A stretch of DNA of 64,000 bases from contig CAXXJV010000001.1 of the NCBI GenBank assembly GCA_963663475.2, forward strand, positions 1,312,001 through 1,376,000. Direction: 5' to 3'. Shown here in pieces: positions 1 to 64,000 of the stretch. The position numbers and the translations under genes are program-made. Source of the DNA: Candidatus Cloacimonadales bacterium (GTDB lineage Bacteria; Cloacimonadota; Cloacimonadia; Cloacimonadales; JAFGVF01). Below the pieces are notes generated by a model. The model made no database searches. It was not told the DNA's origin and saw only the letters and a program-made list of their open reading frames with translations. Each line of letters begins with the position of its first letter. The stretch's first letter is position 1.

Positions 1-282
1 AGCAGCTTTACTTGGTCCTATTGCTGTTATGCCTTCCTGGGCCAAATAATCAACAATACCTTCTGAAAGAGCTTGTTCAGGTCCTATAAAAACCAAGTCA
101 ATATTATTAGCTCTTACATATTCAGAAATCTCAGGGAAAGTTGCTAGATCTATACATTCAAAATCCCTTTCAATCCCTCCATTACCAGGAGAAACTACTA
201 CTTTTTCTACTGAACTACTCTTAGCAAACTTTACAGCAATTGCATGCTCCCTTGCACCACTACCTAATACTAATACTTTCAT
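1..282 (-). CDS. purD: Phosphoribosylamine--glycine ligase, N-terminal part (runs off window)
   Basis: Manual translation from ATG at 282: MKVLVLGSGAREHAIA...SPGNGG...DLVFIGPEQALSEGIVD, the GARS N-domain signature; not in the ORF track. Confidence 0.93.
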   Translation of the reverse strand, partial: MKVLVLGSGAREHAIAVKFAKSSSVEKVVVSPGNGGIERDFECIDLATFPEISEYVRANNIDLVFIGPEQALSEGIVDYLAQEGITAIGPSKAA

Positions 283-760
283 TACACCCTCTTGTTAAAT
301 AGTCTTTTATTTTTTTTAATACAAAATTTGCTGATTGATTTCTAACAGACTCTCTATCTCCTGAAAAGAGCTCAAAATAGGATTGTGACTGCTTGTTAAA
401 TCTAAAAGCAAAGTAAACAGATCCTACAGGCTTGTCTTTGCTTCCGCCATTAGGCCCAGCAATACCTGTCACTGAAACACATATGTCAGCTTGAGTCAGC
501 CTATACAAACCTTCCACCATAGCCAAAGCACATTGACTACTAACAGCACCATGTTTTTCTAAAAGGTCATTAGCAACCCCTAACAGCTCATTTTTTAGGC
601 GGTTGCTATAAACTACAAGGCCTCCCTCGAAATAGGAACTAGATCCAGAATTATCAGTTATGAGCTTCTGAACTAGTCCGCCAGTACATGATTCTGCAAA
701 AGAAATCTTGTACTTACTGGCTAGTAGCAAATTATGAACTTCATTGATTAAATCTTTCAT
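260..760 (-). CDS. pncC: CinA C-terminal domain / NMN deamidase PncC
   Basis: AESCTGG, GSSSYFEGG.VVYSN..K, GAVS...A..M and SVTGIAGP.GGS..KPVG motifs. Confidence 0.9.
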   Translation of the reverse strand: MKDLINEVHNLLLASKYKISFAESCTGGLVQKLITDNSGSSSYFEGGLVVYSNRLKNELLGVANDLLEKHGAVSSQCALAMVEGLYRLTQADICVSVTGIAGPNGGSKDKPVGSVYFAFRFNKQSQSYFELFSGDRESVRNQSANFVLKKIKDYLTRGCNESISIR

Positions 761-778
761 GCTCTATATCTTGAAATG

Positions 779-2302
779 TTAGTAGCTTTTTGAGAAAACA
801 ACTCTTTGCTTTGATTCTTTACCACACACTATGCATTGACCTTGGTCAGCGGTTGCGTCAAATGGAATATTTCTGATTGTTACTTTGAGTTCTTCTTTAA
901 TTTTTTCTTCACATTCAACACTACCACACCAATGAGCAAAAGCAAAGCCACCATGGATTTCAGGCTTATTCTTATTCTCTGGTGTAAAGAATTTATAGAA
1001 ATCTTCTTTATTATCAATAATAAGAGAATTTTCATTACGGAAATTAAGAGCCTTTTGATATATATTATCTTGAATCTCTGCTAAAATCTCTTCTACAGAT
1101 TCAACAAATTCATCCCACTTAAGAGTTTTCTTATCTCTGGCATCTAAATCTCTTCTACCCATAAAGACAGAATCTGATTCCATATCTCTTTTACCAACTT
1201 CCAATCTAATTGGCATTCCTCGTTTTATCCATTTCCAGTTTTTCTCTCCTGAAGTAGCATCAGAATCATCAACCTCAACAATTATTTCTTTACCATCAAA
1301 AGTTTTTCCTGCTATAGCTTTAGTAATCTTCTTGATATAGTCTAAAATCTCTAGACGATCTTGATCATTCTTAGCTATTGGAATAATAACAATATGGGCA
1401 GGTGCAATTTTAGGAGGTAATACTAAACCATTATCATCACTATGAGCCATTATTAAAGCTCCGATAAGCCTAGTTGAAACACCCCAAGATGTTGTCCAAG
1501 CATACTCATATTCACCATCTTTATTCTGATATTTTATCTCAGAAGATTTAGCAAAATTTTGACCTAAGAAATGAGAAGTTCCTGCTTGAAGAGCTTTTCT
1601 ATCTTGCATCATAGCCTCAATTGAATAGGTTGCTACTGCTCCTGGGAAACGTTCGCCTTCACTTTTTTCACCCTTTATTACAGGAACCGCTAAATAATCT
1701 TCTGCAAACTTTGCATAAACATCTAACATTAACTTAGTCTCAGCTTGAGCTTCCTCTCTGCTTGCATGAACAGTATGTCCTTCTTGCCATAAAAACTCAG
1801 CAGTTCTTAAGAAAAGTCTAGTTCTAAGTTCCCAACGCACAACATTTGCCCATTGATTAATTAATAGAGGTAGATCTCTATAAGAATTCACCCATTTAGA
1901 AAATGATGCGCCAATAATAGTCTCAGACGTCGGTCTAACTATATATGGTTCTGTTAATTCTCCACCAACTTTTAATCCACCATTACCATCATCTTCTAAT
2001 TTTGAATGGGTTACTACTGCACATTCTTTGGCAAAACCATCAACATGCTCAGCTTCTTTTTCAAAATAACTTTTAGGTATAAATAAAGGGAAATAAGCGT
2101 TCTTAACACCCTCTGCTTTAAACATTTTATCTAATACTTTTTGAATATTTTCCCAAATAGCATAGCCCCATGGCTTGATTACCATGCAACCTCTAACATC
2201 ACTGTTTTCAGCTAACTCAGCAACTCTAACAACTTGCTGGTACCATTCAGCGTAATCTTCTGTTCTAGTTGGTTCTATGGCAGTTCTTTGCTTTTTAGCC
2301 AT
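779..2302 (-). CDS. proS: Proline--tRNA ligase (archaeal/eukaryote-type)
   Basis: RPTSET, QWANVVRWE, FLRTAEFLWQEGHT, QAGTSHFLGQNF and TSWGVSTR motifs with C-terminal Cys (Zn) domain; start set at MAKKQ (2302) behind an AAGGAG RBS. Confidence 0.97.
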   Translation of the reverse strand: MAKKQRTAIEPTRTEDYAEWYQQVVRVAELAENSDVRGCMVIKPWGYAIWENIQKVLDKMFKAEGVKNAYFPLFIPKSYFEKEAEHVDGFAKECAVVTHSKLEDDGNGGLKVGGELTEPYIVRPTSETIIGASFSKWVNSYRDLPLLINQWANVVRWELRTRLFLRTAEFLWQEGHTVHASREEAQAETKLMLDVYAKFAEDYLAVPVIKGEKSEGERFPGAVATYSIEAMMQDRKALQAGTSHFLGQNFAKSSEIKYQNKDGEYEYAWTTSWGVSTRLIGALIMAHSDDNGLVLPPKIAPAHIVIIPIAKNDQDRLEILDYIKKITKAIAGKTFDGKEIIVEVDDSDATSGEKNWKWIKRGMPIRLEVGKRDMESDSVFMGRRDLDARDKKTLKWDEFVESVEEILAEIQDNIYQKALNFRNENSLIIDNKEDFYKFFTPENKNKPEIHGGFAFAHWCGSVECEEKIKEELKVTIRNIPFDATADQGQCIVCGKESKQRVVFSKSY

Positions 2303-2401
2303 TTTAAGCTCCTTTAATATATTATATTTTTTTATAATTTTAAACTTTAGATTTTTTGTCAAATAAAAAGGGGAAAATACATGTTTTTTTACATTGCTAA
2401 T

Positions 2402-2481
2402 GCTTGCCTTCTCTTTTCTTGTTACTTTTTCCATCTAGTAGCCCCTTTTCGTCAAAGAGTAAGAGGAAGGAATAGGCAAGC
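2402..2481. repeat. Degenerate long hairpin related to the 17504-17582 hairpin
   Basis: GCTTGCCT...AGGCAAGC closing stem; right arm cttttcgtcaaagagtaagaggaagg resembles cttttcatcgaaagagtgtaaaggaagg. Confidence 0.5.
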
Positions 2482-2601
2482 TTATGATTAACTTGCCTGA
2501 GGCTGACTGAATGAAAAGAGTCAAAATAAATTCTTCTTGACTACATTAATTCGAAAAGCTAAAAATGGCACCATTAAAAAATATTAATTTTGGAGACTAT
2601 T

Positions 2602-3672
2602 ATGTACAGATTCAGAAAAGATCTGCAGGAAAAAAAAGCTGTAGAGGTTAACGTACCTCACAAAAAAGTAATGATGTGTTTAAATGAAAGCACTTTAAAT
2701 CCACTTGAAGCAGTTCAAGAACAGTTGCTGGAGAACCTAAAATCTGTTCCCTTGAATAGATATTTTAATGATATTACATCCAAGCTGCGTAATAAGCTGG
2801 CAGAATATGTAGGTTATGGTATAAAAGCAAATCAAATCTTATTCGGCAATGGGGCAGATGAAATGCTTTATTATATCTTTACTAGTGTAAGAGATTCAGT
2901 CAGATCTTATGCTGTTTCCTTAGCACCTTCCTATTTCGATTATAAAAGCTACTGTGATGCTGTTGGACTAGGTTTTGAACCAATTGAACTTAATAAAGAT
3001 TTTAATTTTTCTGCTGAAGAATATTTGGATAAGTTAAATCATCCAAACTGTAAGCTAGGTATTCTCTGTAATCCTAACAATCCAACAGGTAACCTAATTC
3101 CTGATAAAAAAATTGTTCATATCTTAGAAAATACAGATAAATTAATTTTACTTGATGAAACTTATTTCGAATTTTCAGGTATTACCTTCGCAGATGTCTT
3201 GCATAAATATCCTAACTTAATTATTGTAAGATCATTCTCTAAAGCTTTCTCAGTTGCAGGCCTAAGGTTTGGTTACTTAATTACCTCAGAAGAGAATGCT
3301 AGAGAATTAGGAAAAGTAATGACAGCTTTTCATAGCTCTTTAATGATTCAAACCTTTGCCTATACTATCTTGGAGAATAAGGAAATATTCCTAAATCATA
3401 CTCAAAGTGTTAAAGATATTAGAAATAAACTCTATATCTGGATGCTGTCTCAGGATTACATAACTGTCTATCCTTCCCATACGAATTTCTTAATCTTCAC
3501 TATTGGAGACTCTACTCCTGAATTGTTTGATTATTTGTCTGAAAATGAGCTTGCTCTTCGTCCAGTATGGGGACATCCATTACTTAAAAATCATATCAGA
3601 ATTTCAATAGGCACTCAAGAAGAAGTTGAAGAATTCATGAGACTCTTCTTAAAGTTCATTGATAGGTTTTAA
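2602..3672 (+). CDS. hisC: Histidinol-phosphate aminotransferase family PLP enzyme
   Basis: LNES, GNGADE, CNPNNPTG, DETYFEF and RSFSKAFSVAGLRFGY (PLP lysine); ATG 2602 after GGAG. Confidence 0.85.
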   Translation: MYRFRKDLQEKKAVEVNVPHKKVMMCLNESTLNPLEAVQEQLLENLKSVPLNRYFNDITSKLRNKLAEYVGYGIKANQILFGNGADEMLYYIFTSVRDSVRSYAVSLAPSYFDYKSYCDAVGLGFEPIELNKDFNFSAEEYLDKLNHPNCKLGILCNPNNPTGNLIPDKKIVHILENTDKLILLDETYFEFSGITFADVLHKYPNLIIVRSFSKAFSVAGLRFGYLITSEENARELGKVMTAFHSSLMIQTFAYTILENKEIFLNHTQSVKDIRNKLYIWMLSQDYITVYPSHTNFLIFTIGDSTPELFDYLSENELALRPVWGHPLLKNHIRISIGTQEEVEEFMRLFLKFIDRF

Positions 3673-3684
3673 AAAAATGATGTA

Positions 3685-3710
3685 CTGAGGGTACTTTAAA
3701 GTACCCTCAG
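3685..3710. terminator. Perfect 26-bp palindrome downstream of hisC, probable terminator
   Basis: CTGAGGGTACTTTAAAGTACCCTCAG is its own reverse complement; no clear U-tract on +. Confidence 0.5.
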
Positions 3711-4182
3711 AAAAGAGGATTGCAAATATTTTTACATTATGGAAGGAAACCATGAAATCTATTTCTTATATATCAAGAGAATAAATTTATATTATTTGCT
3801 CAAATCTTTTAGTAGTTGAGAGGGAGAAAATAAATATTATTTGCAAAAAGATTATATCTATCGATTGAGAATAATAAAATTTTCTATTTTATTTTCTACC
3901 TTTGTATACTTCATTATGTCTCTTTTTAGCAGGACATCTTTACATTAAACTTGGATTTGTATTAATGTTCCTCCATACATTGAAAGAAATTAATAGCTAT
4001 AATTTTTTAACTAATCTTTTATTAATTGTTAGTTGAATTTAATCTTGTTACATTCTTTGAACAATTTTTCTTAGATTGGTAAGTTATCATTATAGCTGGT
4101 TTTTTATTTGATTTTTAATAGTTGGCTCAATTATGCTTTACGTCAATGGAGATAAAAGCAATATAAGAAAAGTAGTGATAAA

Positions 4183-4521
4183 ATGAAAAAAAATAATGAA
4201 ATAGTAGATAGATTGTTAGTTAATATAACTTTAATTATTGTTACAATATTGTTAATTATGGCAGTAGGAATCGATTTTCCTTATGGCTTTTATAATTATT
4301 TAAGAATAGTGATTACTTGTTATTGTATTTATGAAATTATCCAAAAATATAAAGTATTTAAAGATAGTATTAATTACTATATTATTTATATATTAATAGC
4401 AATTTTATATAATCCAATAATTAAAATATCATTAGATAAAGAGGTGTGGCAAGTAATCAACATTATTACTATAGTCTTGTTTTGGGGAAGTTATATCTTT
4501 AAAGGCAGAACCAATAGATAG
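4183..4521 (+). CDS. Small membrane protein (DUF6804-like)
   Basis: PYGFYNYLRIVI...IAILYNPIIKISLDKEVWQVINI pattern; 4 hydrophobic segments. Confidence 0.65.
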   Translation: MKKNNEIVDRLLVNITLIIVTILLIMAVGIDFPYGFYNYLRIVITCYCIYEIIQKYKVFKDSINYYIIYILIAILYNPIIKISLDKEVWQVINIITIVLFWGSYIFKGRTNR

Positions 4522-4629
4522 TTTTGAAGAGATATGAAATATAGAGACAAAGCAAATTATGTTAAGCTAAGTTCAACTATAATAGTATAATCAGATTCGA
4601 GATTTATAAAATAAGATAGCTAGACATAA

Positions 4630-5850
4630 TTAAAAGAAAGATTTAAAAAATTGGAGTAGTTTTTTTCTTTTTTCTAAATTCTTTGCGGTTTTATATTTAT
4701 CTTCTGCCCATTCATAACCATAATTAGCAGGTTCTTTGAACCATTTAGAGGCTTCACTATAATCTTTAGTCACTCCAAGTCCTGAAAAATACATTTCTCC
4801 GATGTTATAGTGAGCATCTAAATTTCCTAATCTAGAAGACTTCAAATACCAATAAAGAGCTTTTTGGTAGTCCTTTACTACTCCATAACCATTTAAAAAC
4901 ATATCCCCAAGATCATTTTGAGCTTGTGGATTATTAAGATTAGCAGATTTTAAGAACCAATTATAAGCTTCATTATAGCTTTGTTCTATTCCATAGCCGT
5001 TGAAGTATAAGTATCCAATATATAACTGAGCATCTGAATTACCTTGTAGTGCAGATTTTAAGAACCAATTATAAGCTTCATTATAGCTTTGTTCTATTCC
5101 ATAGCCGTTGTAGTATAAGTATCCAATATATAACTGAGCATCTGAATTACCTTGTAGTGCAGATTTTAAGAACCATTTGAATGCTTCTGAATAGTTTTGC
5201 CTTAATCCTGTCCCATTAAGGTACATATCTCCAATAACCAGTTGGGCATAATGATTGTCTTTTGCTGCAGATTTTTTTAACCATTTAAGAGCTTTATCGT
5301 AATTATTTTCTATACCTAAACCCTCTAAATAAATTATTCCAAGAAAATAATAAGCAAAATTATTTTCGTGTTCGGCAGATTTTTTGAACCATTCAAAAGC
5401 CTTTTGGAAGTTTTTTTGAATGTAGTAACCCTTTAAAAACATGTGGCCAATTAATAGTTCATCATTACCAGCATTTTCATAATAAGCGAGGTCATTAATT
5501 ATTATAAAGGACTCCAAAGGATAATTATGATTTTTAATATCATGATTTTCTAAAGTATAATCTTTAAGACTATCATGAATATCTAAGTTTTTTTCAACTA
5601 AGTTTATTAAGTAATTTCTATTATAGTTATTCAATGGTTCAGCCAATACATTATTATTTACATCATATTTTTTATAGATAACAGATAACTCACTATTATA
5701 ATGTCTTGATTTATCTGGTTTAAATACAAAAATATTTTTGTAATAATAAAATAGGGCAAAAGTTATGTAAATGAAAGAAGATAAGAAAATAAACCCAATA
5801 ATTCGTACAATCTTTTTTAATGTTGTTTTTAAGCTAGTTGTTCTATTCAT
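4630..5850 (-). CDS. Sel1-like repeat protein with N-terminal TM anchor
   Basis: Repeated AQ..LG.MY..G.G..Q.Y.EA..WF.KSA..G units. Confidence 0.92.
   Translation of the reverse strand: MNRTTSLKTTLKKIVRIIGFIFLSSFIYITFALFYYYKNIFVFKPDKSRHYNSELSVIYKKYDVNNNVLAEPLNNYNRNYLINLVEKNLDIHDSLKDYTLENHDIKNHNYPLESFIIINDLAYYENAGNDELLIGHMFLKGYYIQKNFQKAFEWFKKSAEHENNFAYYFLGIIYLEGLGIENNYDKALKWLKKSAAKDNHYAQLVIGDMYLNGTGLRQNYSEAFKWFLKSALQGNSDAQLYIGYLYYNGYGIEQSYNEAYNWFLKSALQGNSDAQLYIGYLYFNGYGIEQSYNEAYNWFLKSANLNNPQAQNDLGDMFLNGYGVVKDYQKALYWYLKSSRLGNLDAHYNIGEMYFSGLGVTKDYSEASKWFKEPANYGYEWAEDKYKTAKNLEKRKKLLQFFKSFF
4943..5176. repeat. 108-bp tandem duplication (one Sel1 repeat)
   Basis: gcagattttaagaacca recurs at 4943, 5051 and 5159; the two full units differ at about one position. 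Confidence 0.9.
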
Positions 5851-5976
5851 ATTTTGTCTTTTCCTTATCTAATAAAGAGCATGTTGAATCATAATTTTCT
5901 TTACTATCTGAAATTAAAGAAGTTCTGAAATACAAAAATCGTTCAGATATACATTTTTATTAACTATTTTTATGTC

Positions 5977-6738
5977 TCAAATATTTATTATATCGATATT
6001 ATACTTCTTCATAATTTTTAAATCAAATATAAGTTTAACGCATAAAAAAACTATTAAATAAAACCAATATGGAGGACCATATCTGATAATGTTACCAAAC
6101 CAATTCAAGTAATTATAGTTGTCTACACAGTAAGTAAAATGGTTTTGTCTGATACCGTAAATTACTGGTATATAAATGGCGAGAATACTAATTGATAACA
6201 CGAGATATAATAGCAAAAAATATTTTCTTTTAAATAAAAAAATACCTGCAATCAATAAGGGTAGGTATATAGTGGCCATGATTAAAAAGTTACTCAATGA
6301 ATATACTGGTATCAGATAAAAGTGAACAGATAAATTAAAAACTGATATGATAATTATCAATATTGACACAAACTTAAGATCTTGGTAAAATATTGTGTTA
6401 AATCCTCTCATTTGAGCCTCTTCTGGCTTGTATAAGTGTCTTATTCTATACATCGCATAAATTAATATACTGATTGTAAAATAGATAAATAGATTGGTTC
6501 CTTGTTCTTTAATGTCGTCTTCATAATATACTGAATGTAAATTATTATTTAAATTTGCAAAACAAAAGACATCACTATTAATTTCTGTAAGATTTACAGA
6601 ATTTATTTTCACTTCTGTTTGGTTTTTATTAATAATCAATGAGCTGGTGAATAAATCTTTAACATCAATGAATGGTTCTAAAGCATATAACCATATTGCT
6701 ATTGGTAATAATATAATAACAGATATTTTAATTTTCAT
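5977..6738 (-). CDS. Hypothetical multi-pass membrane protein
   Basis: 253-aa ORF with signal-like N-terminus and several TM segments; abuts the upstream gene's stop. Confidence 0.6.
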   Translation of the reverse strand: MKIKISVIILLPIAIWLYALEPFIDVKDLFTSSLIINKNQTEVKINSVNLTEINSDVFCFANLNNNLHSVYYEDDIKEQGTNLFIYFTISILIYAMYRIRHLYKPEEAQMRGFNTIFYQDLKFVSILIIIISVFNLSVHFYLIPVYSLSNFLIMATIYLPLLIAGIFLFKRKYFLLLYLVLSISILAIYIPVIYGIRQNHFTYCVDNYNYLNWFGNIIRYGPPYWFYLIVFLCVKLIFDLKIMKKYNIDIINI

Positions 6739-7125
6739 CTATTGCTCCTTGTTAACAGAAGGTTCTATGAAATAACCATATTTATTGTTAAATTTTTGGG
6801 ATGGTAAAGCTAATAAATATAAAACATAAATTGCTCCTATATAGGGTATAATCACTAATAATAGATACCAATCTCTTCTTCCGGTATCATGTAATCTCCT
6901 TATTGTAATACTTAATGTTGGTAGTGCGGTAGCTAGATTGTATGTAATTAATAAAAGAAGTCCAAAGTGCGTGAGTTCATCATGCCCAATAAACACAAAG
7001 CTTGTCATGAAAATAATAAAAAGGTTAAATATAAAATTAATCAACATAAAATACCAATACTCTTCTCTTGAGGATCTATCGTTTAGCCTAAAATACTTCC
7101 TAAATGCCATAAAATAATATTTCAT
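6739..7125 (-). CDS. DUF805 (YhaH-like) membrane protein
   Basis: F..RSSREEYWYF, IRRLHDTGR, IPYIG and N.YG motifs; ATG 7125 after AAGGAG. Confidence 0.88.
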   Translation of the reverse strand: MKYYFMAFRKYFRLNDRSSREEYWYFMLINFIFNLFIIFMTSFVFIGHDELTHFGLLLLITYNLATALPTLSITIRRLHDTGRRDWYLLLVIIPYIGAIYVLYLLALPSQKFNNKYGYFIEPSVNKEQ

Positions 7126-7838
7126 AATATCTCCTTTTTTTTGTAGCCTATACCTAATCAACCACACCAAATAACTAAATTATCTCATTTATAATTATAG
7201 ATAATTTTATGTCAATCAAAATTAACTTAAAAGATTATTCAAGTTCTAGTTTATGAAAGGATATTGTTATAGTAGAGTCTGATACTATTGTTAACATATG
7301 GAAATCATTTGGCTCTCTCAAGTAGAGTAGGTGTTACATCGAGTAATCTATGACATCATATTTATTATAATCTTCTAGTAACTTGAATTTCAGAAATTTT
7401 AACAAACTTATTAATTTGTCCGATAATCAATAATTGGTCAATATCATTTATTGTTAAAGACATAAAACATTGAAATATAAGAGTTTTCTTAAGACCTTCG
7501 CTTATGTATTCTGTTAATGTCTCGATAAAATTTCAGTGATTTATTGAGAGCCTTCCAAGTATGATATGGGCTTGATACTAAAAGTTACAAGATATCATTG
7601 TAATATTTTAGGGATAGAAAACTTATTAGTTAACACTCTAATATAACTGTTCTCTTTCATAAACCCACCCTACTTAAAAGAGAACCTTATTATTTTCAAC
7701 AGACTTGAATTATAGCCTTAAGCATTTACTTCAAAATTTTCACTCTTTATTGATAAAAGACAAGGCAAATAGTCATTTTAATATAATACTTGACAACTCT
7801 AATAGTCAGTTTATCTTTTGTTTCATTAAGTAAAGGGA

Positions 7839-9062
7839 GTGAAAATGAATAATATACTAAATGAGCTATTTGCAATTCAAAACAGGGTCTCGACATTTGT
7901 ACCAAAAGAGTTCAAACGATATCTCACGATTGATTGGAGCAAGAGACTCATAATCATCACAGGTGCAAGAGGGACAGGGAAAACAACCTTGGTACTACAG
8001 CATTATCTTGAGAGCTACGCATCAACAACTGAATGCTTATATTTCTCTGTTGATAATCCTCTGGTAGCGCAAAGTGGTATATTCAATATAGGAAAAGATT
8101 TCTTCACTATGTATGGTAACACGATTATAATTGATGAAGTTCATAAGCAAAAAGATTGGTCACTTGATGTTAAAGCACTATACGATTCATTCCCTGATAA
8201 AAAGATTATTATATTAGGTAGTTCAAAATTAAATATTACTAATCAAAAAGGTGATCTGTCTCGACGAGCTTTACTTTATAATTTAAAAGGTCTATCTTTT
8301 AGAGAATTCATTGAATTGAAGTATAATCTCAAAACTCAAGCTTATTCCCTGCAAGATATTCTGATAAATCATATTGAGATAGGCTCAAAAATACTTGGCG
8401 ATATTCCGCAAATTAAAAAATACTTTTTTGAGTATAAACAATTTGGTTTTTACCCTTTTTTCAATGAATATTCAGAGCATGAATATCAACAAGTCTTGCA
8501 AAGTGTGATTGATAAAATCATTTATGAAGATATCCCTAGTTTGAAAGATATTAAAGGTTCTTCTTCTTATGTATTTAAAAAATTACTTGCTTATTTGGCA
8601 ATGTCTAAGATTCCTACAATTAAAGTTTCAAGTATCTGTAATGAGCTTGATATTACTAAAGAAACACTTTATACTTATTTAGATTTGCTTGATAGAGCTG
8701 AAGTAATCAATATTATTCGCAGAGAAAAAGCTACAGTTAGATCTCTCCAGAAATCAAAGATAATGCTTTCTAACCCTAACTTATATTATTCAATCAGTAA
8801 TGAAATGTGGCAACATAACACAGATTTGGGAAATATAAGAGAATCATTTTTTGTTTCCCAAATTGAGAACAGGATTTCAGCTTCAGAGATTGTTGATTAT
8901 ACTATTCAATTAGATAATGTTAAGATAGAAGTTGAGATTGGAGGAAAGAATAAAACAAGGAAACAGATTGAGACTCTTGAGAATGGATATGTTTTTAAAG
9001 ATGATATCGAAATTGGATATGAAAATATTATACCTCTTTATCTGGTAGGGTTTTTATACTAG
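7839..9062 (+). CDS. AAA+ ATPase (AAA_14 / DUF4143 type)
   Basis: Walker A GARGTGKT, Walker B IIIDEVHK, LGSS, GLSFREF, G.IRESFF and C-terminal EIGGKNK...IPLYLVGFLY. Confidence 0.88.
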   Translation: MKMNNILNELFAIQNRVSTFVPKEFKRYLTIDWSKRLIIITGARGTGKTTLVLQHYLESYASTTECLYFSVDNPLVAQSGIFNIGKDFFTMYGNTIIIDEVHKQKDWSLDVKALYDSFPDKKIIILGSSKLNITNQKGDLSRRALLYNLKGLSFREFIELKYNLKTQAYSLQDILINHIEIGSKILGDIPQIKKYFFEYKQFGFYPFFNEYSEHEYQQVLQSVIDKIIYEDIPSLKDIKGSSSYVFKKLLAYLAMSKIPTIKVSSICNELDITKETLYTYLDLLDRAEVINIIRREKATVRSLQKSKIMLSNPNLYYSISNEMWQHNTDLGNIRESFFVSQIENRISASEIVDYTIQLDNVKIEVEIGGKNKTRKQIETLENGYVFKDDIEIGYENIIPLYLVGFLY

Positions 9063-9174
9063 AATTAATCCAAGATAATCCCAATAATGCAGGATTACTA
9101 AAGTTCTACTACAATATCTGGGATAATGGCCAAGACCTACACAAATAGACTAGCAAGTAAAAAACTCCAAAAAT

Positions 9175-9210
9175 AAAAAAAGGCACTGAAATTCCAGTGC
9201 CTTTTCATTT
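9175..9210. terminator. Bidirectional intrinsic terminator
   Basis: AAAAAAAGGCACTG-AAATTC-CAGTGCCTTTT between convergent genes. Confidence 0.8.
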
Positions 9211-9228
9211 TATTTGAATCAATGAATA

Positions 9229-9975
9229 TTATTTGTACTCTACATTATATTTATTTTTAAGTTCTTCAACTTTAGCTACATAAACTTCTCTCTGTTTGAT
9301 AGTCATAAGTTCATTAGTAATAGTTTGTTTTACTTGATCTAATGTGACATCTTGAGCAGGAGTTTTAGCATCTAATTTGATAATATGATAGCCAAATTGA
9401 GTTTTAACTGGTTGAGAAATTTCACCAACTTCCATCTTGAAAGCAGCTTCTTCAAATTCAGGAACCATTCTACCACGTGAGAAAGAACCTAAAGAACCAC
9501 CTTGCTCTTTGGAAGGACATGATGAGTTTTCTTTAGCTGCTGTAGCGAAATCTAAACCATCATTCATGATCTTATTGTAGATTTCTTGGCAAGCTTCTTC
9601 ATTATCTACTAAAATATGGCTAGCAGAAACTTCTTCAGCTTTAGCATATTTAGCTTTATTAGCTTGGAAGTGTGCTTCAAGATCTGCATCACTAACTTTA
9701 GCAGTTAATAATAAATTATTAATATTTATTTGGGTTAAAACAGTTTCTTTTAATCTTTCTAACTCTTTCTTGAAAACTTCAGTTTCTTCTATTTTATTAT
9801 CTATTGCGTCAGCTAGAAGTAGTTTTTGATTAACTAACTCATTAAGAATTTGAGCCTTGCCTTCTTCATTATTAAATTGAGCTGCTCTTTGTTGTCCTAA
9901 CTGTTGTAGAAAAATTTCTACATCTTGAGTTGTAATATCTTTACCTTCTACACTTGCTAATACTTTGTTTTCCAT
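9229..9975 (-). CDS. Parvulin/PpiC-type peptidyl-prolyl isomerase (PrsA-like)
   Basis: ASHILV, F.TAAKENS.CPSKEQGGSLG.F.RGRMVPEFE.AAF and PVKTQFGYHII motifs. Confidence 0.93.
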   Translation of the reverse strand: MENKVLASVEGKDITTQDVEIFLQQLGQQRAAQFNNEEGKAQILNELVNQKLLLADAIDNKIEETEVFKKELERLKETVLTQININNLLLTAKVSDADLEAHFQANKAKYAKAEEVSASHILVDNEEACQEIYNKIMNDGLDFATAAKENSSCPSKEQGGSLGSFSRGRMVPEFEEAAFKMEVGEISQPVKTQFGYHIIKLDAKTPAQDVTLDQVKQTITNELMTIKQREVYVAKVEELKNKYNVEYK

Positions 9976-10164
9976 TTTATCTCCTTTTTGATTCTTTGGG
10001 TAAGAAATATTTTCTTGGCTTATATGTCAAATGATTTCCTAAATAAAGATTTAGTAAAATTTTATCTTTAGGACATTTATCCTCTTTATTAGCAATTTTG
10101 CAGAAGAATATAGGCCTATTCAATAAAATCCTAAAGTACTACTTGGGTTAAATATTACGTAAAT

Positions 10165-10186
10165 AAAAAAACCTGCTTTCGCAGGC
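10165..10186 (-). terminator. Terminator of tRNA operon
   Basis: On minus strand CCTGC-GAAA-GCAGG followed by a T7 run. Confidence 0.75.
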
Positions 10187-10193
10187 TGAAAAT

Positions 10194-10268
10194 TGGCGAC
10201 CCCTAGGGGAATCGAACCCCTGTTGCAAGAATGAAAATCTTGAGTCCTAACCACTAGACGAAGGGGTC
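10194..10268 (-). tRNA. tRNA-Glu(TTC)
   Basis: Minus strand GACCCCTTCGTCTAGTGG...CAAGA-TTTTCAT-TCTTG...GGTTCGATTCC...GGGGTCGCCA. Confidence 0.97.
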
Positions 10269-10302
10269 AGTATATATTATTTGTAAATACTGACAGGTTA
10301 TG

Positions 10303-10378
10303 TGGCATCTCCAAGGGGAATTGAACCCCTGTTGCTGGAATGAGAATCCAGAGTCCTAGGCCACTAGACGATGGAGAC
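10303..10378 (-). tRNA. tRNA-Glu(CTC)
   Basis: Cloverleaf with anticodon arm CTGGA-TTCTCAT-TCCAG and CCA end. Confidence 0.95.
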
Positions 10379-10391
10379 TGATTAATTTTAT

Positions 10392-10466
10392 TGGCGACCC
10401 CTAGGGGAATCGAACCCCTGTTGCAAGAATGAAAATCTTGAGTCCTAACCACTAGACGAAGGGGTC
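10392..10466 (-). tRNA. tRNA-Glu(TTC), identical second copy
   Basis: Same sequence as 10194-10268. Confidence 0.97.
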
Positions 10467-10473
10467 AACAGGA

Positions 10474-10548
10474 TGGTGATCCAGGATGGGCTCGAACCAT
10501 CGACTCTCTGCTTAAAAGGCAGATACTCTACCACTGAGTTACTGGACC
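10474..10548 (-). tRNA. tRNA-Lys(TTT)
   Basis: GGTCCAGTAACTCAGTGGTAGAG...TCTGC-CTTTTAA-GCAGA...GGTTCGAGCCC...ACCA. Confidence 0.96.
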
Positions 10549-10683
10549 ACAAGTCACACTGAAAATCAATGTATTGCTAAAATCTTTAAATACCATTTTT
10601 CTGTCAAGAATAATTTTTAAATTATTTATTTTAGAAAAGCAATAAGTCTAGAATTTTACTAGTTTTTACAATTTAGCGACCAG

Positions 10684-11877
10684 CTACAATCTTTCTTCAA
10701 GATCAGCTAAAGCATTAATAAAGTAGATGTAAGCCTGATCTGGTGAATCGTAAGGGGAGAAGTATTTATGAACATCTCCATCGTTAAAGTATTTAGTACA
10801 CATGTAGTAAAAATGGTCTGAGGTAGTAAGCTTTCTAGCAATTTCTACTAATTCAGGATCCCCTTTAGCTAAAACACGTTCAAAGAGTTCGTATAAAGTA
10901 TCAATAGCATTATTTTGCATATCATTTTCTAGCCAAGCAGAAAGATCTCTTTCTTCATCAGCCCAGGACACAGCTTGTGGAAAGGCTAATGGTTCTTGCT
11001 GGTAGTTGGCTAATTTACTTGTTTCTTTTGGATTAGCAAAGCCTAGATGCTGGTACTTTAAAACTTCTTCAGGTAATTGTTCCATGAAATCGAAAATACC
11101 TGTTTCAGCCCATTGATGCTCACCAAAGGTCTCATAGTCCATAAACAAATTAAGGAACTGATTCTTGTTATTATCATTTTTCCAAGTTAGCTGATCAATC
11201 CATTTGATAAACTTCTCAGTAGTTAAGGGGTATTGAGACCAATTTTTGTCTGAGAATCTAAAAGCAATATCATCAGAAAGCTGGTATGACTTAAGCAATA
11301 AATTCATTGTTCTAGCATAGTTTTTATAGGCATAGAGAGGGGTTCTCCATTTAAGTACTCGTCTAACTCCTTCTGTGATAATAGTATTAAACTGGCCTGT
11401 ATCAAAGACAAGGTCGGAAACTCTATCTTGATAAATAAGCTCTGTGTTTCTGAAAGTTGTAGGTTTTTGACCAAACTCTTGTATCATTAAATTAGTATGT
11501 TTTTCAACTTGAGCTAAAAACTCATCTTTATTATAGAGGAAGGAGAGAGAGTGATAATAGGTCTCTCCTAGAAATTCTACACAACCAGTGTCTGCTAATT
11601 CTTTAAAAGAATCTAAGACTTCTGGATAATATTCTTTAAACTGGTCAATAGTAATTCCAGAAATAGAATAAGCAATTTTGAATTTGCCTTGATATTTCTT
11701 TATAAGTTTTAACATTAACTTATTAGTTGGTAAATAACATTTATCAGCTACTTTACGCATAACTTCTCGGTTTAATCTATCATCGAAATAGGATTCATCA
11801 GATCCAATATCCATAACATTCAAGTGTCTCAGCCTATATGGTTGATGCACCTGAAAATAGAAAACAATATTAAGCAT
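10684..11877 (-). CDS. Glycoside hydrolase family 57 (alpha-amylase-like)
   Basis: FQVHQPYRL, ETYYHSL, FRNTELIY, MDYETFGEHQW and SDHFYYM motifs. Confidence 0.93.
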   Translation of the reverse strand: MLNIVFYFQVHQPYRLRHLNVMDIGSDESYFDDRLNREVMRKVADKCYLPTNKLMLKLIKKYQGKFKIAYSISGITIDQFKEYYPEVLDSFKELADTGCVEFLGETYYHSLSFLYNKDEFLAQVEKHTNLMIQEFGQKPTTFRNTELIYQDRVSDLVFDTGQFNTIITEGVRRVLKWRTPLYAYKNYARTMNLLLKSYQLSDDIAFRFSDKNWSQYPLTTEKFIKWIDQLTWKNDNNKNQFLNLFMDYETFGEHQWAETGIFDFMEQLPEEVLKYQHLGFANPKETSKLANYQQEPLAFPQAVSWADEERDLSAWLENDMQNNAIDTLYELFERVLAKGDPELVEIARKLTTSDHFYYMCTKYFNDGDVHKYFSPYDSPDQAYIYFINALADLEERL

Positions 11878-13219
11878 CTATTTCTCCTTGCTTGGTTTCT
11901 AGCATCTCTTGATATACTTTTTTTACTTTTTCAGCAGACTTATCCCACTGTATAGCTTTAACTTCTTGTGCACCAGCTAGGCCCATCTCTCTACATTCAT
12001 CAGGATGTTCAATTAAATAAATTAATGTCTTAGCCATTTCATCTACATTCCAGAAATCTATTTTATAAGCATTATTAACTACTTCAGATACTCCAGATTG
12101 CTTAGATATGATAGAAGTAATTCCATAAGCCATAGCCTCTAAAGGGGCTATCCCAAAAGGTTCTGATACTGAAGGTAGCATATAGATGTCTGAAACTTGT
12201 AATACTCTTTCCACTTGTTTTCTGTTTAAAAAACCTGTAAAAAGAAAACGGTTTTTCAGCTTCATAGAAGCTGATGATCTAAGAATCTTTCTCGCCATAT
12301 CACCTGTTCCAGCCATAATAAATCGTACTTGTGGATACTTCTTGAGAACTTTTTCAGCTACTGAAAGAAAATAGTCAGGTCCTTTCTGAACTGTAATTCT
12401 CCCTAAGAAGAGAACAGTTGGTCCTTTGAACATTCTTTCTTTATTAAAATTATTATCTTTTTCAAAAGAGAAAGCATTATGAACAATATTTACCTTTCCA
12501 GTATCAATTTGATAACGGGAGATAATCATCTGGGCAGTGTATTTTGAGACTGCTATTACTTGGTCAGCATAAAGCATACCAGAGTATTCAATCTTATGTA
12601 TCCTATCATCCCCAGGTCCACCTGCTCGATCAAATTCAGTAGCATGGATATGAGCAATCATAGCTTTGCCACTTACCTTTTTAACTATCATTCCAGCAGG
12701 ATAACACAGCCAATCATTGGCATGAATAATATCAAAATCAAGCATTTCTGCTAGTTTCTCAGCCCTAAAGGCCATTTCTTGAACTTTCTTAAAAATATCT
12801 TCATCACCTTGTAAGTTGATAACAATGTTATCGAAAATACTCTTCTCACTACGATGCTCAATCTCCTCAGTCTTAAAACTTGTTATCAGATTAGTAAATT
12901 CTTTTACTAAAGCAGGTGTGTAGTAAGTCTCAGGTATATGAGTAACCCCTAAATATTCCATCTTCTCTTCAATTGTTTTAAACTCTTTTCTTATATACTC
13001 TTCTTTTCTAGGTTGATAGTTTTCATCAAGTATAACAAAAGGTAAAGTGTCTGCATCTTCTTCTTTTCTTAATGGAAAATAAACAAATTCTTTTGTGGGT
13101 AAAAAGAGGTCAATCTCTACACCAGCTTTAAGAAGTGATTTAACTAATCCATAAGAAGCCATAGCAAGTCCACCTGCAATCATAGGTGGGAACTCCCAAG
13201 TTAACATAAGGACTTTCAT
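11870..13219 (-). CDS. GT4 glycosyltransferase (glycogen synthase-like)
   Basis: WEFPP..AGGL, HANDW, HATEFDR, GRIT.QKGP and PSVSEPFGIAPLEAM motifs. Confidence 0.92.
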   Translation of the reverse strand: MKVLMLTWEFPPMIAGGLAMASYGLVKSLLKAGVEIDLFLPTKEFVYFPLRKEEDADTLPFVILDENYQPRKEEYIRKEFKTIEEKMEYLGVTHIPETYYTPALVKEFTNLITSFKTEEIEHRSEKSIFDNIVINLQGDEDIFKKVQEMAFRAEKLAEMLDFDIIHANDWLCYPAGMIVKKVSGKAMIAHIHATEFDRAGGPGDDRIHKIEYSGMLYADQVIAVSKYTAQMIISRYQIDTGKVNIVHNAFSFEKDNNFNKERMFKGPTVLFLGRITVQKGPDYFLSVAEKVLKKYPQVRFIMAGTGDMARKILRSSASMKLKNRFLFTGFLNRKQVERVLQVSDIYMLPSVSEPFGIAPLEAMAYGITSIISKQSGVSEVVNNAYKIDFWNVDEMAKTLIYLIEHPDECREMGLAGAQEVKAIQWDKSAEKVKKVYQEMLETKQGEIDA

Positions 13220-13222
13220 AAT

Positions 13223-15256
13223 TTATTCCTTGTTTTCCTTTAACTTCTCAATTATCTTTTCAATATCATATACTGCTGCTACACTCCAAGCTTCAGCAGG
13301 AGCTCCTTTAGGAAAATGGGGCTTCCCTCCATCCCAAATAGAAGCTATTGAAGCAATATATCCGTGTTTATACTCATGTCTAAATTGCTTAATGATTGAT
13401 TCTAATCCTTCTATTAACTCTTTCTTATTAATCTTATTCTTGAAAAGTCTGAGATAAAGAGAAGTATAAGGCCAGAGTAACCAGGCCCAAACAGTTCCCT
13501 GATGATAAGCCTTATCACGATCTAATATAGTTCCGTAATAAGTTCGCTTAAATTTATGATGATTAGGACTAAGTGTTCTTAATCCATAAGGTGTTAATAA
13601 CTCGTTAGTAGCTCTTTCATAGATAAGCTTAAGTTGTTCTTCTGATAATGGTGCATACTTAAGTCCTGCCGCTATTACTGCATTTGGTCTAAATTCATCA
13701 ATTGGAATATTATTAGTAATTCTATCACAAAGAGAATTATTATGCCAAAACTTTTGTAAAGATTTTGCTAATTTCTCAGTATAAGAAGCTACATCGTATT
13801 TTGCTTGATAGTTTTTCTTAGTTAGAGTATTATATTTTTCAATCATCTCTTGATAACTTTTGTGAGCCTCATACCAAAGGAAATTTATTTCAACTGGTGC
13901 TCCATCACGAGGAGTAACTGCCTTACCCTCTATTTTTACATCCATCCAGGTAACCCCAGCAAAATCTTCTTTGATGTTGATTAAGTTATCTTGGTCAAGA
14001 TAGAACATCCTTCTATCTTCAGTTAAATAACTCAATAGAATATTCTCAGTTATTGATATTAACTTTTCCCACATTTCTTTGGACTTTCTCAAGGAAGCTA
14101 ATTTCCTTAATAAAATTATGTAATAAAGACTTGTATCTACTGAATCATAATTACCTTCACTACCTGTCTCTGGGAACATATTAGGAATAAGACCCGCTTT
14201 AATATGGTCATTAAATCTTAAAATTATCTTTTCTGCTTTATCTACCATGTCAGCTTGCTTAATCATGGCACTTAAGACTAATACTGAATCCCTACCCCAA
14301 GCTCCAAACCAAGGATAACCAGCTATAATATCATTATCTGTTATAAAATCCTTTAAACTAAATTCTAATATTTTCATATATTCAGCATGGGTATAAAGAT
14401 ATTGGTCGTTAAAATCAAGATCCATTAAATCAAAGTTACGGTAATTATCAGGATAATCTCTAGGCATGGGAAGGTCTGAATAACGGTCATTAATTCTGCT
14501 AATTGTAACTTGATGTTCCTCAATAGGAGAATCAGAAAATAAAAGTGTTACTTCTTGATTCTTTTCTAAATCAAAACGTATGCTAAATGGGGAAACTAAG
14601 TCTTCATTACAATCATAACCTAACATTGATTCCCAAGGATAAAAGACCTTCTTGTATTCCATATACTCTTGTCTAATTTTCCCTAAATTTGTCAGGCAAT
14701 ACAGACTAAGGTTATTGGAAAGCCTATTTACCATTCCCCCAAAGAAGTTATTACCTTGAGCTGTTGAAATAGCAAAATCATTCTCATTCAAAGAACCAGG
14801 TTGATTAAGATAGTGGTGACTTACCATATCTACCTTAGGTCGTAATTTCATATGAATAAGATGCTTACTTAGATTCTTATAGCTAATCATTACCGTATTA
14901 GTCTCATAATCCATTTTTATCTCTTTTCGAATTAAAATATCATTGTTATGGGGAAGTGATGAATAGAGAAATACAGGGTAAGGACGTAGCCATGATTTAA
15001 CTAAATGTAAGAAACCCTCTGGATAAATACAGTTTTCGTAGTTACAGGAATCAAGGTAGAGTTTTTCTCCCCTCCATTCGATTTGCTCTTCAATTGATGT
15101 TAGTAAAGAAGCTCGATTTAGCTTTTTATCGGATGCTGTAAGTAGTCCATGATACTTACGTTGGTTAATCAAGTTTCCTGTTCCTAAGGCATAAGAACCA
15201 TACTTATTAGTCAATATCCACTCATGATGTTGAGTTTCAAGAAAATAATCAGACAT
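13223..15256 (-). CDS. Glycogen debranching enzyme (amylo-alpha-1,6-glucosidase)
   Basis: EWILTN..G.YA, RKYHGLL, IAGYPWFGAWGRD, TWMD, YGLRTLSP, YHQGTVWAWL and AWSVA motifs; start MSDYF after AAGGAG. Confidence 0.92.
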   Translation of the reverse strand: MSDYFLETQHHEWILTNKYGSYALGTGNLINQRKYHGLLTASDKKLNRASLLTSIEEQIEWRGEKLYLDSCNYENCIYPEGFLHLVKSWLRPYPVFLYSSLPHNNDILIRKEIKMDYETNTVMISYKNLSKHLIHMKLRPKVDMVSHHYLNQPGSLNENDFAISTAQGNNFFGGMVNRLSNNLSLYCLTNLGKIRQEYMEYKKVFYPWESMLGYDCNEDLVSPFSIRFDLEKNQEVTLLFSDSPIEEHQVTISRINDRYSDLPMPRDYPDNYRNFDLMDLDFNDQYLYTHAEYMKILEFSLKDFITDNDIIAGYPWFGAWGRDSVLVLSAMIKQADMVDKAEKIILRFNDHIKAGLIPNMFPETGSEGNYDSVDTSLYYIILLRKLASLRKSKEMWEKLISITENILLSYLTEDRRMFYLDQDNLINIKEDFAGVTWMDVKIEGKAVTPRDGAPVEINFLWYEAHKSYQEMIEKYNTLTKKNYQAKYDVASYTEKLAKSLQKFWHNNSLCDRITNNIPIDEFRPNAVIAAGLKYAPLSEEQLKLIYERATNELLTPYGLRTLSPNHHKFKRTYYGTILDRDKAYHQGTVWAWLLWPYTSLYLRLFKNKINKKELIEGLESIIKQFRHEYKHGYIASIASIWDGGKPHFPKGAPAEAWSVAAVYDIEKIIEKLKENKE

Positions 15257-15457
15257 TTTTTTCTCCTTTCTCAAAATGCTTTATTTTATTATTATAGTTT
15301 TAGGACATTATTAGTCAAGAGATTTAAGAAAAATTTATTATTACTAGCTTTTAGCATAATCAAATTACAAATATTAATAGCAATCTGTAAAGTAAATACA
15401 AGCCAATAATGTCAAAAAACTTGCCAAAATTAAAAACATATAAATAATTGGTTAAAG

Positions 15458-15616
15458 CCAAATAGTGGAGTAGGTTTTTGTGATTAACAGAATATTCCTC
15501 TGCAAAAGTAAGCTACATAATTTTCATTAATATATATATTATATGTTTCCAAATTCTGTAACTTATTTTGCTAGAAGTACCTGCAATCTTCCCTAAAATC
15601 CTACTAGACTACTTGT
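15458..15616. repeat. ~160-bp element with terminal inverted repeats; inverted relative of 17293-17449
   Basis: Ends caaatagtggagtaggtttttg / ctaaaatcctactagactacttg; core is similar to the reverse complement of the 17293 copy. Confidence 0.7.
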
Positions 15617-15643
15617 GATAAAATCTAAATAAGAGAGATAATT

Positions 15644-17284
15644 ATGTTAGAAGTTAATTTTGTTAATTACCTAGAAGAAGCGATTAAAAAACATTGGGAT
15701 CTACCAGCCTTCTCAGATATTGAGCAAGAAGCTATTGATTATCAGAATGTAGCAAATAAGATATATTGGTTACACAATATTTTAAAAACCTTTGGTATTT
15801 CTCGTGGCGATAAGATTGCTATTCTGGGTAAGAACTCAAAAAACTGGGCTATAACTTATCTCTCAGTAGTCAGCTATGGAGCTGTTGTCGTTCCTATTCT
15901 TCCTAACTTTACTTCGGAAGATATGAATCATATTATAAAACACTCTGAGAGTAGATTACTCTTTGTTGGTAACTCCATAATGGACAATATAGATGAAAGC
16001 CAGATACCTTCTTTGCAAGGGATTATCCATCTTGATGATTTTTCCTTAGTGGAATCAAAAACAAATGATGAACTGATAGACAAGCTAAAAAGAGCTTTAG
16101 ATGCAAAATTTACCGTAACAAGAGATAGTTTTACCCTTGCTAAAGACATCTCCAACGATGCCTTGGGAGAAATAATCTATACATCTGGAACAACGGGCTT
16201 TACTAAAGGTGTTATGCTACCTCTTAATAGCCTAATTGCCAATATAAAAGTGGCTGGTGAAATGCTGGAGTTTAGAACTGGTACCAAAATGCTCTCTTTT
16301 CTCCCCCTCTCTCATGCTTATGCCTGTGCTTTTGACTTTCTCTACCCCTTTACCTGTGGAGTCCATGTCCATTTCTTAGGAAAAATACCCTCACCAAAGT
16401 TATTACTTAAATACCTGAAAGATGTTTCTCCTGAGATGATTATGTCTGTTCCTCTTATCTTAGAAAAGATTATTAAGAAGAATGTTTTCCCTCTTTTAGA
16501 GAAAAAAATGATCAAGTTTGCTACAGCAATCCCAGGAGTAAAACAAGCTTTCTATGGCAAAATAAGAAAGCAGTTAATCACTGTTTTTGGTGGGTCATTG
16601 AGAGAAATGGTTATCGGGGGAGCACCTCTTAATGCTGAAGTAGAAAAGTTCTTAAAAGCAATCAAGTTCCCATTTACAATAGGCTACGGTATGAGTGAGT
16701 GCGGTCCTCTAATCTCCTATGCAACCTGGGACCAGCATAGATTCAGATCTGCAGGAAGACTTGTTAATTATCTCCAAGCTAAGATAGATTCAGCAGATCC
16801 TACTAAGATACCTGGCGATATTTTAGTGAAGGGCGAGCAGGTAATGTATGGATATTATAAGAATAATGAGGCTACCCAAGAAGTATTATCTGAAGATGGC
16901 TGGTTGAATACTGGAGATATTGGTCTTATGGATGCAGATAATTTTATCTACATTAAAGGAAGATCTAAGAATCTAATCTTAGGAGCTGGCGGAGAAAATA
17001 TTTATCCTGAAGCAATTGAGCAATCCTTTAATAACTTGCATTATGTGCAAGAATCCTTAGTAATGGAAAGAGATAATAAACTCGTAATCTTAGTCTATCC
17101 AGATGTTGAAGAAGCAGATAAGAATGGTATCTCTGAATCAATGTATCCTAAACTCATGGACCATAACAAGAACCTTTACAATGAAACAGCCCCTGCTTAC
17201 GCAAAAATAAGTCAAGTTAAGATAGTTGCTGAACCTTTTCTCAAGACTCCTACTCAGAAAATTAAGAGGTATTTATACAAATAA
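15644..17284 (+). CDS. fadD: Long-chain fatty acid--CoA ligase
   Basis: IIYTSGTTGFTKGVML, GYGMSECGP, GWLNTGDIG, GRSKNLI...GENIYPE and PTQKIKR motifs. Confidence 0.88.
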   Translation: MLEVNFVNYLEEAIKKHWDLPAFSDIEQEAIDYQNVANKIYWLHNILKTFGISRGDKIAILGKNSKNWAITYLSVVSYGAVVVPILPNFTSEDMNHIIKHSESRLLFVGNSIMDNIDESQIPSLQGIIHLDDFSLVESKTNDELIDKLKRALDAKFTVTRDSFTLAKDISNDALGEIIYTSGTTGFTKGVMLPLNSLIANIKVAGEMLEFRTGTKMLSFLPLSHAYACAFDFLYPFTCGVHVHFLGKIPSPKLLLKYLKDVSPEMIMSVPLILEKIIKKNVFPLLEKKMIKFATAIPGVKQAFYGKIRKQLITVFGGSLREMVIGGAPLNAEVEKFLKAIKFPFTIGYGMSECGPLISYATWDQHRFRSAGRLVNYLQAKIDSADPTKIPGDILVKGEQVMYGYYKNNEATQEVLSEDGWLNTGDIGLMDADNFIYIKGRSKNLILGAGGENIYPEAIEQSFNNLHYVQESLVMERDNKLVILVYPDVEEADKNGISESMYPKLMDHNKNLYNETAPAYAKISQVKIVAEPFLKTPTQKIKRYLYK

Positions 17285-17292
17285 TTATTATC

Positions 17293-17449
17293 CCAATGGT
17301 GCAATAGAGCTTTAGAGAAGAGTGCAAATTCTTTTAGTAAAATAGCTTGCAGAATTCTGACGCATATAATATATATATTCGGAAGAATTATGTAAGTTAC
17401 TTTTGCAAATGAATATTCTGCTATTCTCAAAGCTTTATTGCACCATTTG
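17293..17449. repeat. ~157-bp MITE-like element with terminal inverted repeats
   Basis: aatggtgcaatagagcttt ... aaagctttattgcaccatt ends; AT-rich core. Confidence 0.75.
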
Positions 17450-17503
17450 AGATTATCTATGTTTTATCTTTTATGTTAGAACATGCCTTAATTTTATAGT
17501 AGC

Positions 17504-17582
17504 CATTCTTAATCCTTCCTTTACACTCTTTCGATGAAAGTCCGCTTTTCATCGAAAGAGTGTAAAGGAAGGATTAGGAATG
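17504..17582. repeat. Long near-perfect hairpin (30-bp perfect stem)
   Basis: taatccttcctttacactctttcgatgaaa / tttcatcgaaagagtgtaaaggaaggatta. Confidence 0.85.
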
Positions 17583-17723
17583 ATACCTGCTGAAAGAGGA
17601 AATTTTTTAGTAAGGTAGACAGGCTGTGTTAAAATTAAAAAGAGAATTTTAAGATGGTGTAAGTCTTTGTATGGAGTGGATGCATCTTGCGTCCACAAGA
17701 AACTCTACAAGACTATCTGGGTT

Positions 17724-17763
17724 AAAAAAAATCAGAGAATTGACTTTGTCAATACTCTGATTT
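17724..17763 (-). terminator. Intrinsic terminator of the 17799-18509 gene
   Basis: A-run + ATCAGAG-a-ATTGAC ttt GTCAAT-a-CTCTGAT + T-run. Confidence 0.7.
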
Positions 17764-17798
17764 AAATAGAAAAAAATTTATCAGACTTATAATTTATT

Positions 17799-18509
17799 TT
17801 AAAATGCCCAGCCAAACTTTAAGAATTCAATATTGATAATTTGGTCACTACTAATAAATAGGTCATTGTTATCAAATTCTAAATCTTCAATCTTGTTGCT
17901 ACCAAAGTAACGTCCAAAACTAAGGCTAGTTCCCCAATAAAGACCATTATAGGAAAAAATTCTGTAACCAATACCTACACCAATACCTAAATCAGAAAAA
18001 GATTTTTTAGAATAATCATCTTCTTCATCGTAATAACTTGAACTTTTATCATCATAATCCCAGTTATATTCCCAACCATCAAAATGAGCAAAACGAGCAA
18101 ATGCACTTAAATAAAAACCATTCTGGGTGTTTCTTAAAAAATATCTATAATGGCAATCTAAGGTAAAAGTTGATGTGTTAAATTTTTCATCTGGTTCGAA
18201 ATAATAAATAGGGAATGCTAGCTCAGCCTTACGATTTACATCGAATAAAGAAAAAGTGCCAGAAAAGGAAGAATTATCAAGTAGAAGTAATCTAAATAAA
18301 TTTATCTCTATACCATACTTTTTATCATGAAGGGGATTGTTCTTGGTCTCATCATACATAACTTGTTGGGTTTCATAAATCTTATCTATTTTCTTATCTA
18401 CCTTCTCTAATGTAACTCCCTCTGCATCATTAGAAACATTTTCATCACTGTAAAGACCAACCGATATGCTGATTATTACAAGCAAAGCTAATAAAGTTAA
18501 TTTTTTCAT
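17799..18509 (-). CDS. Putative outer-membrane beta-barrel protein
   Basis: Signal peptide, alternating aromatic beta-strands (GIGVGIGYR), C-terminal KFGWAF. Confidence 0.7.
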   Translation of the reverse strand: MKKLTLLALLVIISISVGLYSDENVSNDAEGVTLEKVDKKIDKIYETQQVMYDETKNNPLHDKKYGIEINLFRLLLLDNSSFSGTFSLFDVNRKAELAFPIYYFEPDEKFNTSTFTLDCHYRYFLRNTQNGFYLSAFARFAHFDGWEYNWDYDDKSSSYYDEEDDYSKKSFSDLGIGVGIGYRIFSYNGLYWGTSLSFGRYFGSNKIEDLEFDNNDLFISSDQIINIEFLKFGWAF

Positions 18510-18806
18510 ACAGTCTCCTTTGTTTATTAGACATAGAATGTAATTAGATAATTATTTGTCAATCAAAATCCAAAATAAATTGTAAAAAGATAGCCAAAAT
18601 ACAATATATCCATACCCAGATACACAAGAATTACAAGTATTCATTATGATAATCCCGAATGCTGCCGTAAAGCCAAGAGCAATAAGTTGAAAATTTGATA
18701 ATTAGCAATAAAAAACATCTTCTGCTAATTTTTTATTTGACAGATAAACAAGACTAATTATTTTTTGTACATAATAATAATTAACTAAGAAAAGGAGATT
18801 AATAAA

Positions 18807-20786
18807 ATGGCAAAAAAAGTAGATAAAGGCACTTTATCCATCCATACAGAGAACATATTTCCCATAATCAAGAAATGGCTCTATTCTGAACATGATATTT
18901 TCTTTAGAGAACTTACTTCTAATGCAATTGATGCTATGAATAAAAGGGTCATAGAAGAAACAGGTATTGATACAACAGATTTCGCTGTTGAAGTTAAAAT
19001 AGATAAAAAGAAAAAGACAATTACCTTTAGCGATACTGGTATTGGAATGACAGCCGAAGAGATAGAAAAATATATCAATCAAATTGCTTTCTCTGGCGCA
19101 GAAGACTTTGTAGAAAAATATAAGGATGTTCAAGCTAATATAATTGGACACTTTGGTTTAGGTTTTTATTCATCATTTATTGTAGCTGACAAGGTTACTA
19201 TTGATACTTTATCATATAAAGAAGGTGCTAAGGCTGCTGGCTGGTCTTGCCAAGGCTCAACAGAATATGAAATCTTCGATGGTAAGAGAAAAAATGTTGG
19301 TACAACCATTACTATCTACGTTAATGATGAATCACTTGAGTTTTTAGAAGAAGATAAAGTACAAGCTATCCTTGAAAAATACTGTAGCTTTATGTCTTTC
19401 CCTGTTAAGTTCAATGATAAAGTTATTAATGAAAAACCAGCTTTATGGAACAAAAAACCTAATGAAGTTACTGATGAAGAATATAAAGAATTCTATAAAA
19501 CTGCTTTCCAACAATATGATGAACCTCTCTTCTGGATTCACCTCAATGTTGATTATCCTTTCAACCTTAAAGGTATTCTCTATTTCCCAAAATTTAAAAA
19601 CCAACTTGATGTGAATAAAGGGCAGGTTAAGCTATTCTGTAACAACGTATTTGTGGCTGATAACCTAAAAGACTTAATTCCTGAATTTCTCTTATTGCTT
19701 AAAGGAGGAATTGATATTCCTGATATCCCACTAAATGTCTCAAGATCCTTCTTACAAAGTGATAGCCAGGTTAAAAAAATCTCTAACTATATAGTCAAGA
19801 AAGTTGCAGATCATTTCAAAGCAGCTTTCAAAGATGATAGAGATAAGTATGCTTCCTATTGGAAAGATATCTCAGACTTTATTAAATATGGACTTCTCAC
19901 CAATGAAGACTTTTTTAAAGCCCTTGAAAAGCAAATCGTTTATAAGACCACTGAAGGAAAATGGTTAACTATCGAAGAGTATCTTGAAGCAAATAAGAGT
20001 GATGCTAAACCACAAAAAATCTACTATGCTCCAAGTGAAAATACACAAGTCTCTTACATTGAAATGCTTAAAGAACAAAACATTGATGTTATTTATGCTG
20101 AATCAATGCTTGATTCCCACCTCTTCCAAAAACTTGAAATGGGAAATGGTGATATCAGATTTGTAAGAGTTGATTCAGAGATTAATGACGACTTGCTAGA
20201 ACAGGATACAGATGCCAAACTTTCTATGCAAATCAAAGAAATCTTCGATAAAGAGATTAATGGCAAAGTTGAAGCTTCTTTCAGTAAAGATAGCTACAAA
20301 GACTTCCTAAAAGAAAATCCAGACGCTGTAGAGATTCTTACCCCTTATCTCAAAACAGAAGAAGATACTACTAAAATTGATGTCTATGAACTACCACTAG
20401 AAGTAAGAGAAAAACTCGGTGATAAGGCTATGAAATCAATATTTGAACATGTTTATACCGAAGTTCAAGTTGAAACTAAAAAGCTCAAAGCTCAATCTAT
20501 TCCTGCTATGATCGTATTTGATGAGTTTATGCGCCGCTTCCAAGAAATGAATGCCATGATGGCTCGCGAAGATATGGATATGCTTAAAAATCACAAACTT
20601 ATCCTAAATACCCAAAATCCTACAATTAAGAAAATTGTGGAAATGAAAGAGTCTGGACAAGATGATAAAGCTAAGACAATGGTAAATTTTGTTCATGAAT
20701 TAGCTCTCTTAGAACAAAAACCATTCAGTGGGGAAGAGCTTAAGAAGTTTATTGCTGATGCTAATAAAGTTATTCAATTAGTTTAA
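18807..20786 (+). CDS. htpG: Molecular chaperone HtpG (Hsp90)
   Basis: IFPIIKKWLYS..DIFFREL.SNA.DA, DTGIGMT, IGHFGLGFYS.F and DIPLNVSRS.LQ motifs. Confidence 0.97.
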   Translation: MAKKVDKGTLSIHTENIFPIIKKWLYSEHDIFFRELTSNAIDAMNKRVIEETGIDTTDFAVEVKIDKKKKTITFSDTGIGMTAEEIEKYINQIAFSGAEDFVEKYKDVQANIIGHFGLGFYSSFIVADKVTIDTLSYKEGAKAAGWSCQGSTEYEIFDGKRKNVGTTITIYVNDESLEFLEEDKVQAILEKYCSFMSFPVKFNDKVINEKPALWNKKPNEVTDEEYKEFYKTAFQQYDEPLFWIHLNVDYPFNLKGILYFPKFKNQLDVNKGQVKLFCNNVFVADNLKDLIPEFLLLLKGGIDIPDIPLNVSRSFLQSDSQVKKISNYIVKKVADHFKAAFKDDRDKYASYWKDISDFIKYGLLTNEDFFKALEKQIVYKTTEGKWLTIEEYLEANKSDAKPQKIYYAPSENTQVSYIEMLKEQNIDVIYAESMLDSHLFQKLEMGNGDIRFVRVDSEINDDLLEQDTDAKLSMQIKEIFDKEINGKVEASFSKDSYKDFLKENPDAVEILTPYLKTEEDTTKIDVYELPLEVREKLGDKAMKSIFEHVYTEVQVETKKLKAQSIPAMIVFDEFMRRFQEMNAMMAREDMDMLKNHKLILNTQNPTIKKIVEMKESGQDDKAKTMVNFVHELALLEQKPFSGEELKKFIADANKVIQLV

Positions 20787-20818
20787 CCTACTTAATCAAA
20801 TAGATTAATCAGATAATT

Positions 20819-20856
20819 CAGGAAGGAAGAAGATATAAGCTTCCTTCCTGTTTTTT
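20819..20856 (+). terminator. htpG intrinsic terminator
   Basis: CAGGAAGGAAG...CTTCCTTCCTG followed by TTTTTT. Confidence 0.85.
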
Positions 20857-20859
20857 GGT

Positions 20860-20956
20860 CTAAATTATTTTATCCCTTTCAGGGATTTTTGATGAATCAA
20901 TATAGTAATGAAATATTCTCATTTTCCTATATTATTCCCACCAGACTTGAACTTGA
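20860..20956 (+). repeat. 97-bp direct repeat, copy 1 (copy 2 at 21343-21439)
   Basis: Identical sequence ctaaattattttatccc...cagacttgaacttga at offset 483. Confidence 0.9.
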
Positions 20957-21108
20957 ACCTTAAATGGCTCTTGTTCAAGTCTGGTGGTAAATAAGAGACT
21001 TTCATTATAGCATATTGCTTGAATAATAGAAAGTTACAAGTAAGAATATACTGTTATGAGTATGTTTTGATTGATGAGAAGTCCTAAATCCTGAGGGGAT
21101 AAGTCTTT

Positions 21109-21372
21109 AATCCCCGACAGGGGATAAATAGTTTAGCCCAGGGTAAATTCCTGAAGGGAATGCAACCCTGGGTACTGGTGATGAAAAACAAAGCCTAACC
21201 CTGAAAGGGTTAAATAACATCATATATACCATAAACTTATTATAATACATTATTTATCATTTTATTAAACCCTTACAGGGTAATATCTTTGGGCTAGCCA
21301 TCATTACCCAGGGTTGCGATACTTTCAGCATCTTACCCTGGGCTAAATTATTTTATCCCTTTCAGGGATTTT
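21109..21372. repeat. Inverted pair of REP-like palindromic units
   Basis: TAGCCCAGGGT...GCAACCCTGGGTA and AACCCTGAAAGGGTT mirrored by AACCCTTACAGGGT, TACCCAGGGTTGC...ACCCTGGGCTA and TCCCTTTCAGGGA. Confidence 0.75.
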
Positions 21373-21439
21373 TGATGAATCAATATAGTAATGAAATATT
21401 CTCATTTTCCTATATTATTCCCACCAGACTTGAACTTGA
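21343..21439 (+). repeat. 97-bp direct repeat, copy 2
   Basis: Identical to 20860-20956. Confidence 0.9.
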
Positions 21440-21573
21440 GCCATATTATTTACTTCTTTCAGGATAAACTATTGAGAAGAATGGCTTGATGGTTGAACAG
21501 TCTTCATGCTAAGCATCAGGCCTTTGGAGGATAATTCTTGACTTATCTTTCCTCTTTAGATTTCTAGGATTAT

Positions 21574-21711
21574 GGGTGATGGAGTTCACCTAGAGACAAA
21601 CTTAAACTCAAATAATGGTCAAGCCCCAAAGGCAAGTAGGCATTATTTGGGATTAAAGACTAATTATCTTAAAATGTCTTTAACCGTCAATGACTGACTG
21701 ATGACTCCTAA
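21574..21711 (+). ncRNA. Fluoride (crcB-motif) riboswitch with ~90-nt insertion
   Basis: 5' GGTGATGGAGTTCACC (P1 with GATGGAGTT) and 3' TAACCG-hairpin-CTGATGACTCCTA (pseudoknot GGAGT/ACTCC) match the crcB consensus. Confidence 0.85.
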
Positions 21712-21743
21712 ACGAAGGGAAAACCTCCGTTTAGGAGTTTTTT
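21704..21743 (+). terminator. Riboswitch expression-platform terminator
   Basis: ACTCCTAAACG-AAGGGAAAACCTC-CGTTTAGGAGT + T-run; the 5' arm overlaps the aptamer pseudoknot strand. Confidence 0.85.
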
Positions 21744-21781
21744 ACCCTGATAGGATTAAGAATATAAGAATGGAGAAAAGT

Positions 21782-22960
21782 ATGGATATAAATCTGTTTA
21801 TTGTTATTATCTTGTTAGGTGGCTGGTTTATGGGAAGATTCTTTAATAAACTAAAATTACCTTCAGTACTAGGCATGTTAATCTGGGGAATTTCCTTTGC
21901 TTTTTTCTTCCCAGGAAAGATACCAAAAAGCATAGAAACAGCCCAACCATTCCTAAAATCATTCGCACTAATAGTAATATTGCTCAGGGCAGGTTTGGGT
22001 ATAAGTAAGAAGACTCTCAAACAAGTTGGTTTTACTGCTTTCTTAATGAGTTTTATTCCTTGCCTTTTTGAAGGAATTGCTCTGTTATTTCTTTTACATT
22101 TCTTCTTTGAATTTTCTTACCTAACAGCTGGTTTAACTGCCTTTATGCTATCAGCTGTTTCTCCTGCAGTCATAGTCCCTTCTATGCTTGATATCAAGGC
22201 TAAAGGAATTGGTGAAAAAAAACAAGTACCCACAATTGTATTAGCAGGAGCTTCTGTAGATGATGTCTTCGCAATTACTCTCTTCTCGGTATTCTTATCT
22301 TTACTAACTAAAACAAATCTTAATATTACTAAATCCTTAATGAATATACCACTTTCTATTATTATGGGTATAATTCCTGGAATAATTATTGGTTTTGCTT
22401 TAATTTATTACTTTAAAAAAAGAAAAGACCATATTAAGACTACAGAACAAACCCTAGTTCTATTAACAATTTCTATGTTGCTGGTAAGAGTAGGAGATCT
22501 TCTCCATAGCGCAGCTTTATTAGGTATAATGACTATTGGATTTATAATCTTAGAAAAAGCAGATAATATTGCCCATGATTTAGCAAGAAAACTAGCTCAA
22601 ATCTGGATTTTTGCAGAAATTATTCTCTTTGTATTAATAGGTTTATCTGTAGATGTAAAAGTCGCTTATAACTCGGGATTAATAGGATTACTGGTAATTT
22701 CACTAGGCCTTACTGCAAGATCTATAGGCGTATGGTTGGCTACTGCTTTTTCTGGGTTAAACAGAAAAGAAAGATTGTTTTGTATCTTTGCTTATCTACC
22801 TAAAGCCACAGTTCAAGCAGCCTTAGGCTCTGTTGCATTAAATGCAGGTCTAGCTCATGGACAAACAATTCTAGCCTTAGCAGTCCTAGCTATTTTATTT
22901 ACCGCTCCCCTTGGACTTGTCTTGATTAGATTATTTTCTAAGAAACTATTAGAAGACTAA
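21782..22960 (+). CDS. Cation:proton antiporter (Na+/H+ exchanger, NHA-like)
   Basis: ALIVILLRAGL, AVSPAVIVP.M, GASVDDV, EIILFVLIG and AYLPKATVQAA motifs; ATG 21782 after GGAG. Confidence 0.9.
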   Translation: MDINLFIVIILLGGWFMGRFFNKLKLPSVLGMLIWGISFAFFFPGKIPKSIETAQPFLKSFALIVILLRAGLGISKKTLKQVGFTAFLMSFIPCLFEGIALLFLLHFFFEFSYLTAGLTAFMLSAVSPAVIVPSMLDIKAKGIGEKKQVPTIVLAGASVDDVFAITLFSVFLSLLTKTNLNITKSLMNIPLSIIMGIIPGIIIGFALIYYFKKRKDHIKTTEQTLVLLTISMLLVRVGDLLHSAALLGIMTIGFIILEKADNIAHDLARKLAQIWIFAEIILFVLIGLSVDVKVAYNSGLIGLLVISLGLTARSIGVWLATAFSGLNRKERLFCIFAYLPKATVQAALGSVALNAGLAHGQTILALAVLAILFTAPLGLVLIRLFSKKLLED

Positions 22961-23039
22961 ACTCATGTAATAACAATCATGAAATTTGCTTTTTAAACAA
23001 AAATAGCTAGTATTTTACCAGAGAAAAGGAGAAAGTACA

Positions 23040-23507
23040 ATGAAAATAACTGAATTTGATAAAGCCCATGTTGTGAGTAATAAAAATAAACGAGTTGCTT
23101 TAGCAGTAGTAGAATTACCTGATGGCAAAGCTAATGTGATAACCCTAGAATGGTTTATGAAAACATCAATTAAACCTCCAATGTTTGCAATATCGGTTGG
23201 ACATGAAAGATATTCTCATGTGGCTTTGCAATCCAATAGATACTTCAACTTAGTTATTCCCTCTGTGGAAATGCGAGATGATGTAATTTTCTTTGGCACA
23301 AAATCTGGTAGATTGTTTGATAAGCTAGCTGAACGACAAGTAAAAAGTATTCCTGGTAAGTATAAGAAATTACCCATTATTGAAAATGCTGTAGCCAACT
23401 TCGAATGTAAAATAGTTACTCAAGTTAATTCTGGAGACCATACAATTTTTGTTGGTGAAGTTAAATATTCTTGGGTAGATGAAACTAAAGAGATTTTAAG
23501 TTTGTAA
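23040..23507 (+). CDS. Flavin reductase-like FMN-binding protein
   Basis: S.KPPMFAISV...RYSH, GTKSGR..DK and ECKIV...GDHTIFVGEV motifs. Confidence 0.88.
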   Translation: MKITEFDKAHVVSNKNKRVALAVVELPDGKANVITLEWFMKTSIKPPMFAISVGHERYSHVALQSNRYFNLVIPSVEMRDDVIFFGTKSGRLFDKLAERQVKSIPGKYKKLPIIENAVANFECKIVTQVNSGDHTIFVGEVKYSWVDETKEILSL

Positions 23508-23577
23508 ATTCATCTAGCTTATGGACTGATGGCATCCTTGCCATTAGCTAGTGGAAGCAGTAATATTTCCAATCCCC

Positions 23578-23607
23578 AAAAAAAAGAGGTTCCTAGGAAC
23601 CTCTTTA
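23578..23607. terminator. Terminator between convergent genes
   Basis: A-run + GAGGTTCCTAGGAACCTC + TTT. Confidence 0.7.
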
Positions 23608-23629
23608 TCTATTCTGAATATTATTTATT

Positions 23630-24799
23630 CTAGTTATTCTGACTCAACTCTTGATATTTCTTTGCATAATATTTATATTTATCATTATCTTTTAACTTTT
23701 GGGCAGCAAAAGCAGCAAACTGAGCAGGCATTTTATTAGTTCTATCTACAACAAACCATTTCTCAGAATAAGTTAAGAGATCTTCATACATCTCATTTTG
23801 ATATAAGAAGGTACAGAATGTTCTTAAGTTAGTTGGAGAAGCTTCAATTTCAATTAACTTTTTGCTGTATTCATAGATAGCATCATTATCTTCTAATAAT
23901 CTAGCGTAAAAGATTAAAGATTGATAGATGTCAACATTTTCAGGGATTAATTCATTAGCTTCTAACATTTTATCAAAAGCAGCTTGATGGTTACCCATTT
24001 TTTCTACTGTTGCAGCATAAAGATCATAATGATCATAATTGTAAGGATCTTGCTGAATTAAAATCTCAATTTGCTCTGCAGCTTCTTGATATTTTTCTAA
24101 AGCATAAAGTTGTTTTGCATATTGTGATCTGTAATCAAGATTAGTAGGTTCAATACGTACCCATTGTGAGAACATATAAAGCATTTCATTTTCAATTTTA
24201 CTAATTTCAACTTCATTTGGTTCTTCAGCTTTACTTAAAGCAATTTTTTCATTATTCAAAATTGATGTTAAGAATCTGTAAGGTTCAATATTATCAGGAT
24301 CTAATTCAATCAATTTGTAATATTTAGCTTTAATTTCATCAAGGTCACCTTGGTCATCATTAAGATAAGTTTCATACTCTTTATTAGCTAGAAGTAAGAT
24401 TCTGGCATTGATTGAATCAAGTTTTTTACGAGTATCTTTATACCATCTTCTTTGATCTCTGCTCATTTCTGTACGTGCTAAACCTTCTAATTGATTATAA
24501 ACAATTTGATATTTAGCATAAGCTTTTAAATAACTTTCATAAGCTATTCTGTCATTATTCTCAGCATTAAAAAAGTCAATATCAGCTAATTTTTTGTTAG
24601 TCTCTAAATGATTTGGATATTCTGCTAAAACTTCATTAAAAAAGACTTCTGCATTATCCAATAATTGTTGTGAATAATAGATATTTCCGTTTCTTAGAGC
24701 TCTTTTAGCTTTTGGACTAAGAGAGTCACTACTGTTAAAGATAGAACAGCCTGTAAACAAAATCGTAATTCCTATTAATACTAAAAAGTATTTCTTCAT
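23630..24799 (-). CDS. TPR-repeat lipoprotein
   Basis: Lipobox FTGC; helical TPR-like repeats (IELDPDN, IQQDPYN, NELIPEN). Confidence 0.8.
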   Translation of the reverse strand: MKKYFLVLIGITILFTGCSIFNSSDSLSPKAKRALRNGNIYYSQQLLDNAEVFFNEVLAEYPNHLETNKKLADIDFFNAENNDRIAYESYLKAYAKYQIVYNQLEGLARTEMSRDQRRWYKDTRKKLDSINARILLLANKEYETYLNDDQGDLDEIKAKYYKLIELDPDNIEPYRFLTSILNNEKIALSKAEEPNEVEISKIENEMLYMFSQWVRIEPTNLDYRSQYAKQLYALEKYQEAAEQIEILIQQDPYNYDHYDLYAATVEKMGNHQAAFDKMLEANELIPENVDIYQSLIFYARLLEDNDAIYEYSKKLIEIEASPTNLRTFCTFLYQNEMYEDLLTYSEKWFVVDRTNKMPAQFAAFAAQKLKDNDKYKYYAKKYQELSQNN

Positions 24800-25032
24800 G
24801 TAAATCCTCCACGATTACACTTTATTATTTAATTAAATTTTCTGTTAATTTAATAATTTAGCAAGTTAATAAAATTTCTAACACTCTTTTATCAAAAATC
24901 ACAATTTATTAAATATAGTCAAGAATTAAAATTAAAAGTATCTCCTTGCCAAAATTATTATAGGTCTTTTAATTGTTAACACATGCCTGCTACTTATGCT
25001 ATAAATACACTCAATAAAGGAGTTAGGAGTTA

Positions 25033-25455
25033 ATGATGATTAAAATTTCTGAAGAATTTAATGAAAATATTTTTTCTCAAATAATTGAATTATGGGAAAT
25101 AACTGCTATTGCTAATCCAGAAAGAGCTGATAAATATTTAAATATTGTTAAGACATTAAAACATGGGGGAAAGCTGTTTTCAATTATTTATAATAAGCAA
25201 ATAATAGCAACTTCTTGGGTAACTCATGACTTTAGACGAGCTTATATTCACCACATGGCTGTTCACCCTAAATACCAAAATCAAGCTTATGGAAGTATTA
25301 TATTAGCTAAGGCACTAGAATATTGTAAAACACTTGGTCTGCAAGCTAAATTAGAAGTCCACCAACACAATTATCATGCTCAAACTCTCTACAAAAAACA
25401 AGGCTTTAAACTTCTTGACGGTTATCAAGTCTATATTAAAAGGGATATAAAATAA
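25033..25455 (+). CDS. GNAT family acetyltransferase
   Basis: IHHMAVHPKYQNQAYGS acetyl-CoA motif and N..AQ.LYKK.GF. Confidence 0.88.
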   Translation: MMIKISEEFNENIFSQIIELWEITAIANPERADKYLNIVKTLKHGGKLFSIIYNKQIIATSWVTHDFRRAYIHHMAVHPKYQNQAYGSIILAKALEYCKTLGLQAKLEVHQHNYHAQTLYKKQGFKLLDGYQVYIKRDIK

Positions 25456-25473
25456 TCAAATCGAGGTGTAAAA

Positions 25474-26568
25474 ATGAATTTCTTTTTACCAACTAAAATA
25501 TTTTTTGGAAAAGATGCTTTTTTGAAAGCAGAGGCTGACTTAAAAAACATAGGGAAAAAAGCTTTAATTGTAACAGGACATTCTTCCGCTAAAAAGAGTG
25601 GTAGTCTAGACCAAACACTTGCCTTACTTAATAAGAATAATATTGCCTACGAAATTTATTCTGAGATTGCAGAGAACCCTAGTCTTATAAGCGTAAGAAA
25701 GGGTGTTGAAATCTGTCAAAGGTCAAACTGTGATTTTATTATAGGAATTGGTGGTGGTTCACCTATTGATGCGGCTAAGGCTATAGCAATGATAGTGGCT
25801 TCTCAAATTGATACTAGTGAAATATATCAATCAGAGAAATTTACTCAAGCTCTTCCTCTCGTAGCAGTAGCTATTACTTCTGGAACAGGTACTGAAGCAA
25901 CTCAATATAGTGTCTTAACTGATACTGAAAATCATACTAAAGCTGGTTTTGGCTCTCCTCTAGTTTTCCCTAAATTATCTATTTTAAATCCAGAATTTAC
26001 TTATTCTTTACCTGCGAAAGTAACTATCAATACTGCAATTGATGCTTTAAGTCATCTATTAGAAGGACTTTTCTCTAAGAATAGAAATCAACTAACTTTT
26101 CCTTTTATCTTCAAAGGAGTTAAACTTATAATTGCTAATCTTGAAAAGGCCATTGCTAATCCTTCAGATTATTCTGCTCGAGCTGGACTTATGCAAGCTT
26201 CTTTATATGGCGGTATAGTCATAGCTCATAGTGGAACAACTTTACAGCATTCCATTGGCTATCCTCTTACAACAAAATTTGGCACTCCTCATGGAATGGC
26301 TAATGGTATTGTTATGGAAGAAATTATGAAACTTTACTATCCACATATAACAAAAGAAATAGATGATTTAATGGAATATTTATCTTTAGATATGAATGAA
26401 TTTTTCGCCTGGTTAAAGAAATTTGATTTGAGCTTACAAGCAAAGCTAGATGAAGAATTAATAGACTATATGAGTCGTAAGGTAATGGAAACACGTAATA
26501 TGGCTTTAAATCCTCTTGTCGTAAGCTTAGAAGATGTTAAATCACTCTATCGTAAAATTAGTTTATAA
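25474..26568 (+). CDS. Iron-containing alcohol dehydrogenase
   Basis: PTKIFFG, IGGGSPIDAAKA, TSGTGTE, DALSHLLEG and H...HG.ANG motifs. Confidence 0.92.
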   Translation: MNFFLPTKIFFGKDAFLKAEADLKNIGKKALIVTGHSSAKKSGSLDQTLALLNKNNIAYEIYSEIAENPSLISVRKGVEICQRSNCDFIIGIGGGSPIDAAKAIAMIVASQIDTSEIYQSEKFTQALPLVAVAITSGTGTEATQYSVLTDTENHTKAGFGSPLVFPKLSILNPEFTYSLPAKVTINTAIDALSHLLEGLFSKNRNQLTFPFIFKGVKLIIANLEKAIANPSDYSARAGLMQASLYGGIVIAHSGTTLQHSIGYPLTTKFGTPHGMANGIVMEEIMKLYYPHITKEIDDLMEYLSLDMNEFFAWLKKFDLSLQAKLDEELIDYMSRKVMETRNMALNPLVVSLEDVKSLYRKISL

Positions 26569-26582
26569 TTAGGAAGTGATAA

Positions 26583-28499
26583 GTGGCTAAAATTGAATTA
26601 CTTGCTCCTGCCGGAAGTGAAGAGTCTCTCGTCGCAGCTGTTGAAGCTGCTTGTGATGCCATCTATCTTGGCTTAGCAAACTTTAATGCTAGATCCAGAG
26701 CCAAGAACTTCCAACTGCAACAAGTTCCACAAATCTTGGAATATTGCCATCAGCGTCAGGTAAAAGTCTATATAACATTAAATACCCTTATTAAAAATAA
26801 TGAAATTACAGACCTGGTTAAGATGTTATATAAACTTACCTCAGCAAATCCTGACGCTATCATTATCCAAGATTTAGGATTATTTTATCTCTTGCAAAAG
26901 CTCAATTTTAAACATATTCATTTCTCAACTCAAGCAGGAATTCATAACTCGCTAGGAGTAAAATTTGCTCAAGATAAAGGAGCAGAAAGGTCTATACTTG
27001 CTAGAGAATTAACTCTTACAGAGATAGAAAAAGCCTCGCAAGTAGGGGAGACTGAGATTTTTGTTCATGGTGCTCTTTGTTATTCTCTATCGGGAGCTTG
27101 TTTATTTTCAAGCTATCTTGGAGGTATGTCTGCTAATAGAGGAAAATGTAAACAGCCTTGCAGACGTGCTTTTAATCTAACTAAGAAGAAGAAGAGTCAT
27201 CTTTTTAGTTTAAAAGACCTTGAGTTGATTGATTATATTCCCCATTTAATCAAAGCAGGTGTAAAATCTTTAAAGATTGAAGGAAGGATGAAAAGGCCTG
27301 ACTATGTTAATCAGGTAGTAAGAGCTTATCGGATGGCTTTGGATAATACTGAGCAAGTAGATAGGGCTAAAGAAATTCTTAGTAAGGATTTTGGACGTAG
27401 TAAAACTCTCTACTTCATGGGAAATCAAGTCTCACAAGCTATCACTCAGGAACCTTTCGCAGGAATCTTTCTAGGTTATGCAAAACTAAGAGGGAATCAA
27501 CTTCTTTTTACCTCAAAGCCAGATGTTCATGCAGGAGATAAGCTCAAGTTATATTATGGTGAAGAAGATTCAAATACTTTTACTATTACTAAGATAAATG
27601 CTGATAATTCTCTAGAAATATCTGAGAAATTAGCCAACAATGAAAAAGTAGCAGTTTATCAAGTATCTTCCTTAGAAATCAAAACATCCAAGATTTCTTG
27701 GGGAAACACCTACCTACCAAATATTTCCAAAAGCCAAATAAAAGAATTAACAGCAATTGATAATTCTCATCAAAAGCTAAGAAAGGGTAAAAGACTTTTC
27801 ATAAGAGTCAAGTCTATAGCTGACATAGCCAACTTGCCTAAGCTTGCTTATCAGGTTAAGTATCTAGTAAGTTTAGATATCTTCCAGCAAAGACCAAGTA
27901 ACTTTCATAAGCAGGTAATATGGGAGCTTCCTCTCTTTATTCCTGAGAATGATTTATTAAAAAGTAAAGACTTGCTTAAAAAACTTTCTGATCTAGGCTA
28001 TCATGATTTTGCTATTAGTCATATTTCGCAAATTGATCTACTTCCAGCAAGAGCCAATATTTTAGCAAATGAAAATATCTATACAATGAATGACCTTGCT
28101 ATTAAGCAGATTAAAGAATGGGGCGTTTCTTCATATATTCTCCCTTTGGAAAATGATATCCCTAATCTAAATCATTATAGTTATAAGGATGGTATTATTC
28201 CAGTATTCTTTACTCCAGCTCTTTTTACTTCTCGTATGCCAGTAAAACAAGCTTTTATAAAGGATAATAAAAATGCTTATCAAATTCTCAGAAAAGGTAA
28301 ATTAACCTATACTTATTCCTTAGATAAGGTATGTATTTTTAGCTTTTTGAAGAAACTTAAGGATTTTAATAATTTCTTCTTAGACTTATCAACGCCAAAT
28401 ATCTCACCTGATGAATATTCTCAAATCTTTGAATATTTTAAGAAGGAAGATAATATCCCTAACACTAAGAAGTTTAATTTCAAGAAAGGTTTGTGGTAG
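26583..28499 (+). CDS. U32 peptidase family protein (RlhA/TrhP-like RNA hydroxylation)
   Basis: ELLAPAGS, EIFVHGALCYSLSGAC..SS..GG.SANRGKCKQPCR and SLKIEGRMK motifs. Confidence 0.88.
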   Translation: MAKIELLAPAGSEESLVAAVEAACDAIYLGLANFNARSRAKNFQLQQVPQILEYCHQRQVKVYITLNTLIKNNEITDLVKMLYKLTSANPDAIIIQDLGLFYLLQKLNFKHIHFSTQAGIHNSLGVKFAQDKGAERSILARELTLTEIEKASQVGETEIFVHGALCYSLSGACLFSSYLGGMSANRGKCKQPCRRAFNLTKKKKSHLFSLKDLELIDYIPHLIKAGVKSLKIEGRMKRPDYVNQVVRAYRMALDNTEQVDRAKEILSKDFGRSKTLYFMGNQVSQAITQEPFAGIFLGYAKLRGNQLLFTSKPDVHAGDKLKLYYGEEDSNTFTITKINADNSLEISEKLANNEKVAVYQVSSLEIKTSKISWGNTYLPNISKSQIKELTAIDNSHQKLRKGKRLFIRVKSIADIANLPKLAYQVKYLVSLDIFQQRPSNFHKQVIWELPLFIPENDLLKSKDLLKKLSDLGYHDFAISHISQIDLLPARANILANENIYTMNDLAIKQIKEWGVSSYILPLENDIPNLNHYSYKDGIIPVFFTPALFTSRMPVKQAFIKDNKNAYQILRKGKLTYTYSLDKVCIFSFLKKLKDFNNFFLDLSTPNISPDEYSQIFEYFKKEDNIPNTKKFNFKKGLW

Positions 28500-28535
28500 A
28501 TATTAGCTAAGAAATTCTAAGACTTACCTATTAAC

Positions 28536-28593
28536 CCAAATAGTGCAATAGACCTTCAGCGAAGTATTACTAAAGCTCTATTACACTATCTGG
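28536..28593. repeat. Short, internally deleted member of the 17293 element family; hairpin between convergent genes
   Basis: ccaaatagtgcaatagaccttcag ... ctaaagctctattacactatctgg. Confidence 0.6.
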
Positions 28594-28907
28594 ATTAATT
28601 GCTTAATGTATCTAAGCAAATACTTTAACCAAAGATAAACCAGTAAGGGAAAGATTATAACAATTCTTTTGTTATAGGCATATGCTGCAGGGAAGTTTAG
28701 ATGCATTATGGAGACAAGTGCTCTAGAAGTGCCACACCCCCAACAGTCCTTTCCAGTAAGATTTTTATAAATACAAAGACTGGGAGCCTTAGCTAAATGC
28801 CCTAGGGTAATCTGAGATAAAATAAGGGGAATTATGACTAGTAAAACTATAATTCCCAAAGCTTTAATTTTTCTAGAATCTGCGTACCAATAACCTGCCA
28901 TTACCAT
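28581..28907 (-). CDS. DUF2752 family membrane protein
   Basis: C..K.LTG.DCWGCG.SRA......F..A..YN motif; start codon uncertain. Confidence 0.75.
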   Translation of the reverse strand: MVMAGYWYADSRKIKALGIIVLLVIIPLILSQITLGHLAKAPSLCIYKNLTGKDCWGCGTSRALVSIMHLNFPAAYAYNKRIVIIFPLLVYLWLKYLLRYIKQLIQIV

Positions 28908-29280
28908 CTCTATAAGTATTAGTAACAATCAATATCACATCAATAATTACCCAAATACCACAACCACCAGCAGTTAGTAATTGCAGGATTCCAATTCCAA
29001 TCTGTTTTGTATAAAATCTATGCACACCAAAGGCCCCTAGGAAAATACATAGAAGTAGAGTAACCAACCAATCACACCCATCGTCCTGGGATATATAACG
29101 TAAGGTAATAATCTCATCTGCCTTATCAGTATCATAAACAACAAAATCAACTACCATACCTGTAACAGGTTCTTGATTGTCCCGCCAGTTCTCTCTAACA
29201 AAATAATAACGACTTCCATTATCTCCTGAAATAATCCCAGTATTGGTAGACCAATCATAATGTATTACTTTTCCTCGCAT
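28873..29280 (-). CDS. Cold-shock-like OB domain + TM2 domain protein
   Basis: MRGKV..Y...GII.GDNG.RYYF N-terminus; LLCIFLG.FGVHRFY...GI.QLLT.GGCGIW..ID TM2 motif. Confidence 0.85.
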   Translation of the reverse strand: MRGKVIHYDWSTNTGIISGDNGSRYYFVRENWRDNQEPVTGMVVDFVVYDTDKADEIITLRYISQDDGCDWLVTLLLCIFLGAFGVHRFYTKQIGIGILQLLTAGGCGIWVIIDVILIVTNTYRDGNGRLLVRRF

Positions 29281-29289
29281 TAAAAACTC

Positions 29290-30069
29290 CTATTTCTTTC
29301 TTACCTTGGCTGTTATTATATTTATTCCCTTGTCATCTTGTAAATAAAGCTCATCTTCAATTATTTCATACTGTTTGACTTTTCTTAAACTGTTAAAAAA
29401 CTTATTTTCTGTCTTAATATTAGGTCCTGCCATTTTTGTTGACATAACAGGTGTAAAGCTTAATTCATTTCCTACTAGATAATAAGAAGAACGATAAAAA
29501 TTACATCCTCCAAAGCCATATGCCTTGTTTTCATCACTTGCAAAATATATATTTAAATGATCATTATCACCTTGGGCTACAATATTTACAAAAGTATCAT
29601 TAAGTTTAATTATCTTCCACTCTCTTTCTAATAATATACCAGGAATCTTTGTTAAAATATAATTAGCTCTCTTATCAGTTGCTATATCTTTAGCTAGTTT
29701 CTTCCTAAAAACTAACCTCTCTTCTTCAACAGATAATATCGAGTCATAGGCTTCGTAATCACTCTGTAAAATTATTGAATTACCATCTTCTGACCAAACA
29801 AATCTGCCATTAATAGTCATTAATTTATCATCAGTTTTTAAGATTTTCTCCCTCTTAATAAAAGTGGAATCACTTTTTAACTCTATGTCAACAAAGATTT
29901 CTCTTTCATTACCCTCATTTGTTTCTTTAAGAACTCCTTGGTAAAATCCAAGCCAATCTAAAGAATTTCTGCTACTAGTAGCCTTCTCTTTCTCTTCATT
30001 CCCTCCACAGGCCATAATCAATAAGGAAACTAGTACAACATATATAAATTTCAGTTTAACAAAATTCAT
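29290..30069 (-). CDS. Lipoprotein with NlpE N-terminal and META domains
   Basis: Lipobox IMAC; SSRNSLDW.G.Y.G; C-terminal GFGGCN.Y...STKMA META motif. Confidence 0.82.
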   Translation of the reverse strand: MNFVKLKFIYVVLVSLLIMACGGNEEKEKATSSRNSLDWLGFYQGVLKETNEGNEREIFVDIELKSDSTFIKREKILKTDDKLMTINGRFVWSEDGNSIILQSDYEAYDSILSVEEERLVFRKKLAKDIATDKRANYILTKIPGILLEREWKIIKLNDTFVNIVAQGDNDHLNIYFASDENKAYGFGGCNFYRSSYYLVGNELSFTPVMSTKMAGPNIKTENKFFNSLRKVKQYEIIEDELYLQDDKGINIITAKVRKK

Positions 30070-30318
30070 TTTTCCACCTCTCTCTTTAAAATGATTAACT
30101 AAAAATAATCACTAGTATTTTTTTGTCAAACTTGATTTGGGTTAAAAGCAAATTAATTCTATAACACTAAATAATAAGTTCTAATAATATTTGTTTTTAG
30201 CCTACTGATAAGCTAGGGAAAAAATCAGTTAAAATAGGAAAATTTAAAATTTATCTTGACATAATTCCCCACTTTTGCAATTTGACAAAACGAATTTGTT
30301 AAAGATATTATAAAAATA

Positions 30319-30395
30319 GGACCTATAGCTCAGTTTGGTAGAGCTTCCGGCTCATAACCGGACGGTCGGGGGTTCGACTCCCTCTGGGTCCACCA
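30319..30395 (+). tRNA. tRNA with CAT anticodon, most likely tRNA-Ile2 (lysidine)
   Basis: GGACCTATAGCTCAG...CCGG-CTCATAA-CCGG...GGTCCACCA; G1-C72 paired so not initiator; resembles Ile2-type tRNAs. Confidence 0.85.
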
Positions 30396-30401
30396 CTTTT
30401 T

Positions 30402-30424
30402 AAGCCTGCTCAGCAGGCTTTTTC
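30402..30424 (+). terminator. Terminator after tRNA
   Basis: AAGCCTGCT-C-AGCAGGCTT + T-run. Confidence 0.8.
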
Positions 30425-30460
30425 TATTTGACCAAGAATTAGATTAGTAAGGATTGTATT

Positions 30461-31639
30461 TTGAAAATTATTATAAAAAAAGCCACTATTGATAAGTATA
30501 AGAAAGGATACCCTATTTTATCATCTAATTTCATTAATTACTCTTATAAAAATGAAGACCAAGGTAAAATTGTAGATTTAGTTGATTATAAGAAAAACTT
30601 TATTGCAAAAGCCTACCTAGGAAAGCAAAATAAAGGATTGGGTTGGGTATTCTCACATAAGCAAAATGCAACACTTGATAATAACTTTATCAAACATAAA
30701 ATCACAAAAGCAATTTCTTTAAGGTCAAATCTCTTTAATGATTGCCTCACAAATGCTTTCCGACTCTTTAATAGCTATGGAGATGGTATTGGAGGAATTA
30801 CTATTGATTACTTTGCTGGCTTCCTCGTCATAAATTGGTACAATAAGGGTATTCTTAAATATAAAGACATGATTATCCAAAATTTAATAAATAGTGGAAA
30901 GGCTAAAGGTATCTACCAAAAATTTAAATTTAGACATGAAAATACAAAAGAATATATAAATCATATTTATGGTGAAAAAACTCCCCATTCTTTCTTTATT
31001 CTTGAAAATGGAGTAAAATATTCTATCAATTTCGAAGATGGAGATATGGTTGGTATCTTCCTCGACCAAAGAGAAGTTAGAAATCTCTTAACTAGTAATT
31101 TTTCCCAAGAAAAAACAATTTTGAATACTTTTTCTTACACAGGAGCCTTTTCCATTGCAGGCCTTGCTGGTTTAGCGAAATCAACCACTAGCGTTGATCT
31201 GGCTAAAAGAAGTCTTCCTAAAACCCTAGATAATCTCAAACTTAATAACTTTCCCATAGAACAACAAGAGGTTATTGTGGAAGATGTTTTTAACTACTTC
31301 AAATACGCCTTAAGAAAAAAACTGCTTTTTGATATTCTTATTCTTGATCCTCCCTCTTTCGCAAAATCAAAAAAAAGAAATTTCTCAGTCCTTAACGATT
31401 ATTCAGCTCTAGTGCAAATGATTACCCCACTTGTAGCTAAAAATGGCTATATAATTGCCTCAACTAATAATAGTCAGCTTCCATTAGGCAAGTTCAAAGA
31501 AATGGTTGAAAATGGAATTGCCTACCATAATAGACACTTTGAAATTAAACAAATCTTCCGTCTTCCTCAAGACTTTTCTGTCAATCCAGCCTATCCCCAA
31601 GGAAACTATTTAAAAGTTCTTTTGCTTAAATTAGACTAA
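30461..31639 (+). CDS. rlmI: RlmI/YwbD-like SAM-dependent rRNA methyltransferase
   Basis: FRLFNS.GDG.GGITID, GIFLDQRE, LNTFSYTGAFS, DILILDPPSF and YLKV motifs. Confidence 0.78.
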   Translation: MKIIIKKATIDKYKKGYPILSSNFINYSYKNEDQGKIVDLVDYKKNFIAKAYLGKQNKGLGWVFSHKQNATLDNNFIKHKITKAISLRSNLFNDCLTNAFRLFNSYGDGIGGITIDYFAGFLVINWYNKGILKYKDMIIQNLINSGKAKGIYQKFKFRHENTKEYINHIYGEKTPHSFFILENGVKYSINFEDGDMVGIFLDQREVRNLLTSNFSQEKTILNTFSYTGAFSIAGLAGLAKSTTSVDLAKRSLPKTLDNLKLNNFPIEQQEVIVEDVFNYFKYALRKKLLFDILILDPPSFAKSKKRNFSVLNDYSALVQMITPLVAKNGYIIASTNNSQLPLGKFKEMVENGIAYHNRHFEIKQIFRLPQDFSVNPAYPQGNYLKVLLLKLD

Positions 31640-31934
31640 GTATTCTCAATTTATCTGGAAACAATCTGGCATAGCCTAATTACTTGTCTCATAGCACATG
31701 AGAGTAATTGAAAAGCTTGTTTATTCCTAGCTAGCAAGTTAGTTAAAATTTCTACCACCGAGCTTGATCTTCTTTGCTTCATTCTTTCTCTTCCTATAAA
31801 ATTCTGAGCCTTCTTTAAGAGAGTAACAATGAAGGAATAGTAAATATAGATACTAGAGAAATGAAAATTAATCATAATTCTATAATAACAAAATCCCATA
31901 GTACAAGCATCATTTATATAAAAAATTAAAAAGA

Positions 31935-32318
31935 TTGACAAAACTTTTATAGTATGTAAAATTTGTAATATAAACTAAAAAAGGAAAGCAAATATAATGA
32001 AAATATTAAGAAGGTCTCTAGTTAATAATCAAATAATACAAATACCTAAAATTTGTAATGATTATAATACTCTTAATATATTAATTACACAAATCTTTCC
32101 TAAAGTACATATATATATATTATAGCATTTATATATCCTTAAAGAAAGACCAAGTCTATAACAATCACTTAGATTTGGTCACAAAAGACAAGTCAGATTA
32201 CTAAGTGTTGAAAATATTCAACACAGCGTCTGTTTTGACACAGATTAAAAAAATAAAAAAAAGGATATTAAAATGAAAAAGATAATAATAATGATGTTAG
32301 TCTTGATGACTGTTGGGA
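31935..32318 (+). promoter_or_regulatory. Conserved promoter + long leader + signal-peptide block, copy 1
   Basis: TTGACA-16-TAAAAT; leader near-identical to copies at 35034-35416 and 40540-40928; (AT)6 tract; hairpins at 32148-32180 and 32205-32224. Confidence 0.8.
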
Positions 32319-32611
32319 TAATGAGTGCAGCTGTAGTTAAAATTGGTGCAGATACGTACGTGAGAAATTTATCATTTAGACGTGCTGATTCAGGAACAGA
32401 TTTTGAAGAAGGATTTACTGATTATTCCTTCCATATTAATGTATCATATAAATTGGGGCTACAAGAATTAAGATTTGAATACCTCGATGTTGATACAGGA
32501 CAATGGCTTTTCTATTATGATTTCATAGGTGTTTATTCGTTGCAAACTGAACAATGGAGATACTATCAATTAATGACTGCTTATCCTCCAACGGATCCAA
32601 TAAATCAATAA
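32273..32611 (+). CDS. Small secreted protein, cassette A
   Basis: AAGGA RBS; shared signal peptide MKKIIIMMLVLMTVGI; ends YPPTDPINQ. Confidence 0.8.
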   Translation: MKKIIIMMLVLMTVGIMSAAVVKIGADTYVRNLSFRRADSGTDFEEGFTDYSFHINVSYKLGLQELRFEYLDVDTGQWLFYYDFIGVYSLQTEQWRYYQLMTAYPPTDPINQ

Positions 32612-32660
32612 ATACAACATTAATATGGGCAGATTTTCTGCCCATATAAAAGGAAAAATA

Positions 32661-34940
32661 ATGCGTATAAAATATGTTTTGCTAATTTGGATGTTATTAC
32701 TATTAAGCTTATTATATTGCGATTTAGATCATCAACAAAGTGATATGTTGTATGATGGTTATAGGGTGCAATACTTAGGAAACAATGTTGTAAGGAGTTT
32801 AAATAGAGTTTTATTGTTTGATAGTTATGGTATTACAGTTTATGAAACAATAGAAAATGACTTAGATGAAATTCTAACCTTAAATCTACCTAAGGTCAAA
32901 CTGATTGATATGAACAGTAGCTATATAGCTTTAGTAATTTTTAGTGCAGAAGGAGGGCCTTATTATTCTCATAAGTTACTTGTTTATGATATTTCTCAGA
33001 TTAATCAACCTTATATAGTCTATGAAGAAGAATCAAACATATTAGAAGTATTTTTAACTAGTAACTATTTAATTTTAGATAAATATGATAGGGTTGAAGT
33101 TTATGATATAGAGACATTTGAAATAATTAATACCTATAATGATATATCTTTAAAGCAAAATATCCATGATTCAATATATTTTACTGTAAAGAATCAAAGT
33201 CAAAACATCTATTATTTATGTTATCTAGATGAAAATGGTCAACTGATCCAAGATTATAATCTGGGGCCTAACTTTGGTAAGGTAGCAATTAAAAATGAAC
33301 AACTTTTGTATTGCTATCAAGGATTTATTGATTTTTATAATATCACAGATTCTGATAGTCTCACATTTCAGAGGACCTTTGCATTATCACATTTTGCAGA
33401 GCTTGAACTCCCGGGACTATTAATATTTGATAATACAATGGTAGTCCCATGCTATTCTAATGATAATGAACTAATTTCTCAGTTAACCTATTATGATATT
33501 AGCGATATTGATAACATTAACGAACTAGGAAGTTATGAGTTTTTTCCTGAAATGGGGCAATACAAGGACATGAGAGTTTATGATACCATCCAATGGAATA
33601 ATAATTTCTTAATGGTCATAAAAGGTTTTGGTGTTATTTATTCAGACCATAATAACTTCTTGGATGATTATACAATATTAAAGTATAGTAGAGCACCAAT
33701 TATTAGTAAAAATATTAATACTAAACTATATGTCAACTATAATAATATTCTTGGTTTTAATAATATTTTTGATATAAGTTCACTGAGTAATATTACTCAG
33801 ATAGAAAATTCAGATTCTTTAGGAACCCTGCATTGGTTTGAAGCAGAAGATAATCAATATGTTATTAATAATAACTTTAGGGATAGGACTTTCTTATTAT
33901 ATAGTTTTAATGATGATAGTCTCAACTATATTACTACTTTCGAACTTCCTCAAGAACTAAATAATTGGCAACAACAAATCTCTCTAAATCTATGGAATGG
34001 GCATGATTTAATATTTTCTTTTGGTGAAAGTATTTATTGGTATGGTTATGAAGATGGGATATTCTCGTTAATTAACCAAGATGAAGTTGCTGAAATTGAT
34101 TTAAGTATTAGGTGGTTTTATTACAACAATTACTTCTATAAAATATCTTATCAAGGTCTGCTTGAAGTTTATGTTATACAGAATAATTCATTGGATTTAG
34201 TTAACACAATTTACTGGTCTGATAATAATGGTCCATCTGGTTTCGTTAACCAGTGGGGAATAGAGGACGGGCTACTAACAATCGCTAATATTAATCCAAA
34301 TGGAGTATCAAAAATATATGATCTCAATGTTGATCCACTTAACTTAACAGCTGAAATTGATTTGGATTACTATCTTATGAATAGCAGGGTTAAAAGATAT
34401 GGGGATTATTACTTCTTTACTGGTTGTGATAATGAAAACTATACACCTTATCAGTTTTATGAACAACTTTCATACTTCAATATATATAAGAAAGTTGGTG
34501 ATGAGTTTATAAGAGTTGGTGATATTTATAATCATCGTCAAACATGGGATTTCGAAATAGTATTTCAAGGTCCAGATGATTTTACTGTCTTTCTCTGCTC
34601 AACTCGTGGTATTGATGTATACTCCTGTCAAGCTACCCCCAACGGTAACCTAGATATCACACCTGTAATCTTAAATTCTTCTAACTATCCTAACCCCTTT
34701 AATCCCGAAACGACTATCTCTTATAACATCCCTAAGAAAGGTAATGTTACAGTCGATATTTATAACATTAAAGGACAGAAGGTCAAGTCCTTACTTAATG
34801 AAGAGCAAGAAGCAGGTAAACACTCCATCATTTGGAAGGGGAATAATGATAAGGGGCAGAAAGTTAGTTCAGGAACATATCTTTATAGGGTAAAAAGTGG
34901 AGATGAGGAAATTGTTAATAAAATGATGCTGGTGAAGTGA
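32661..34940 (+). CDS. Large secreted protein with C-terminal FlgD-Ig/T9SS-type sorting domain, cassette A
   Basis: Signal peptide, beta-rich body (YDIS repeats), C-terminal NYPNPFNPETTISY...IYNIKGQKV...WKG.N..GQKVSSG.YLY...KMMLVK. Confidence 0.88.
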   Translation: MRIKYVLLIWMLLLLSLLYCDLDHQQSDMLYDGYRVQYLGNNVVRSLNRVLLFDSYGITVYETIENDLDEILTLNLPKVKLIDMNSSYIALVIFSAEGGPYYSHKLLVYDISQINQPYIVYEEESNILEVFLTSNYLILDKYDRVEVYDIETFEIINTYNDISLKQNIHDSIYFTVKNQSQNIYYLCYLDENGQLIQDYNLGPNFGKVAIKNEQLLYCYQGFIDFYNITDSDSLTFQRTFALSHFAELELPGLLIFDNTMVVPCYSNDNELISQLTYYDISDIDNINELGSYEFFPEMGQYKDMRVYDTIQWNNNFLMVIKGFGVIYSDHNNFLDDYTILKYSRAPIISKNINTKLYVNYNNILGFNNIFDISSLSNITQIENSDSLGTLHWFEAEDNQYVINNNFRDRTFLLYSFNDDSLNYITTFELPQELNNWQQQISLNLWNGHDLIFSFGESIYWYGYEDGIFSLINQDEVAEIDLSIRWFYYNNYFYKISYQGLLEVYVIQNNSLDLVNTIYWSDNNGPSGFVNQWGIEDGLLTIANINPNGVSKIYDLNVDPLNLTAEIDLDYYLMNSRVKRYGDYYFFTGCDNENYTPYQFYEQLSYFNIYKKVGDEFIRVGDIYNHRQTWDFEIVFQGPDDFTVFLCSTRGIDVYSCQATPNGNLDITPVILNSSNYPNPFNPETTISYNIPKKGNVTVDIYNIKGQKVKSLLNEEQEAGKHSIIWKGNNDKGQKVSSGTYLYRVKSGDEEIVNKMMLVK

Positions 34941-35416
34941 TTTGATGTGAAACAAGAGATAAATAATTAATCATAATTCAATAATAATAAAAGCTCATAG
35001 AATAATCAATATTTATAAAAATGAATAAAAATATTGACAAAATAATTATTGAAAGTATAGTTTGTAATATAAAATAAAAAAGGAAAGCAAATATAATGAA
35101 AATATTAAGAAGGTCTCTAGTTAATAATCAAATAATACAAATACGTAAAATATGTAATGATTATAATACTCTTAATATATTAATTACACAAATCTTTCCT
35201 AAAGTACATATATATATTAGAGCATTTAAGTATCTTTAAAGAAAGACCAAGTCTATAACAATCACTTAGATTTGGTCACAAAAGACAAGTCAGATTACTA
35301 AGTGTTGAAAATATTCAACACAGCGTCTGTTTTGACACAGATTAAAAAAATAAAAAAAAGGATATTAAAATGAAAAAGATAATAATAATAATGTTAGTCT
35401 TGATGACTGTTGGGAT
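34620..35416 (+). repeat. ~800-bp constant block (CTD + spacer + promoter/leader + signal peptide), near-identical to 40126-40928
   Basis: Direct nucleotide comparison, offset ~5506; the CTD part is also repeated at 37720-38025 and 43237-43562. Confidence 0.9.
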
Positions 35417-35732
35417 AGTTTGTGCTTATGATGCAGTTGCCGTAGCAGAAAACAATACTGGTAGGGTAATTACAGTAGGTATTGCTTTCATGGGTACTAA
35501 TAATTATCAGCAAGTTACAACTACAAGCGGTGCTGCGAATCTTCTAGGTTGGACGGGTTTACCTTATGATATTATTGCAGTTATTGGTACAAATATAAAT
35601 ATTAGAATACCTGGATACTATCAAGTTAAACAAGTTACATTAGAACATGGCTCTTCTCCTAATAATAAAGTGATATTTGATTTTTCACATCTTGATCCTG
35701 TAAAACCTGGAGATCCAGGACAAAATCAGTAA
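35370..35732 (+). CDS. Small secreted protein, cassette B
   Basis: Near-identical signal peptide to 32273; unrelated mature part; ends LDPVKPGDPGQNQ. Confidence 0.8.
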   Translation: MKKIIIIMLVLMTVGIVCAYDAVAVAENNTGRVITVGIAFMGTNNYQQVTTTSGAANLLGWTGLPYDIIAVIGTNINIRIPGYYQVKQVTLEHGSSPNNKVIFDFSHLDPVKPGDPGQNQ

Positions 35733-35781
35733 ATAATTATCGCCCCCAAGCTAAGTAAAACTTGGGGGCAAAGGATAAAAT

Positions 35782-38025
35782 ATGAAACTCTTACATTTAT
35801 ATATTTTGCTTCTGTCTTTATCATCTTTATCTTGTCTTGACTTAGATTTATCTAGTTTTACTGAATTTGGAGAGACTACAGGAACAGACTTTGGTTGCAA
35901 TTTCTATCATATAAAAGATGATTATTTATTGAGTGGAACTACAAAGGGTTTTTCTATATATCAATCCGAGGAAGATGGAAGCCTCACATTAATTGATACT
36001 TTAAATACAGAAAAATTTAACGCTCTGACTTGTAATGAGAATTATCTTGCAATAAGCAAATCGCTAATGCCAAATATTGATATCTATAATATTAGTGATA
36101 TGGAAAATATTTATTATTCTCACACTATACAGACTAATTTTAATTTGCAAGGAATTAAATTACTTAGTAATAATCACTTGTTAGTTAACAAACTTAATGA
36201 TCATTCTATGCTTCTTGATATAACTAATGGAAATGAAATAATCAGTTATCCCCAATATTTATTTCGAACAGAATCTATAATTGAAGATGAAGAGATGCTA
36301 GCTTATGATTTATCATCTATGACATTGGAATGGGTTTCTCTTAATGATCAAAATCAAATTGTGCTGTTAAAATCTGAAAATAGAACCATTGATTATGCGT
36401 CTAGTAGTTCAGATTTAATCTTCCTTGCAGTAGATAATTACATAAAAATGTATAATGATATTTATGAAGAGGTCGCTCTCGATTCTATTTCAGTAAACTG
36501 GTATGATATATCTTTCGCTTATCGAGGTATAGAAATATTTGATTCGAATTTGCTTTTTATAGATGCTGATTTTAATCCCATTTCGCAGATGGATGAACCA
36601 GTTCTTAATGTTTATGAACTTACCGATGATAATTTACTGTACATGGCTCAAGAATTTTTTTTAGAGAACTGGGATAATAGGGGTTATTTTTTAACCCAGA
36701 AAGTTATTTCATGTAATGATAAGATTTACGTTAATGCAGAGGTAGAAGGAATTAAAGGATATCAAATATATGATAATCAAGTTGTACTGATTAGTCAATA
36801 TGGAGAAATAGCTTACTGGGAAAACTCATTCTTATGTAAGGATAATAAGATATATTTAAATGCGAGAAACAAAAATAGAGAATGTATTATTTATGAGTTT
36901 AGTACTCCAGAAAATCTCATACAAATTGAACATGATTTGCCATATGGTCAATATAATACTTTTCCTTATCAATCAGATTATATATATAAGAAGTCATATT
37001 TAAATAATGAAATTGAATTTTACCATTTCAATATAGATGATAGTGAAACTCTCATAGGATCTATTCCTGTAGAATATAATTATTTATATTTTAATTTCAT
37101 TCCATTGATGATAAACAGTGACTACATTGTTTATCAATTTCTCAATGATATTTATATTGGTCATTTTGATAATGGAATATTTTTCGAAAATCATACTTTT
37201 AATTTAGGCTCAAGCAATACTCAACGGGAGTTCACAGCTTTCATGAGAAATGGGTATTTATACAGTTTGGCTACACATACAAATCAAATTCAGATCTTTG
37301 ATATTGATGAGAATAATCATGAACTAATTGCAACTGATACTTCTCACTATTTCAATATAAATCAAGCCTTACCTATTATACAATTAAACGAAAAGTATAT
37401 TTGTTTTAGAGGTAGAGGGAATTATAACTATCTTATTGAGCTATCTCCTGATGAGATCAATATTATAGACATTTATCGACTAGATATTGATGATATTGCT
37501 TTCAACAATATAGGTGAATACTTCTTTATGGTGTATTCTTCTAGTAGTACACTTGAGATTAAAGAATTTGATCACTTTGATGAGCCTCATTTCCATTTGA
37601 TTGATACTATTAATTTCTCCTCAAATATACAATCTATAGATTTAATACATCAGAATGAGAATATTTATAATATGATAGTAACAACTATGGGCTCTATCTT
37701 TTACTTCCAATGTGCAATAACCCCCAACGGTAACTTAGATATCACACCTGTAATCTTAAATTCTTCTAACTATCCTAACCCCTTTAATCCCGAAACGACT
37801 ATCTCTTATAACATACCTAAGAAAGGTAATGTTACCGTCGATATTTATAACATTAAAGGACAGAAGGTCAAGTCTTTACTTAAAGAAGAGCAAGACGCAG
37901 GTAAACACTCCATCATTTGGAAGGGGAATAATGATAAGGGGCAGAAAGTTAGTTCAGGAACATATCTTTATAGGGTAAAAAGTGGAGATGAGGAAATTGT
38001 TAATAAAATGATGTTGGTGAAATAG
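35782..38025 (+). CDS. Large secreted FlgD-Ig/T9SS-CTD protein, cassette B
   Basis: Signal peptide; divergent body; near-identical CTD. Confidence 0.88.
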   Translation: MKLLHLYILLLSLSSLSCLDLDLSSFTEFGETTGTDFGCNFYHIKDDYLLSGTTKGFSIYQSEEDGSLTLIDTLNTEKFNALTCNENYLAISKSLMPNIDIYNISDMENIYYSHTIQTNFNLQGIKLLSNNHLLVNKLNDHSMLLDITNGNEIISYPQYLFRTESIIEDEEMLAYDLSSMTLEWVSLNDQNQIVLLKSENRTIDYASSSSDLIFLAVDNYIKMYNDIYEEVALDSISVNWYDISFAYRGIEIFDSNLLFIDADFNPISQMDEPVLNVYELTDDNLLYMAQEFFLENWDNRGYFLTQKVISCNDKIYVNAEVEGIKGYQIYDNQVVLISQYGEIAYWENSFLCKDNKIYLNARNKNRECIIYEFSTPENLIQIEHDLPYGQYNTFPYQSDYIYKKSYLNNEIEFYHFNIDDSETLIGSIPVEYNYLYFNFIPLMINSDYIVYQFLNDIYIGHFDNGIFFENHTFNLGSSNTQREFTAFMRNGYLYSLATHTNQIQIFDIDENNHELIATDTSHYFNINQALPIIQLNEKYICFRGRGNYNYLIELSPDEINIIDIYRLDIDDIAFNNIGEYFFMVYSSSSTLEIKEFDHFDEPHFHLIDTINFSSNIQSIDLIHQNENIYNMIVTTMGSIFYFQCAITPNGNLDITPVILNSSNYPNPFNPETTISYNIPKKGNVTVDIYNIKGQKVKSLLKEEQDAGKHSIIWKGNNDKGQKVSSGTYLYRVKSGDEEIVNKMMLVK

Positions 38026-38211
38026 TGACTTTCTGGATAAGAGTGAGAGAAAAACAAACTTGTCTTTAATATGAAATAGTAATTATTGGATTTCTGTAAA
38101 TATACAAGTATAAATGGTTATTTTTCATAAAGTCCAAGATTGTGCTAGCAATACAAAAAAATGAAGTGAGATTAGGAGATAAAGCTCCTATTCTTTAAAA
38201 AAGGAGTAATT

Positions 38212-40446
38212 ATGAAAAAAGATATACTGATAATAATCACTTTATTATTTACTTTGAATCTCTTTTGTGAGTTAGATTATCAATTAGAATCAGAGTTTGC
38301 TTTTGGTGGTATTGAGTATTTGAAATATTCGAATGGAAAGATAATGTCACGCAATGCCTATGGATATGCAATTTATGAGATTCAAGATAGCGGCAATTTA
38401 GAAACTATAAGTAATGTTAGATTTTCTCCATGGGCTAATCATTATTATTCATATGATAAATTAGGGGTATATAGTGGTTATTTTACTTTTGGTAGGCAAG
38501 AGGATTTAGGGTCTTATTTCACTATCTACGATACATCTATCCCTAACCAACAAACTATTCTTTATCATACTCAGATAAATATTGAAAATATGTTTTCAGC
38601 AGAACTGTTTGAGAATTACTTTATCCGAAAAACAGGGAATCACAGCTACACGGTCTTTGATTATAATACTTTTCAACCAGTTAGTTACGTAGATAACATA
38701 TCATTATTATATGATACAAAGGTCAATGATGAGGGAGCGGTACTTCATGATTATAGTGATAACTGTTACTACTATTATGTAATAGATGATACAGGAAATC
38801 TTCACAGGAAGTATAATTTAGGTTCAGAAGAGAGAAAAGTTGCTATTTCAGGAGACAGGTTAATCACTTACTCTATGGGTGATATTAAACTCTATAACAT
38901 AACAGAAAGTGATTCTTTAGAATATACAGGGTCTACTTTTTATAATAATAACCCCTTATTATCAGTTGCTTTTGCTGATAACAAAGTTATATTTACCTCT
39001 GAAGAAGGATTTAATCCAAAAGTATTAATGCTGGAAATGTATGAAATTGATGTTGAAAATAATTTTAATCTAATAGACTCTGAACAAATCTATAATAATC
39101 CAAATTCAAATCATATGCCTGAAAGTTCACTTGTAATACTCAATAACACATTATACATCAGTGTGATTGATAGAAAGTTTACGCAAGCCAATATCTCAAA
39201 TAACAGTATGGAAATATTAGATGTTAATTATATTGGAAAAGGTAGATCATCCTCCTATGGATTTGTTAAAAATAATATATTTTATACAATGTGTTTTGAA
39301 GAATTTACAAGTTTGGATAGTTATTCTCTAGAAAACCATTCTAATGTGCAAGAAATAGATAATAACTTCCCTGAAAAAAGTGCTTATTGGTATTTTCCAG
39401 AAAATGAGAAAATTGTTAGATTTGATGAAGAGGAAGCTTGTTTTTATTTTTATGATTGGATTAATGATGAGTTGATTCTTAAAGATTCTTATAATCTACA
39501 GGGTTTTGTAGATAATACTTTCCTCTCCACCTACAAATGGGATGGTAACCAGTTTATCTACCGGATTGATTCTTCTTTAATATCTGTAAAAAAAGAGAAT
39601 GGTAACTTTGTGGAAACGTGGATTTTAGATGATGGTTTATTATGCAATTATGAAGTTTATCAAAATTATATTTATCAACTTAAGTCTAATCAAGGGATTA
39701 AAGTTTATTCATTTGATGAGTCTGGATATCAGCTTGTTAACACTTCTACACTTCCTTTTGTTAGCAATTTTCCTGCTATATTCATCAAGGGGAACATATT
39801 AACAACTAACAGAAAAAATATAGTAGATTTATCAGTTGATCCAGAAGGGCTTTCTATGAGTTATGATTTGAATCAATTTACTATCAACTCTAGTGCATTA
39901 AAATATTACGACTATTTAATGTATTGTGGTAAAGAACTTATCGAGACTTCTGAAGGAGAAAATGTTCTCGATAATGTTTTATCAATTTATAAACTAATTA
40001 ATGATGTACCTATCAGGGTGGGTGCAATAGAATCAGACTACATGATTCAAGATTTTCAAATTTTAGATAATGGTTCGGAAGAGAGTTTTGATATTCTCTT
40101 GTCTCATAATAATTTCTTTTCCATCTACTCCTGTCAAGCTACCCCAAACGGTAACCTAGATATCACACCTGTAATCTTAAATTCTTCTAACTATCCTAAC
40201 CCTTTTAATCCCGAAACGACTATCTCTTATAACATACCTAAGAAAGGTAATGTTACAGTCGATATTTATAACATTAAAGGACAGAAGGTCAAGTCCTTAC
40301 TTAAAGAAGAGCAAGAAGCAGGTAAACACTCCATCATTTGGAAGGGGAATAATGATAAGGGACAGAAAGTTAGTTCAGGAACATATCTTTATAGGGTAAA
40401 AAGTGGAGATGAGGAAATTGTTAATAAAATGATGCTGGTGAAGTGA
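38212..40446 (+). CDS. Large secreted FlgD-Ig/T9SS-CTD protein with no small partner upstream
   Basis: AAGGAG RBS; clear paralog of 41310 gene (ELDY.L.SEF.FGG, DNCYYYY.IDD.G.L..KYN.G.EERK.AI); same CTD. Confidence 0.88.
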   Translation: MKKDILIIITLLFTLNLFCELDYQLESEFAFGGIEYLKYSNGKIMSRNAYGYAIYEIQDSGNLETISNVRFSPWANHYYSYDKLGVYSGYFTFGRQEDLGSYFTIYDTSIPNQQTILYHTQINIENMFSAELFENYFIRKTGNHSYTVFDYNTFQPVSYVDNISLLYDTKVNDEGAVLHDYSDNCYYYYVIDDTGNLHRKYNLGSEERKVAISGDRLITYSMGDIKLYNITESDSLEYTGSTFYNNNPLLSVAFADNKVIFTSEEGFNPKVLMLEMYEIDVENNFNLIDSEQIYNNPNSNHMPESSLVILNNTLYISVIDRKFTQANISNNSMEILDVNYIGKGRSSSYGFVKNNIFYTMCFEEFTSLDSYSLENHSNVQEIDNNFPEKSAYWYFPENEKIVRFDEEEACFYFYDWINDELILKDSYNLQGFVDNTFLSTYKWDGNQFIYRIDSSLISVKKENGNFVETWILDDGLLCNYEVYQNYIYQLKSNQGIKVYSFDESGYQLVNTSTLPFVSNFPAIFIKGNILTTNRKNIVDLSVDPEGLSMSYDLNQFTINSSALKYYDYLMYCGKELIETSEGENVLDNVLSIYKLINDVPIRVGAIESDYMIQDFQILDNGSEESFDILLSHNNFFSIYSCQATPNGNLDITPVILNSSNYPNPFNPETTISYNIPKKGNVTVDIYNIKGQKVKSLLKEEQEAGKHSIIWKGNNDKGQKVSSGTYLYRVKSGDEEIVNKMMLVK

Positions 40447-40928
40447 TTTGATGTGAAACAAGAGATAAATAATTAATCATAATTCAATAATAATAAAAGC
40501 TCATAGAATAATCAATATTTATAAAAATAAATAAAAAGATTGACAAAATAATTATTGAAAGTATAGATTGTAATATAAATTATAAAAGGAAAGCAAATAT
40601 AATGAAAATATTAAGAAGGTCTCTAGTTAATAATCAAATAATACAAATACCTAAAATTTGTAATGATTATAATACTCTTAATATATTAATTACACAAATC
40701 TTTCCTAAAGTACATATATATATATATTAGAGCATTTAAGTATCCTTAAAGAAAGACCAAGTCTATAACAATCACTTAGATTTGGTCACAAAAGACAAGT
40801 CAGATTACTAAGTGTTGAAAATATTCAACACAGCGTCTGTTTTGATACAGATTAAAAAAATAATAAATAAAGGAAACTATAATGAAAAAGATAATAATAA
40901 TGATGTTAGTCTTGATGACTGTTGGGAT
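40126..40928 (+). repeat. ~800-bp constant block, second full copy
   Basis: Matches 34620-35416; (AT)7 tract. Confidence 0.9.
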
Positions 40929-41260
40929 TTTAAGTGCTGGTACAATACAAATTTATTACTGATATGAAATTTTTTGAGAATGATATCACTCTTTATCGTA
41001 AAAATCTTGATTTAGGACCACATGAGCCTTATCGGCAAGAAGATATATCCAACAAATATAATAGTGAAACCAGAGAAATATATAACCTTGTTGAGGGGAA
41101 TAACCTTTATTGGGTTGTAATAGTAGGTGATCCTTTGCTTAACCTAGGTCCATGTGAAATTAATGTATCAGGTATTGACTTTAGAACCGGAAGTTATAAA
41201 ATAATAGAAAAAATGTTTTTCCATTTTCCTGTTGATCCAGGTACACCCATAACACAATAA
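40882..41260 (+). pseudogene. Small secreted protein, cassette C, with a +1 frameshift just after the signal peptide
   Basis: ATG 40882 gives MKKIIIMMLVLMTVGILSAGTIQIYY* (TGA 40960); the body ending FPVDPGTPITQ is in the +1 frame. Confidence 0.75.
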
Positions 41261-41309
41261 AATAACTACAGGGAGAGAAGTCTTTTCTCTCCCTATAAAG
41301 AGGTTAAAA

Positions 41310-43562
41310 ATGAAGAGATATATATTTTTATTCATGATATTAGTACTATTCCTTGGCGCTTCAGCAGAACTTGACTACAACTTATTATCTGAATTTGGTT
41401 TTGGTGGAGTTGCAAACGTGATGTACTCAAATAACAAAATTCTATGTGGGAATTCTTATGGATATATTATTTATGATATACAAGAAGATGGAACTCTGGA
41501 TAGTATTAGCAATGTTAGAGATAATTTTGAATGGATAGGGCAATATTCCTTTGAAAAAGTAATTGAATATAGTGGGGCTTTGTATTCTGATGACCCTATA
41601 AATTTTCCTAATTATTTTTCAATATATGATACGTCAGCACCTAACGAATTTTCTTTAATACATCAAACGCAAATTGATAGTGATAACATGCTATCAGCAG
41701 AAATGTTCGAACACTTTTTCATAAGGAAAACAGGCAATAATCAGTATACGATTTATGACCTTGAAAATTTTAGTACTATGAGTCAAGTTAATAATATTTC
41801 CTTACTCCCATCTACAAAATTTAAAGACTTAGGAGCAGTCCTGTTGGATTTATCTGATAACTGTTACTATTATTACGAGATTGATGACTTTGGTACTCTC
41901 CAAAAGAAATATAATATAGGTGCAGAAGAAAGAAAGATAGCAATAGATGGAGATAAGATGATCACTTATACTATAGGAGATATTAATTTCTACAATATCA
42001 CAGTCTCCGATGAATTAGAATTGATAGGTTCATTTTTTCTTCCAGAACCGATAAATGAAGGAAGCCAAATAGCTTATAAAGATGATATGGTTGCCTTTTC
42101 AATTGCCGAAGGAGTATATCCTAGAACATCAAGACTCTACCTATATGATGTTTCTCATGTTAGTTCAACCAACTCCATAGAGTTTCTTGATTGTGTTAAT
42201 TTGTCAAACAGACCTTATTCTCAATTCTGTTCAGCTGCTTCACTTGTACAAAGTGATAATGACTTTTATGTTTACACTTATGATTATTTACTGCACGCTT
42301 CTATAAGTAATGGGAATATATTTCTTGATGATGAGGGAACTCTTGCAACTGGTAGCCTTTCAACACAAGGAATAATTAAAAATAATCATCTATATACTCA
42401 ACATACATACAGAGACAACCATCTTAAAATATTTTCTCTTAGTGATTTGACAAATGTGCAAGAGATTAATCATGATTACCCGGATGCCAGTTTATATAGG
42501 TTCTTAGAAGAAAATGAAAAAGTAGTAAGATATGATGAACTGACTGGTGCTGTCTACCTGTATGATTTTAGTACAGATGAGATGATTTTGGAAGCTACTT
42601 ATGCCCCACAGCCTCCTTTCCCTCAAGATTGGTTTGAAGCACTTAAATGGGATGGGAACCATTTTATCTATCAATCCTTAGGCTCTATCTATTCTCTTGT
42701 TTATACAGATGGAGAGTTTACCCAAACGTGGTCTATTTCAAATTCTGATAATTATTTTTATAATTATAGTTATGGTATATATGAAAACTACTTATATGAA
42801 TATGAAAAAGGATTGGGAGTTGTTGTTTATGAATTTACACAAGATGGTATCAATCAGATAAATTACCTAACTATACCTTTTAATAGTGGGCAGGAAGCCT
42901 ATATAAAAGGTGATATTGTGAATATTGATAACAAAATTGTTGATCTTTCTGTTGATCCAATAAACCTTTCTCAGAGATATAATCTTAATCAGAATTTAAT
43001 ATTTGGTTACCCTAAAATATACAATGATTACTTGTTTTATTGTGGGAGAGAGAATGTGTATGATAATGGGACATTAGTTGCTATAGATGAGGGACTCTTT
43101 ATGTATAAGTTTGTAGATGATGCACTATCTAAGGTCGGAGTAATAGTAACAGGTAACTATATATCTAATGCCCAGGTTATCCCAGGGAGAACAGAGGATA
43201 GTTTTAATCTATTAGTATCTGAAAGCGGTCATTTCTCCATCTACTCCTGCCAAGCTACCCCCAACGGTAACCTAGATATCACACCTGTAATCTTTAATTC
43301 TTCTAACTATCCTAACCCCTTTAATCCCGAAACGACTATCTCTTATAACATCCCTAAGAAAGGTAATGTTACCGTCGATATTTATAACATTAAAGGACAG
43401 AAGGTCAAGTCTTTACTTAAAGAAGAGCAAGACGCAGGTAAACACTCCATCATTTGGAAGGGGAATAATGATAAGGGGCAGAAAGTTAGTTCAGGAACAT
43501 ATCTTTATAGGGTAAAAAGTGGAGATGAGGAAATTGTTAATAAAATGATGCTGGTGAAATAG
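41310..43562 (+). CDS. Large secreted FlgD-Ig/T9SS-CTD protein, cassette C
   Basis: GAGG RBS, signal peptide, same CTD. Confidence 0.88.
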   Translation: MKRYIFLFMILVLFLGASAELDYNLLSEFGFGGVANVMYSNNKILCGNSYGYIIYDIQEDGTLDSISNVRDNFEWIGQYSFEKVIEYSGALYSDDPINFPNYFSIYDTSAPNEFSLIHQTQIDSDNMLSAEMFEHFFIRKTGNNQYTIYDLENFSTMSQVNNISLLPSTKFKDLGAVLLDLSDNCYYYYEIDDFGTLQKKYNIGAEERKIAIDGDKMITYTIGDINFYNITVSDELELIGSFFLPEPINEGSQIAYKDDMVAFSIAEGVYPRTSRLYLYDVSHVSSTNSIEFLDCVNLSNRPYSQFCSAASLVQSDNDFYVYTYDYLLHASISNGNIFLDDEGTLATGSLSTQGIIKNNHLYTQHTYRDNHLKIFSLSDLTNVQEINHDYPDASLYRFLEENEKVVRYDELTGAVYLYDFSTDEMILEATYAPQPPFPQDWFEALKWDGNHFIYQSLGSIYSLVYTDGEFTQTWSISNSDNYFYNYSYGIYENYLYEYEKGLGVVVYEFTQDGINQINYLTIPFNSGQEAYIKGDIVNIDNKIVDLSVDPINLSQRYNLNQNLIFGYPKIYNDYLFYCGRENVYDNGTLVAIDEGLFMYKFVDDALSKVGVIVTGNYISNAQVIPGRTEDSFNLLVSESGHFSIYSCQATPNGNLDITPVIFNSSNYPNPFNPETTISYNIPKKGNVTVDIYNIKGQKVKSLLKEEQDAGKHSIIWKGNNDKGQKVSSGTYLYRVKSGDEEIVNKMMLVK

Positions 43563-43696
43563 GAGCATAGGTCAGGCAAGATCTACTGCATTATATGGGA
43601 TTATAGTCAGCTTTTAAAAGTAAGTCTAAGGAAAACTGTTGACATATTTCTACACTTTTTAAAATTCAACTAAAGATATATTTTGAGAGGATAATT

Positions 43697-45082
43697 GTGG
43701 CACATAGAGTCTTAATAGTTGAAGATAATAAATATTTATCAGCCCAGTATAAGATGGTATTAGAGAGACACGGCTATGAAATAAAAATAGTGTTCGATAG
43801 TGATGAACTGTTTGAAGAATATCCGACTTTTAATCCAGAAGTTATTGTAGTTAACATGATGCTTACCTACAGTGCATTAAATGGTATTCAGATTACCAGA
43901 GCTTTAGTATATGACTATAAAACGCAGGCCAAGTTAATTGCAATTTCTGCAGAAGCAAGTGCTTTAGAGCTTAAAGAAATTCGTAAGTTAGGTGTCTTTA
44001 CTTTTATTGAAAAAGGAGAGAATTTTAATCTTAATTATCTAATTGTTAATATTGAAAATGCTATCAAGTATTCTAAAAATGAAGATGAAAACAAGAATCT
44101 AATTCATCATAATAAAAATCTTAAGAAACAGATTCTTAGCAAAAATCCATTCTTAGGCCTCTGCAAGAAAGTTAGAAGTCTTAAAGAGGATGTTATCAAT
44201 GCAACTATAAAAGAACAATCCTTGCTAATATATGGTGCTCCAGGAACAGGAAGACACAACTTAGTTAATTACTATTATAACAATTCCACCCGTTTTGGAA
44301 TGCCTTTTCTACAGGTTAACTGCCGTCAGTTATCTAATGAAATTGATTATCAATTACGCCACAGTCATCTTGAGAAAAGTGAATTAATAAGTCGGAGATT
44401 AGCTGAACTGATAGAAGAGAATGAATCAGGGATAATTCATTTTGATGAACTAGCAAATTTAAGTAATGGTATTCAGTTATTGCTAGTTAAGTATATTGAA
44501 CAAGCTGAAGAATCAACTACTATCCCCATTTTTCTCTTCACAACATCATATACTTTGGGAAGACTTAAGGCTAGAAGAAGAATTAATAGTAAATTACGCG
44601 ATATTATGAAAGATAAATTTTTAACTATCCCTTCACTAAAGAGCAGGGGTAACGATCTAATTATTCTTTTTAAATACTTTATGGAAACTATGTGTGAGCA
44701 ATATTTCTTAGAATGTGCTATTGATTATGAAGAAATAAGTGGAATTCTTAAATCTTATAAGTGGCCAGGTAATGTAGTTGAATTAAAGAATTTCTGTAAA
44801 AATATTGCTTTAAAATATAAAAATGTTGATAATAAAGCTATCATCTCTTCTTTCAGGAAACTAACTATCAATAAAGATTGTAATGACTGCGGATTAGATC
44901 TCTATGATATGGATAATTTTAAAGAAGCTGTAATTACTTTTGAAAAGAATTATTTAACCCAGAAACTAAATCAACACAAGTGGAAAATGAGTGAAGTGTC
45001 AAGATCTATAAATATTGAAAGATCAACACTTTATAAGAAAATTAGCCAATTAAATATTGAAAGAGAAGATAACATTGACTAA
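43697..45082 (+). CDS. NtrC-like response regulator (REC-AAA-HTH_8), degenerate
   Basis: RVLIVED receiver, GAPGTGR, VNC, FDE, Y.WPGNV.EL.N and Fis-type I.RSTLYKKI HTH. Confidence 0.85.
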   Translation: MAHRVLIVEDNKYLSAQYKMVLERHGYEIKIVFDSDELFEEYPTFNPEVIVVNMMLTYSALNGIQITRALVYDYKTQAKLIAISAEASALELKEIRKLGVFTFIEKGENFNLNYLIVNIENAIKYSKNEDENKNLIHHNKNLKKQILSKNPFLGLCKKVRSLKEDVINATIKEQSLLIYGAPGTGRHNLVNYYYNNSTRFGMPFLQVNCRQLSNEIDYQLRHSHLEKSELISRRLAELIEENESGIIHFDELANLSNGIQLLLVKYIEQAEESTTIPIFLFTTSYTLGRLKARRRINSKLRDIMKDKFLTIPSLKSRGNDLIILFKYFMETMCEQYFLECAIDYEEISGILKSYKWPGNVVELKNFCKNIALKYKNVDNKAIISSFRKLTINKDCNDCGLDLYDMDNFKEAVITFEKNYLTQKLNQHKWKMSEVSRSINIERSTLYKKISQLNIEREDNID

Positions 45083-46091
45083 AAAATATATTCTTGCTTT
45101 TGAAACTTCCTGTGATGATACTTCTGTTTCTCTTATAGATACAGATTATCATGTCTATACAAACCTGATATCATCACAGCTTGAACATAATAAATACGGT
45201 GGTGTTGTTCCTGAAATTGCTTCTAGATTGCATATGAAGACTATAATGAAATTAACTCAGATTGCTTTAGAGGAAGCTAATCTAAGCTTAAAAGATATCT
45301 CAGCAATAGCTGTTTCAGTAAATCCAGGACTAATCGGCTCTCTCTTAGTAGGTCTATCTTTTGCTAAAAGTTTAGCCTACTCCCTTAATATCCCTCTAAT
45401 AACTGTTAATCATATGTTAGGACATATAGCTGCAAATCTGATTGAACATCCCAACTTAACTGCTCCTTATCTTGCTTTAGTTGTCTCGGGAGGACATACT
45501 GAATTAGTTCATTTTATTACTGAACAAGACTTTAAAATAGTTGGTCAAACAAGAGATGATGCTGCAGGAGAAGCCTTTGATAAAAGTGCTAAACTCTTAG
45601 GATTAGGTTACCCTGGAGGACCTATAATCGATAAATTGGCTCAAAAAGGTAATGAGAACTTTCATGATTTTCCCCTAGGTCTAAATAGAAAAAATAACTA
45701 TGATTTCTCTTTTTCTGGCTTAAAAACCTCTGTATCTACTTATGTAAAAAGTCAAACTCAAGACTTTATCAATGAGAATAAAGAGAATATATGTGCTTCA
45801 CTTCAGAAAGCTATCGTGTCTATTCTGGTAAAGAAGACTATCAATTATGCCAAGCAGGAAAAGATAAAAAAAATTATTATTGCTGGGGGAGTCTCTGCCA
45901 ACAAAGGACTTAGAAACAATATGCAGAAACAAGCTAATAAGATTAAAGCTAGTCTTTATGTACCAAAACTTGAGTATTGTATGGACAATGCTGCAATGAT
46001 AGGGGCTGCTGCGGTTAAAAAGTTCTTAAATAAAGAATATTCTGACCTAAAAGTTAATGCTTTTTCTACTAAGGGAGTTAGGTACTTATAA
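45075..46091 (+). CDS. tsaD: tRNA N6-adenosine threonylcarbamoyltransferase TsaD
   Basis: ETSCDDT, GGVVPEIASRLH, NHMLGH, SGGHT, DDAAGEAFDK, FSFSGLKT, GGVSAN and DNAAMI motifs; TTG start overlapping the upstream gene end. Confidence 0.97.
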   Translation: MTKKYILAFETSCDDTSVSLIDTDYHVYTNLISSQLEHNKYGGVVPEIASRLHMKTIMKLTQIALEEANLSLKDISAIAVSVNPGLIGSLLVGLSFAKSLAYSLNIPLITVNHMLGHIAANLIEHPNLTAPYLALVVSGGHTELVHFITEQDFKIVGQTRDDAAGEAFDKSAKLLGLGYPGGPIIDKLAQKGNENFHDFPLGLNRKNNYDFSFSGLKTSVSTYVKSQTQDFINENKENICASLQKAIVSILVKKTINYAKQEKIKKIIIAGGVSANKGLRNNMQKQANKIKASLYVPKLEYCMDNAAMIGAAAVKKFLNKEYSDLKVNAFSTKGVRYL

Positions 46092-46118
46092 GAGAAATTA
46101 CGAGAAACTTCTTAACTC

Positions 46119-49100
46119 TTAGTATATATCCAATACCTTAATAAGTGTCTTTGTTCCTATAATATATAATACTTCTTCCTTTTTAGCATTCATTATTGTT
46201 TTTGCTAAAGGACTATCAAAACTAATCTTAATAATACTATCATGAATACTTGTTTCAGATATTTTTCTAACAATCCGATATTCAAATATTTGTTGGTTAT
46301 CTAAATAGAGTATTCTAAAACGTTTACTCAACAGAACATTAGTTTGTTTGGTCAACTGTATATAGTCTTCCTCTATTTGATTTATGCTCTCTTCAAGCGG
46401 AGTAATCGCTTGATCTTGGTCCATATAAAACTCATAATCCTTAATCTGAATATATATCCATCCACACCTTCTAAGAACTCTTGCTTGTTTGACATTTTTC
46501 ACAATTATGTCTTTCTGCTGAACTTCTGATAAATGATAGTCTTGGCTAGTCAAATCAAAACAATCAATAGCGATTTTACTACCTCCAGATGTAACAGCAA
46601 CTAAATCAATTATGTATTTATCTTTTACTACAGAATATTTTGGTATGGCAGGAATAGAATTCTGTACAAGTAAGTTATAAACTTCAGTTTCAAACCAAGA
46701 TGAAAATGGTAAAGGACTTGCTCCAGTTCCATAATTTATTACAGGATCTTTTCTTGTATGATTTTTACTTTGATAATTCATTATATGATGTAATATTAAA
46801 TATCTTTGATCTTCTTGATTAAGCAAGTCTTTTAACTCTACTGAATGGAAAATCCATAGTTGCTCTTTTGCTCGAGAACCAGCAACATTAAATCTTCTTT
46901 TATCTTGGTTTTTAGTTAAAGCACTTCGCCTATGATTTGGGGCTGTTACTAAACTTAACATTATTACATCTCTTTCATCACCTTGGAAAGATGCTGAGTT
47001 GCCACATACAATCTTTCTATTAATAATTTCGTCTTCAGGAATGAATTGGAGTAGCAACTGCTCAATTTTCTCTGCTTGGCTAGTTCCTTGTAAGACAATT
47101 ACTCCAAAAGTTTTTTTCTGGTATTCATCTAACTTTATTAAACTAGCTATTTTATTTACAATAGCTTGTGCTTCTACATCATTGTGGATATTGGTTTTAT
47201 CTCCTTCCACAAAAGCGTTAGGACAATAATGGCTTTCTAAGGGACTTAATCTTTTCTCAGAAAACTGCTTGAGAGGGTATAGGGTTTGATCGTCAGGTCT
47301 ATAATAATTACTATTACTAAACTCAATAATTTCTGGCATACACCTAAAATGTTCTCTTAATGAAACACTAGCAGGACAGTATATTTTACCAATATCAAAA
47401 AGACTGTTGCCTATGTTGAAATTTTCTCTATGCAAATCATTAGCAAGTAATCTATTAAGATCTTCATCCATTGAGTTAGTATTAACTCCAACATATTCTG
47501 GAGATGTTTGCTTATCATCACCAACTATAACAATTTTTTTAGCAATATAAAAGAGAAATAGTGCTTCTGGTCCTAATTGGCTAGCTTCATCAATAATAAT
47601 AATATCAAACATATTATGATGTGGGTTAATTGTCTCAGCAACTTTATAAAGTGGCATTATCCAGCATGGTACTACTTCTTTACACTTTTCCATTTTCTCT
47701 CTGGCAATAGAACTATATCTTTTATAGCTCTGGCTTTTAGGTGATTTGCCCATTTTCTCTATAGATGCTACCCAATCTTTGATAGAAATACTTAACTCTC
47801 TATCATTGCGTAGTTTATTAATGATATTAGCCCATGACTTCTGATTAATCAAGGACTTTGTAATATCTTTCTTTCTAATTTCTGCTCTCTTAATATCCTC
47901 TTTAAGCCTGTTATTTTGCACATTATTGTCTGCAATTAAATCAGCTAACTTAACTTGCGCTTCTGTTAATATAAATGCTTTAGATAATTGCTTAATATGA
48001 TTTATTGTGATATTCTCAGAAAAAATATCATCGATAAGATGGGGAAGATATTCTCTCAATGCATCTGCTTCTTGCAAGAATGCTTGATATTCCTCTTGTA
48101 GTAAAGCTAGTTGCCTAAGTTTCTTCAATGAAGTATCATATAATTGGATATCATTAGTTCTAAGAGAATCAATCAAGTCTTGTTTAACTATATGCAATTG
48201 GTTAGCAGACAAATACTCGATTGCTGAATCAGTTTTCTCGTTAATTCTCTGCAACTTATTTGCTAAAGAGAGATAATTAATATCTTTCATGAAAGAATTA
48301 ATATCTTCAGTATTAAGTTGCAAACTCGGCACTCCATTAGTCTTATAGATTTCAAACAAGAGTCTTTTTATCTCGGTGAAACTATTTTTTATTTCAATGG
48401 TTTTTTCTAAGTGATTTTTTAGAAATTGGATTTTATAAGCAATATTTAAATTTTCTATATTGCTGGGATTTATTCCCCAAATCTTTAAGATATTACTAAT
48501 TGAAATTTTAATTGATAAGTATTTCTTAAAAACCACTAAATCATTACTGTATGTACAGGGGCGATTATTAATGTTAAAGGAATCAATAGTTTTTAAAACA
48601 CTCTTGATATATTTTGGAAAGAAAGGTCTTTGTAACTTAAAAAATAAACTTCTTAGATTAGTATCTTGCTTAAAATATTCTAAAAGAATACTTGCATTTG
48701 CTTCAATTCTCTCATTATTGAAGATTTTTAACTCTTGAATAGATTTCTTCTCTTTCTGGAAATAATTTTGATTAGTTTGGATATCTTCTAGGATATCTTT
48801 GGTATTTCTAATCCTCTCTTCAAGTTGGTTTAAACTGTTGCTGTTAAAAAAGTTTAATATTTCTTCTTTATAATCAAAGTTTATACTAGTGTAGACTTGG
48901 AAGGACTTCTGTAGAGAGCAAGCAAGGTTATATAAATTCTCGATTTTTTCAGACTCAACTGTCCAACTAATCTCATAATTCTCATAATCATTTTTTAACT
49001 GATTTTTAATACTATGATATTTCTTAAGTTCTTCAAGGGGTATGATTAAAGACTCATTAGGAAGCTCATCTAAAAGATCATCTTGAGGGAGAATAATAAA

Positions 49101-50801
49101 TTCTTGATTTTTATTAAAGAAAACCTTAGTTCTCTTTAAGATATTTTGCTTATCATTATTATCATAATCATGGTAAGTGTCTTTATACCAGCTAAAGATT
49201 TGTCTTTCATCCCTTATTCTTTTAGCTATTTCAGAAATCTTACCTCTATATTGAAAATTCAAATTTTGATCTAAGTAGATTATTCTTTGTAGATCATAGT
49301 AGTCTTCATAAGATTTCTCAAGTAATTCTTGGTTACTTTCTAAGACTTTTTCATTTTTTTTAATTTGTTTTTTCAAAGAACTCAAATTTTCTTTTTCAGT
49401 TTTATCTATTATCAGATTTATACTTTTGGTTAAATCTGCCTTTGATTGGGTATCGTTATTTAAATAAGAGACTGTTAATTCTCTAATCTCTTCTGGAATT
49501 TTATCTTTAAGTACTTCCAGTGCTCTCTGAGTATAAGCTGTTACTAGTATTTTTTTGTTAGTCGCTAAATAATGAGATATAAGGTTAGAGATTGTATGAG
49601 ACTTACCTGTACCTGGAGGACCTTTTACTAAGACTGCTTGGTGGTCTTTGATTTTATATAAAATATTTTCTTGCTCATCATTATAATCTTTGGGGAAATA
49701 AATAGGATCAACACTGTATTCTTCTTCAGGAGAAGGTTCTTTGCGAGAATTTTTAGAAGTTAAGATATTAAAATTTTCTGGAGTTTGAGCACATAAGTCA
49801 ACTTGATCAATTATTTTTTGGTATAGATTTATCAGGTTACGAGTATTATTTCTTCTGAAGATGATAGCTGGGCTGTAAGTTAATAAAGGGAGGTGATTAT
49901 CTTCTCTCTTACTTTTACTTGTAATAGATTGAAATAATCCGTCAGGGTGTAGTTGCGAGATGAATTCTCCCAATTTATTTTCTTCTAATGTAGTTAAATC
50001 ATTGATGTATTCTTCATCTTGTTGAGGTTGAAAAAAAGTAGTTAACTTATTTGAAACTTCTGAAAGCTTATGAGAATCAAACAAGTCACTATAATGTCTG
50101 ATGAAGTCTGTTTCTACTTGGGGCAGCTCCTCATTATTTACCTGAATTATAATTTCTGAATGATTATTTATAAAGCTATGGGATATGTTTATCTGCTGGG
50201 TTAAGATATGTCTGTAAATTTGAACTTGAGGATTTCTAAAATTAAATAAGCCAATTGCCAAAATTAATTGATATTCCTCTGGAAATTTTTCTCTTTTGTT
50301 GGCTATCGTGAATAACTTACGGTATATTTGCTGACTTCTTGTGTAAATTTCATGTTTAGTTTTATAGTTTGCTAAAGCTACTTCATATTTCTCTTTTTCT
50401 TCTTTAAAAGTAGTATCAATATATTTGGTATAGATGTCTAAGATATTGGGCATATTTTCTAGCGAAATTTCTTTGCCATTTTCCCTTATTGACCTATTTA
50501 AATCCACAGAAATACTAGTATCTGTTTCATGAATAATTGCCCACTTACTGAGTTCCGTTGAAGTAATAATGAAAGATGGTTTTATAGGTTCTTCAGGTTT
50601 TTTTATTTTTAATAAATAATCATGTTTATTATTATCTTGAGAAAAAATATGTGAAATGAACTTGTTATTAGGAATTTCAGAAAACCAGATAATTTCTTCA
50701 TATTGACTCTTATTAGATTCAATATCAGCTACAGGAATGTATCTAAGTTGGGAAAAGTTTTTTAAATATTCAAGGAAATCCAGTAGAGTTTTCTTATTCA
50801 T
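46119..50801 (-). CDS. 1560-aa SF1 (UPF1/DNA2-like) helicase with Vsr/DUF559-like nuclease and GreA/B-C-like tail
   Basis: N.EQ, GPPGTGKSHTI.NL, DEASQ, VGDDKQ, LREHFRC, FQGDERD and RFNVA.SRA helicase motifs; S.FE.EV...IDLV...IAIDC...R.GW; ISFDSPLAK tail. Confidence 0.85.
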   Translation of the reverse strand: MNKKTLLDFLEYLKNFSQLRYIPVADIESNKSQYEEIIWFSEIPNNKFISHIFSQDNNKHDYLLKIKKPEEPIKPSFIITSTELSKWAIIHETDTSISVDLNRSIRENGKEISLENMPNILDIYTKYIDTTFKEEKEKYEVALANYKTKHEIYTRSQQIYRKLFTIANKREKFPEEYQLILAIGLFNFRNPQVQIYRHILTQQINISHSFINNHSEIIIQVNNEELPQVETDFIRHYSDLFDSHKLSEVSNKLTTFFQPQQDEEYINDLTTLEENKLGEFISQLHPDGLFQSITSKSKREDNHLPLLTYSPAIIFRRNNTRNLINLYQKIIDQVDLCAQTPENFNILTSKNSRKEPSPEEEYSVDPIYFPKDYNDEQENILYKIKDHQAVLVKGPPGTGKSHTISNLISHYLATNKKILVTAYTQRALEVLKDKIPEEIRELTVSYLNNDTQSKADLTKSINLIIDKTEKENLSSLKKQIKKNEKVLESNQELLEKSYEDYYDLQRIIYLDQNLNFQYRGKISEIAKRIRDERQIFSWYKDTYHDYDNNDKQNILKRTKVFFNKNQEFIILPQDDLLDELPNESLIIPLEELKKYHSIKNQLKNDYENYEISWTVESEKIENLYNLACSLQKSFQVYTSINFDYKEEILNFFNSNSLNQLEERIRNTKDILEDIQTNQNYFQKEKKSIQELKIFNNERIEANASILLEYFKQDTNLRSLFFKLQRPFFPKYIKSVLKTIDSFNINNRPCTYSNDLVVFKKYLSIKISISNILKIWGINPSNIENLNIAYKIQFLKNHLEKTIEIKNSFTEIKRLLFEIYKTNGVPSLQLNTEDINSFMKDINYLSLANKLQRINEKTDSAIEYLSANQLHIVKQDLIDSLRTNDIQLYDTSLKKLRQLALLQEEYQAFLQEADALREYLPHLIDDIFSENITINHIKQLSKAFILTEAQVKLADLIADNNVQNNRLKEDIKRAEIRKKDITKSLINQKSWANIINKLRNDRELSISIKDWVASIEKMGKSPKSQSYKRYSSIAREKMEKCKEVVPCWIMPLYKVAETINPHHNMFDIIIIDEASQLGPEALFLFYIAKKIVIVGDDKQTSPEYVGVNTNSMDEDLNRLLANDLHRENFNIGNSLFDIGKIYCPASVSLREHFRCMPEIIEFSNSNYYRPDDQTLYPLKQFSEKRLSPLESHYCPNAFVEGDKTNIHNDVEAQAIVNKIASLIKLDEYQKKTFGVIVLQGTSQAEKIEQLLLQFIPEDEIINRKIVCGNSASFQGDERDVIMLSLVTAPNHRRSALTKNQDKRRFNVAGSRAKEQLWIFHSVELKDLLNQEDQRYLILHHIMNYQSKNHTRKDPVINYGTGASPLPFSSWFETEVYNLLVQNSIPAIPKYSVVKDKYIIDLVAVTSGGSKIAIDCFDLTSQDYHLSEVQQKDIIVKNVKQARVLRRCGWIYIQIKDYEFYMDQDQAITPLEESINQIEEDYIQLTKQTNVLLSKRFRILYLDNQQIFEYRIVRKISETSIHDSIIKISFDSPLAKTIMNAKKEEVLYIIGTKTLIKVLDIY

Positions 50802-50925
50802 TTAACCTCCAAGATGTTTGTTAAGAAAACAATAATCATGATGCACATAAAATAAATAATGTAATAGTAAATTGAGAAAGATAATATGTTCAAAACTATT
50901 GCATAATTATCATTAATATGCACTT

Positions 50926-51039
50926 TGAAATTAAATTGCAGTGAATGAGAAATTATTTTGCAGTTTAGTCAAAAGTACACTGTTGAGAAATTATTTTGCA
51001 GTTTAGTTCTAAGATTTAGAAATTAAATTGCAGTTTAGT
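50926..51039 (+). repeat. Four direct repeats GAAATTA(AA/TT)TTGCAGT, putative transposase binding sites
   Basis: Copies at 50926, 50946, 50984 and 51016; the middle two are identical over 24 bp. Confidence 0.75.
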
Positions 51040-51043
51040 TTAT

Positions 51044-51502
51044 TCAAAAGTTATTTTTTTGTAGTTTAATAATCAAATCTTTACACTCTAAAAGTTCTCT
51101 TAACCTGGTAAATAATTCTTGATTAAGTTCTTGATTTTTGTTTGAAAGGATAGAGCATTCTTTTTCAGACTGATCAATGCTTTTTTTTAAGTCATTACAA
51201 ACCTTTTCCAGCTGATCATAACGTTTTCTTAAGTTAATTAACTCACTATTATCTATCCTCTTCTCCTGGGACTCTTTATTATCCGATAAAAACATCTCTC
51301 CCTTACCTGTTAATAACCAGTTTAAATTAACATCATATTTTTCAGATATTCGTATTATGGCATCCATGGAAGGGTTAGCTTTTCGATTTTTACTAAGCCA
51401 ATCGGAAATATTTCCTGGAGAAACATTAATAGATAAAGCAAAAGTCTTTTTATTGATATTCAATAAGTTAATCAGTTCTACAATTCGTTCTGCAACTTCC
51501 AT
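51044..51502 (-). CDS. Phage repressor (XRE HTH) with coiled-coil C-terminus
   Basis: FA.SINVS.G.IS.W...PS...I..I...YDVNLNWLLTGKGEMF. Confidence 0.85.
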   Translation of the reverse strand: MEVAERIVELINLLNINKKTFALSINVSPGNISDWLSKNRKANPSMDAIIRISEKYDVNLNWLLTGKGEMFLSDNKESQEKRIDNSELINLRKRYDQLEKVCNDLKKSIDQSEKECSILSNKNQELNQELFTRLRELLECKDLIIKLQKNNF

Positions 51503-51525
51503 AATACCTCTTTTATTTCAAATAG

Positions 51526-51565
51526 TCGAAATAAATCTTGACATGATTTCGAATATTCATATTAT
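51526..51565 (+). promoter_or_regulatory. Early promoter with overlapping operator-like inverted repeat
   Basis: TTGACA at 51538 flanked by TCGAAAT (51526) / ATTTCGA (51546); TATTAT at 51560. Confidence 0.55.
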
Positions 51566-51600
51566 TAGTTCTAAGTTAGAATAAATAAGAGGTTCTGTCA

Positions 51601-51795
51601 ATGAAAAAAGATGAAAAAACGAAAGTTGCCGAACAAATGCGAATATATCGGGCAATAAATCGACTATCTCAAGAGAAGCTAGGAGAACTTTGTGGATTAT
51701 CTCAAAGAACCATATCATTGATAGAGAGTGGTGAATTCAATCGCGTATCAGCAGATACATTTAATAAGGTAGCAGAATATGTGGTTAACCACTGA
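51601..51795 (+). CDS. Cro/Ner-like HTH regulator
   Basis: R....LSQ.KLGELCGLSQRTISLIESG. Confidence 0.85.
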   Translation: MKKDEKTKVAEQMRIYRAINRLSQEKLGELCGLSQRTISLIESGEFNRVSADTFNKVAEYVVNH

Positions 51796-51931
51796 GCCAG
51801 CAGCCGAAAAATTAGGTATATCGGTAAGAACTCTTAGAAGAAGAATTGCTAAGGGCTTATATCCTACAAAGTATGAAACTGTAGATACTGATAAAAACAT
51901 TACAACTAAACTTTACATATGGATAGATGAT

Positions 51932-52054
51932 GCGGAGTGCCAAGCGGAGTGCCAAACCGAAAAAGCGGAGTGCCAAGCAGAGTGCCAAACCGAAAAAGCG
52001 GAGTGCCAAGCAGAGTGCCAAACCGAAAAAGCGGAGTGCCAAGCGGAGTGCCAA
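51932..52054 (+). repeat. 33-bp in-frame tandem repeat (AECQAECQTEK)x3 + AECQAECQ
   Basis: gcggagtgccaagc(g/a)gagtgccaaaccgaaaaa units. Confidence 0.92.
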
Positions 52055-52720
52055 AATAATTTAGAGCAGAGTGACAAAAATAAATCCCCCCAAATCCAAC
52101 CCTTAACCCTTCCTCCAATTTTATCAGATTATGGTCCTGATTTTTTCATTAAGCGGACATCTGGTTCAATGCGGGACAAATTAATCGAGACATATTTAAA
52201 TTTAAGTCGAGATGAGAAGAGTCAAGTTTTGGGATATGTCAGGCAGTTCATGAGTGAGCGAACCTGGTATAGTTGGGTAAGTCGATATAGGAATAGGGGT
52301 CATTTAAAGAGAAAGGTAAGAGCAGATAGGGGTAAGAGTCGTAAAGAGCTTCCTACTTTTATGCAGGAGTTATTACAGGCAATTCTTATTTCTCATCCTC
52401 AATGGAATGTACAGAAGGCTTACGAGGATATGAAGCTATTGGCAGTCAATGGGGACTTAGTAGATTATTATACTGGTGAAGTATATGAAGATGTAAGTGA
52501 GTATTTGGTCCGTGAATGGATAAAGACTTCGATCGTTCGTGATAGATGGTATTTCAGGTGGTATCCTAAGAGCAGGCGAAATCTTTATACCAGTATGAGT
52601 CATGCTCGAGGAATAAACCCACCTAACACGGTATGGATGATAGATGATCATGACCAGGATGTATTAGTATGGAGTAAAGACAAGGATGGAAATGACAGGC
52701 AAATCAGGCCAAAGGTAATT

Positions 52721-54173
52721 TGTGTCGTTCCATAAAAGTGGACTAGAAAATTAAACAAACTAGGAGCTTGAAATGGAAAGAAAAAAGAATATGACTCATA
52801 AGATTCAAAAGACCTATAGTGAAAGTTTTAAAATTAAAGTTGTTGACGAAATAGAGAAGGGAGATTTAACTCAAGCTGGAGCTTGTAGACTTTACAATAT
52901 TTCAGTTAGCAATGTGAGTAGATGGGTTGCCAATTATGGTATGAATGAACGAGTTGGAAAAAAGGTGGTAGTTATGACCGATAGAGAAATACGTGAATCT
53001 GACCTTTTAAGGAAAGAGAATAAGCAGTTAAAACGAGCATTAGAAGATAGTCAGTTCTCCAACGAAGTTCTAGAGAAATATATTCATTATATTGCAGAAC
53101 AAAATGGTATTGATTTAAAAAAAAAGATCGATTCAGGTTTATCAGAAGATACTCAGAAACTCTTGATTTCAAGGTTGCTAAAAGGTCAGGAATAAGCCAA
53201 ATGTGTAGTTTATTACAAGTATCTAAATCAGGTTACTATAAATATCTTCAAACTGTCTCCCAGAGTTCTACAAATGACTCCCTATGTCTCTCCAGAGTTA
53301 AACAATATAGAAAAATTCAGCCTTATGCAGGCACTTATAAATGTTGGAAAATGCTACATAATGATGGTTTTAAAATTGGGAGAAATCATCTTAACTGCCT
53401 GCTTAAAGAACATAATATGTTGATCAGGAAGAAGAAGAAATATTGCAAAACTTCAATATCAGATGGTAGTAAGGTATATCCTAATTTACTTAAAGATACC
53501 GAAGTAAAGAGGAAAAATCAAGTTTGGGTAACTGATATTACTTATATTTCTAAAGGCAAAGGGTTTTATTATTTGTTTTTGCTAAGTGATATGTATACTA
53601 GACAGATATTGGATTATGAAGTTTCTTCTAATATGTTGACTGATAATCATATAAGGATGTTAAAAAGACAGCTAAACCATGTTGATAATGCTAACGATCT
53701 TATTCATCATTCAGATCATGGTTCTCAATATACAAGTAATGAGACTATTAGCCTTCTGAAAAAGCATGGTATAAAGATTAGTATGACTGGTGATGGTAAA
53801 TGCTATGATAACCCTATTGCTGAAAGAATAAACTGCACAATGAAGCATGAATTTGGTTTAAATCGGACATTTAGCACTATAGAAAGTCTTAAAAAAGCTA
53901 CTAAAGATGCAGTAATGATCTATAACTCTCAGAGACTTCACAAAAGTTTGGGGTATTTTACTCCAAATGATTTTGCAAATCATTAAAAGAGGTTACCAGA
54001 TGATGAACAGATACTTAGCTGAATGTATTTTCTTTTGGAAAATGCGACTAAATTACGAATGCAAAATGGAGTCGACAACAGAACTCAAAAGTATGAGTAA
54101 ATGTCTCATTTTTCAAAAGAGATACATGACTCAGGATACATAAAAAAGGTGTCCACTATATTGGTACTTGACA
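52721..54173 (+). mobile_element. IS3-family insertion sequence, 1453 bp, 3-bp TSD ATT
   Basis: TG...CA ends with imperfect TIRs (tgtgtcgttccataaaagtggac / gtccactatattggtacttgaca); ATT at 52718-52720 and 54174-54176. Confidence 0.92.
52773..53986 (+). CDS. IS3 transposase OrfA/OrfB joined by a -1 frameshift
   Basis: OrfA HTH (YSESFK..VV); A9G slippery run at 53117-53126 whose -1 frame is open into OrfB; OrfB W.TDITY, HHSDHGSQY and C.DN..AE DDE motifs. Confidence 0.9.
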
Positions 54174-55462
54174 ATTCGTTCCTTGGATCCAGAGACTAAT
54201 ATGATAATGGGCTGGTGCATGACAGATGACACATATGGTTCTATTGAGATAAAGACAGCTATCATAGATGGAATAATCAAGCATAGATGTATTCCTAAGC
54301 AGATATATTTAGAATGTGATAAAAGAATGCGGGAAAGCGGATTGATTGAAGGTTTAGAGAAGTTAGGAATAGAAGTAATAGGAACTCCTTACAATCCGAC
54401 AGCTAAGGTTAATGTAGAGCGAAGTTTTGGCAATGACAGGATGGAGCTTGATAGCAAGTATGATTCTTATATTAACCACAACACAGTTGAGCGTCCAGAT
54501 GATGCAGACAGAAGAGTTTTCACCAATTACGAGGAGTATTTCCAGGATTATGCAGATTATGTAGAGCATTGGAATACCCAGCGACCAAGTATCTTCAGGG
54601 GCAAGATAAAAATGACTCCTGTAGATATGTGGAATGCCTGGATAAAGAGAGGTTGGAAACCTGAAATGTTACCAATGAATGTAATTGACCATATTCCTTA
54701 CTGGTTTGGCAAGAAAGAAGTAAGGGTAGTTCAGGGTGGTAGAGTAAGATTTACTATAGATGGTGAGCAGTTCTACTATTTAGGAGAGTGCTTAATGCAA
54801 CTTCCTAATGGAACCCCTGTAGATATAAGAAGAAAGTTTAATGATCCTCGAGAGGGTTATGTATATATAGGTAATGAGAATTTAGGCAAGATATTCTTAC
54901 AAGAGAAAGTAGGTTATGGATTCTTAGAGTTCTCACAACCGGAAGCTGTGAAAATGGTACAAGGATTTAATCTCATGAGAACCAAGTTATTGAAGGTTAA
55001 TGATGAAGATTATCCATTTATCAAATCTTATCTTAATAGAATTGAGGAACTTAGCAAGTCACAAATCAAAGACGCAACTATGTTAATCCCCAATAAGATC
55101 ATTCGTTTCATCAACGAAAAGACAGGTTCAGCTTTAGAAGTATCTGAGAAGATGCGACAAGAAGAAGTATCAGTTCTTAAGGTTAAGAGTGGTTTAACTA
55201 GGAAGATGGATAGTAAGGTGAATGATTTGGATGATGAAATTAGTGCCTTATTGGGAGGAAGTGGAGAGTGATTTTGAATTGAGAATAAAGGGATATTTGA
55301 ACAGAGAATAGAGTGATTAAGAGTGAGAAATGTAGGGGCGAAACATCTTTCGCCCAATTAAGAAACCACCCCGTCTTGGAAATACCAAGACACCCCTCCA
55401 CAGAGGGGAATTAAGAATGCCGGCAAGATGCCAGCGTTCCCAGTAAAATAAGGAGTAAGAGA

Positions 55463-55735
55463 ATGGAATTAGAAGTAATATTAAAAGAATGGGAAGATGA
55501 AGTAAGTGATTTATACAAGTTACTTCAGCAGGATGAGGAAGAGAAGAAGAAGATCAATCTCAAAATGAAAGAGAGTGAACTAGGTCAACAACGATTGGAG
55601 TTAACCAGGAGAATTAAAAAGATAAAAGGCTTAATTGAGCAAAGACGCTTTGAGATATCCGGGTTAAAGAAAGCTGAACAAAGGCTTAAAGGCAAGGTAA
55701 AGGCAAAGAGGCGATTAACCATAGGAGAAAATTAA
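55463..55735 (+). CDS. Phage coiled-coil hypothetical protein
   Basis: AAGGAG RBS; heptad-rich. Confidence 0.65.
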   Translation: MELEVILKEWEDEVSDLYKLLQQDEEEKKKINLKMKESELGQQRLELTRRIKKIKGLIEQRRFEISGLKKAEQRLKGKVKAKRRLTIGEN

Positions 55736-55739
55736 GGCA

Positions 55740-55925
55740 ATGCTATGCAGGTACTGTAATGGGAAGTTAAAGGTAATTAAGACCGAGTGTAATGATAGTG
55801 GAGTAATGCGAATAAGACGCTGTAATGATTGCGGAATGGTAATCACTACCTTTGAGAAAAACAGTCAGGAGAAAAGAGCCAATGGAAAGAAAAGCAGCAA
55901 TAAGGCTGATTTGGCACAAAAGTAA
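55740..55925 (+). CDS. Zinc-ribbon protein (NrdR-N/Ogr-like)
   Basis: CRYC...V..T......R.RRCNDC....TTFE. Confidence 0.7.
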   Translation: MLCRYCNGKLKVIKTECNDSGVMRIRRCNDCGMVITTFEKNSQEKRANGKKSSNKADLAQK

Positions 55926-56283
55926 AGACATGGGATGGACACCTGAAGAGCTTCATCAGCAGATAGGTAGTCTAAACATGGTTCGATTTGATAGGATAAG
56001 CTGTTGTTCAGGACGGGAGTTATCTCTAATCCTGAACCAGCTTTTTCAGGTTCAAGCATTTGTGGCAGACAGTAAATCGGTAAGATATTTGAAGTATCTG
56101 TGTAAAGATAATGATAATAAGGAGACCTTGAAAGGTATTCTTAAGCGTTGGAAAAAGCAAAGTGTATATCAAATGAATAACAAGCAATTAGCGTTTGCTA
56201 TATCGTTTTTAAAGGGAGATGAGACTGGAGTTAGGAGTGAGGAGTTGAAGAGGCTCACCACAGAGAACACAGAGAAGAATTGA
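55882..56283 (+). CDS. Mu GemA/gp16-like (DUF1018) protein
   Basis: R.IW.....MG...EEL......S..S..EL..IL pattern typical of this Mu-like phage family. Confidence 0.55.
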   Translation: MERKAAIRLIWHKSKDMGWTPEELHQQIGSLNMVRFDRISCCSGRELSLILNQLFQVQAFVADSKSVRYLKYLCKDNDNKETLKGILKRWKKQSVYQMNNKQLAFAISFLKGDETGVRSEELKRLTTENTEKN

Positions 56284-56357
56284 GAATTGAGAGTTGAGAG
56301 TTGAGAATTTCCTCACACGAAGACACGAAGACACGAAGAAAAAAAAGGAGTAAAATT

Positions 56358-56582
56358 ATGACTATATTTTTATTATTCACCACGATGGTATTAGCAATAA
56401 TGCTTACTTTATCATTTTTCGGTTCAACAGGCCGAATATCAGAATTAGAAGAGAAGAACTTTCTTTTAAAGAGTGAGAACTATCAATTAAAGCAGAAGTT
56501 TAACCAATCACAAGACAAGCTAAAGCTTATAAAAGTTCAAGCTAAGAAATTGAGAAATATTCAGAAGTATAGGGGGTGCTAA
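56358..56582 (+). CDS. Small membrane-anchored coiled-coil phage protein
   Basis: AAGGAG RBS before ATG 56358; N-terminal TM. Confidence 0.6.
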   Translation: MTIFLLFTTMVLAIMLTLSFFGSTGRISELEEKNFLLKSENYQLKQKFNQSQDKLKLIKVQAKKLRNIQKYRGC

Positions 56583-56813
56583 ATGGCTGCTTTGCATAAG
56601 GCATTAGTACAGAATGACGGTATATACTGTAATGGCACCTGGTATTATCATAAGGATATCTTAGTGAAAATGGGCCAAGAGTGCCTGGTGGAGAAAACAG
56701 GATTAGGAGAAAGAGCTAATATTTATGATTTAGAAGGTGAGAGATGGGATGGCCAAGCCCAAGCCGTGGTAACGGTGAGTGTTAAGCCTTTGAAGAGAGG
56801 AGTTAGGAAATGA
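56583..56813 (+). CDS. Stand-alone Mu-transposase C-terminal-like beta domain
   Basis: VQNDGIYCNG.WYY...L...GQ.C.V......A.IYD..G resembles the Mu transposase C-terminal barrel pattern. Confidence 0.5.
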   Translation: MAALHKALVQNDGIYCNGTWYYHKDILVKMGQECLVEKTGLGERANIYDLEGERWDGQAQAVVTVSVKPLKRGVRK

Positions 56814-57046
56814 AGTGCTTCACACGAAGGCACGAAGGCACGAAGAAGAAAAACCCCTTAACACAGAGTTTCACAGAGGTTAAGAGGAGTTTCACAGAGG
56901 TTTGAGAGTGGAAAGGATATGAAAAGCGTACTGGAATACGCATTTATACAATTTTAGATATTAACAAATAAGTCAAGAAGAAATTAAGAATTAAAGAGAA
57001 TGCGGGCAGGGATGCCCACGTTCCCAGTTAATTAAAGGAGAAAAAG

Positions 57047-57688
57047 ATGTTTAAGTTTTTAGAAGCACGAAAAGAGGGAAACAAGACTATCTTAAGCGTT
57101 CCCAGATGTTTATATGAAGATTTTAGAAATGAAATAATGTTATTAATACATGGTAGTTTACTTATCGTTAATGATCATAAGGATTTCCAAAAACAGGTAG
57201 AAAAACTGGAAAGTTTTTTGAGTGGTTCGGATCTACATATTTCTCGAGATACTCTTTCGGTATATCTTGCTTACAGTAATTGTACGGAAATATATTTGAC
57301 CACACACGGAGTAAAAAGGGGCTGTAAAATGAATGAAAAGGCCACAGCAGAAGCCATGAAAGATGTATTTCGTGCTTCTGATATTCTAGAAGTTCTTGAG
57401 CATTTTTCTGAAAGCTTTGATCAAAGTCTCTTACCCGGGTCAGAGGGTCAGAGAAAGTGTAATGAAAGCACCAGATTGTGTAAAGAACCAGCTGAGCAAA
57501 GCGAGAAGAGGAAGTCTTTGCTTGAATTTCTGCGACGTGATCTGGATGAAGCGATGAAAGCTTTAATACAAACCGGACAGTATGCTTATATTTGGCAAGA
57601 GAATCTAATAGAGCTGTTTCGCCCGACACTAAACATAATTGATAAAGATGTTCCACCTGCTTCTCAGATAGAAGTGAAGATAGTTTAG
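57047..57688 (+). CDS. Phage hypothetical protein (overlapped antisense by 57168-57734)
   Basis: AAGGAG RBS; 213 aa. Confidence 0.55.
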   Translation: MFKFLEARKEGNKTILSVPRCLYEDFRNEIMLLIHGSLLIVNDHKDFQKQVEKLESFLSGSDLHISRDTLSVYLAYSNCTEIYLTTHGVKRGCKMNEKATAEAMKDVFRASDILEVLEHFSESFDQSLLPGSEGQRKCNESTRLCKEPAEQSEKRKSLLEFLRRDLDEAMKALIQTGQYAYIWQENLIELFRPTLNIIDKDVPPASQIEVKIV

Positions 57689-57734
57689 TAATAGCTTCAG
57701 CAACCCGCATTAGGTTGAGTTCATGTTGTTTCAT
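57168..57734 (-). CDS. Antisense hypothetical protein with strong RBS
   Basis: AGGAGG 5 nt before ATG and a TTGACT box upstream. Confidence 0.5.
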   Translation of the reverse strand: MKQHELNLMRVAEAITKLSSLLSEKQVEHLYQLCLVSGETALLDSLAKYKHTVRFVLKLSSLHPDHVAEIQAKTSSSRFAQLVLYTIWCFHYTFSDPLTRVRDFDQSFQKNAQELLEYQKHEIHLSWLLLWPFHSFYSPFLLRVWSNIFPYNYCKQDIPKEYLEKYVDPNHSKNFPVFLPVFGNPYDH

Positions 57735-57807
57735 GGGTTCCTCCTAAAGGTAAATTTACAAATAAATACAAGTATTAACAAATAAGTCAAGGAAAAAGGA
57801 GAAAAAG

Positions 57808-58080
57808 ATGAAACCTAGAGTGATAATCCATTTAGAGTGTGATAGTGTATTAAGAGAACCTAAAGTAGTTAAAGCCTTGGAAGATTTAGGAATCGAAATA
57901 ACAGGGACAGCTTATAATCCAACAAGTAAAGTTGATGTGACGATACAGAAAGAATTAACCCTTGAAATGGCTCACAAGAAGATTGAGAGCATGTTCGAGG
58001 GGCTCCCACCCTCTAAAGTAGCCAATATACTAAGTTATATTGCTGATGAGCTAAGAGCTGATACGAGGTTTAAACTATGA
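57808..58080 (+). CDS. Small protein containing a copy of part of the transposase core
   Basis: IHLECD..LRE....ALE.LGIEI.GT.YNPT.KV.V matches transposase IYLECD..MRE....GLE.LGIEV.GT.YNPT.KV.V. Confidence 0.7.
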   Translation: MKPRVIIHLECDSVLREPKVVKALEDLGIEITGTAYNPTSKVDVTIQKELTLEMAHKKIESMFEGLPPSKVANILSYIADELRADTRFKL

Positions 58081-58370
58081 AATACTATGAAATAATAGAC
58101 CCTAAAGTAAAAGAAATGACTATACAAGGCATATTAGGGTCTTGTAACAAGTTAAATTTTACCGAAGAGATGCTTGAAATAGTCAAGAATATATCAGTCA
58201 GCCTGGTTCCAAAAGATAAAGGTACTTTATTAATTACAGCCTGCTTTCCTTCCAGACGGGTATTAGTAAAATCAGATACTCTACCAGTTAAAAATGCTGA
58301 TGATCAAATTGAAATAAGCAAAGAAGAGTATGATGCTTTGGTGGAAGTAGATCACCTGGAGGAAGAGTGA
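58077..58370 (+). CDS. Phage hypothetical protein
   Basis: ATGA coupling with the upstream stop. Confidence 0.6.
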   Translation: MKYYEIIDPKVKEMTIQGILGSCNKLNFTEEMLEIVKNISVSLVPKDKGTLLITACFPSRRVLVKSDTLPVKNADDQIEISKEEYDALVEVDHLEEE

Positions 58371-58582
58371 AAGAACAAAGGAAATATGTATGGAAAATCA
58401 AGTATAAAGGTGGTAATGGAGACTATATAGAAGTAAGTGTTATTGCATCAGGTTTTGAAGCATTAGCAAAGTGGTTGTACCGGAGAATATGGGTAAACAA
58501 TGTAATAACCATTTCCTTAGATAAAGAAATATTGGAGCTTGTTGATGAAGACTCTGATATACTACAATTAGATAACAATTAA
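58367..58582 (+). CDS. Phage hypothetical protein
   Basis: GGAGG RBS, GTGA coupling. Confidence 0.55.
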   Translation: MKEQRKYVWKIKYKGGNGDYIEVSVIASGFEALAKWLYRRIWVNNVITISLDKEILELVDEDSDILQLDNN

Positions 58583-58628
58583 CCACCCCGCCTATACAGG
58601 CATCAAAGAGTTGTCAAAGGAGACAAGT

Positions 58629-59243
58629 ATGAATAACGAACAATTTATGGAGTTAAGTCCTGAAGAAAGATTTGAAGCAATCAGGAAGCTCTTAGGAAAG
58701 ATGGAACTTAGTATGGTAGAGACAGGTAATCTGCTCTCTGAGATTAAGAGAATGCGAACATACAAAATAAAGGGTTATAAGAGCTTTAGAGAGTTTACTG
58801 AAGCTGAGTATAACCTACCCGGTAGAGTGGCCAATTCTTTAACTAAGATGTATGACTTCTTTATTAGAGAGATGAACCTGGATGAAGATACTATCAATAA
58901 GGTTGGTTTTGATAAGTTGGAGTTAATCCACCCAATAGTAAAAGATACAAGTTATGAAGTTCAGGAGGAGTGGGTAAAAACAGCTGAAGACCTTACATAT
59001 CCTGAGTTAAATGAGAAAGTAAAAGAGATAAAGGTAAAAGCCCGGGAAGAAGCAAAGACCTTAAAAGATGTCTTAGTAGAACAATATTTTGAGAACATGC
59101 TGGGTTACTTTAACTGCTCTAAGAGAGAATTAAGTTATAAGTTAGCTCTCTATTTCCAGGATATGGACTTGCAGGAAGTTAATGAAGTGATCAGGAAGCA
59201 ACAGAGGAAGTTTGAGGAAGAGGTAGAAAAGTCTTCACACTAA
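58629..59243 (+). CDS. Phage protein, DUF3102-like
   Basis: E.G.LL.EIK......GY.SF.EF.E.E..L....A..L..MY pattern; AAGGAG RBS. Confidence 0.55.
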   Translation: MNNEQFMELSPEERFEAIRKLLGKMELSMVETGNLLSEIKRMRTYKIKGYKSFREFTEAEYNLPGRVANSLTKMYDFFIREMNLDEDTINKVGFDKLELIHPIVKDTSYEVQEEWVKTAEDLTYPELNEKVKEIKVKAREEAKTLKDVLVEQYFENMLGYFNCSKRELSYKLALYFQDMDLQEVNEVIRKQQRKFEEEVEKSSH

Positions 59244-59345
59244 TTAACACGAATTTAAGCAAATTAACACGAATTAAGAAATACCCTTAACACAGAGTTT
59301 CACAGAGGTTAAGAGGAGTTTCACAGAGTTTTAAGAGAGGAGAAT

Positions 59346-59456
59346 ATGAAAAAAGGAATCAAACACAATGAAATAAGCAAAATAGCTAAAGAACTAAGAG
59401 GTTCAAGAGCCGAAAGAAGAAGAGAAGCGAAAAAGATAATAAAGAGAGGTAAATAA
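59346..59456 (+). CDS. 36-aa basic peptide
   Basis: GAGGAG RBS; MKKGIKHNEISKIAKELRGSRAERRREAKKIIKRGK; TAATG coupling to the next gene. Confidence 0.45.
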   Translation: MKKGIKHNEISKIAKELRGSRAERRREAKKIIKRGK

Positions 59457-60067
59457 TGGCAAAAGAGATTAAAGAAGGAAAGAGTGTATATTGGGTCGAT
59501 GGAGAAGGATATAAGGTTCCTGTAAAGTATATCAGTAAAGATGATCAGGCCCGTGATGAGTTAGTGTGTAAAGTTATAAGTGATGTTATTGCACTTCAGA
59601 AGCAGATAGCAGAGTTTAGAGTAGATGTCTTCAGAGTAGTGGATAATCATTTAAACAAGGTTGCCCATCAACATGGTGAAGACTGGCGAGGCAATGCCTG
59701 GATTTATGATTTTTCTAAGGAGAAAGCCATCGAGGTTAAGATCAATAAGAGATTAGCTTTTGATGAACGCCTCCAATTAGCCAAAACTAAGATAGATAAC
59801 TATATCAAAGGACTTGTGAAACAATCAGGTAAAGAGATAGTTATGCTTATTAATAAGGCCTTTAATGTCGATAAAAGAGGCAATGTAGATGTTCAGCAGA
59901 TTTTAGGATTGAGACAACTAAAAATCGAACATCCGGAATGGCAAGAAGCTATGGCCTTGATAGATGAAGCAACCCAGGTAGAATCTACCAAGAAATATCT
60001 TACCTTTAAGGTTAAGGATGATACTGGGGAATGGAATACTATCAGCTTGAACTTTTCAGCACTGTAA
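59456..60067 (+). CDS. DUF3164 family Mu-like phage protein
   Basis: W.D..G..VP...I...D..RDELV, FDERLQ.AK..ID, AF.VDK.G, L..L.I....W..AM..I and I.LNFS motifs. Confidence 0.75.
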   Translation: MAKEIKEGKSVYWVDGEGYKVPVKYISKDDQARDELVCKVISDVIALQKQIAEFRVDVFRVVDNHLNKVAHQHGEDWRGNAWIYDFSKEKAIEVKINKRLAFDERLQLAKTKIDNYIKGLVKQSGKEIVMLINKAFNVDKRGNVDVQQILGLRQLKIEHPEWQEAMALIDEATQVESTKKYLTFKVKDDTGEWNTISLNFSAL

Positions 60068-60129
60068 GAGAAGACTTTTACACGAATTTAAACGAATTTA
60101 AACCAATTAACACGAATTAGGAGAAGATA

Positions 60130-60444
60130 ATGAATGATAAAATAAAAACTATTGATGATGAAATAGATGAAATGATAGAAAATGCAAAAAGTGCAAGCCC
60201 GGTTAATAAGGAGGACTTGCACTTGGTTTCTGATGAAGAGTTAAGTTCTCTTGAGATAAAGAACAGGAGAATCCGCAAAACTGTTGATGTAGCAACAGAT
60301 AGAATTCTTAAAACCCTTCATGCTTTGTTAGATGATGGACTTCATCACGAGGCGTCCAAGCTCATCTTTCACGTTGAAATACCCTTTGTAAAGAAAGGCG
60401 TTGGCAAGCCTATCCTTAGCTATAAGGTAGAGAATAACAGCTAA
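60130..60444 (+). CDS. Phage hypothetical protein
   Basis: AGGAG RBS; 104 aa. Confidence 0.6.
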   Translation: MNDKIKTIDDEIDEMIENAKSASPVNKEDLHLVSDEELSSLEIKNRRIRKTVDVATDRILKTLHALLDDGLHHEASKLIFHVEIPFVKKGVGKPILSYKVENNS

Positions 60445-60699
60445 ATCAATATCCTGAGAGGCAATTTTACGAATCTTGTATGAACAGGCTTCTGGAGAAA
60501 AAACTTTAAAAATACTTGATAAGATTTCAGTTTGTTCAGATATAACCGATTGTTCAATAGATTCATACTTTTTGCCTCTCGCTTTTTTTATGACTTCTTC
60601 AGGAAATATATACTTTAGAAAAGCCTTAGCGAGTTTTTTCTGATTAGTTTCGTAGTAGTAGAAGTCAAAGTTACCTTTATAATGAAAGGTTTCGTGCAT
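60328..60699 (-). CDS. Antisense moron-like hypothetical protein
   Basis: GGAGG RBS; TTGACA-17-GATTAT upstream on minus strand (-35 at 60752-60757). Confidence 0.6.
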   Translation of the reverse strand: MHETFHYKGNFDFYYYETNQKKLAKAFLKYIFPEEVIKKARGKKYESIEQSVISEQTEILSSIFKVFSPEACSYKIRKIASQDIDLAVILYLIAKDRLANAFLYKGYFNVKDELGRLVMKSII

Positions 60700-60984
60700 A
60701 ATAGCCTCCTTTGGAATTAATTATACCAATAATCGAAGGATAAGCTAATAATGTCAAGTTTTTCAAGGAGAGAAGATGTCTATAATGCTTTGGAAATATT
60801 ATCTACTGGGCTTATTTATTGTTTTAGGATATGGAAGATTATCAAAAAGTGTAATATGTTATCATTTTTTAATAATGCTTATGTTTCCTATATTAGTGGT
60901 AATCCACTGCCTGAAGATAATAATTCTCTATATAAAAGCATATTGTCCAAAATATGAAATAAGATTTATCCCGGAGAAAAGAAA

Positions 60985-61659
60985 ATGACCAACAGAGAGT
61001 TATATATCAAAGCTGTAGAGTTAGTAGGTAAGGAAGTAATGGAAGTCAAGCAGAGGCAGTTCTTACAGAGGATAATTAAGAAGAACCAAGCCCCTAAATC
61101 CCCTAAAGGGGACTTTGATAAGATGGGAATGAAGAATGAGATATACCAGGAAATAATCACTTATTTAAATAACCTGTCAGGTAAACAATTTCGTTGGAAT
61201 ACTCCAGAGACTAAAGCTTTAATCAGAGCCAGATTAAACGAAGGTTTTACAGTAAAAGAATTTAAACAGGTTATAGATATTAAGTGTAAGCAATGGCTGA
61301 CAAATGAGTATTTTAAATTCTTAAGGCCGAAGACTCTTTTTGGTACTAAATTTGAGGGTTATCTGCAAGAATGGATAGTCTTTAAGAAGAAAGAAGAATA
61401 TCAAAGGAAAGAGCTCGAGAAAGCTAGGAGGATTGAGAGAGGACTTCCTGATGAAACTATTACTCCGGAAGAGTTGAAAAAACAAGAAGAGTGGAGAAAG
61501 CAAAGTAAAGAGCTCTTAGCTAAAGCTAGTGAAGAGGATTATAAGACCTTTTATAAGCAATTAAAGCCACCTTTTAAAGACATGGCCTATAAAAGGGGAT
61601 TGAAGGATAATCTTGTGAAGTTGTATTATATTCAGTGGTTAAAAATGAATAAAGACTGA
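60985..61659 (+). CDS. Conserved phage C-terminal (Phg_2220_C-like) domain protein
   Basis: IITYLN.L.GK.FR......LI.ARL.EGF...EFK.VID.K..QW......LRP.TLFG.KFEGYL. Confidence 0.8.
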   Translation: MTNRELYIKAVELVGKEVMEVKQRQFLQRIIKKNQAPKSPKGDFDKMGMKNEIYQEIITYLNNLSGKQFRWNTPETKALIRARLNEGFTVKEFKQVIDIKCKQWLTNEYFKFLRPKTLFGTKFEGYLQEWIVFKKKEEYQRKELEKARRIERGLPDETITPEELKKQEEWRKQSKELLAKASEEDYKTFYKQLKPPFKDMAYKRGLKDNLVKLYYIQWLKMNKD

Positions 61660-61845
61660 AGAGTTAGGAGTTAGGAGTTAGGAGTTTAAGAGGCTCACAC
61701 GAAGGCACGAAGACACGAAGAAGAAGACCAGTTGTCGGAAGTCGCTACTTCGTGAGCAAGACCTGTCATTAGAGTAATTAGTGTAATTAGCCTGGGTTGG
61801 CATAGCTTTAGCGACGCCACCTGGATAGATTAAAAGGAGTTGAAG

Positions 61846-63324
61846 ATGAGTAGGTTCGCCAAGATATTAGCAATTAGTAGAATAGCTAAAAAAACAGGTA
61901 ATAATGGCCTTTCCAAAAAAGACCAGGAGAAGTTGTTTAATGCCCTGGTAAAAGATATTACCACCCCGCCCAGGGGCACCCCTCCACAGAGGGGAATTAA
62001 AAAGAGCAATCTTTCTAATTTTACCAAAGTGGCAGAAGAGATAATGGGAGATAATCCCCAAGTAACAAAGTCTTATACAAAATTAGTAGAGAAATGGATA
62101 GAGCCTTATTCAGCAGGGCAAAAGCAGCTAATATTCAGTCAATACCAATCCTTTAGTCAAACAGCTTGGTTTCGTTCTTTAACTAATGACTATGTGTCTA
62201 ATCTGCAAGGAAGAGGAGTTACTAAGGTTCAAATCTTGGCTTATATGGATGACAGAACAACCGAGATATGCCAGGCCATGCACGGAAGAGTCTTTGATAT
62301 ATCTTCTTATAGCATTGACCCTGATTTTGTTACTTATGAGAAGATTGAGTCTATGGGTTATGGAAGTATGCCAACTAAAGATATGAAGGTAATGCTACCT
62401 CCTTATCATTTTAATTGCAGGACTACTTTTGTTACTTATGAAGAGGCGACTAATGATTTCGATAAAATCAAACAGAAAATATATGATGTAGAAAGTTTAA
62501 CAAGCAAAGATGTTAAAACGATTATGGAGCCTCTCAAGGGGGCTGAATGGCTTAATAAATCAAAAGAGAGCCAGCACTATCAGAAGCATGGGATTGACCA
62601 AGGCTTAAGCAGAGAGAAATACAAGCAACAAATTATTGACAGTTTACAAGACAATGATAATATGTACTTGGCAGTTAATAAAGGTAACAAAAACCTTACT
62701 TTAACAACGGTTAAATATCATCATCTAAGTGATAAAGGTGTTAAAAAATACCTATTTACTATCTTCCTGGTTAAAGAAGGCAAGGTTGTTACCAGTCATC
62801 TTAAGCCAGAGAATGAAGTTTTGCCAAAGGTTAAAGATAAGGCAATAAAAGTTGTTAGTATTAATAATGGTAAGCAAAGAATAATAAAGGAAGCTATCAT
62901 GAAAAAAGAAGATTATTGGAACAGGCATAACTCTTATGACAGCATTATAGCAGAGGTTGAGGATAACAAGAAGTGGGGTAATTATCCTCTCAACTGCCTT
63001 GTTACCTGGTACCAATATGTACCCAGTGAGTTAGAAGATGATGAAGACTGGCATTGGGAATTAGATAGATCTATTCCTGCCCGTTATGATATTCATATCC
63101 TGCTGATGAATGACTATAACTTCACCCAGGAAGAAAGAAACTTAATAGAGAGAACTGATAAAAAACTCTTAGATAACATTGATTATTACTTTAAGAAGAT
63201 TAAAGTTATAAGCCCAGATGAACTGGCAGAGTTTTTGATTTGGTTGCAGGAAGCGAGAGAAGCAGAGAAGAAAGAAGAGTCTCACACGAAGACACTAAGC
63301 CACGAAGAAAACACAAAAAAATAA
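61846..63324 (+). CDS. MuF/SPP1-gp7 head morphogenesis protein with C-terminal extension (candidate toxin + immunity-like domain)
   Basis: A.MDDRTT.IC..MHGRVF...PPYHFNCRT MuF motif; HYQKHG-containing basic domain; acidic tail with internal AAGGA-ATG at 62899. Confidence 0.78.
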   Translation: MSRFAKILAISRIAKKTGNNGLSKKDQEKLFNALVKDITTPPRGTPPQRGIKKSNLSNFTKVAEEIMGDNPQVTKSYTKLVEKWIEPYSAGQKQLIFSQYQSFSQTAWFRSLTNDYVSNLQGRGVTKVQILAYMDDRTTEICQAMHGRVFDISSYSIDPDFVTYEKIESMGYGSMPTKDMKVMLPPYHFNCRTTFVTYEEATNDFDKIKQKIYDVESLTSKDVKTIMEPLKGAEWLNKSKESQHYQKHGIDQGLSREKYKQQIIDSLQDNDNMYLAVNKGNKNLTLTTVKYHHLSDKGVKKYLFTIFLVKEGKVVTSHLKPENEVLPKVKDKAIKVVSINNGKQRIIKEAIMKKEDYWNRHNSYDSIIAEVEDNKKWGNYPLNCLVTWYQYVPSELEDDEDWHWELDRSIPARYDIHILLMNDYNFTQEERNLIERTDKKLLDNIDYYFKKIKVISPDELAEFLIWLQEAREAEKKEESHTKTLSHEENTKK

Positions 63325-63334
63325 AGGAGTTATT

Positions 63335-63880
63335 ATGAGAAAGTTAGTATTTATAGTGTGTTTGGTATTGTCGTTAATCCAATTAAATGCCAAAAATGAT
63401 GTTATAAGTCATACTGAGTTTGGCTGTACCTTGGGGCATTCAATAAACCAAAGAGGCTATACTGCTTCAGCATATCTGTTTAGCCGAAGTAAGTACAGTT
63501 CTAAATTTTCTCCATTTATAAAAGTTCTAATCGACTACAAAGGCGAACCTAAAGGTGTACTTATAGAAGATGAACCTTTTAGTTGGTGGGTTGATACAGG
63601 TAGAGAACTATATGAAAAACATATTATTTCTATTGGGAATGTTTATACTATAGACAGAAAATGCAGATATAAATTTGTTCCTTACTTAGGTTTTGGCTTT
63701 AAAGAAAATTTTATTCAGTGGGATTCATCCATTGGAGAGGTATTTTATTCTTCAAAATCTATTAATACTCTTGGTGAAGCTGGAGTAGATTTTCTGTTTG
63801 TGTATAAGCAATTACTTATTTCATTAGGTATTTCTGCTCAGGCAGGAGCTAATCTGGGGGTTGGATTTAGGTACTATTAA
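63335..63880 (+). CDS. Prophage-encoded small outer-membrane beta-barrel-like protein
   Basis: AAGGAG RBS, signal peptide, PYLGFG strand, C-terminal LGVGFRYY. Confidence 0.65.
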   Translation: MRKLVFIVCLVLSLIQLNAKNDVISHTEFGCTLGHSINQRGYTASAYLFSRSKYSSKFSPFIKVLIDYKGEPKGVLIEDEPFSWWVDTGRELYEKHIISIGNVYTIDRKCRYKFVPYLGFGFKENFIQWDSSIGEVFYSSKSINTLGEAGVDFLFVYKQLLISLGISAQAGANLGVGFRYY

Positions 63881-64000
63881 AAAATATCTTGACAGCGTGT
63901 AAAACACTGCACCCCTCATGGCAGTGAAGATGATATTAACGCAGGAATGATAGCTATAGTTCTTCGTGAACTATCTGATGAGGTAACTAAAGATTTGTTT

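Follow-up and report, generated by a model that had tools for sequence, protein, structure and literature searches.

Candidate repeat-driven leader switches in a tandem array of T9SS-tailed proteins from Cloacimonadota

A 64,000-nucleotide stretch of a Cloacimonadota genome (the window; Candidatus Cloacimonadales bacterium) contains a tandem array of paralogous units, with three leaders and four large genes whose products carry a T9SS tail. Each leader encodes an upstream open reading frame (uORF) with a (TA)n tract inside it, and from the sequence features described below it is very probable that the repeat drives an on/off switch of each unit. The explanation that we favour as a whole, a unit array in which the (TA)n-bearing uORF acts as a random switch by translational attenuation, is considered probable. 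An initial annotation of this DNA had taken the constant parts as homology arms, but the leader also holds the uORF, the (TA)n tract and conserved hairpins, and a probable on/off switch was overlooked there.

The units follow one another as S1-L1, S2-L2a-L2b and S3-L3 (S, small genes; L, large genes), with all features on the plus strand. In unit 1, a promoter-like site (31935..31968; TTGACA with a conserved TTGTAAT 17 nt downstream, a consensus match only) is followed by a leader uORF of 42 codons (31997..32125) with a 12-nt tract (32109..32120), by S1 (32273..32611), encoding a small secreted protein of 112 aa with a predicted beta-sandwich and a Pro-rich tail, and by L1 (32661..34940), encoding 759 aa with a signal peptide, a predicted double beta-propeller and a T9SS type-A C-terminal domain (CTD). 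Unit 2 comprises a promoter-like site (35034..35067), a 47-codon uORF (35096..35239) with a 10-nt tract (35208-35217), S2 (35370..35732; small secreted protein of 120 aa), L2a (35782..38025; 747 aa) and L2b (38212..40446; 744 aa). Unit 3 comprises a promoter-like site (40540..40573), a 42-codon uORF (40602..40730) with a 14-nt tract (40714-40727), S3 (40882..41260) and L3 (41310..43562; 750 aa). L2a, L2b and L3 encode propeller-family proteins with a T9SS CTD. The small secreted protein gene S3 carries a +1 frameshift shortly after the signal peptide, and the sequence is identical in contigs of runs X1 and X3 (0 differences). Every leader-bearing unit comes with a promoter-like site; as the promoter scan overall was not above shuffles (85 vs. 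82), these sites are argued from conservation. Neither the ORF list nor the family search showed a recognisable recombinase ORF next to the array.

When 28 leaders of this family (f1) were compared, copies and kin included and hence not independent, all of them proved to carry a (TA)n tract, 8-25 nt long. The tract closes a frame that is open for at least 32 codons in 27 of the 28, the remaining leader being cut by a contig end, and the two other frames up to the tract are open for at most 9 codons. A shuffle control of the open frame gave 1-6% per leader in the nine leaders tested. Only five TA tracts of at least 12 nt exist in the genome, two of them in leaders of the array. Counted from the post-tract anchor, the first stops of the frames lie at +1 (27/28 leaders), +9 (20/28) and +20 (24/28), and all three frame states occur among the leaders (11, 12 and 5). 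Computed for all frames, a change of repeat number relocates the stop to conserved sites before or past a complement of the Shine-Dalgarno (SD) sequence, and lineages with leaders of about 50% identity retain the uORF, the tract and the stop positions. In the assembled sequence, unit 1 is predicted to be off (stop at +3), unit 2 on (the uORF crosses the SD complement and stops at +20) and unit 3 off (stop at +1). As judged from contig depth, which contig merging blurs, the X5 leaders seem to share one tract of 14 nt, and X18 one of 12 nt.

The putative read-out of the switch lies just downstream of the tract. In unit 1, an 8-bp complement (32133..32140) of the S1 ribosome-binding site (32261-32268), termed here anti-SD, is predicted to pair with it and to enclose three predicted leader hairpins (32148..32243), in a fold with a z-score of -6.3 in which the SD is paired. 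The post-tract window is the best SD complement of the leader in 18 of 28 cases, the anti-SD changes along with the SD between lineages, and a duplex of -8 kcal/mol at the same distance was reached by 4.9% of 1215 control genes. In the other ten leaders (G005-type, G002_S and L066), some other stretch complements the SD better than the anti-SD does; the SD of the five G005 leaders is predicted to stay paired (0.59-0.81) when the anti-SD is blocked, and 28% of control genes attain the -4.9 of the G008 duplex. With only about 12 nt separating the +1 stop from the anti-SD, the OFF state hinges on the assumed ribosome footprint (13 nt past the stop); with it, the predicted SD pairing of unit 2 at +1 was just 0.28, and at the +20 stop the leaders of the window retained predicted pairing of 0.29-0.46. 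On this evidence, the role of the anti-SD as the read-out appears somewhat better than an even bet. Compensatory changes preserve hairpins 1 and 2, the paired cells amounting to 91.9% (three rows off-register at hairpin 1; 0/500 shuffles), and A-rich sequence comes after the hairpins. A consensus scan revealed no plus-strand terminator-like site in the leaders of the window, and an Rfam search gave no relevant match.

The same switch design is, as judged from the leaders, built with another repeat unit in a second family (f8). Genome G018 contains five (ATCT)n tracts (n = 6-11), all of them in uORF leaders, in which two frames stop 30-38 nt before the complement of a GGAGGT site and the third frame passes it. 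Blocking is predicted to lower SD pairing there merely to 0.16-0.81. One leader with the same (ATCT)n design was found in G028.

The blocks shared between units had been described as near-identical, and the alignments bear this out. Homogenised block A (34620..35426; CTD, intergenic region, leader and signal), which spans a gene boundary, is 97.8% identical to block B (40126..40938) over 805 aligned bases; the CTD copies are 97.7-98.7% identical over 302-317 nt (three pairs aligned out of the four copies), and the leader plus signal peptide is 92% identical over 476-478 nt when unit 1 is compared to unit 2 or 3. Elsewhere in the 3.3-Mb genome, the next-best match of the CTD is a stretch of at most 74% identity, apart from two matches of 38-53 nt. 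Among 21 compared, the nearest CTD came from the same genome in 20 and the nearest body in 4, and synonymous CTD differences were 3-8% within the window vs. a median of 45% between lineages. Protein-level selection alone was rejected as the source of the CTD identity, since synonymous sites are homogenised too. Because CTDs cluster according to genome and bodies according to type, the shared blocks appear to be homogenised by recombination, as the initial annotation had proposed for CTD and leader, and concerted evolution of these blocks is highly likely on sequence grounds. Similar CTD homogenisation was found at at least five other places in the same genome and is therefore not special to this array.

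Variation in content and order, also proposed earlier, was found: unit number and order differ between related genomes, with one large gene at the same genomic site in G004, three reordered ones in G006 and four here. A fixed order with CTD divergence equal to that of the bodies did not hold. The identical blocks are not an assembly consensus artefact, as short-read contigs of X1 span and match every variable part with 0 differences and arrays are present in seven other genomes. A scan of genome contigs returned a single match, of no relevance here.

Regarding the large proteins, the suggestion that their bodies are unrelated did not hold, as they are full-length paralogues with 20-42% identity by BLASTP and, at the level of sequence divergence, old ones. 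They are predicted to be double beta-propellers; the model is all-beta, its structural matches are only generic WD40-like proteins, and one residue is invariant in the body among 25 sequences. Profile family searches gave no enzyme or peptidase family match for the body, and no toxin family was found in the large proteins, whose C-terminus is the constant CTD. The T9SS-like nature of this CTD was confirmed in all four (TIGR04183 at 37 bits, cut-off 23; PF18962 above its cut-off), and the translocon genes SprA, PorV and PorU pass family cut-offs in the genome, as does Rho. Signal peptides were judged by eye.

The small proteins, also taken initially as unrelated, belong to a single divergent family, in which the first strand is common to all and the tail is Pro-rich. 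Their signals end in SA, CA or NA without a Cys at +1. No Pfam or NCBIfam family was above cut-off and no PDB sequence match was obtained; in structure comparisons the best matches were transthyretin/CnaB-like sandwiches (best Z 6.3), with no potempin among the matches listed; the Atlas score was 0.76, and Foldseek E-values were above 0.08. The statement that each cassette carries one matched pair does not hold throughout, as L2b is unpaired; S3 is frameshifted. In this strain L2b lacks both a small gene and a leader, which accompany it in G005, in G006 (interrupted) and in runs X9 and X13, whose contigs join a small gene to L2b; unit 2 is uncovered by the X9 and X13 contigs and was not scored as absent. 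Other large genes also lack a small gene, intact in G000, G003 and G006, or directly follow a leader. Small and large types co-vary (rho 0.48, 19 pairs) and stay paired across genera, but linkage alone suffices for such co-inheritance, and binding of the small protein to its large protein is given an even chance. No comparable repeat was found in eight of ten distant small-large loci; together with the unpaired large genes, this means that neither switch nor partner is obligatory.

In the favoured model of translational attenuation, slipped-strand mispairing would add or remove TA and thereby shift the stop of the leader ribosome. An early stop (+1 or +3) would leave the anti-SD available to pair with the ribosome-binding site of the small gene (OFF), whereas a stop at or beyond +20, and perhaps at +9, would place the ribosome over the anti-SD and free the site (ON). 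The large gene would follow by translational coupling or Rho polarity, and its product would exit by the T9SS and be displayed on the surface, probably partnered by the cognate small protein. At the shared blocks, gene conversion together with unequal recombination would maintain a uniform export tag and a uniform switch, and would lead to gain, loss and reordering of units. A more elaborate version, considered less likely than not, is combinatorial phase variation of a T9SS surface array in an uncultured phylum, by per-unit attenuation switches built with two repeat units in two families. In it, the small protein, which has no CTD, would be carried to the surface by its Pro-rich tail on the cognate double propeller, and gene conversion would copy export tag and switch jointly and so make any captured pair switchable.

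The same repeat and uORF could also act at the level of transcription, in the manner of pil1 or tnaC, with the leader ribosome melting a terminator or masking a Rho site. This would account for G005-type leaders with weak SD pairing and would act on the large gene directly; it also fits the compensatory changes in hairpins 1 and 2, the +20 and +39 stops that place the ribosome on hairpin 1 and the presence of Rho. We regard it as unlikely, however, given leaders without a plus-strand terminator-like site, hairpins followed by A-rich sequence and the OFF and ON frames of G018, which flank the SD complement. If these were ordinary tandem paralogues under concerted evolution, with a tract that is no more than a neutral microsatellite and an incidental uORF, an AT-rich genome and genome-wide CTD homogenisation would be enough, as homogenisation would carry any tract into all copies, and the tract is indeed absent from most distant loci. 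But conservation of uORF, tract and stops among leaders that are about 50% identical, and recurrence of the design with a different repeat unit in f8, render this highly improbable.

Exchange of cassettes between homology arms as the purpose of the locus, as in polymorphic-toxin arrays, would be in line with the sharp identity boundaries, with contents and order that vary at one site (G004, G006 and this genome) and with the small gene joined to L2b in X9 and X13. It seems nevertheless very unlikely: the bodies are paralogous and the genes whole, with signal peptides of their own, each leader-bearing unit has a promoter-like site, arrays in complete genomes contain no truncated silent cassettes, small and large types remain paired across genera, the ORFs next to the array include no recognised recombinase and comparable CTD homogenisation occurs at unrelated loci. 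For the proteins only, the small one could be a potempin-like cognate inhibitor or immunity protein of an active large protein. The arrangement of the genes, the size of the small protein (107-124 aa) and the homogenised signal peptides are as in potempins (PMC9890683), and cognate types move together. In contrast, the large body matches no enzyme family, has a single invariant residue and gave generic WD40-like structural matches only, the predicted cleavage site has no lipobox cysteine, and unpaired large genes are intact in three genomes, so that this role is rather unlikely.

Scans for phase-variable genes look in genes and promoters, and would overlook repeats in leader uORFs. Two pilus loci in a single streptococcus were the only cases of repeat-in-leader-peptide switching that our literature search found; a form acting on the ribosome-binding site, per unit and in two families, would, if true, make it a general device. 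The design also suggests that a free-living anaerobe without host immunity hedges its bets with T9SS surface proteins, where phage, predators or partners are therefore the likely selectors. The small-large pair itself is an unnamed module that several families of the phylum carry.

Polymorphic-toxin cassette arrays (CDI, Rhs, MafB) carry variable modules between shared sequence, their content being altered by recombination. The present array resembles them in its variable modules, shared flanks and recombination that alters content, but here the constant part is the C-terminus, no large gene is truncated and none was found to encode a toxin domain. In the Vlp lipoprotein family of Mycoplasma, a variable poly(A) lies in the promoter of each member. 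Likewise, in the vlhA family of Mycoplasma a (GAA)n repeat lies upstream of each member, in the promoter (PMC6258824). Both are multigene surface families with a variable repeat 5' of members, as here, whereas the present repeat would be translated as part of a uORF, with the -35 box about 170 nt upstream.

The layout had been thought to match no named system, which is in part wrong, as the KLIKK/potempin loci of Tannerella forsythia share it. Literature searches in openly accessible papers found no report of the switch design in Cloacimonadota or for T9SS cargo. KLIKK peptidases have near-identical CTDs and small genes upstream with conserved or identical signal peptides, and potempins are lipoproteins that inhibit the peptidases in cognate pairs, with mature parts 4-14% alike (PMC9890683, PMC4404884). 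The clusters of a small gene and a large T9SS cargo, the near-identical CTDs and the conserved signal peptides are thus common to both. In contrast to KLIKK, the large bodies here are paralogous propellers with no peptidase family match, and unlike potempins the small proteins have no lipobox Cys at +1; the passages in question mention no repeat-bearing leader (PMC9890683, PMC4404884).

The closest switch is the leader-peptide phase variation of pil1 and pil3 in Streptococcus gallolyticus, where pil1 has a GCAGA repeat in a leader ORF and a terminator as the read-out (Danne et al., 2014; PMC3894217). As in pil1, a simple repeat whose unit is not a multiple of three lies inside a leader ORF (27/28 leaders of f1, 5/5 in G018 and the one in G028), out-of-frame gain or loss would lengthen the peptide and bring the ribosome over a downstream RNA element, whose role is predicted here, and control of a surface structure is also predicted. 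In contrast to pil1, the repeat unit is TA or ATCT, the predicted read-out is an anti-SD helix with no intrinsic terminator found, each unit of a multi-unit array has its own putative switch, and the cargo is that of the T9SS of an environmental diderm.

The array comprises three units on the forward strand, each with a gene for a small secreted protein (S) followed by one or two genes for large proteins (L) with a T9SS-type C-terminal domain (CTD): S1 (32273-32611) with L1 (32661-34940), S2 (35370-35732) with L2a (35782-38025) and L2b (38212-40446), and S3 (40882-41260), which is broken by a frameshift, with L3 (41310-43562). It is flanked by a SAM-methyltransferase gene and a sigma-54-type response regulator gene. 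The four CTDs share about 98% DNA identity, the 805-base block spanning the gene boundary is 97.8% identical between its two copies, and a whole-genome search put the number of these CTDs at exactly four and of these leaders at three. As the short-read contigs of run X1 showed no differences in the variable parts, the array and the frameshift in S3 are real. The array agrees with the initial annotation, which had described near-identical CTDs and leaders. The same annotation took the large bodies (the proteins minus the CTD) to be encoded by unrelated DNA, but they are full-length paralogues with 20-42% identity; the small proteins form a single divergent family. A G+C-rich hairpin lies just 5′ of the ribosome-binding site of each large gene (32625-32650, 35740-35771, 38173-38190 and 41266-41298), with a sequence that differs from unit to unit, and these hairpins may have a role in the small:large ratio or in coupling.

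The leaders, the stretches 5′ of the small genes, were compared in 28 cases: 22 came from eight genomes and six from a metagenome pattern scan, whose other loci (13 in all) were duplicates or ended too early to include the parts required. Their order is a promoter-like TTGACA (where the contig reaches it), a ribosome-binding site, a start codon, codons (33-39 in most leaders), a (TA)n tract, a conserved TTAG, the complement of the small gene's SD (anti-SD), two or three hairpins and the SD. One frame is open for at least 32 codons up to the tract in 27 of the 28, the remaining frames for at most nine, and shuffling of nine mutually non-independent leaders gave a chance of 1.4-5.7% per leader for such an open frame; in one leader of genome G002 the start may lie just six codons ahead of the tract. 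Tract lengths span 8-25 nt, likewise in short-read and near-complete assemblies, and two of the five TA tracts of at least 12 nt in the window's genome are within array leaders. Gain or loss of one TA changes the frame, in such a way that the first stop, counted from an anchor after the tract, falls at +1 (27/28 leaders), at +9 (20/28, the rest mostly at +39 or later) or at +20 (24/28). Currently, 11 tracts are in the early state, 12 in the +9/+39 frame and five at +20. The leaders carry the sequence design of the proposed switch.

Several other repeats were detected. A dispersed intergenic family whose core is AT-alternating, with 40 exact matches to that core genome-wide (core motif at 17362), accounts for most 10-nt TA tracts in the genome. 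A 33-nt tandem repeat of about four copies (51932-52088) is open in all three plus-strand frames, several short intergenic families of the CACGAAGA and GGAGTTA types recur between genes at 56210-63320, and 108-nt repeats on the minus strand (4727-5374), two copies of which are 99% identical, encode Sel1-like repeats.

Regarding the read-out, the unit-1 leader had a folding z of -6.3, and its anti-SD is predicted to close a multiloop on the SD and start codon. The best SD complement was the segment just after the tract in 18 of 28 leaders, and the anti-SD covaries with the SD across lineages (TATCC/GGATA, CTTCCTT/AAGGAAG, TTTCC/GGAAA and TCCATA/TATGGA). Among 1215 control genes, 4.9% attained -8 kcal/mol at equal distance, and the duplex value of genome G008 (-4.9) was attained by 28%. 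With a modelled ribosome in unit 1, SD pairing was 0.99 for a stop at +1, 0.07 for one at +9 and 0.46 for one at +20; in the five leaders of genome G005 it barely shifted. Hairpins 1 and 2 contain compensatory changes, a signal inflated by kinship among the leaders. A consensus scan of the window's leaders revealed no plus-strand terminator-like site; a Rho gene is present in the genome.

We infer switching by repeat number, as well as the level of its read-out. Slippage would alter the repeat number, the stop of the leader ribosome would then fall before or beyond the anti-SD, and the small gene would thereby be closed or open, with coupling or polarity carrying the effect on to the large gene; recombination at the shared blocks would keep tag and switch uniform and reshuffle the units. 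The predicted state here is unit 2 on and units 1 and 3 off.

A second family (f8) uses (ATCT)n. In G018, four tandem units lie on a single contig (bodies 30-39% identical, CTD DNA 81-90%), and five tracts (n = 8, 11, 6, 7 and 7) were detected, every one in the uORF of a homologous leader. In each, two frames end 30-38 nt ahead of a stretch complementary to the GGAGGT site, and the third extends 53-107 nt beyond that stretch; one of the five is now in this read-past frame. G028 has (ATCT)10 with equivalent stop logic, and in G034 the tract is absent. Ten distant loci were checked for repeats: besides that of G018, one carries a T16 run just past the -35 box, and the other eight had no comparable repeat. 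At L119:8297 (G196), a small-large pair is preceded by a TTGACA with a 16-nt homopolymer just behind it, which may represent promoter-spacer phase variation.

When 26 large genes from eight genomes were compared, CTDs of one genome or close lineage clustered together in the CTD tree, and bodies of one type in the body tree. Of 21 genes in multi-copy genomes, 20 had their nearest CTD, and 4 their nearest body, in the genome they came from; with three close genomes pooled, the values were 22/22 and 11/22. Synonymous CTD differences were 3-8% in the window (six pairs), with a median of 13% within genomes (37 pairs) and of 45% between lineages (220 pairs, minimum 28%). Homogenised C-termini on divergent bodies were found in at least five other places in the window's genome, so that homogenisation is characteristic of its CTD genes in general. 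Overall, the first reading is right in part. Near-identical C-termini on divergent or different bodies occur on C1 of this genome at 802309 and 1182418 (380 kb apart), 1505736 and 1508190, and 2810595 and 2813131, with further such CTD genes at 2498309-2514988 and at 1067821 and 1070519; CTD swapping or conversion looks genome-wide here.

Unit content also varies. At the array site, a single large gene is present in G004; G006 has three, in a different order, and one of its small genes is interrupted by an insert of about 2 kb. The six units of G008 lie at a different site, and contigs of runs X9 and X13 join a small gene to L2b. Of 60 related genomes, 7 matched the L3 body, the matches all falling in the family of the window (f1), and an L3 relative with 72% identity is assigned by its source to Candidatus Cloacimonadales bacterium. 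The G006 insert (L041:11265-13430), mid small gene, holds a 445-aa ORF that matched no NCBIfam family. In G003 (L043:11000-13300), a CTD is separated from the leader that follows it by opposite-strand genes for a 267-aa lipoprotein-like protein, an 86-aa membrane protein and a ParA-like fragment. Small-protein similarity correlated with that of the large bodies (rho 0.48, p 0.0002, 19 pairs) and hardly with that of the CTDs (rho 0.09). Linkage suffices to explain the former without binding, and small-large binding is put forward here as a presumption.

The window's genome encodes 137 CTD-bearing proteins by profile search and has SprA, PorV and PorU matches above family cut-offs. PorV-family matches occur at several places on C1 (13, four above cut-off), many shuttles for 137 CTD proteins. 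A T9SS is held to be possible in Cloacimonadota in the text available of PMC11285876, and the large proteins are probably exported by this route. The L1 body model (pLDDT 87) is almost all-beta, and Foldseek returned, at 8-12% identity, generic tandem propellers of the WD40 type. As an alignment of 25 large proteins has one invariant column, no catalytic site is apparent. The model of S1 (pLDDT 89) is a sandwich of six strands to which a loose Pro-rich tail is attached; its best structural matches are transthyretin/CnaB-like (Z about 6), which amounts to no more than a common fold.

The small-large pair extends beyond the window's genus. An alignment search of the phylum matched 32 of 232 genomes, the distant homologues of the large protein having 700-760 aa, T9SS CTDs and, in some, LVIVD repeats. 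Nineteen distant loci were inspected, three others being excluded because the flank was too short or the match internal. In 11 of the 19, the large gene directly follows an intact gene for a small secreted protein with a Pro/Asp-rich tail; in another two the small gene is cut or broken. At L067, L050:2-446 and L107:2063-2300 the leader is fused straight to the large gene and the small gene is absent; the L107 tract is interrupted. Five loci of distant families (L088, L093, L097, L101 and L102) have an extra small acidic secreted ORF of about 60-90 aa 5′ of the small gene.

Literature searches, which covered the main text of mostly open-access papers, returned no report of a repeat-in-uORF design, either in Cloacimonadota or for T9SS cargo. 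The accessible text of a 2025 phase-variation review (PMC11868660) contains neither 'leader peptide' nor 'attenuation', and the portions available of a Rho review (PMC12360218), a Campylobacter Ribo-seq paper (PMC11955535) and a Haemophilus 5′-UTR repeat paper (PMC12721329) describe mechanisms other than this leader design; the cellulosome-like CTD protein in the available part of PMC8542988 is different from this locus. As far as the accessible sections of these sources go, the working mode resembles that of S. gallolyticus pil1/pil3 (PMC3894217), although its terminator feature is absent from the array leaders, and the layout resembles the KLIKK/potempin loci (PMC9890683, PMC4404884), whereas the large proteins lack the peptidase feature and the small ones the lipoprotein feature.
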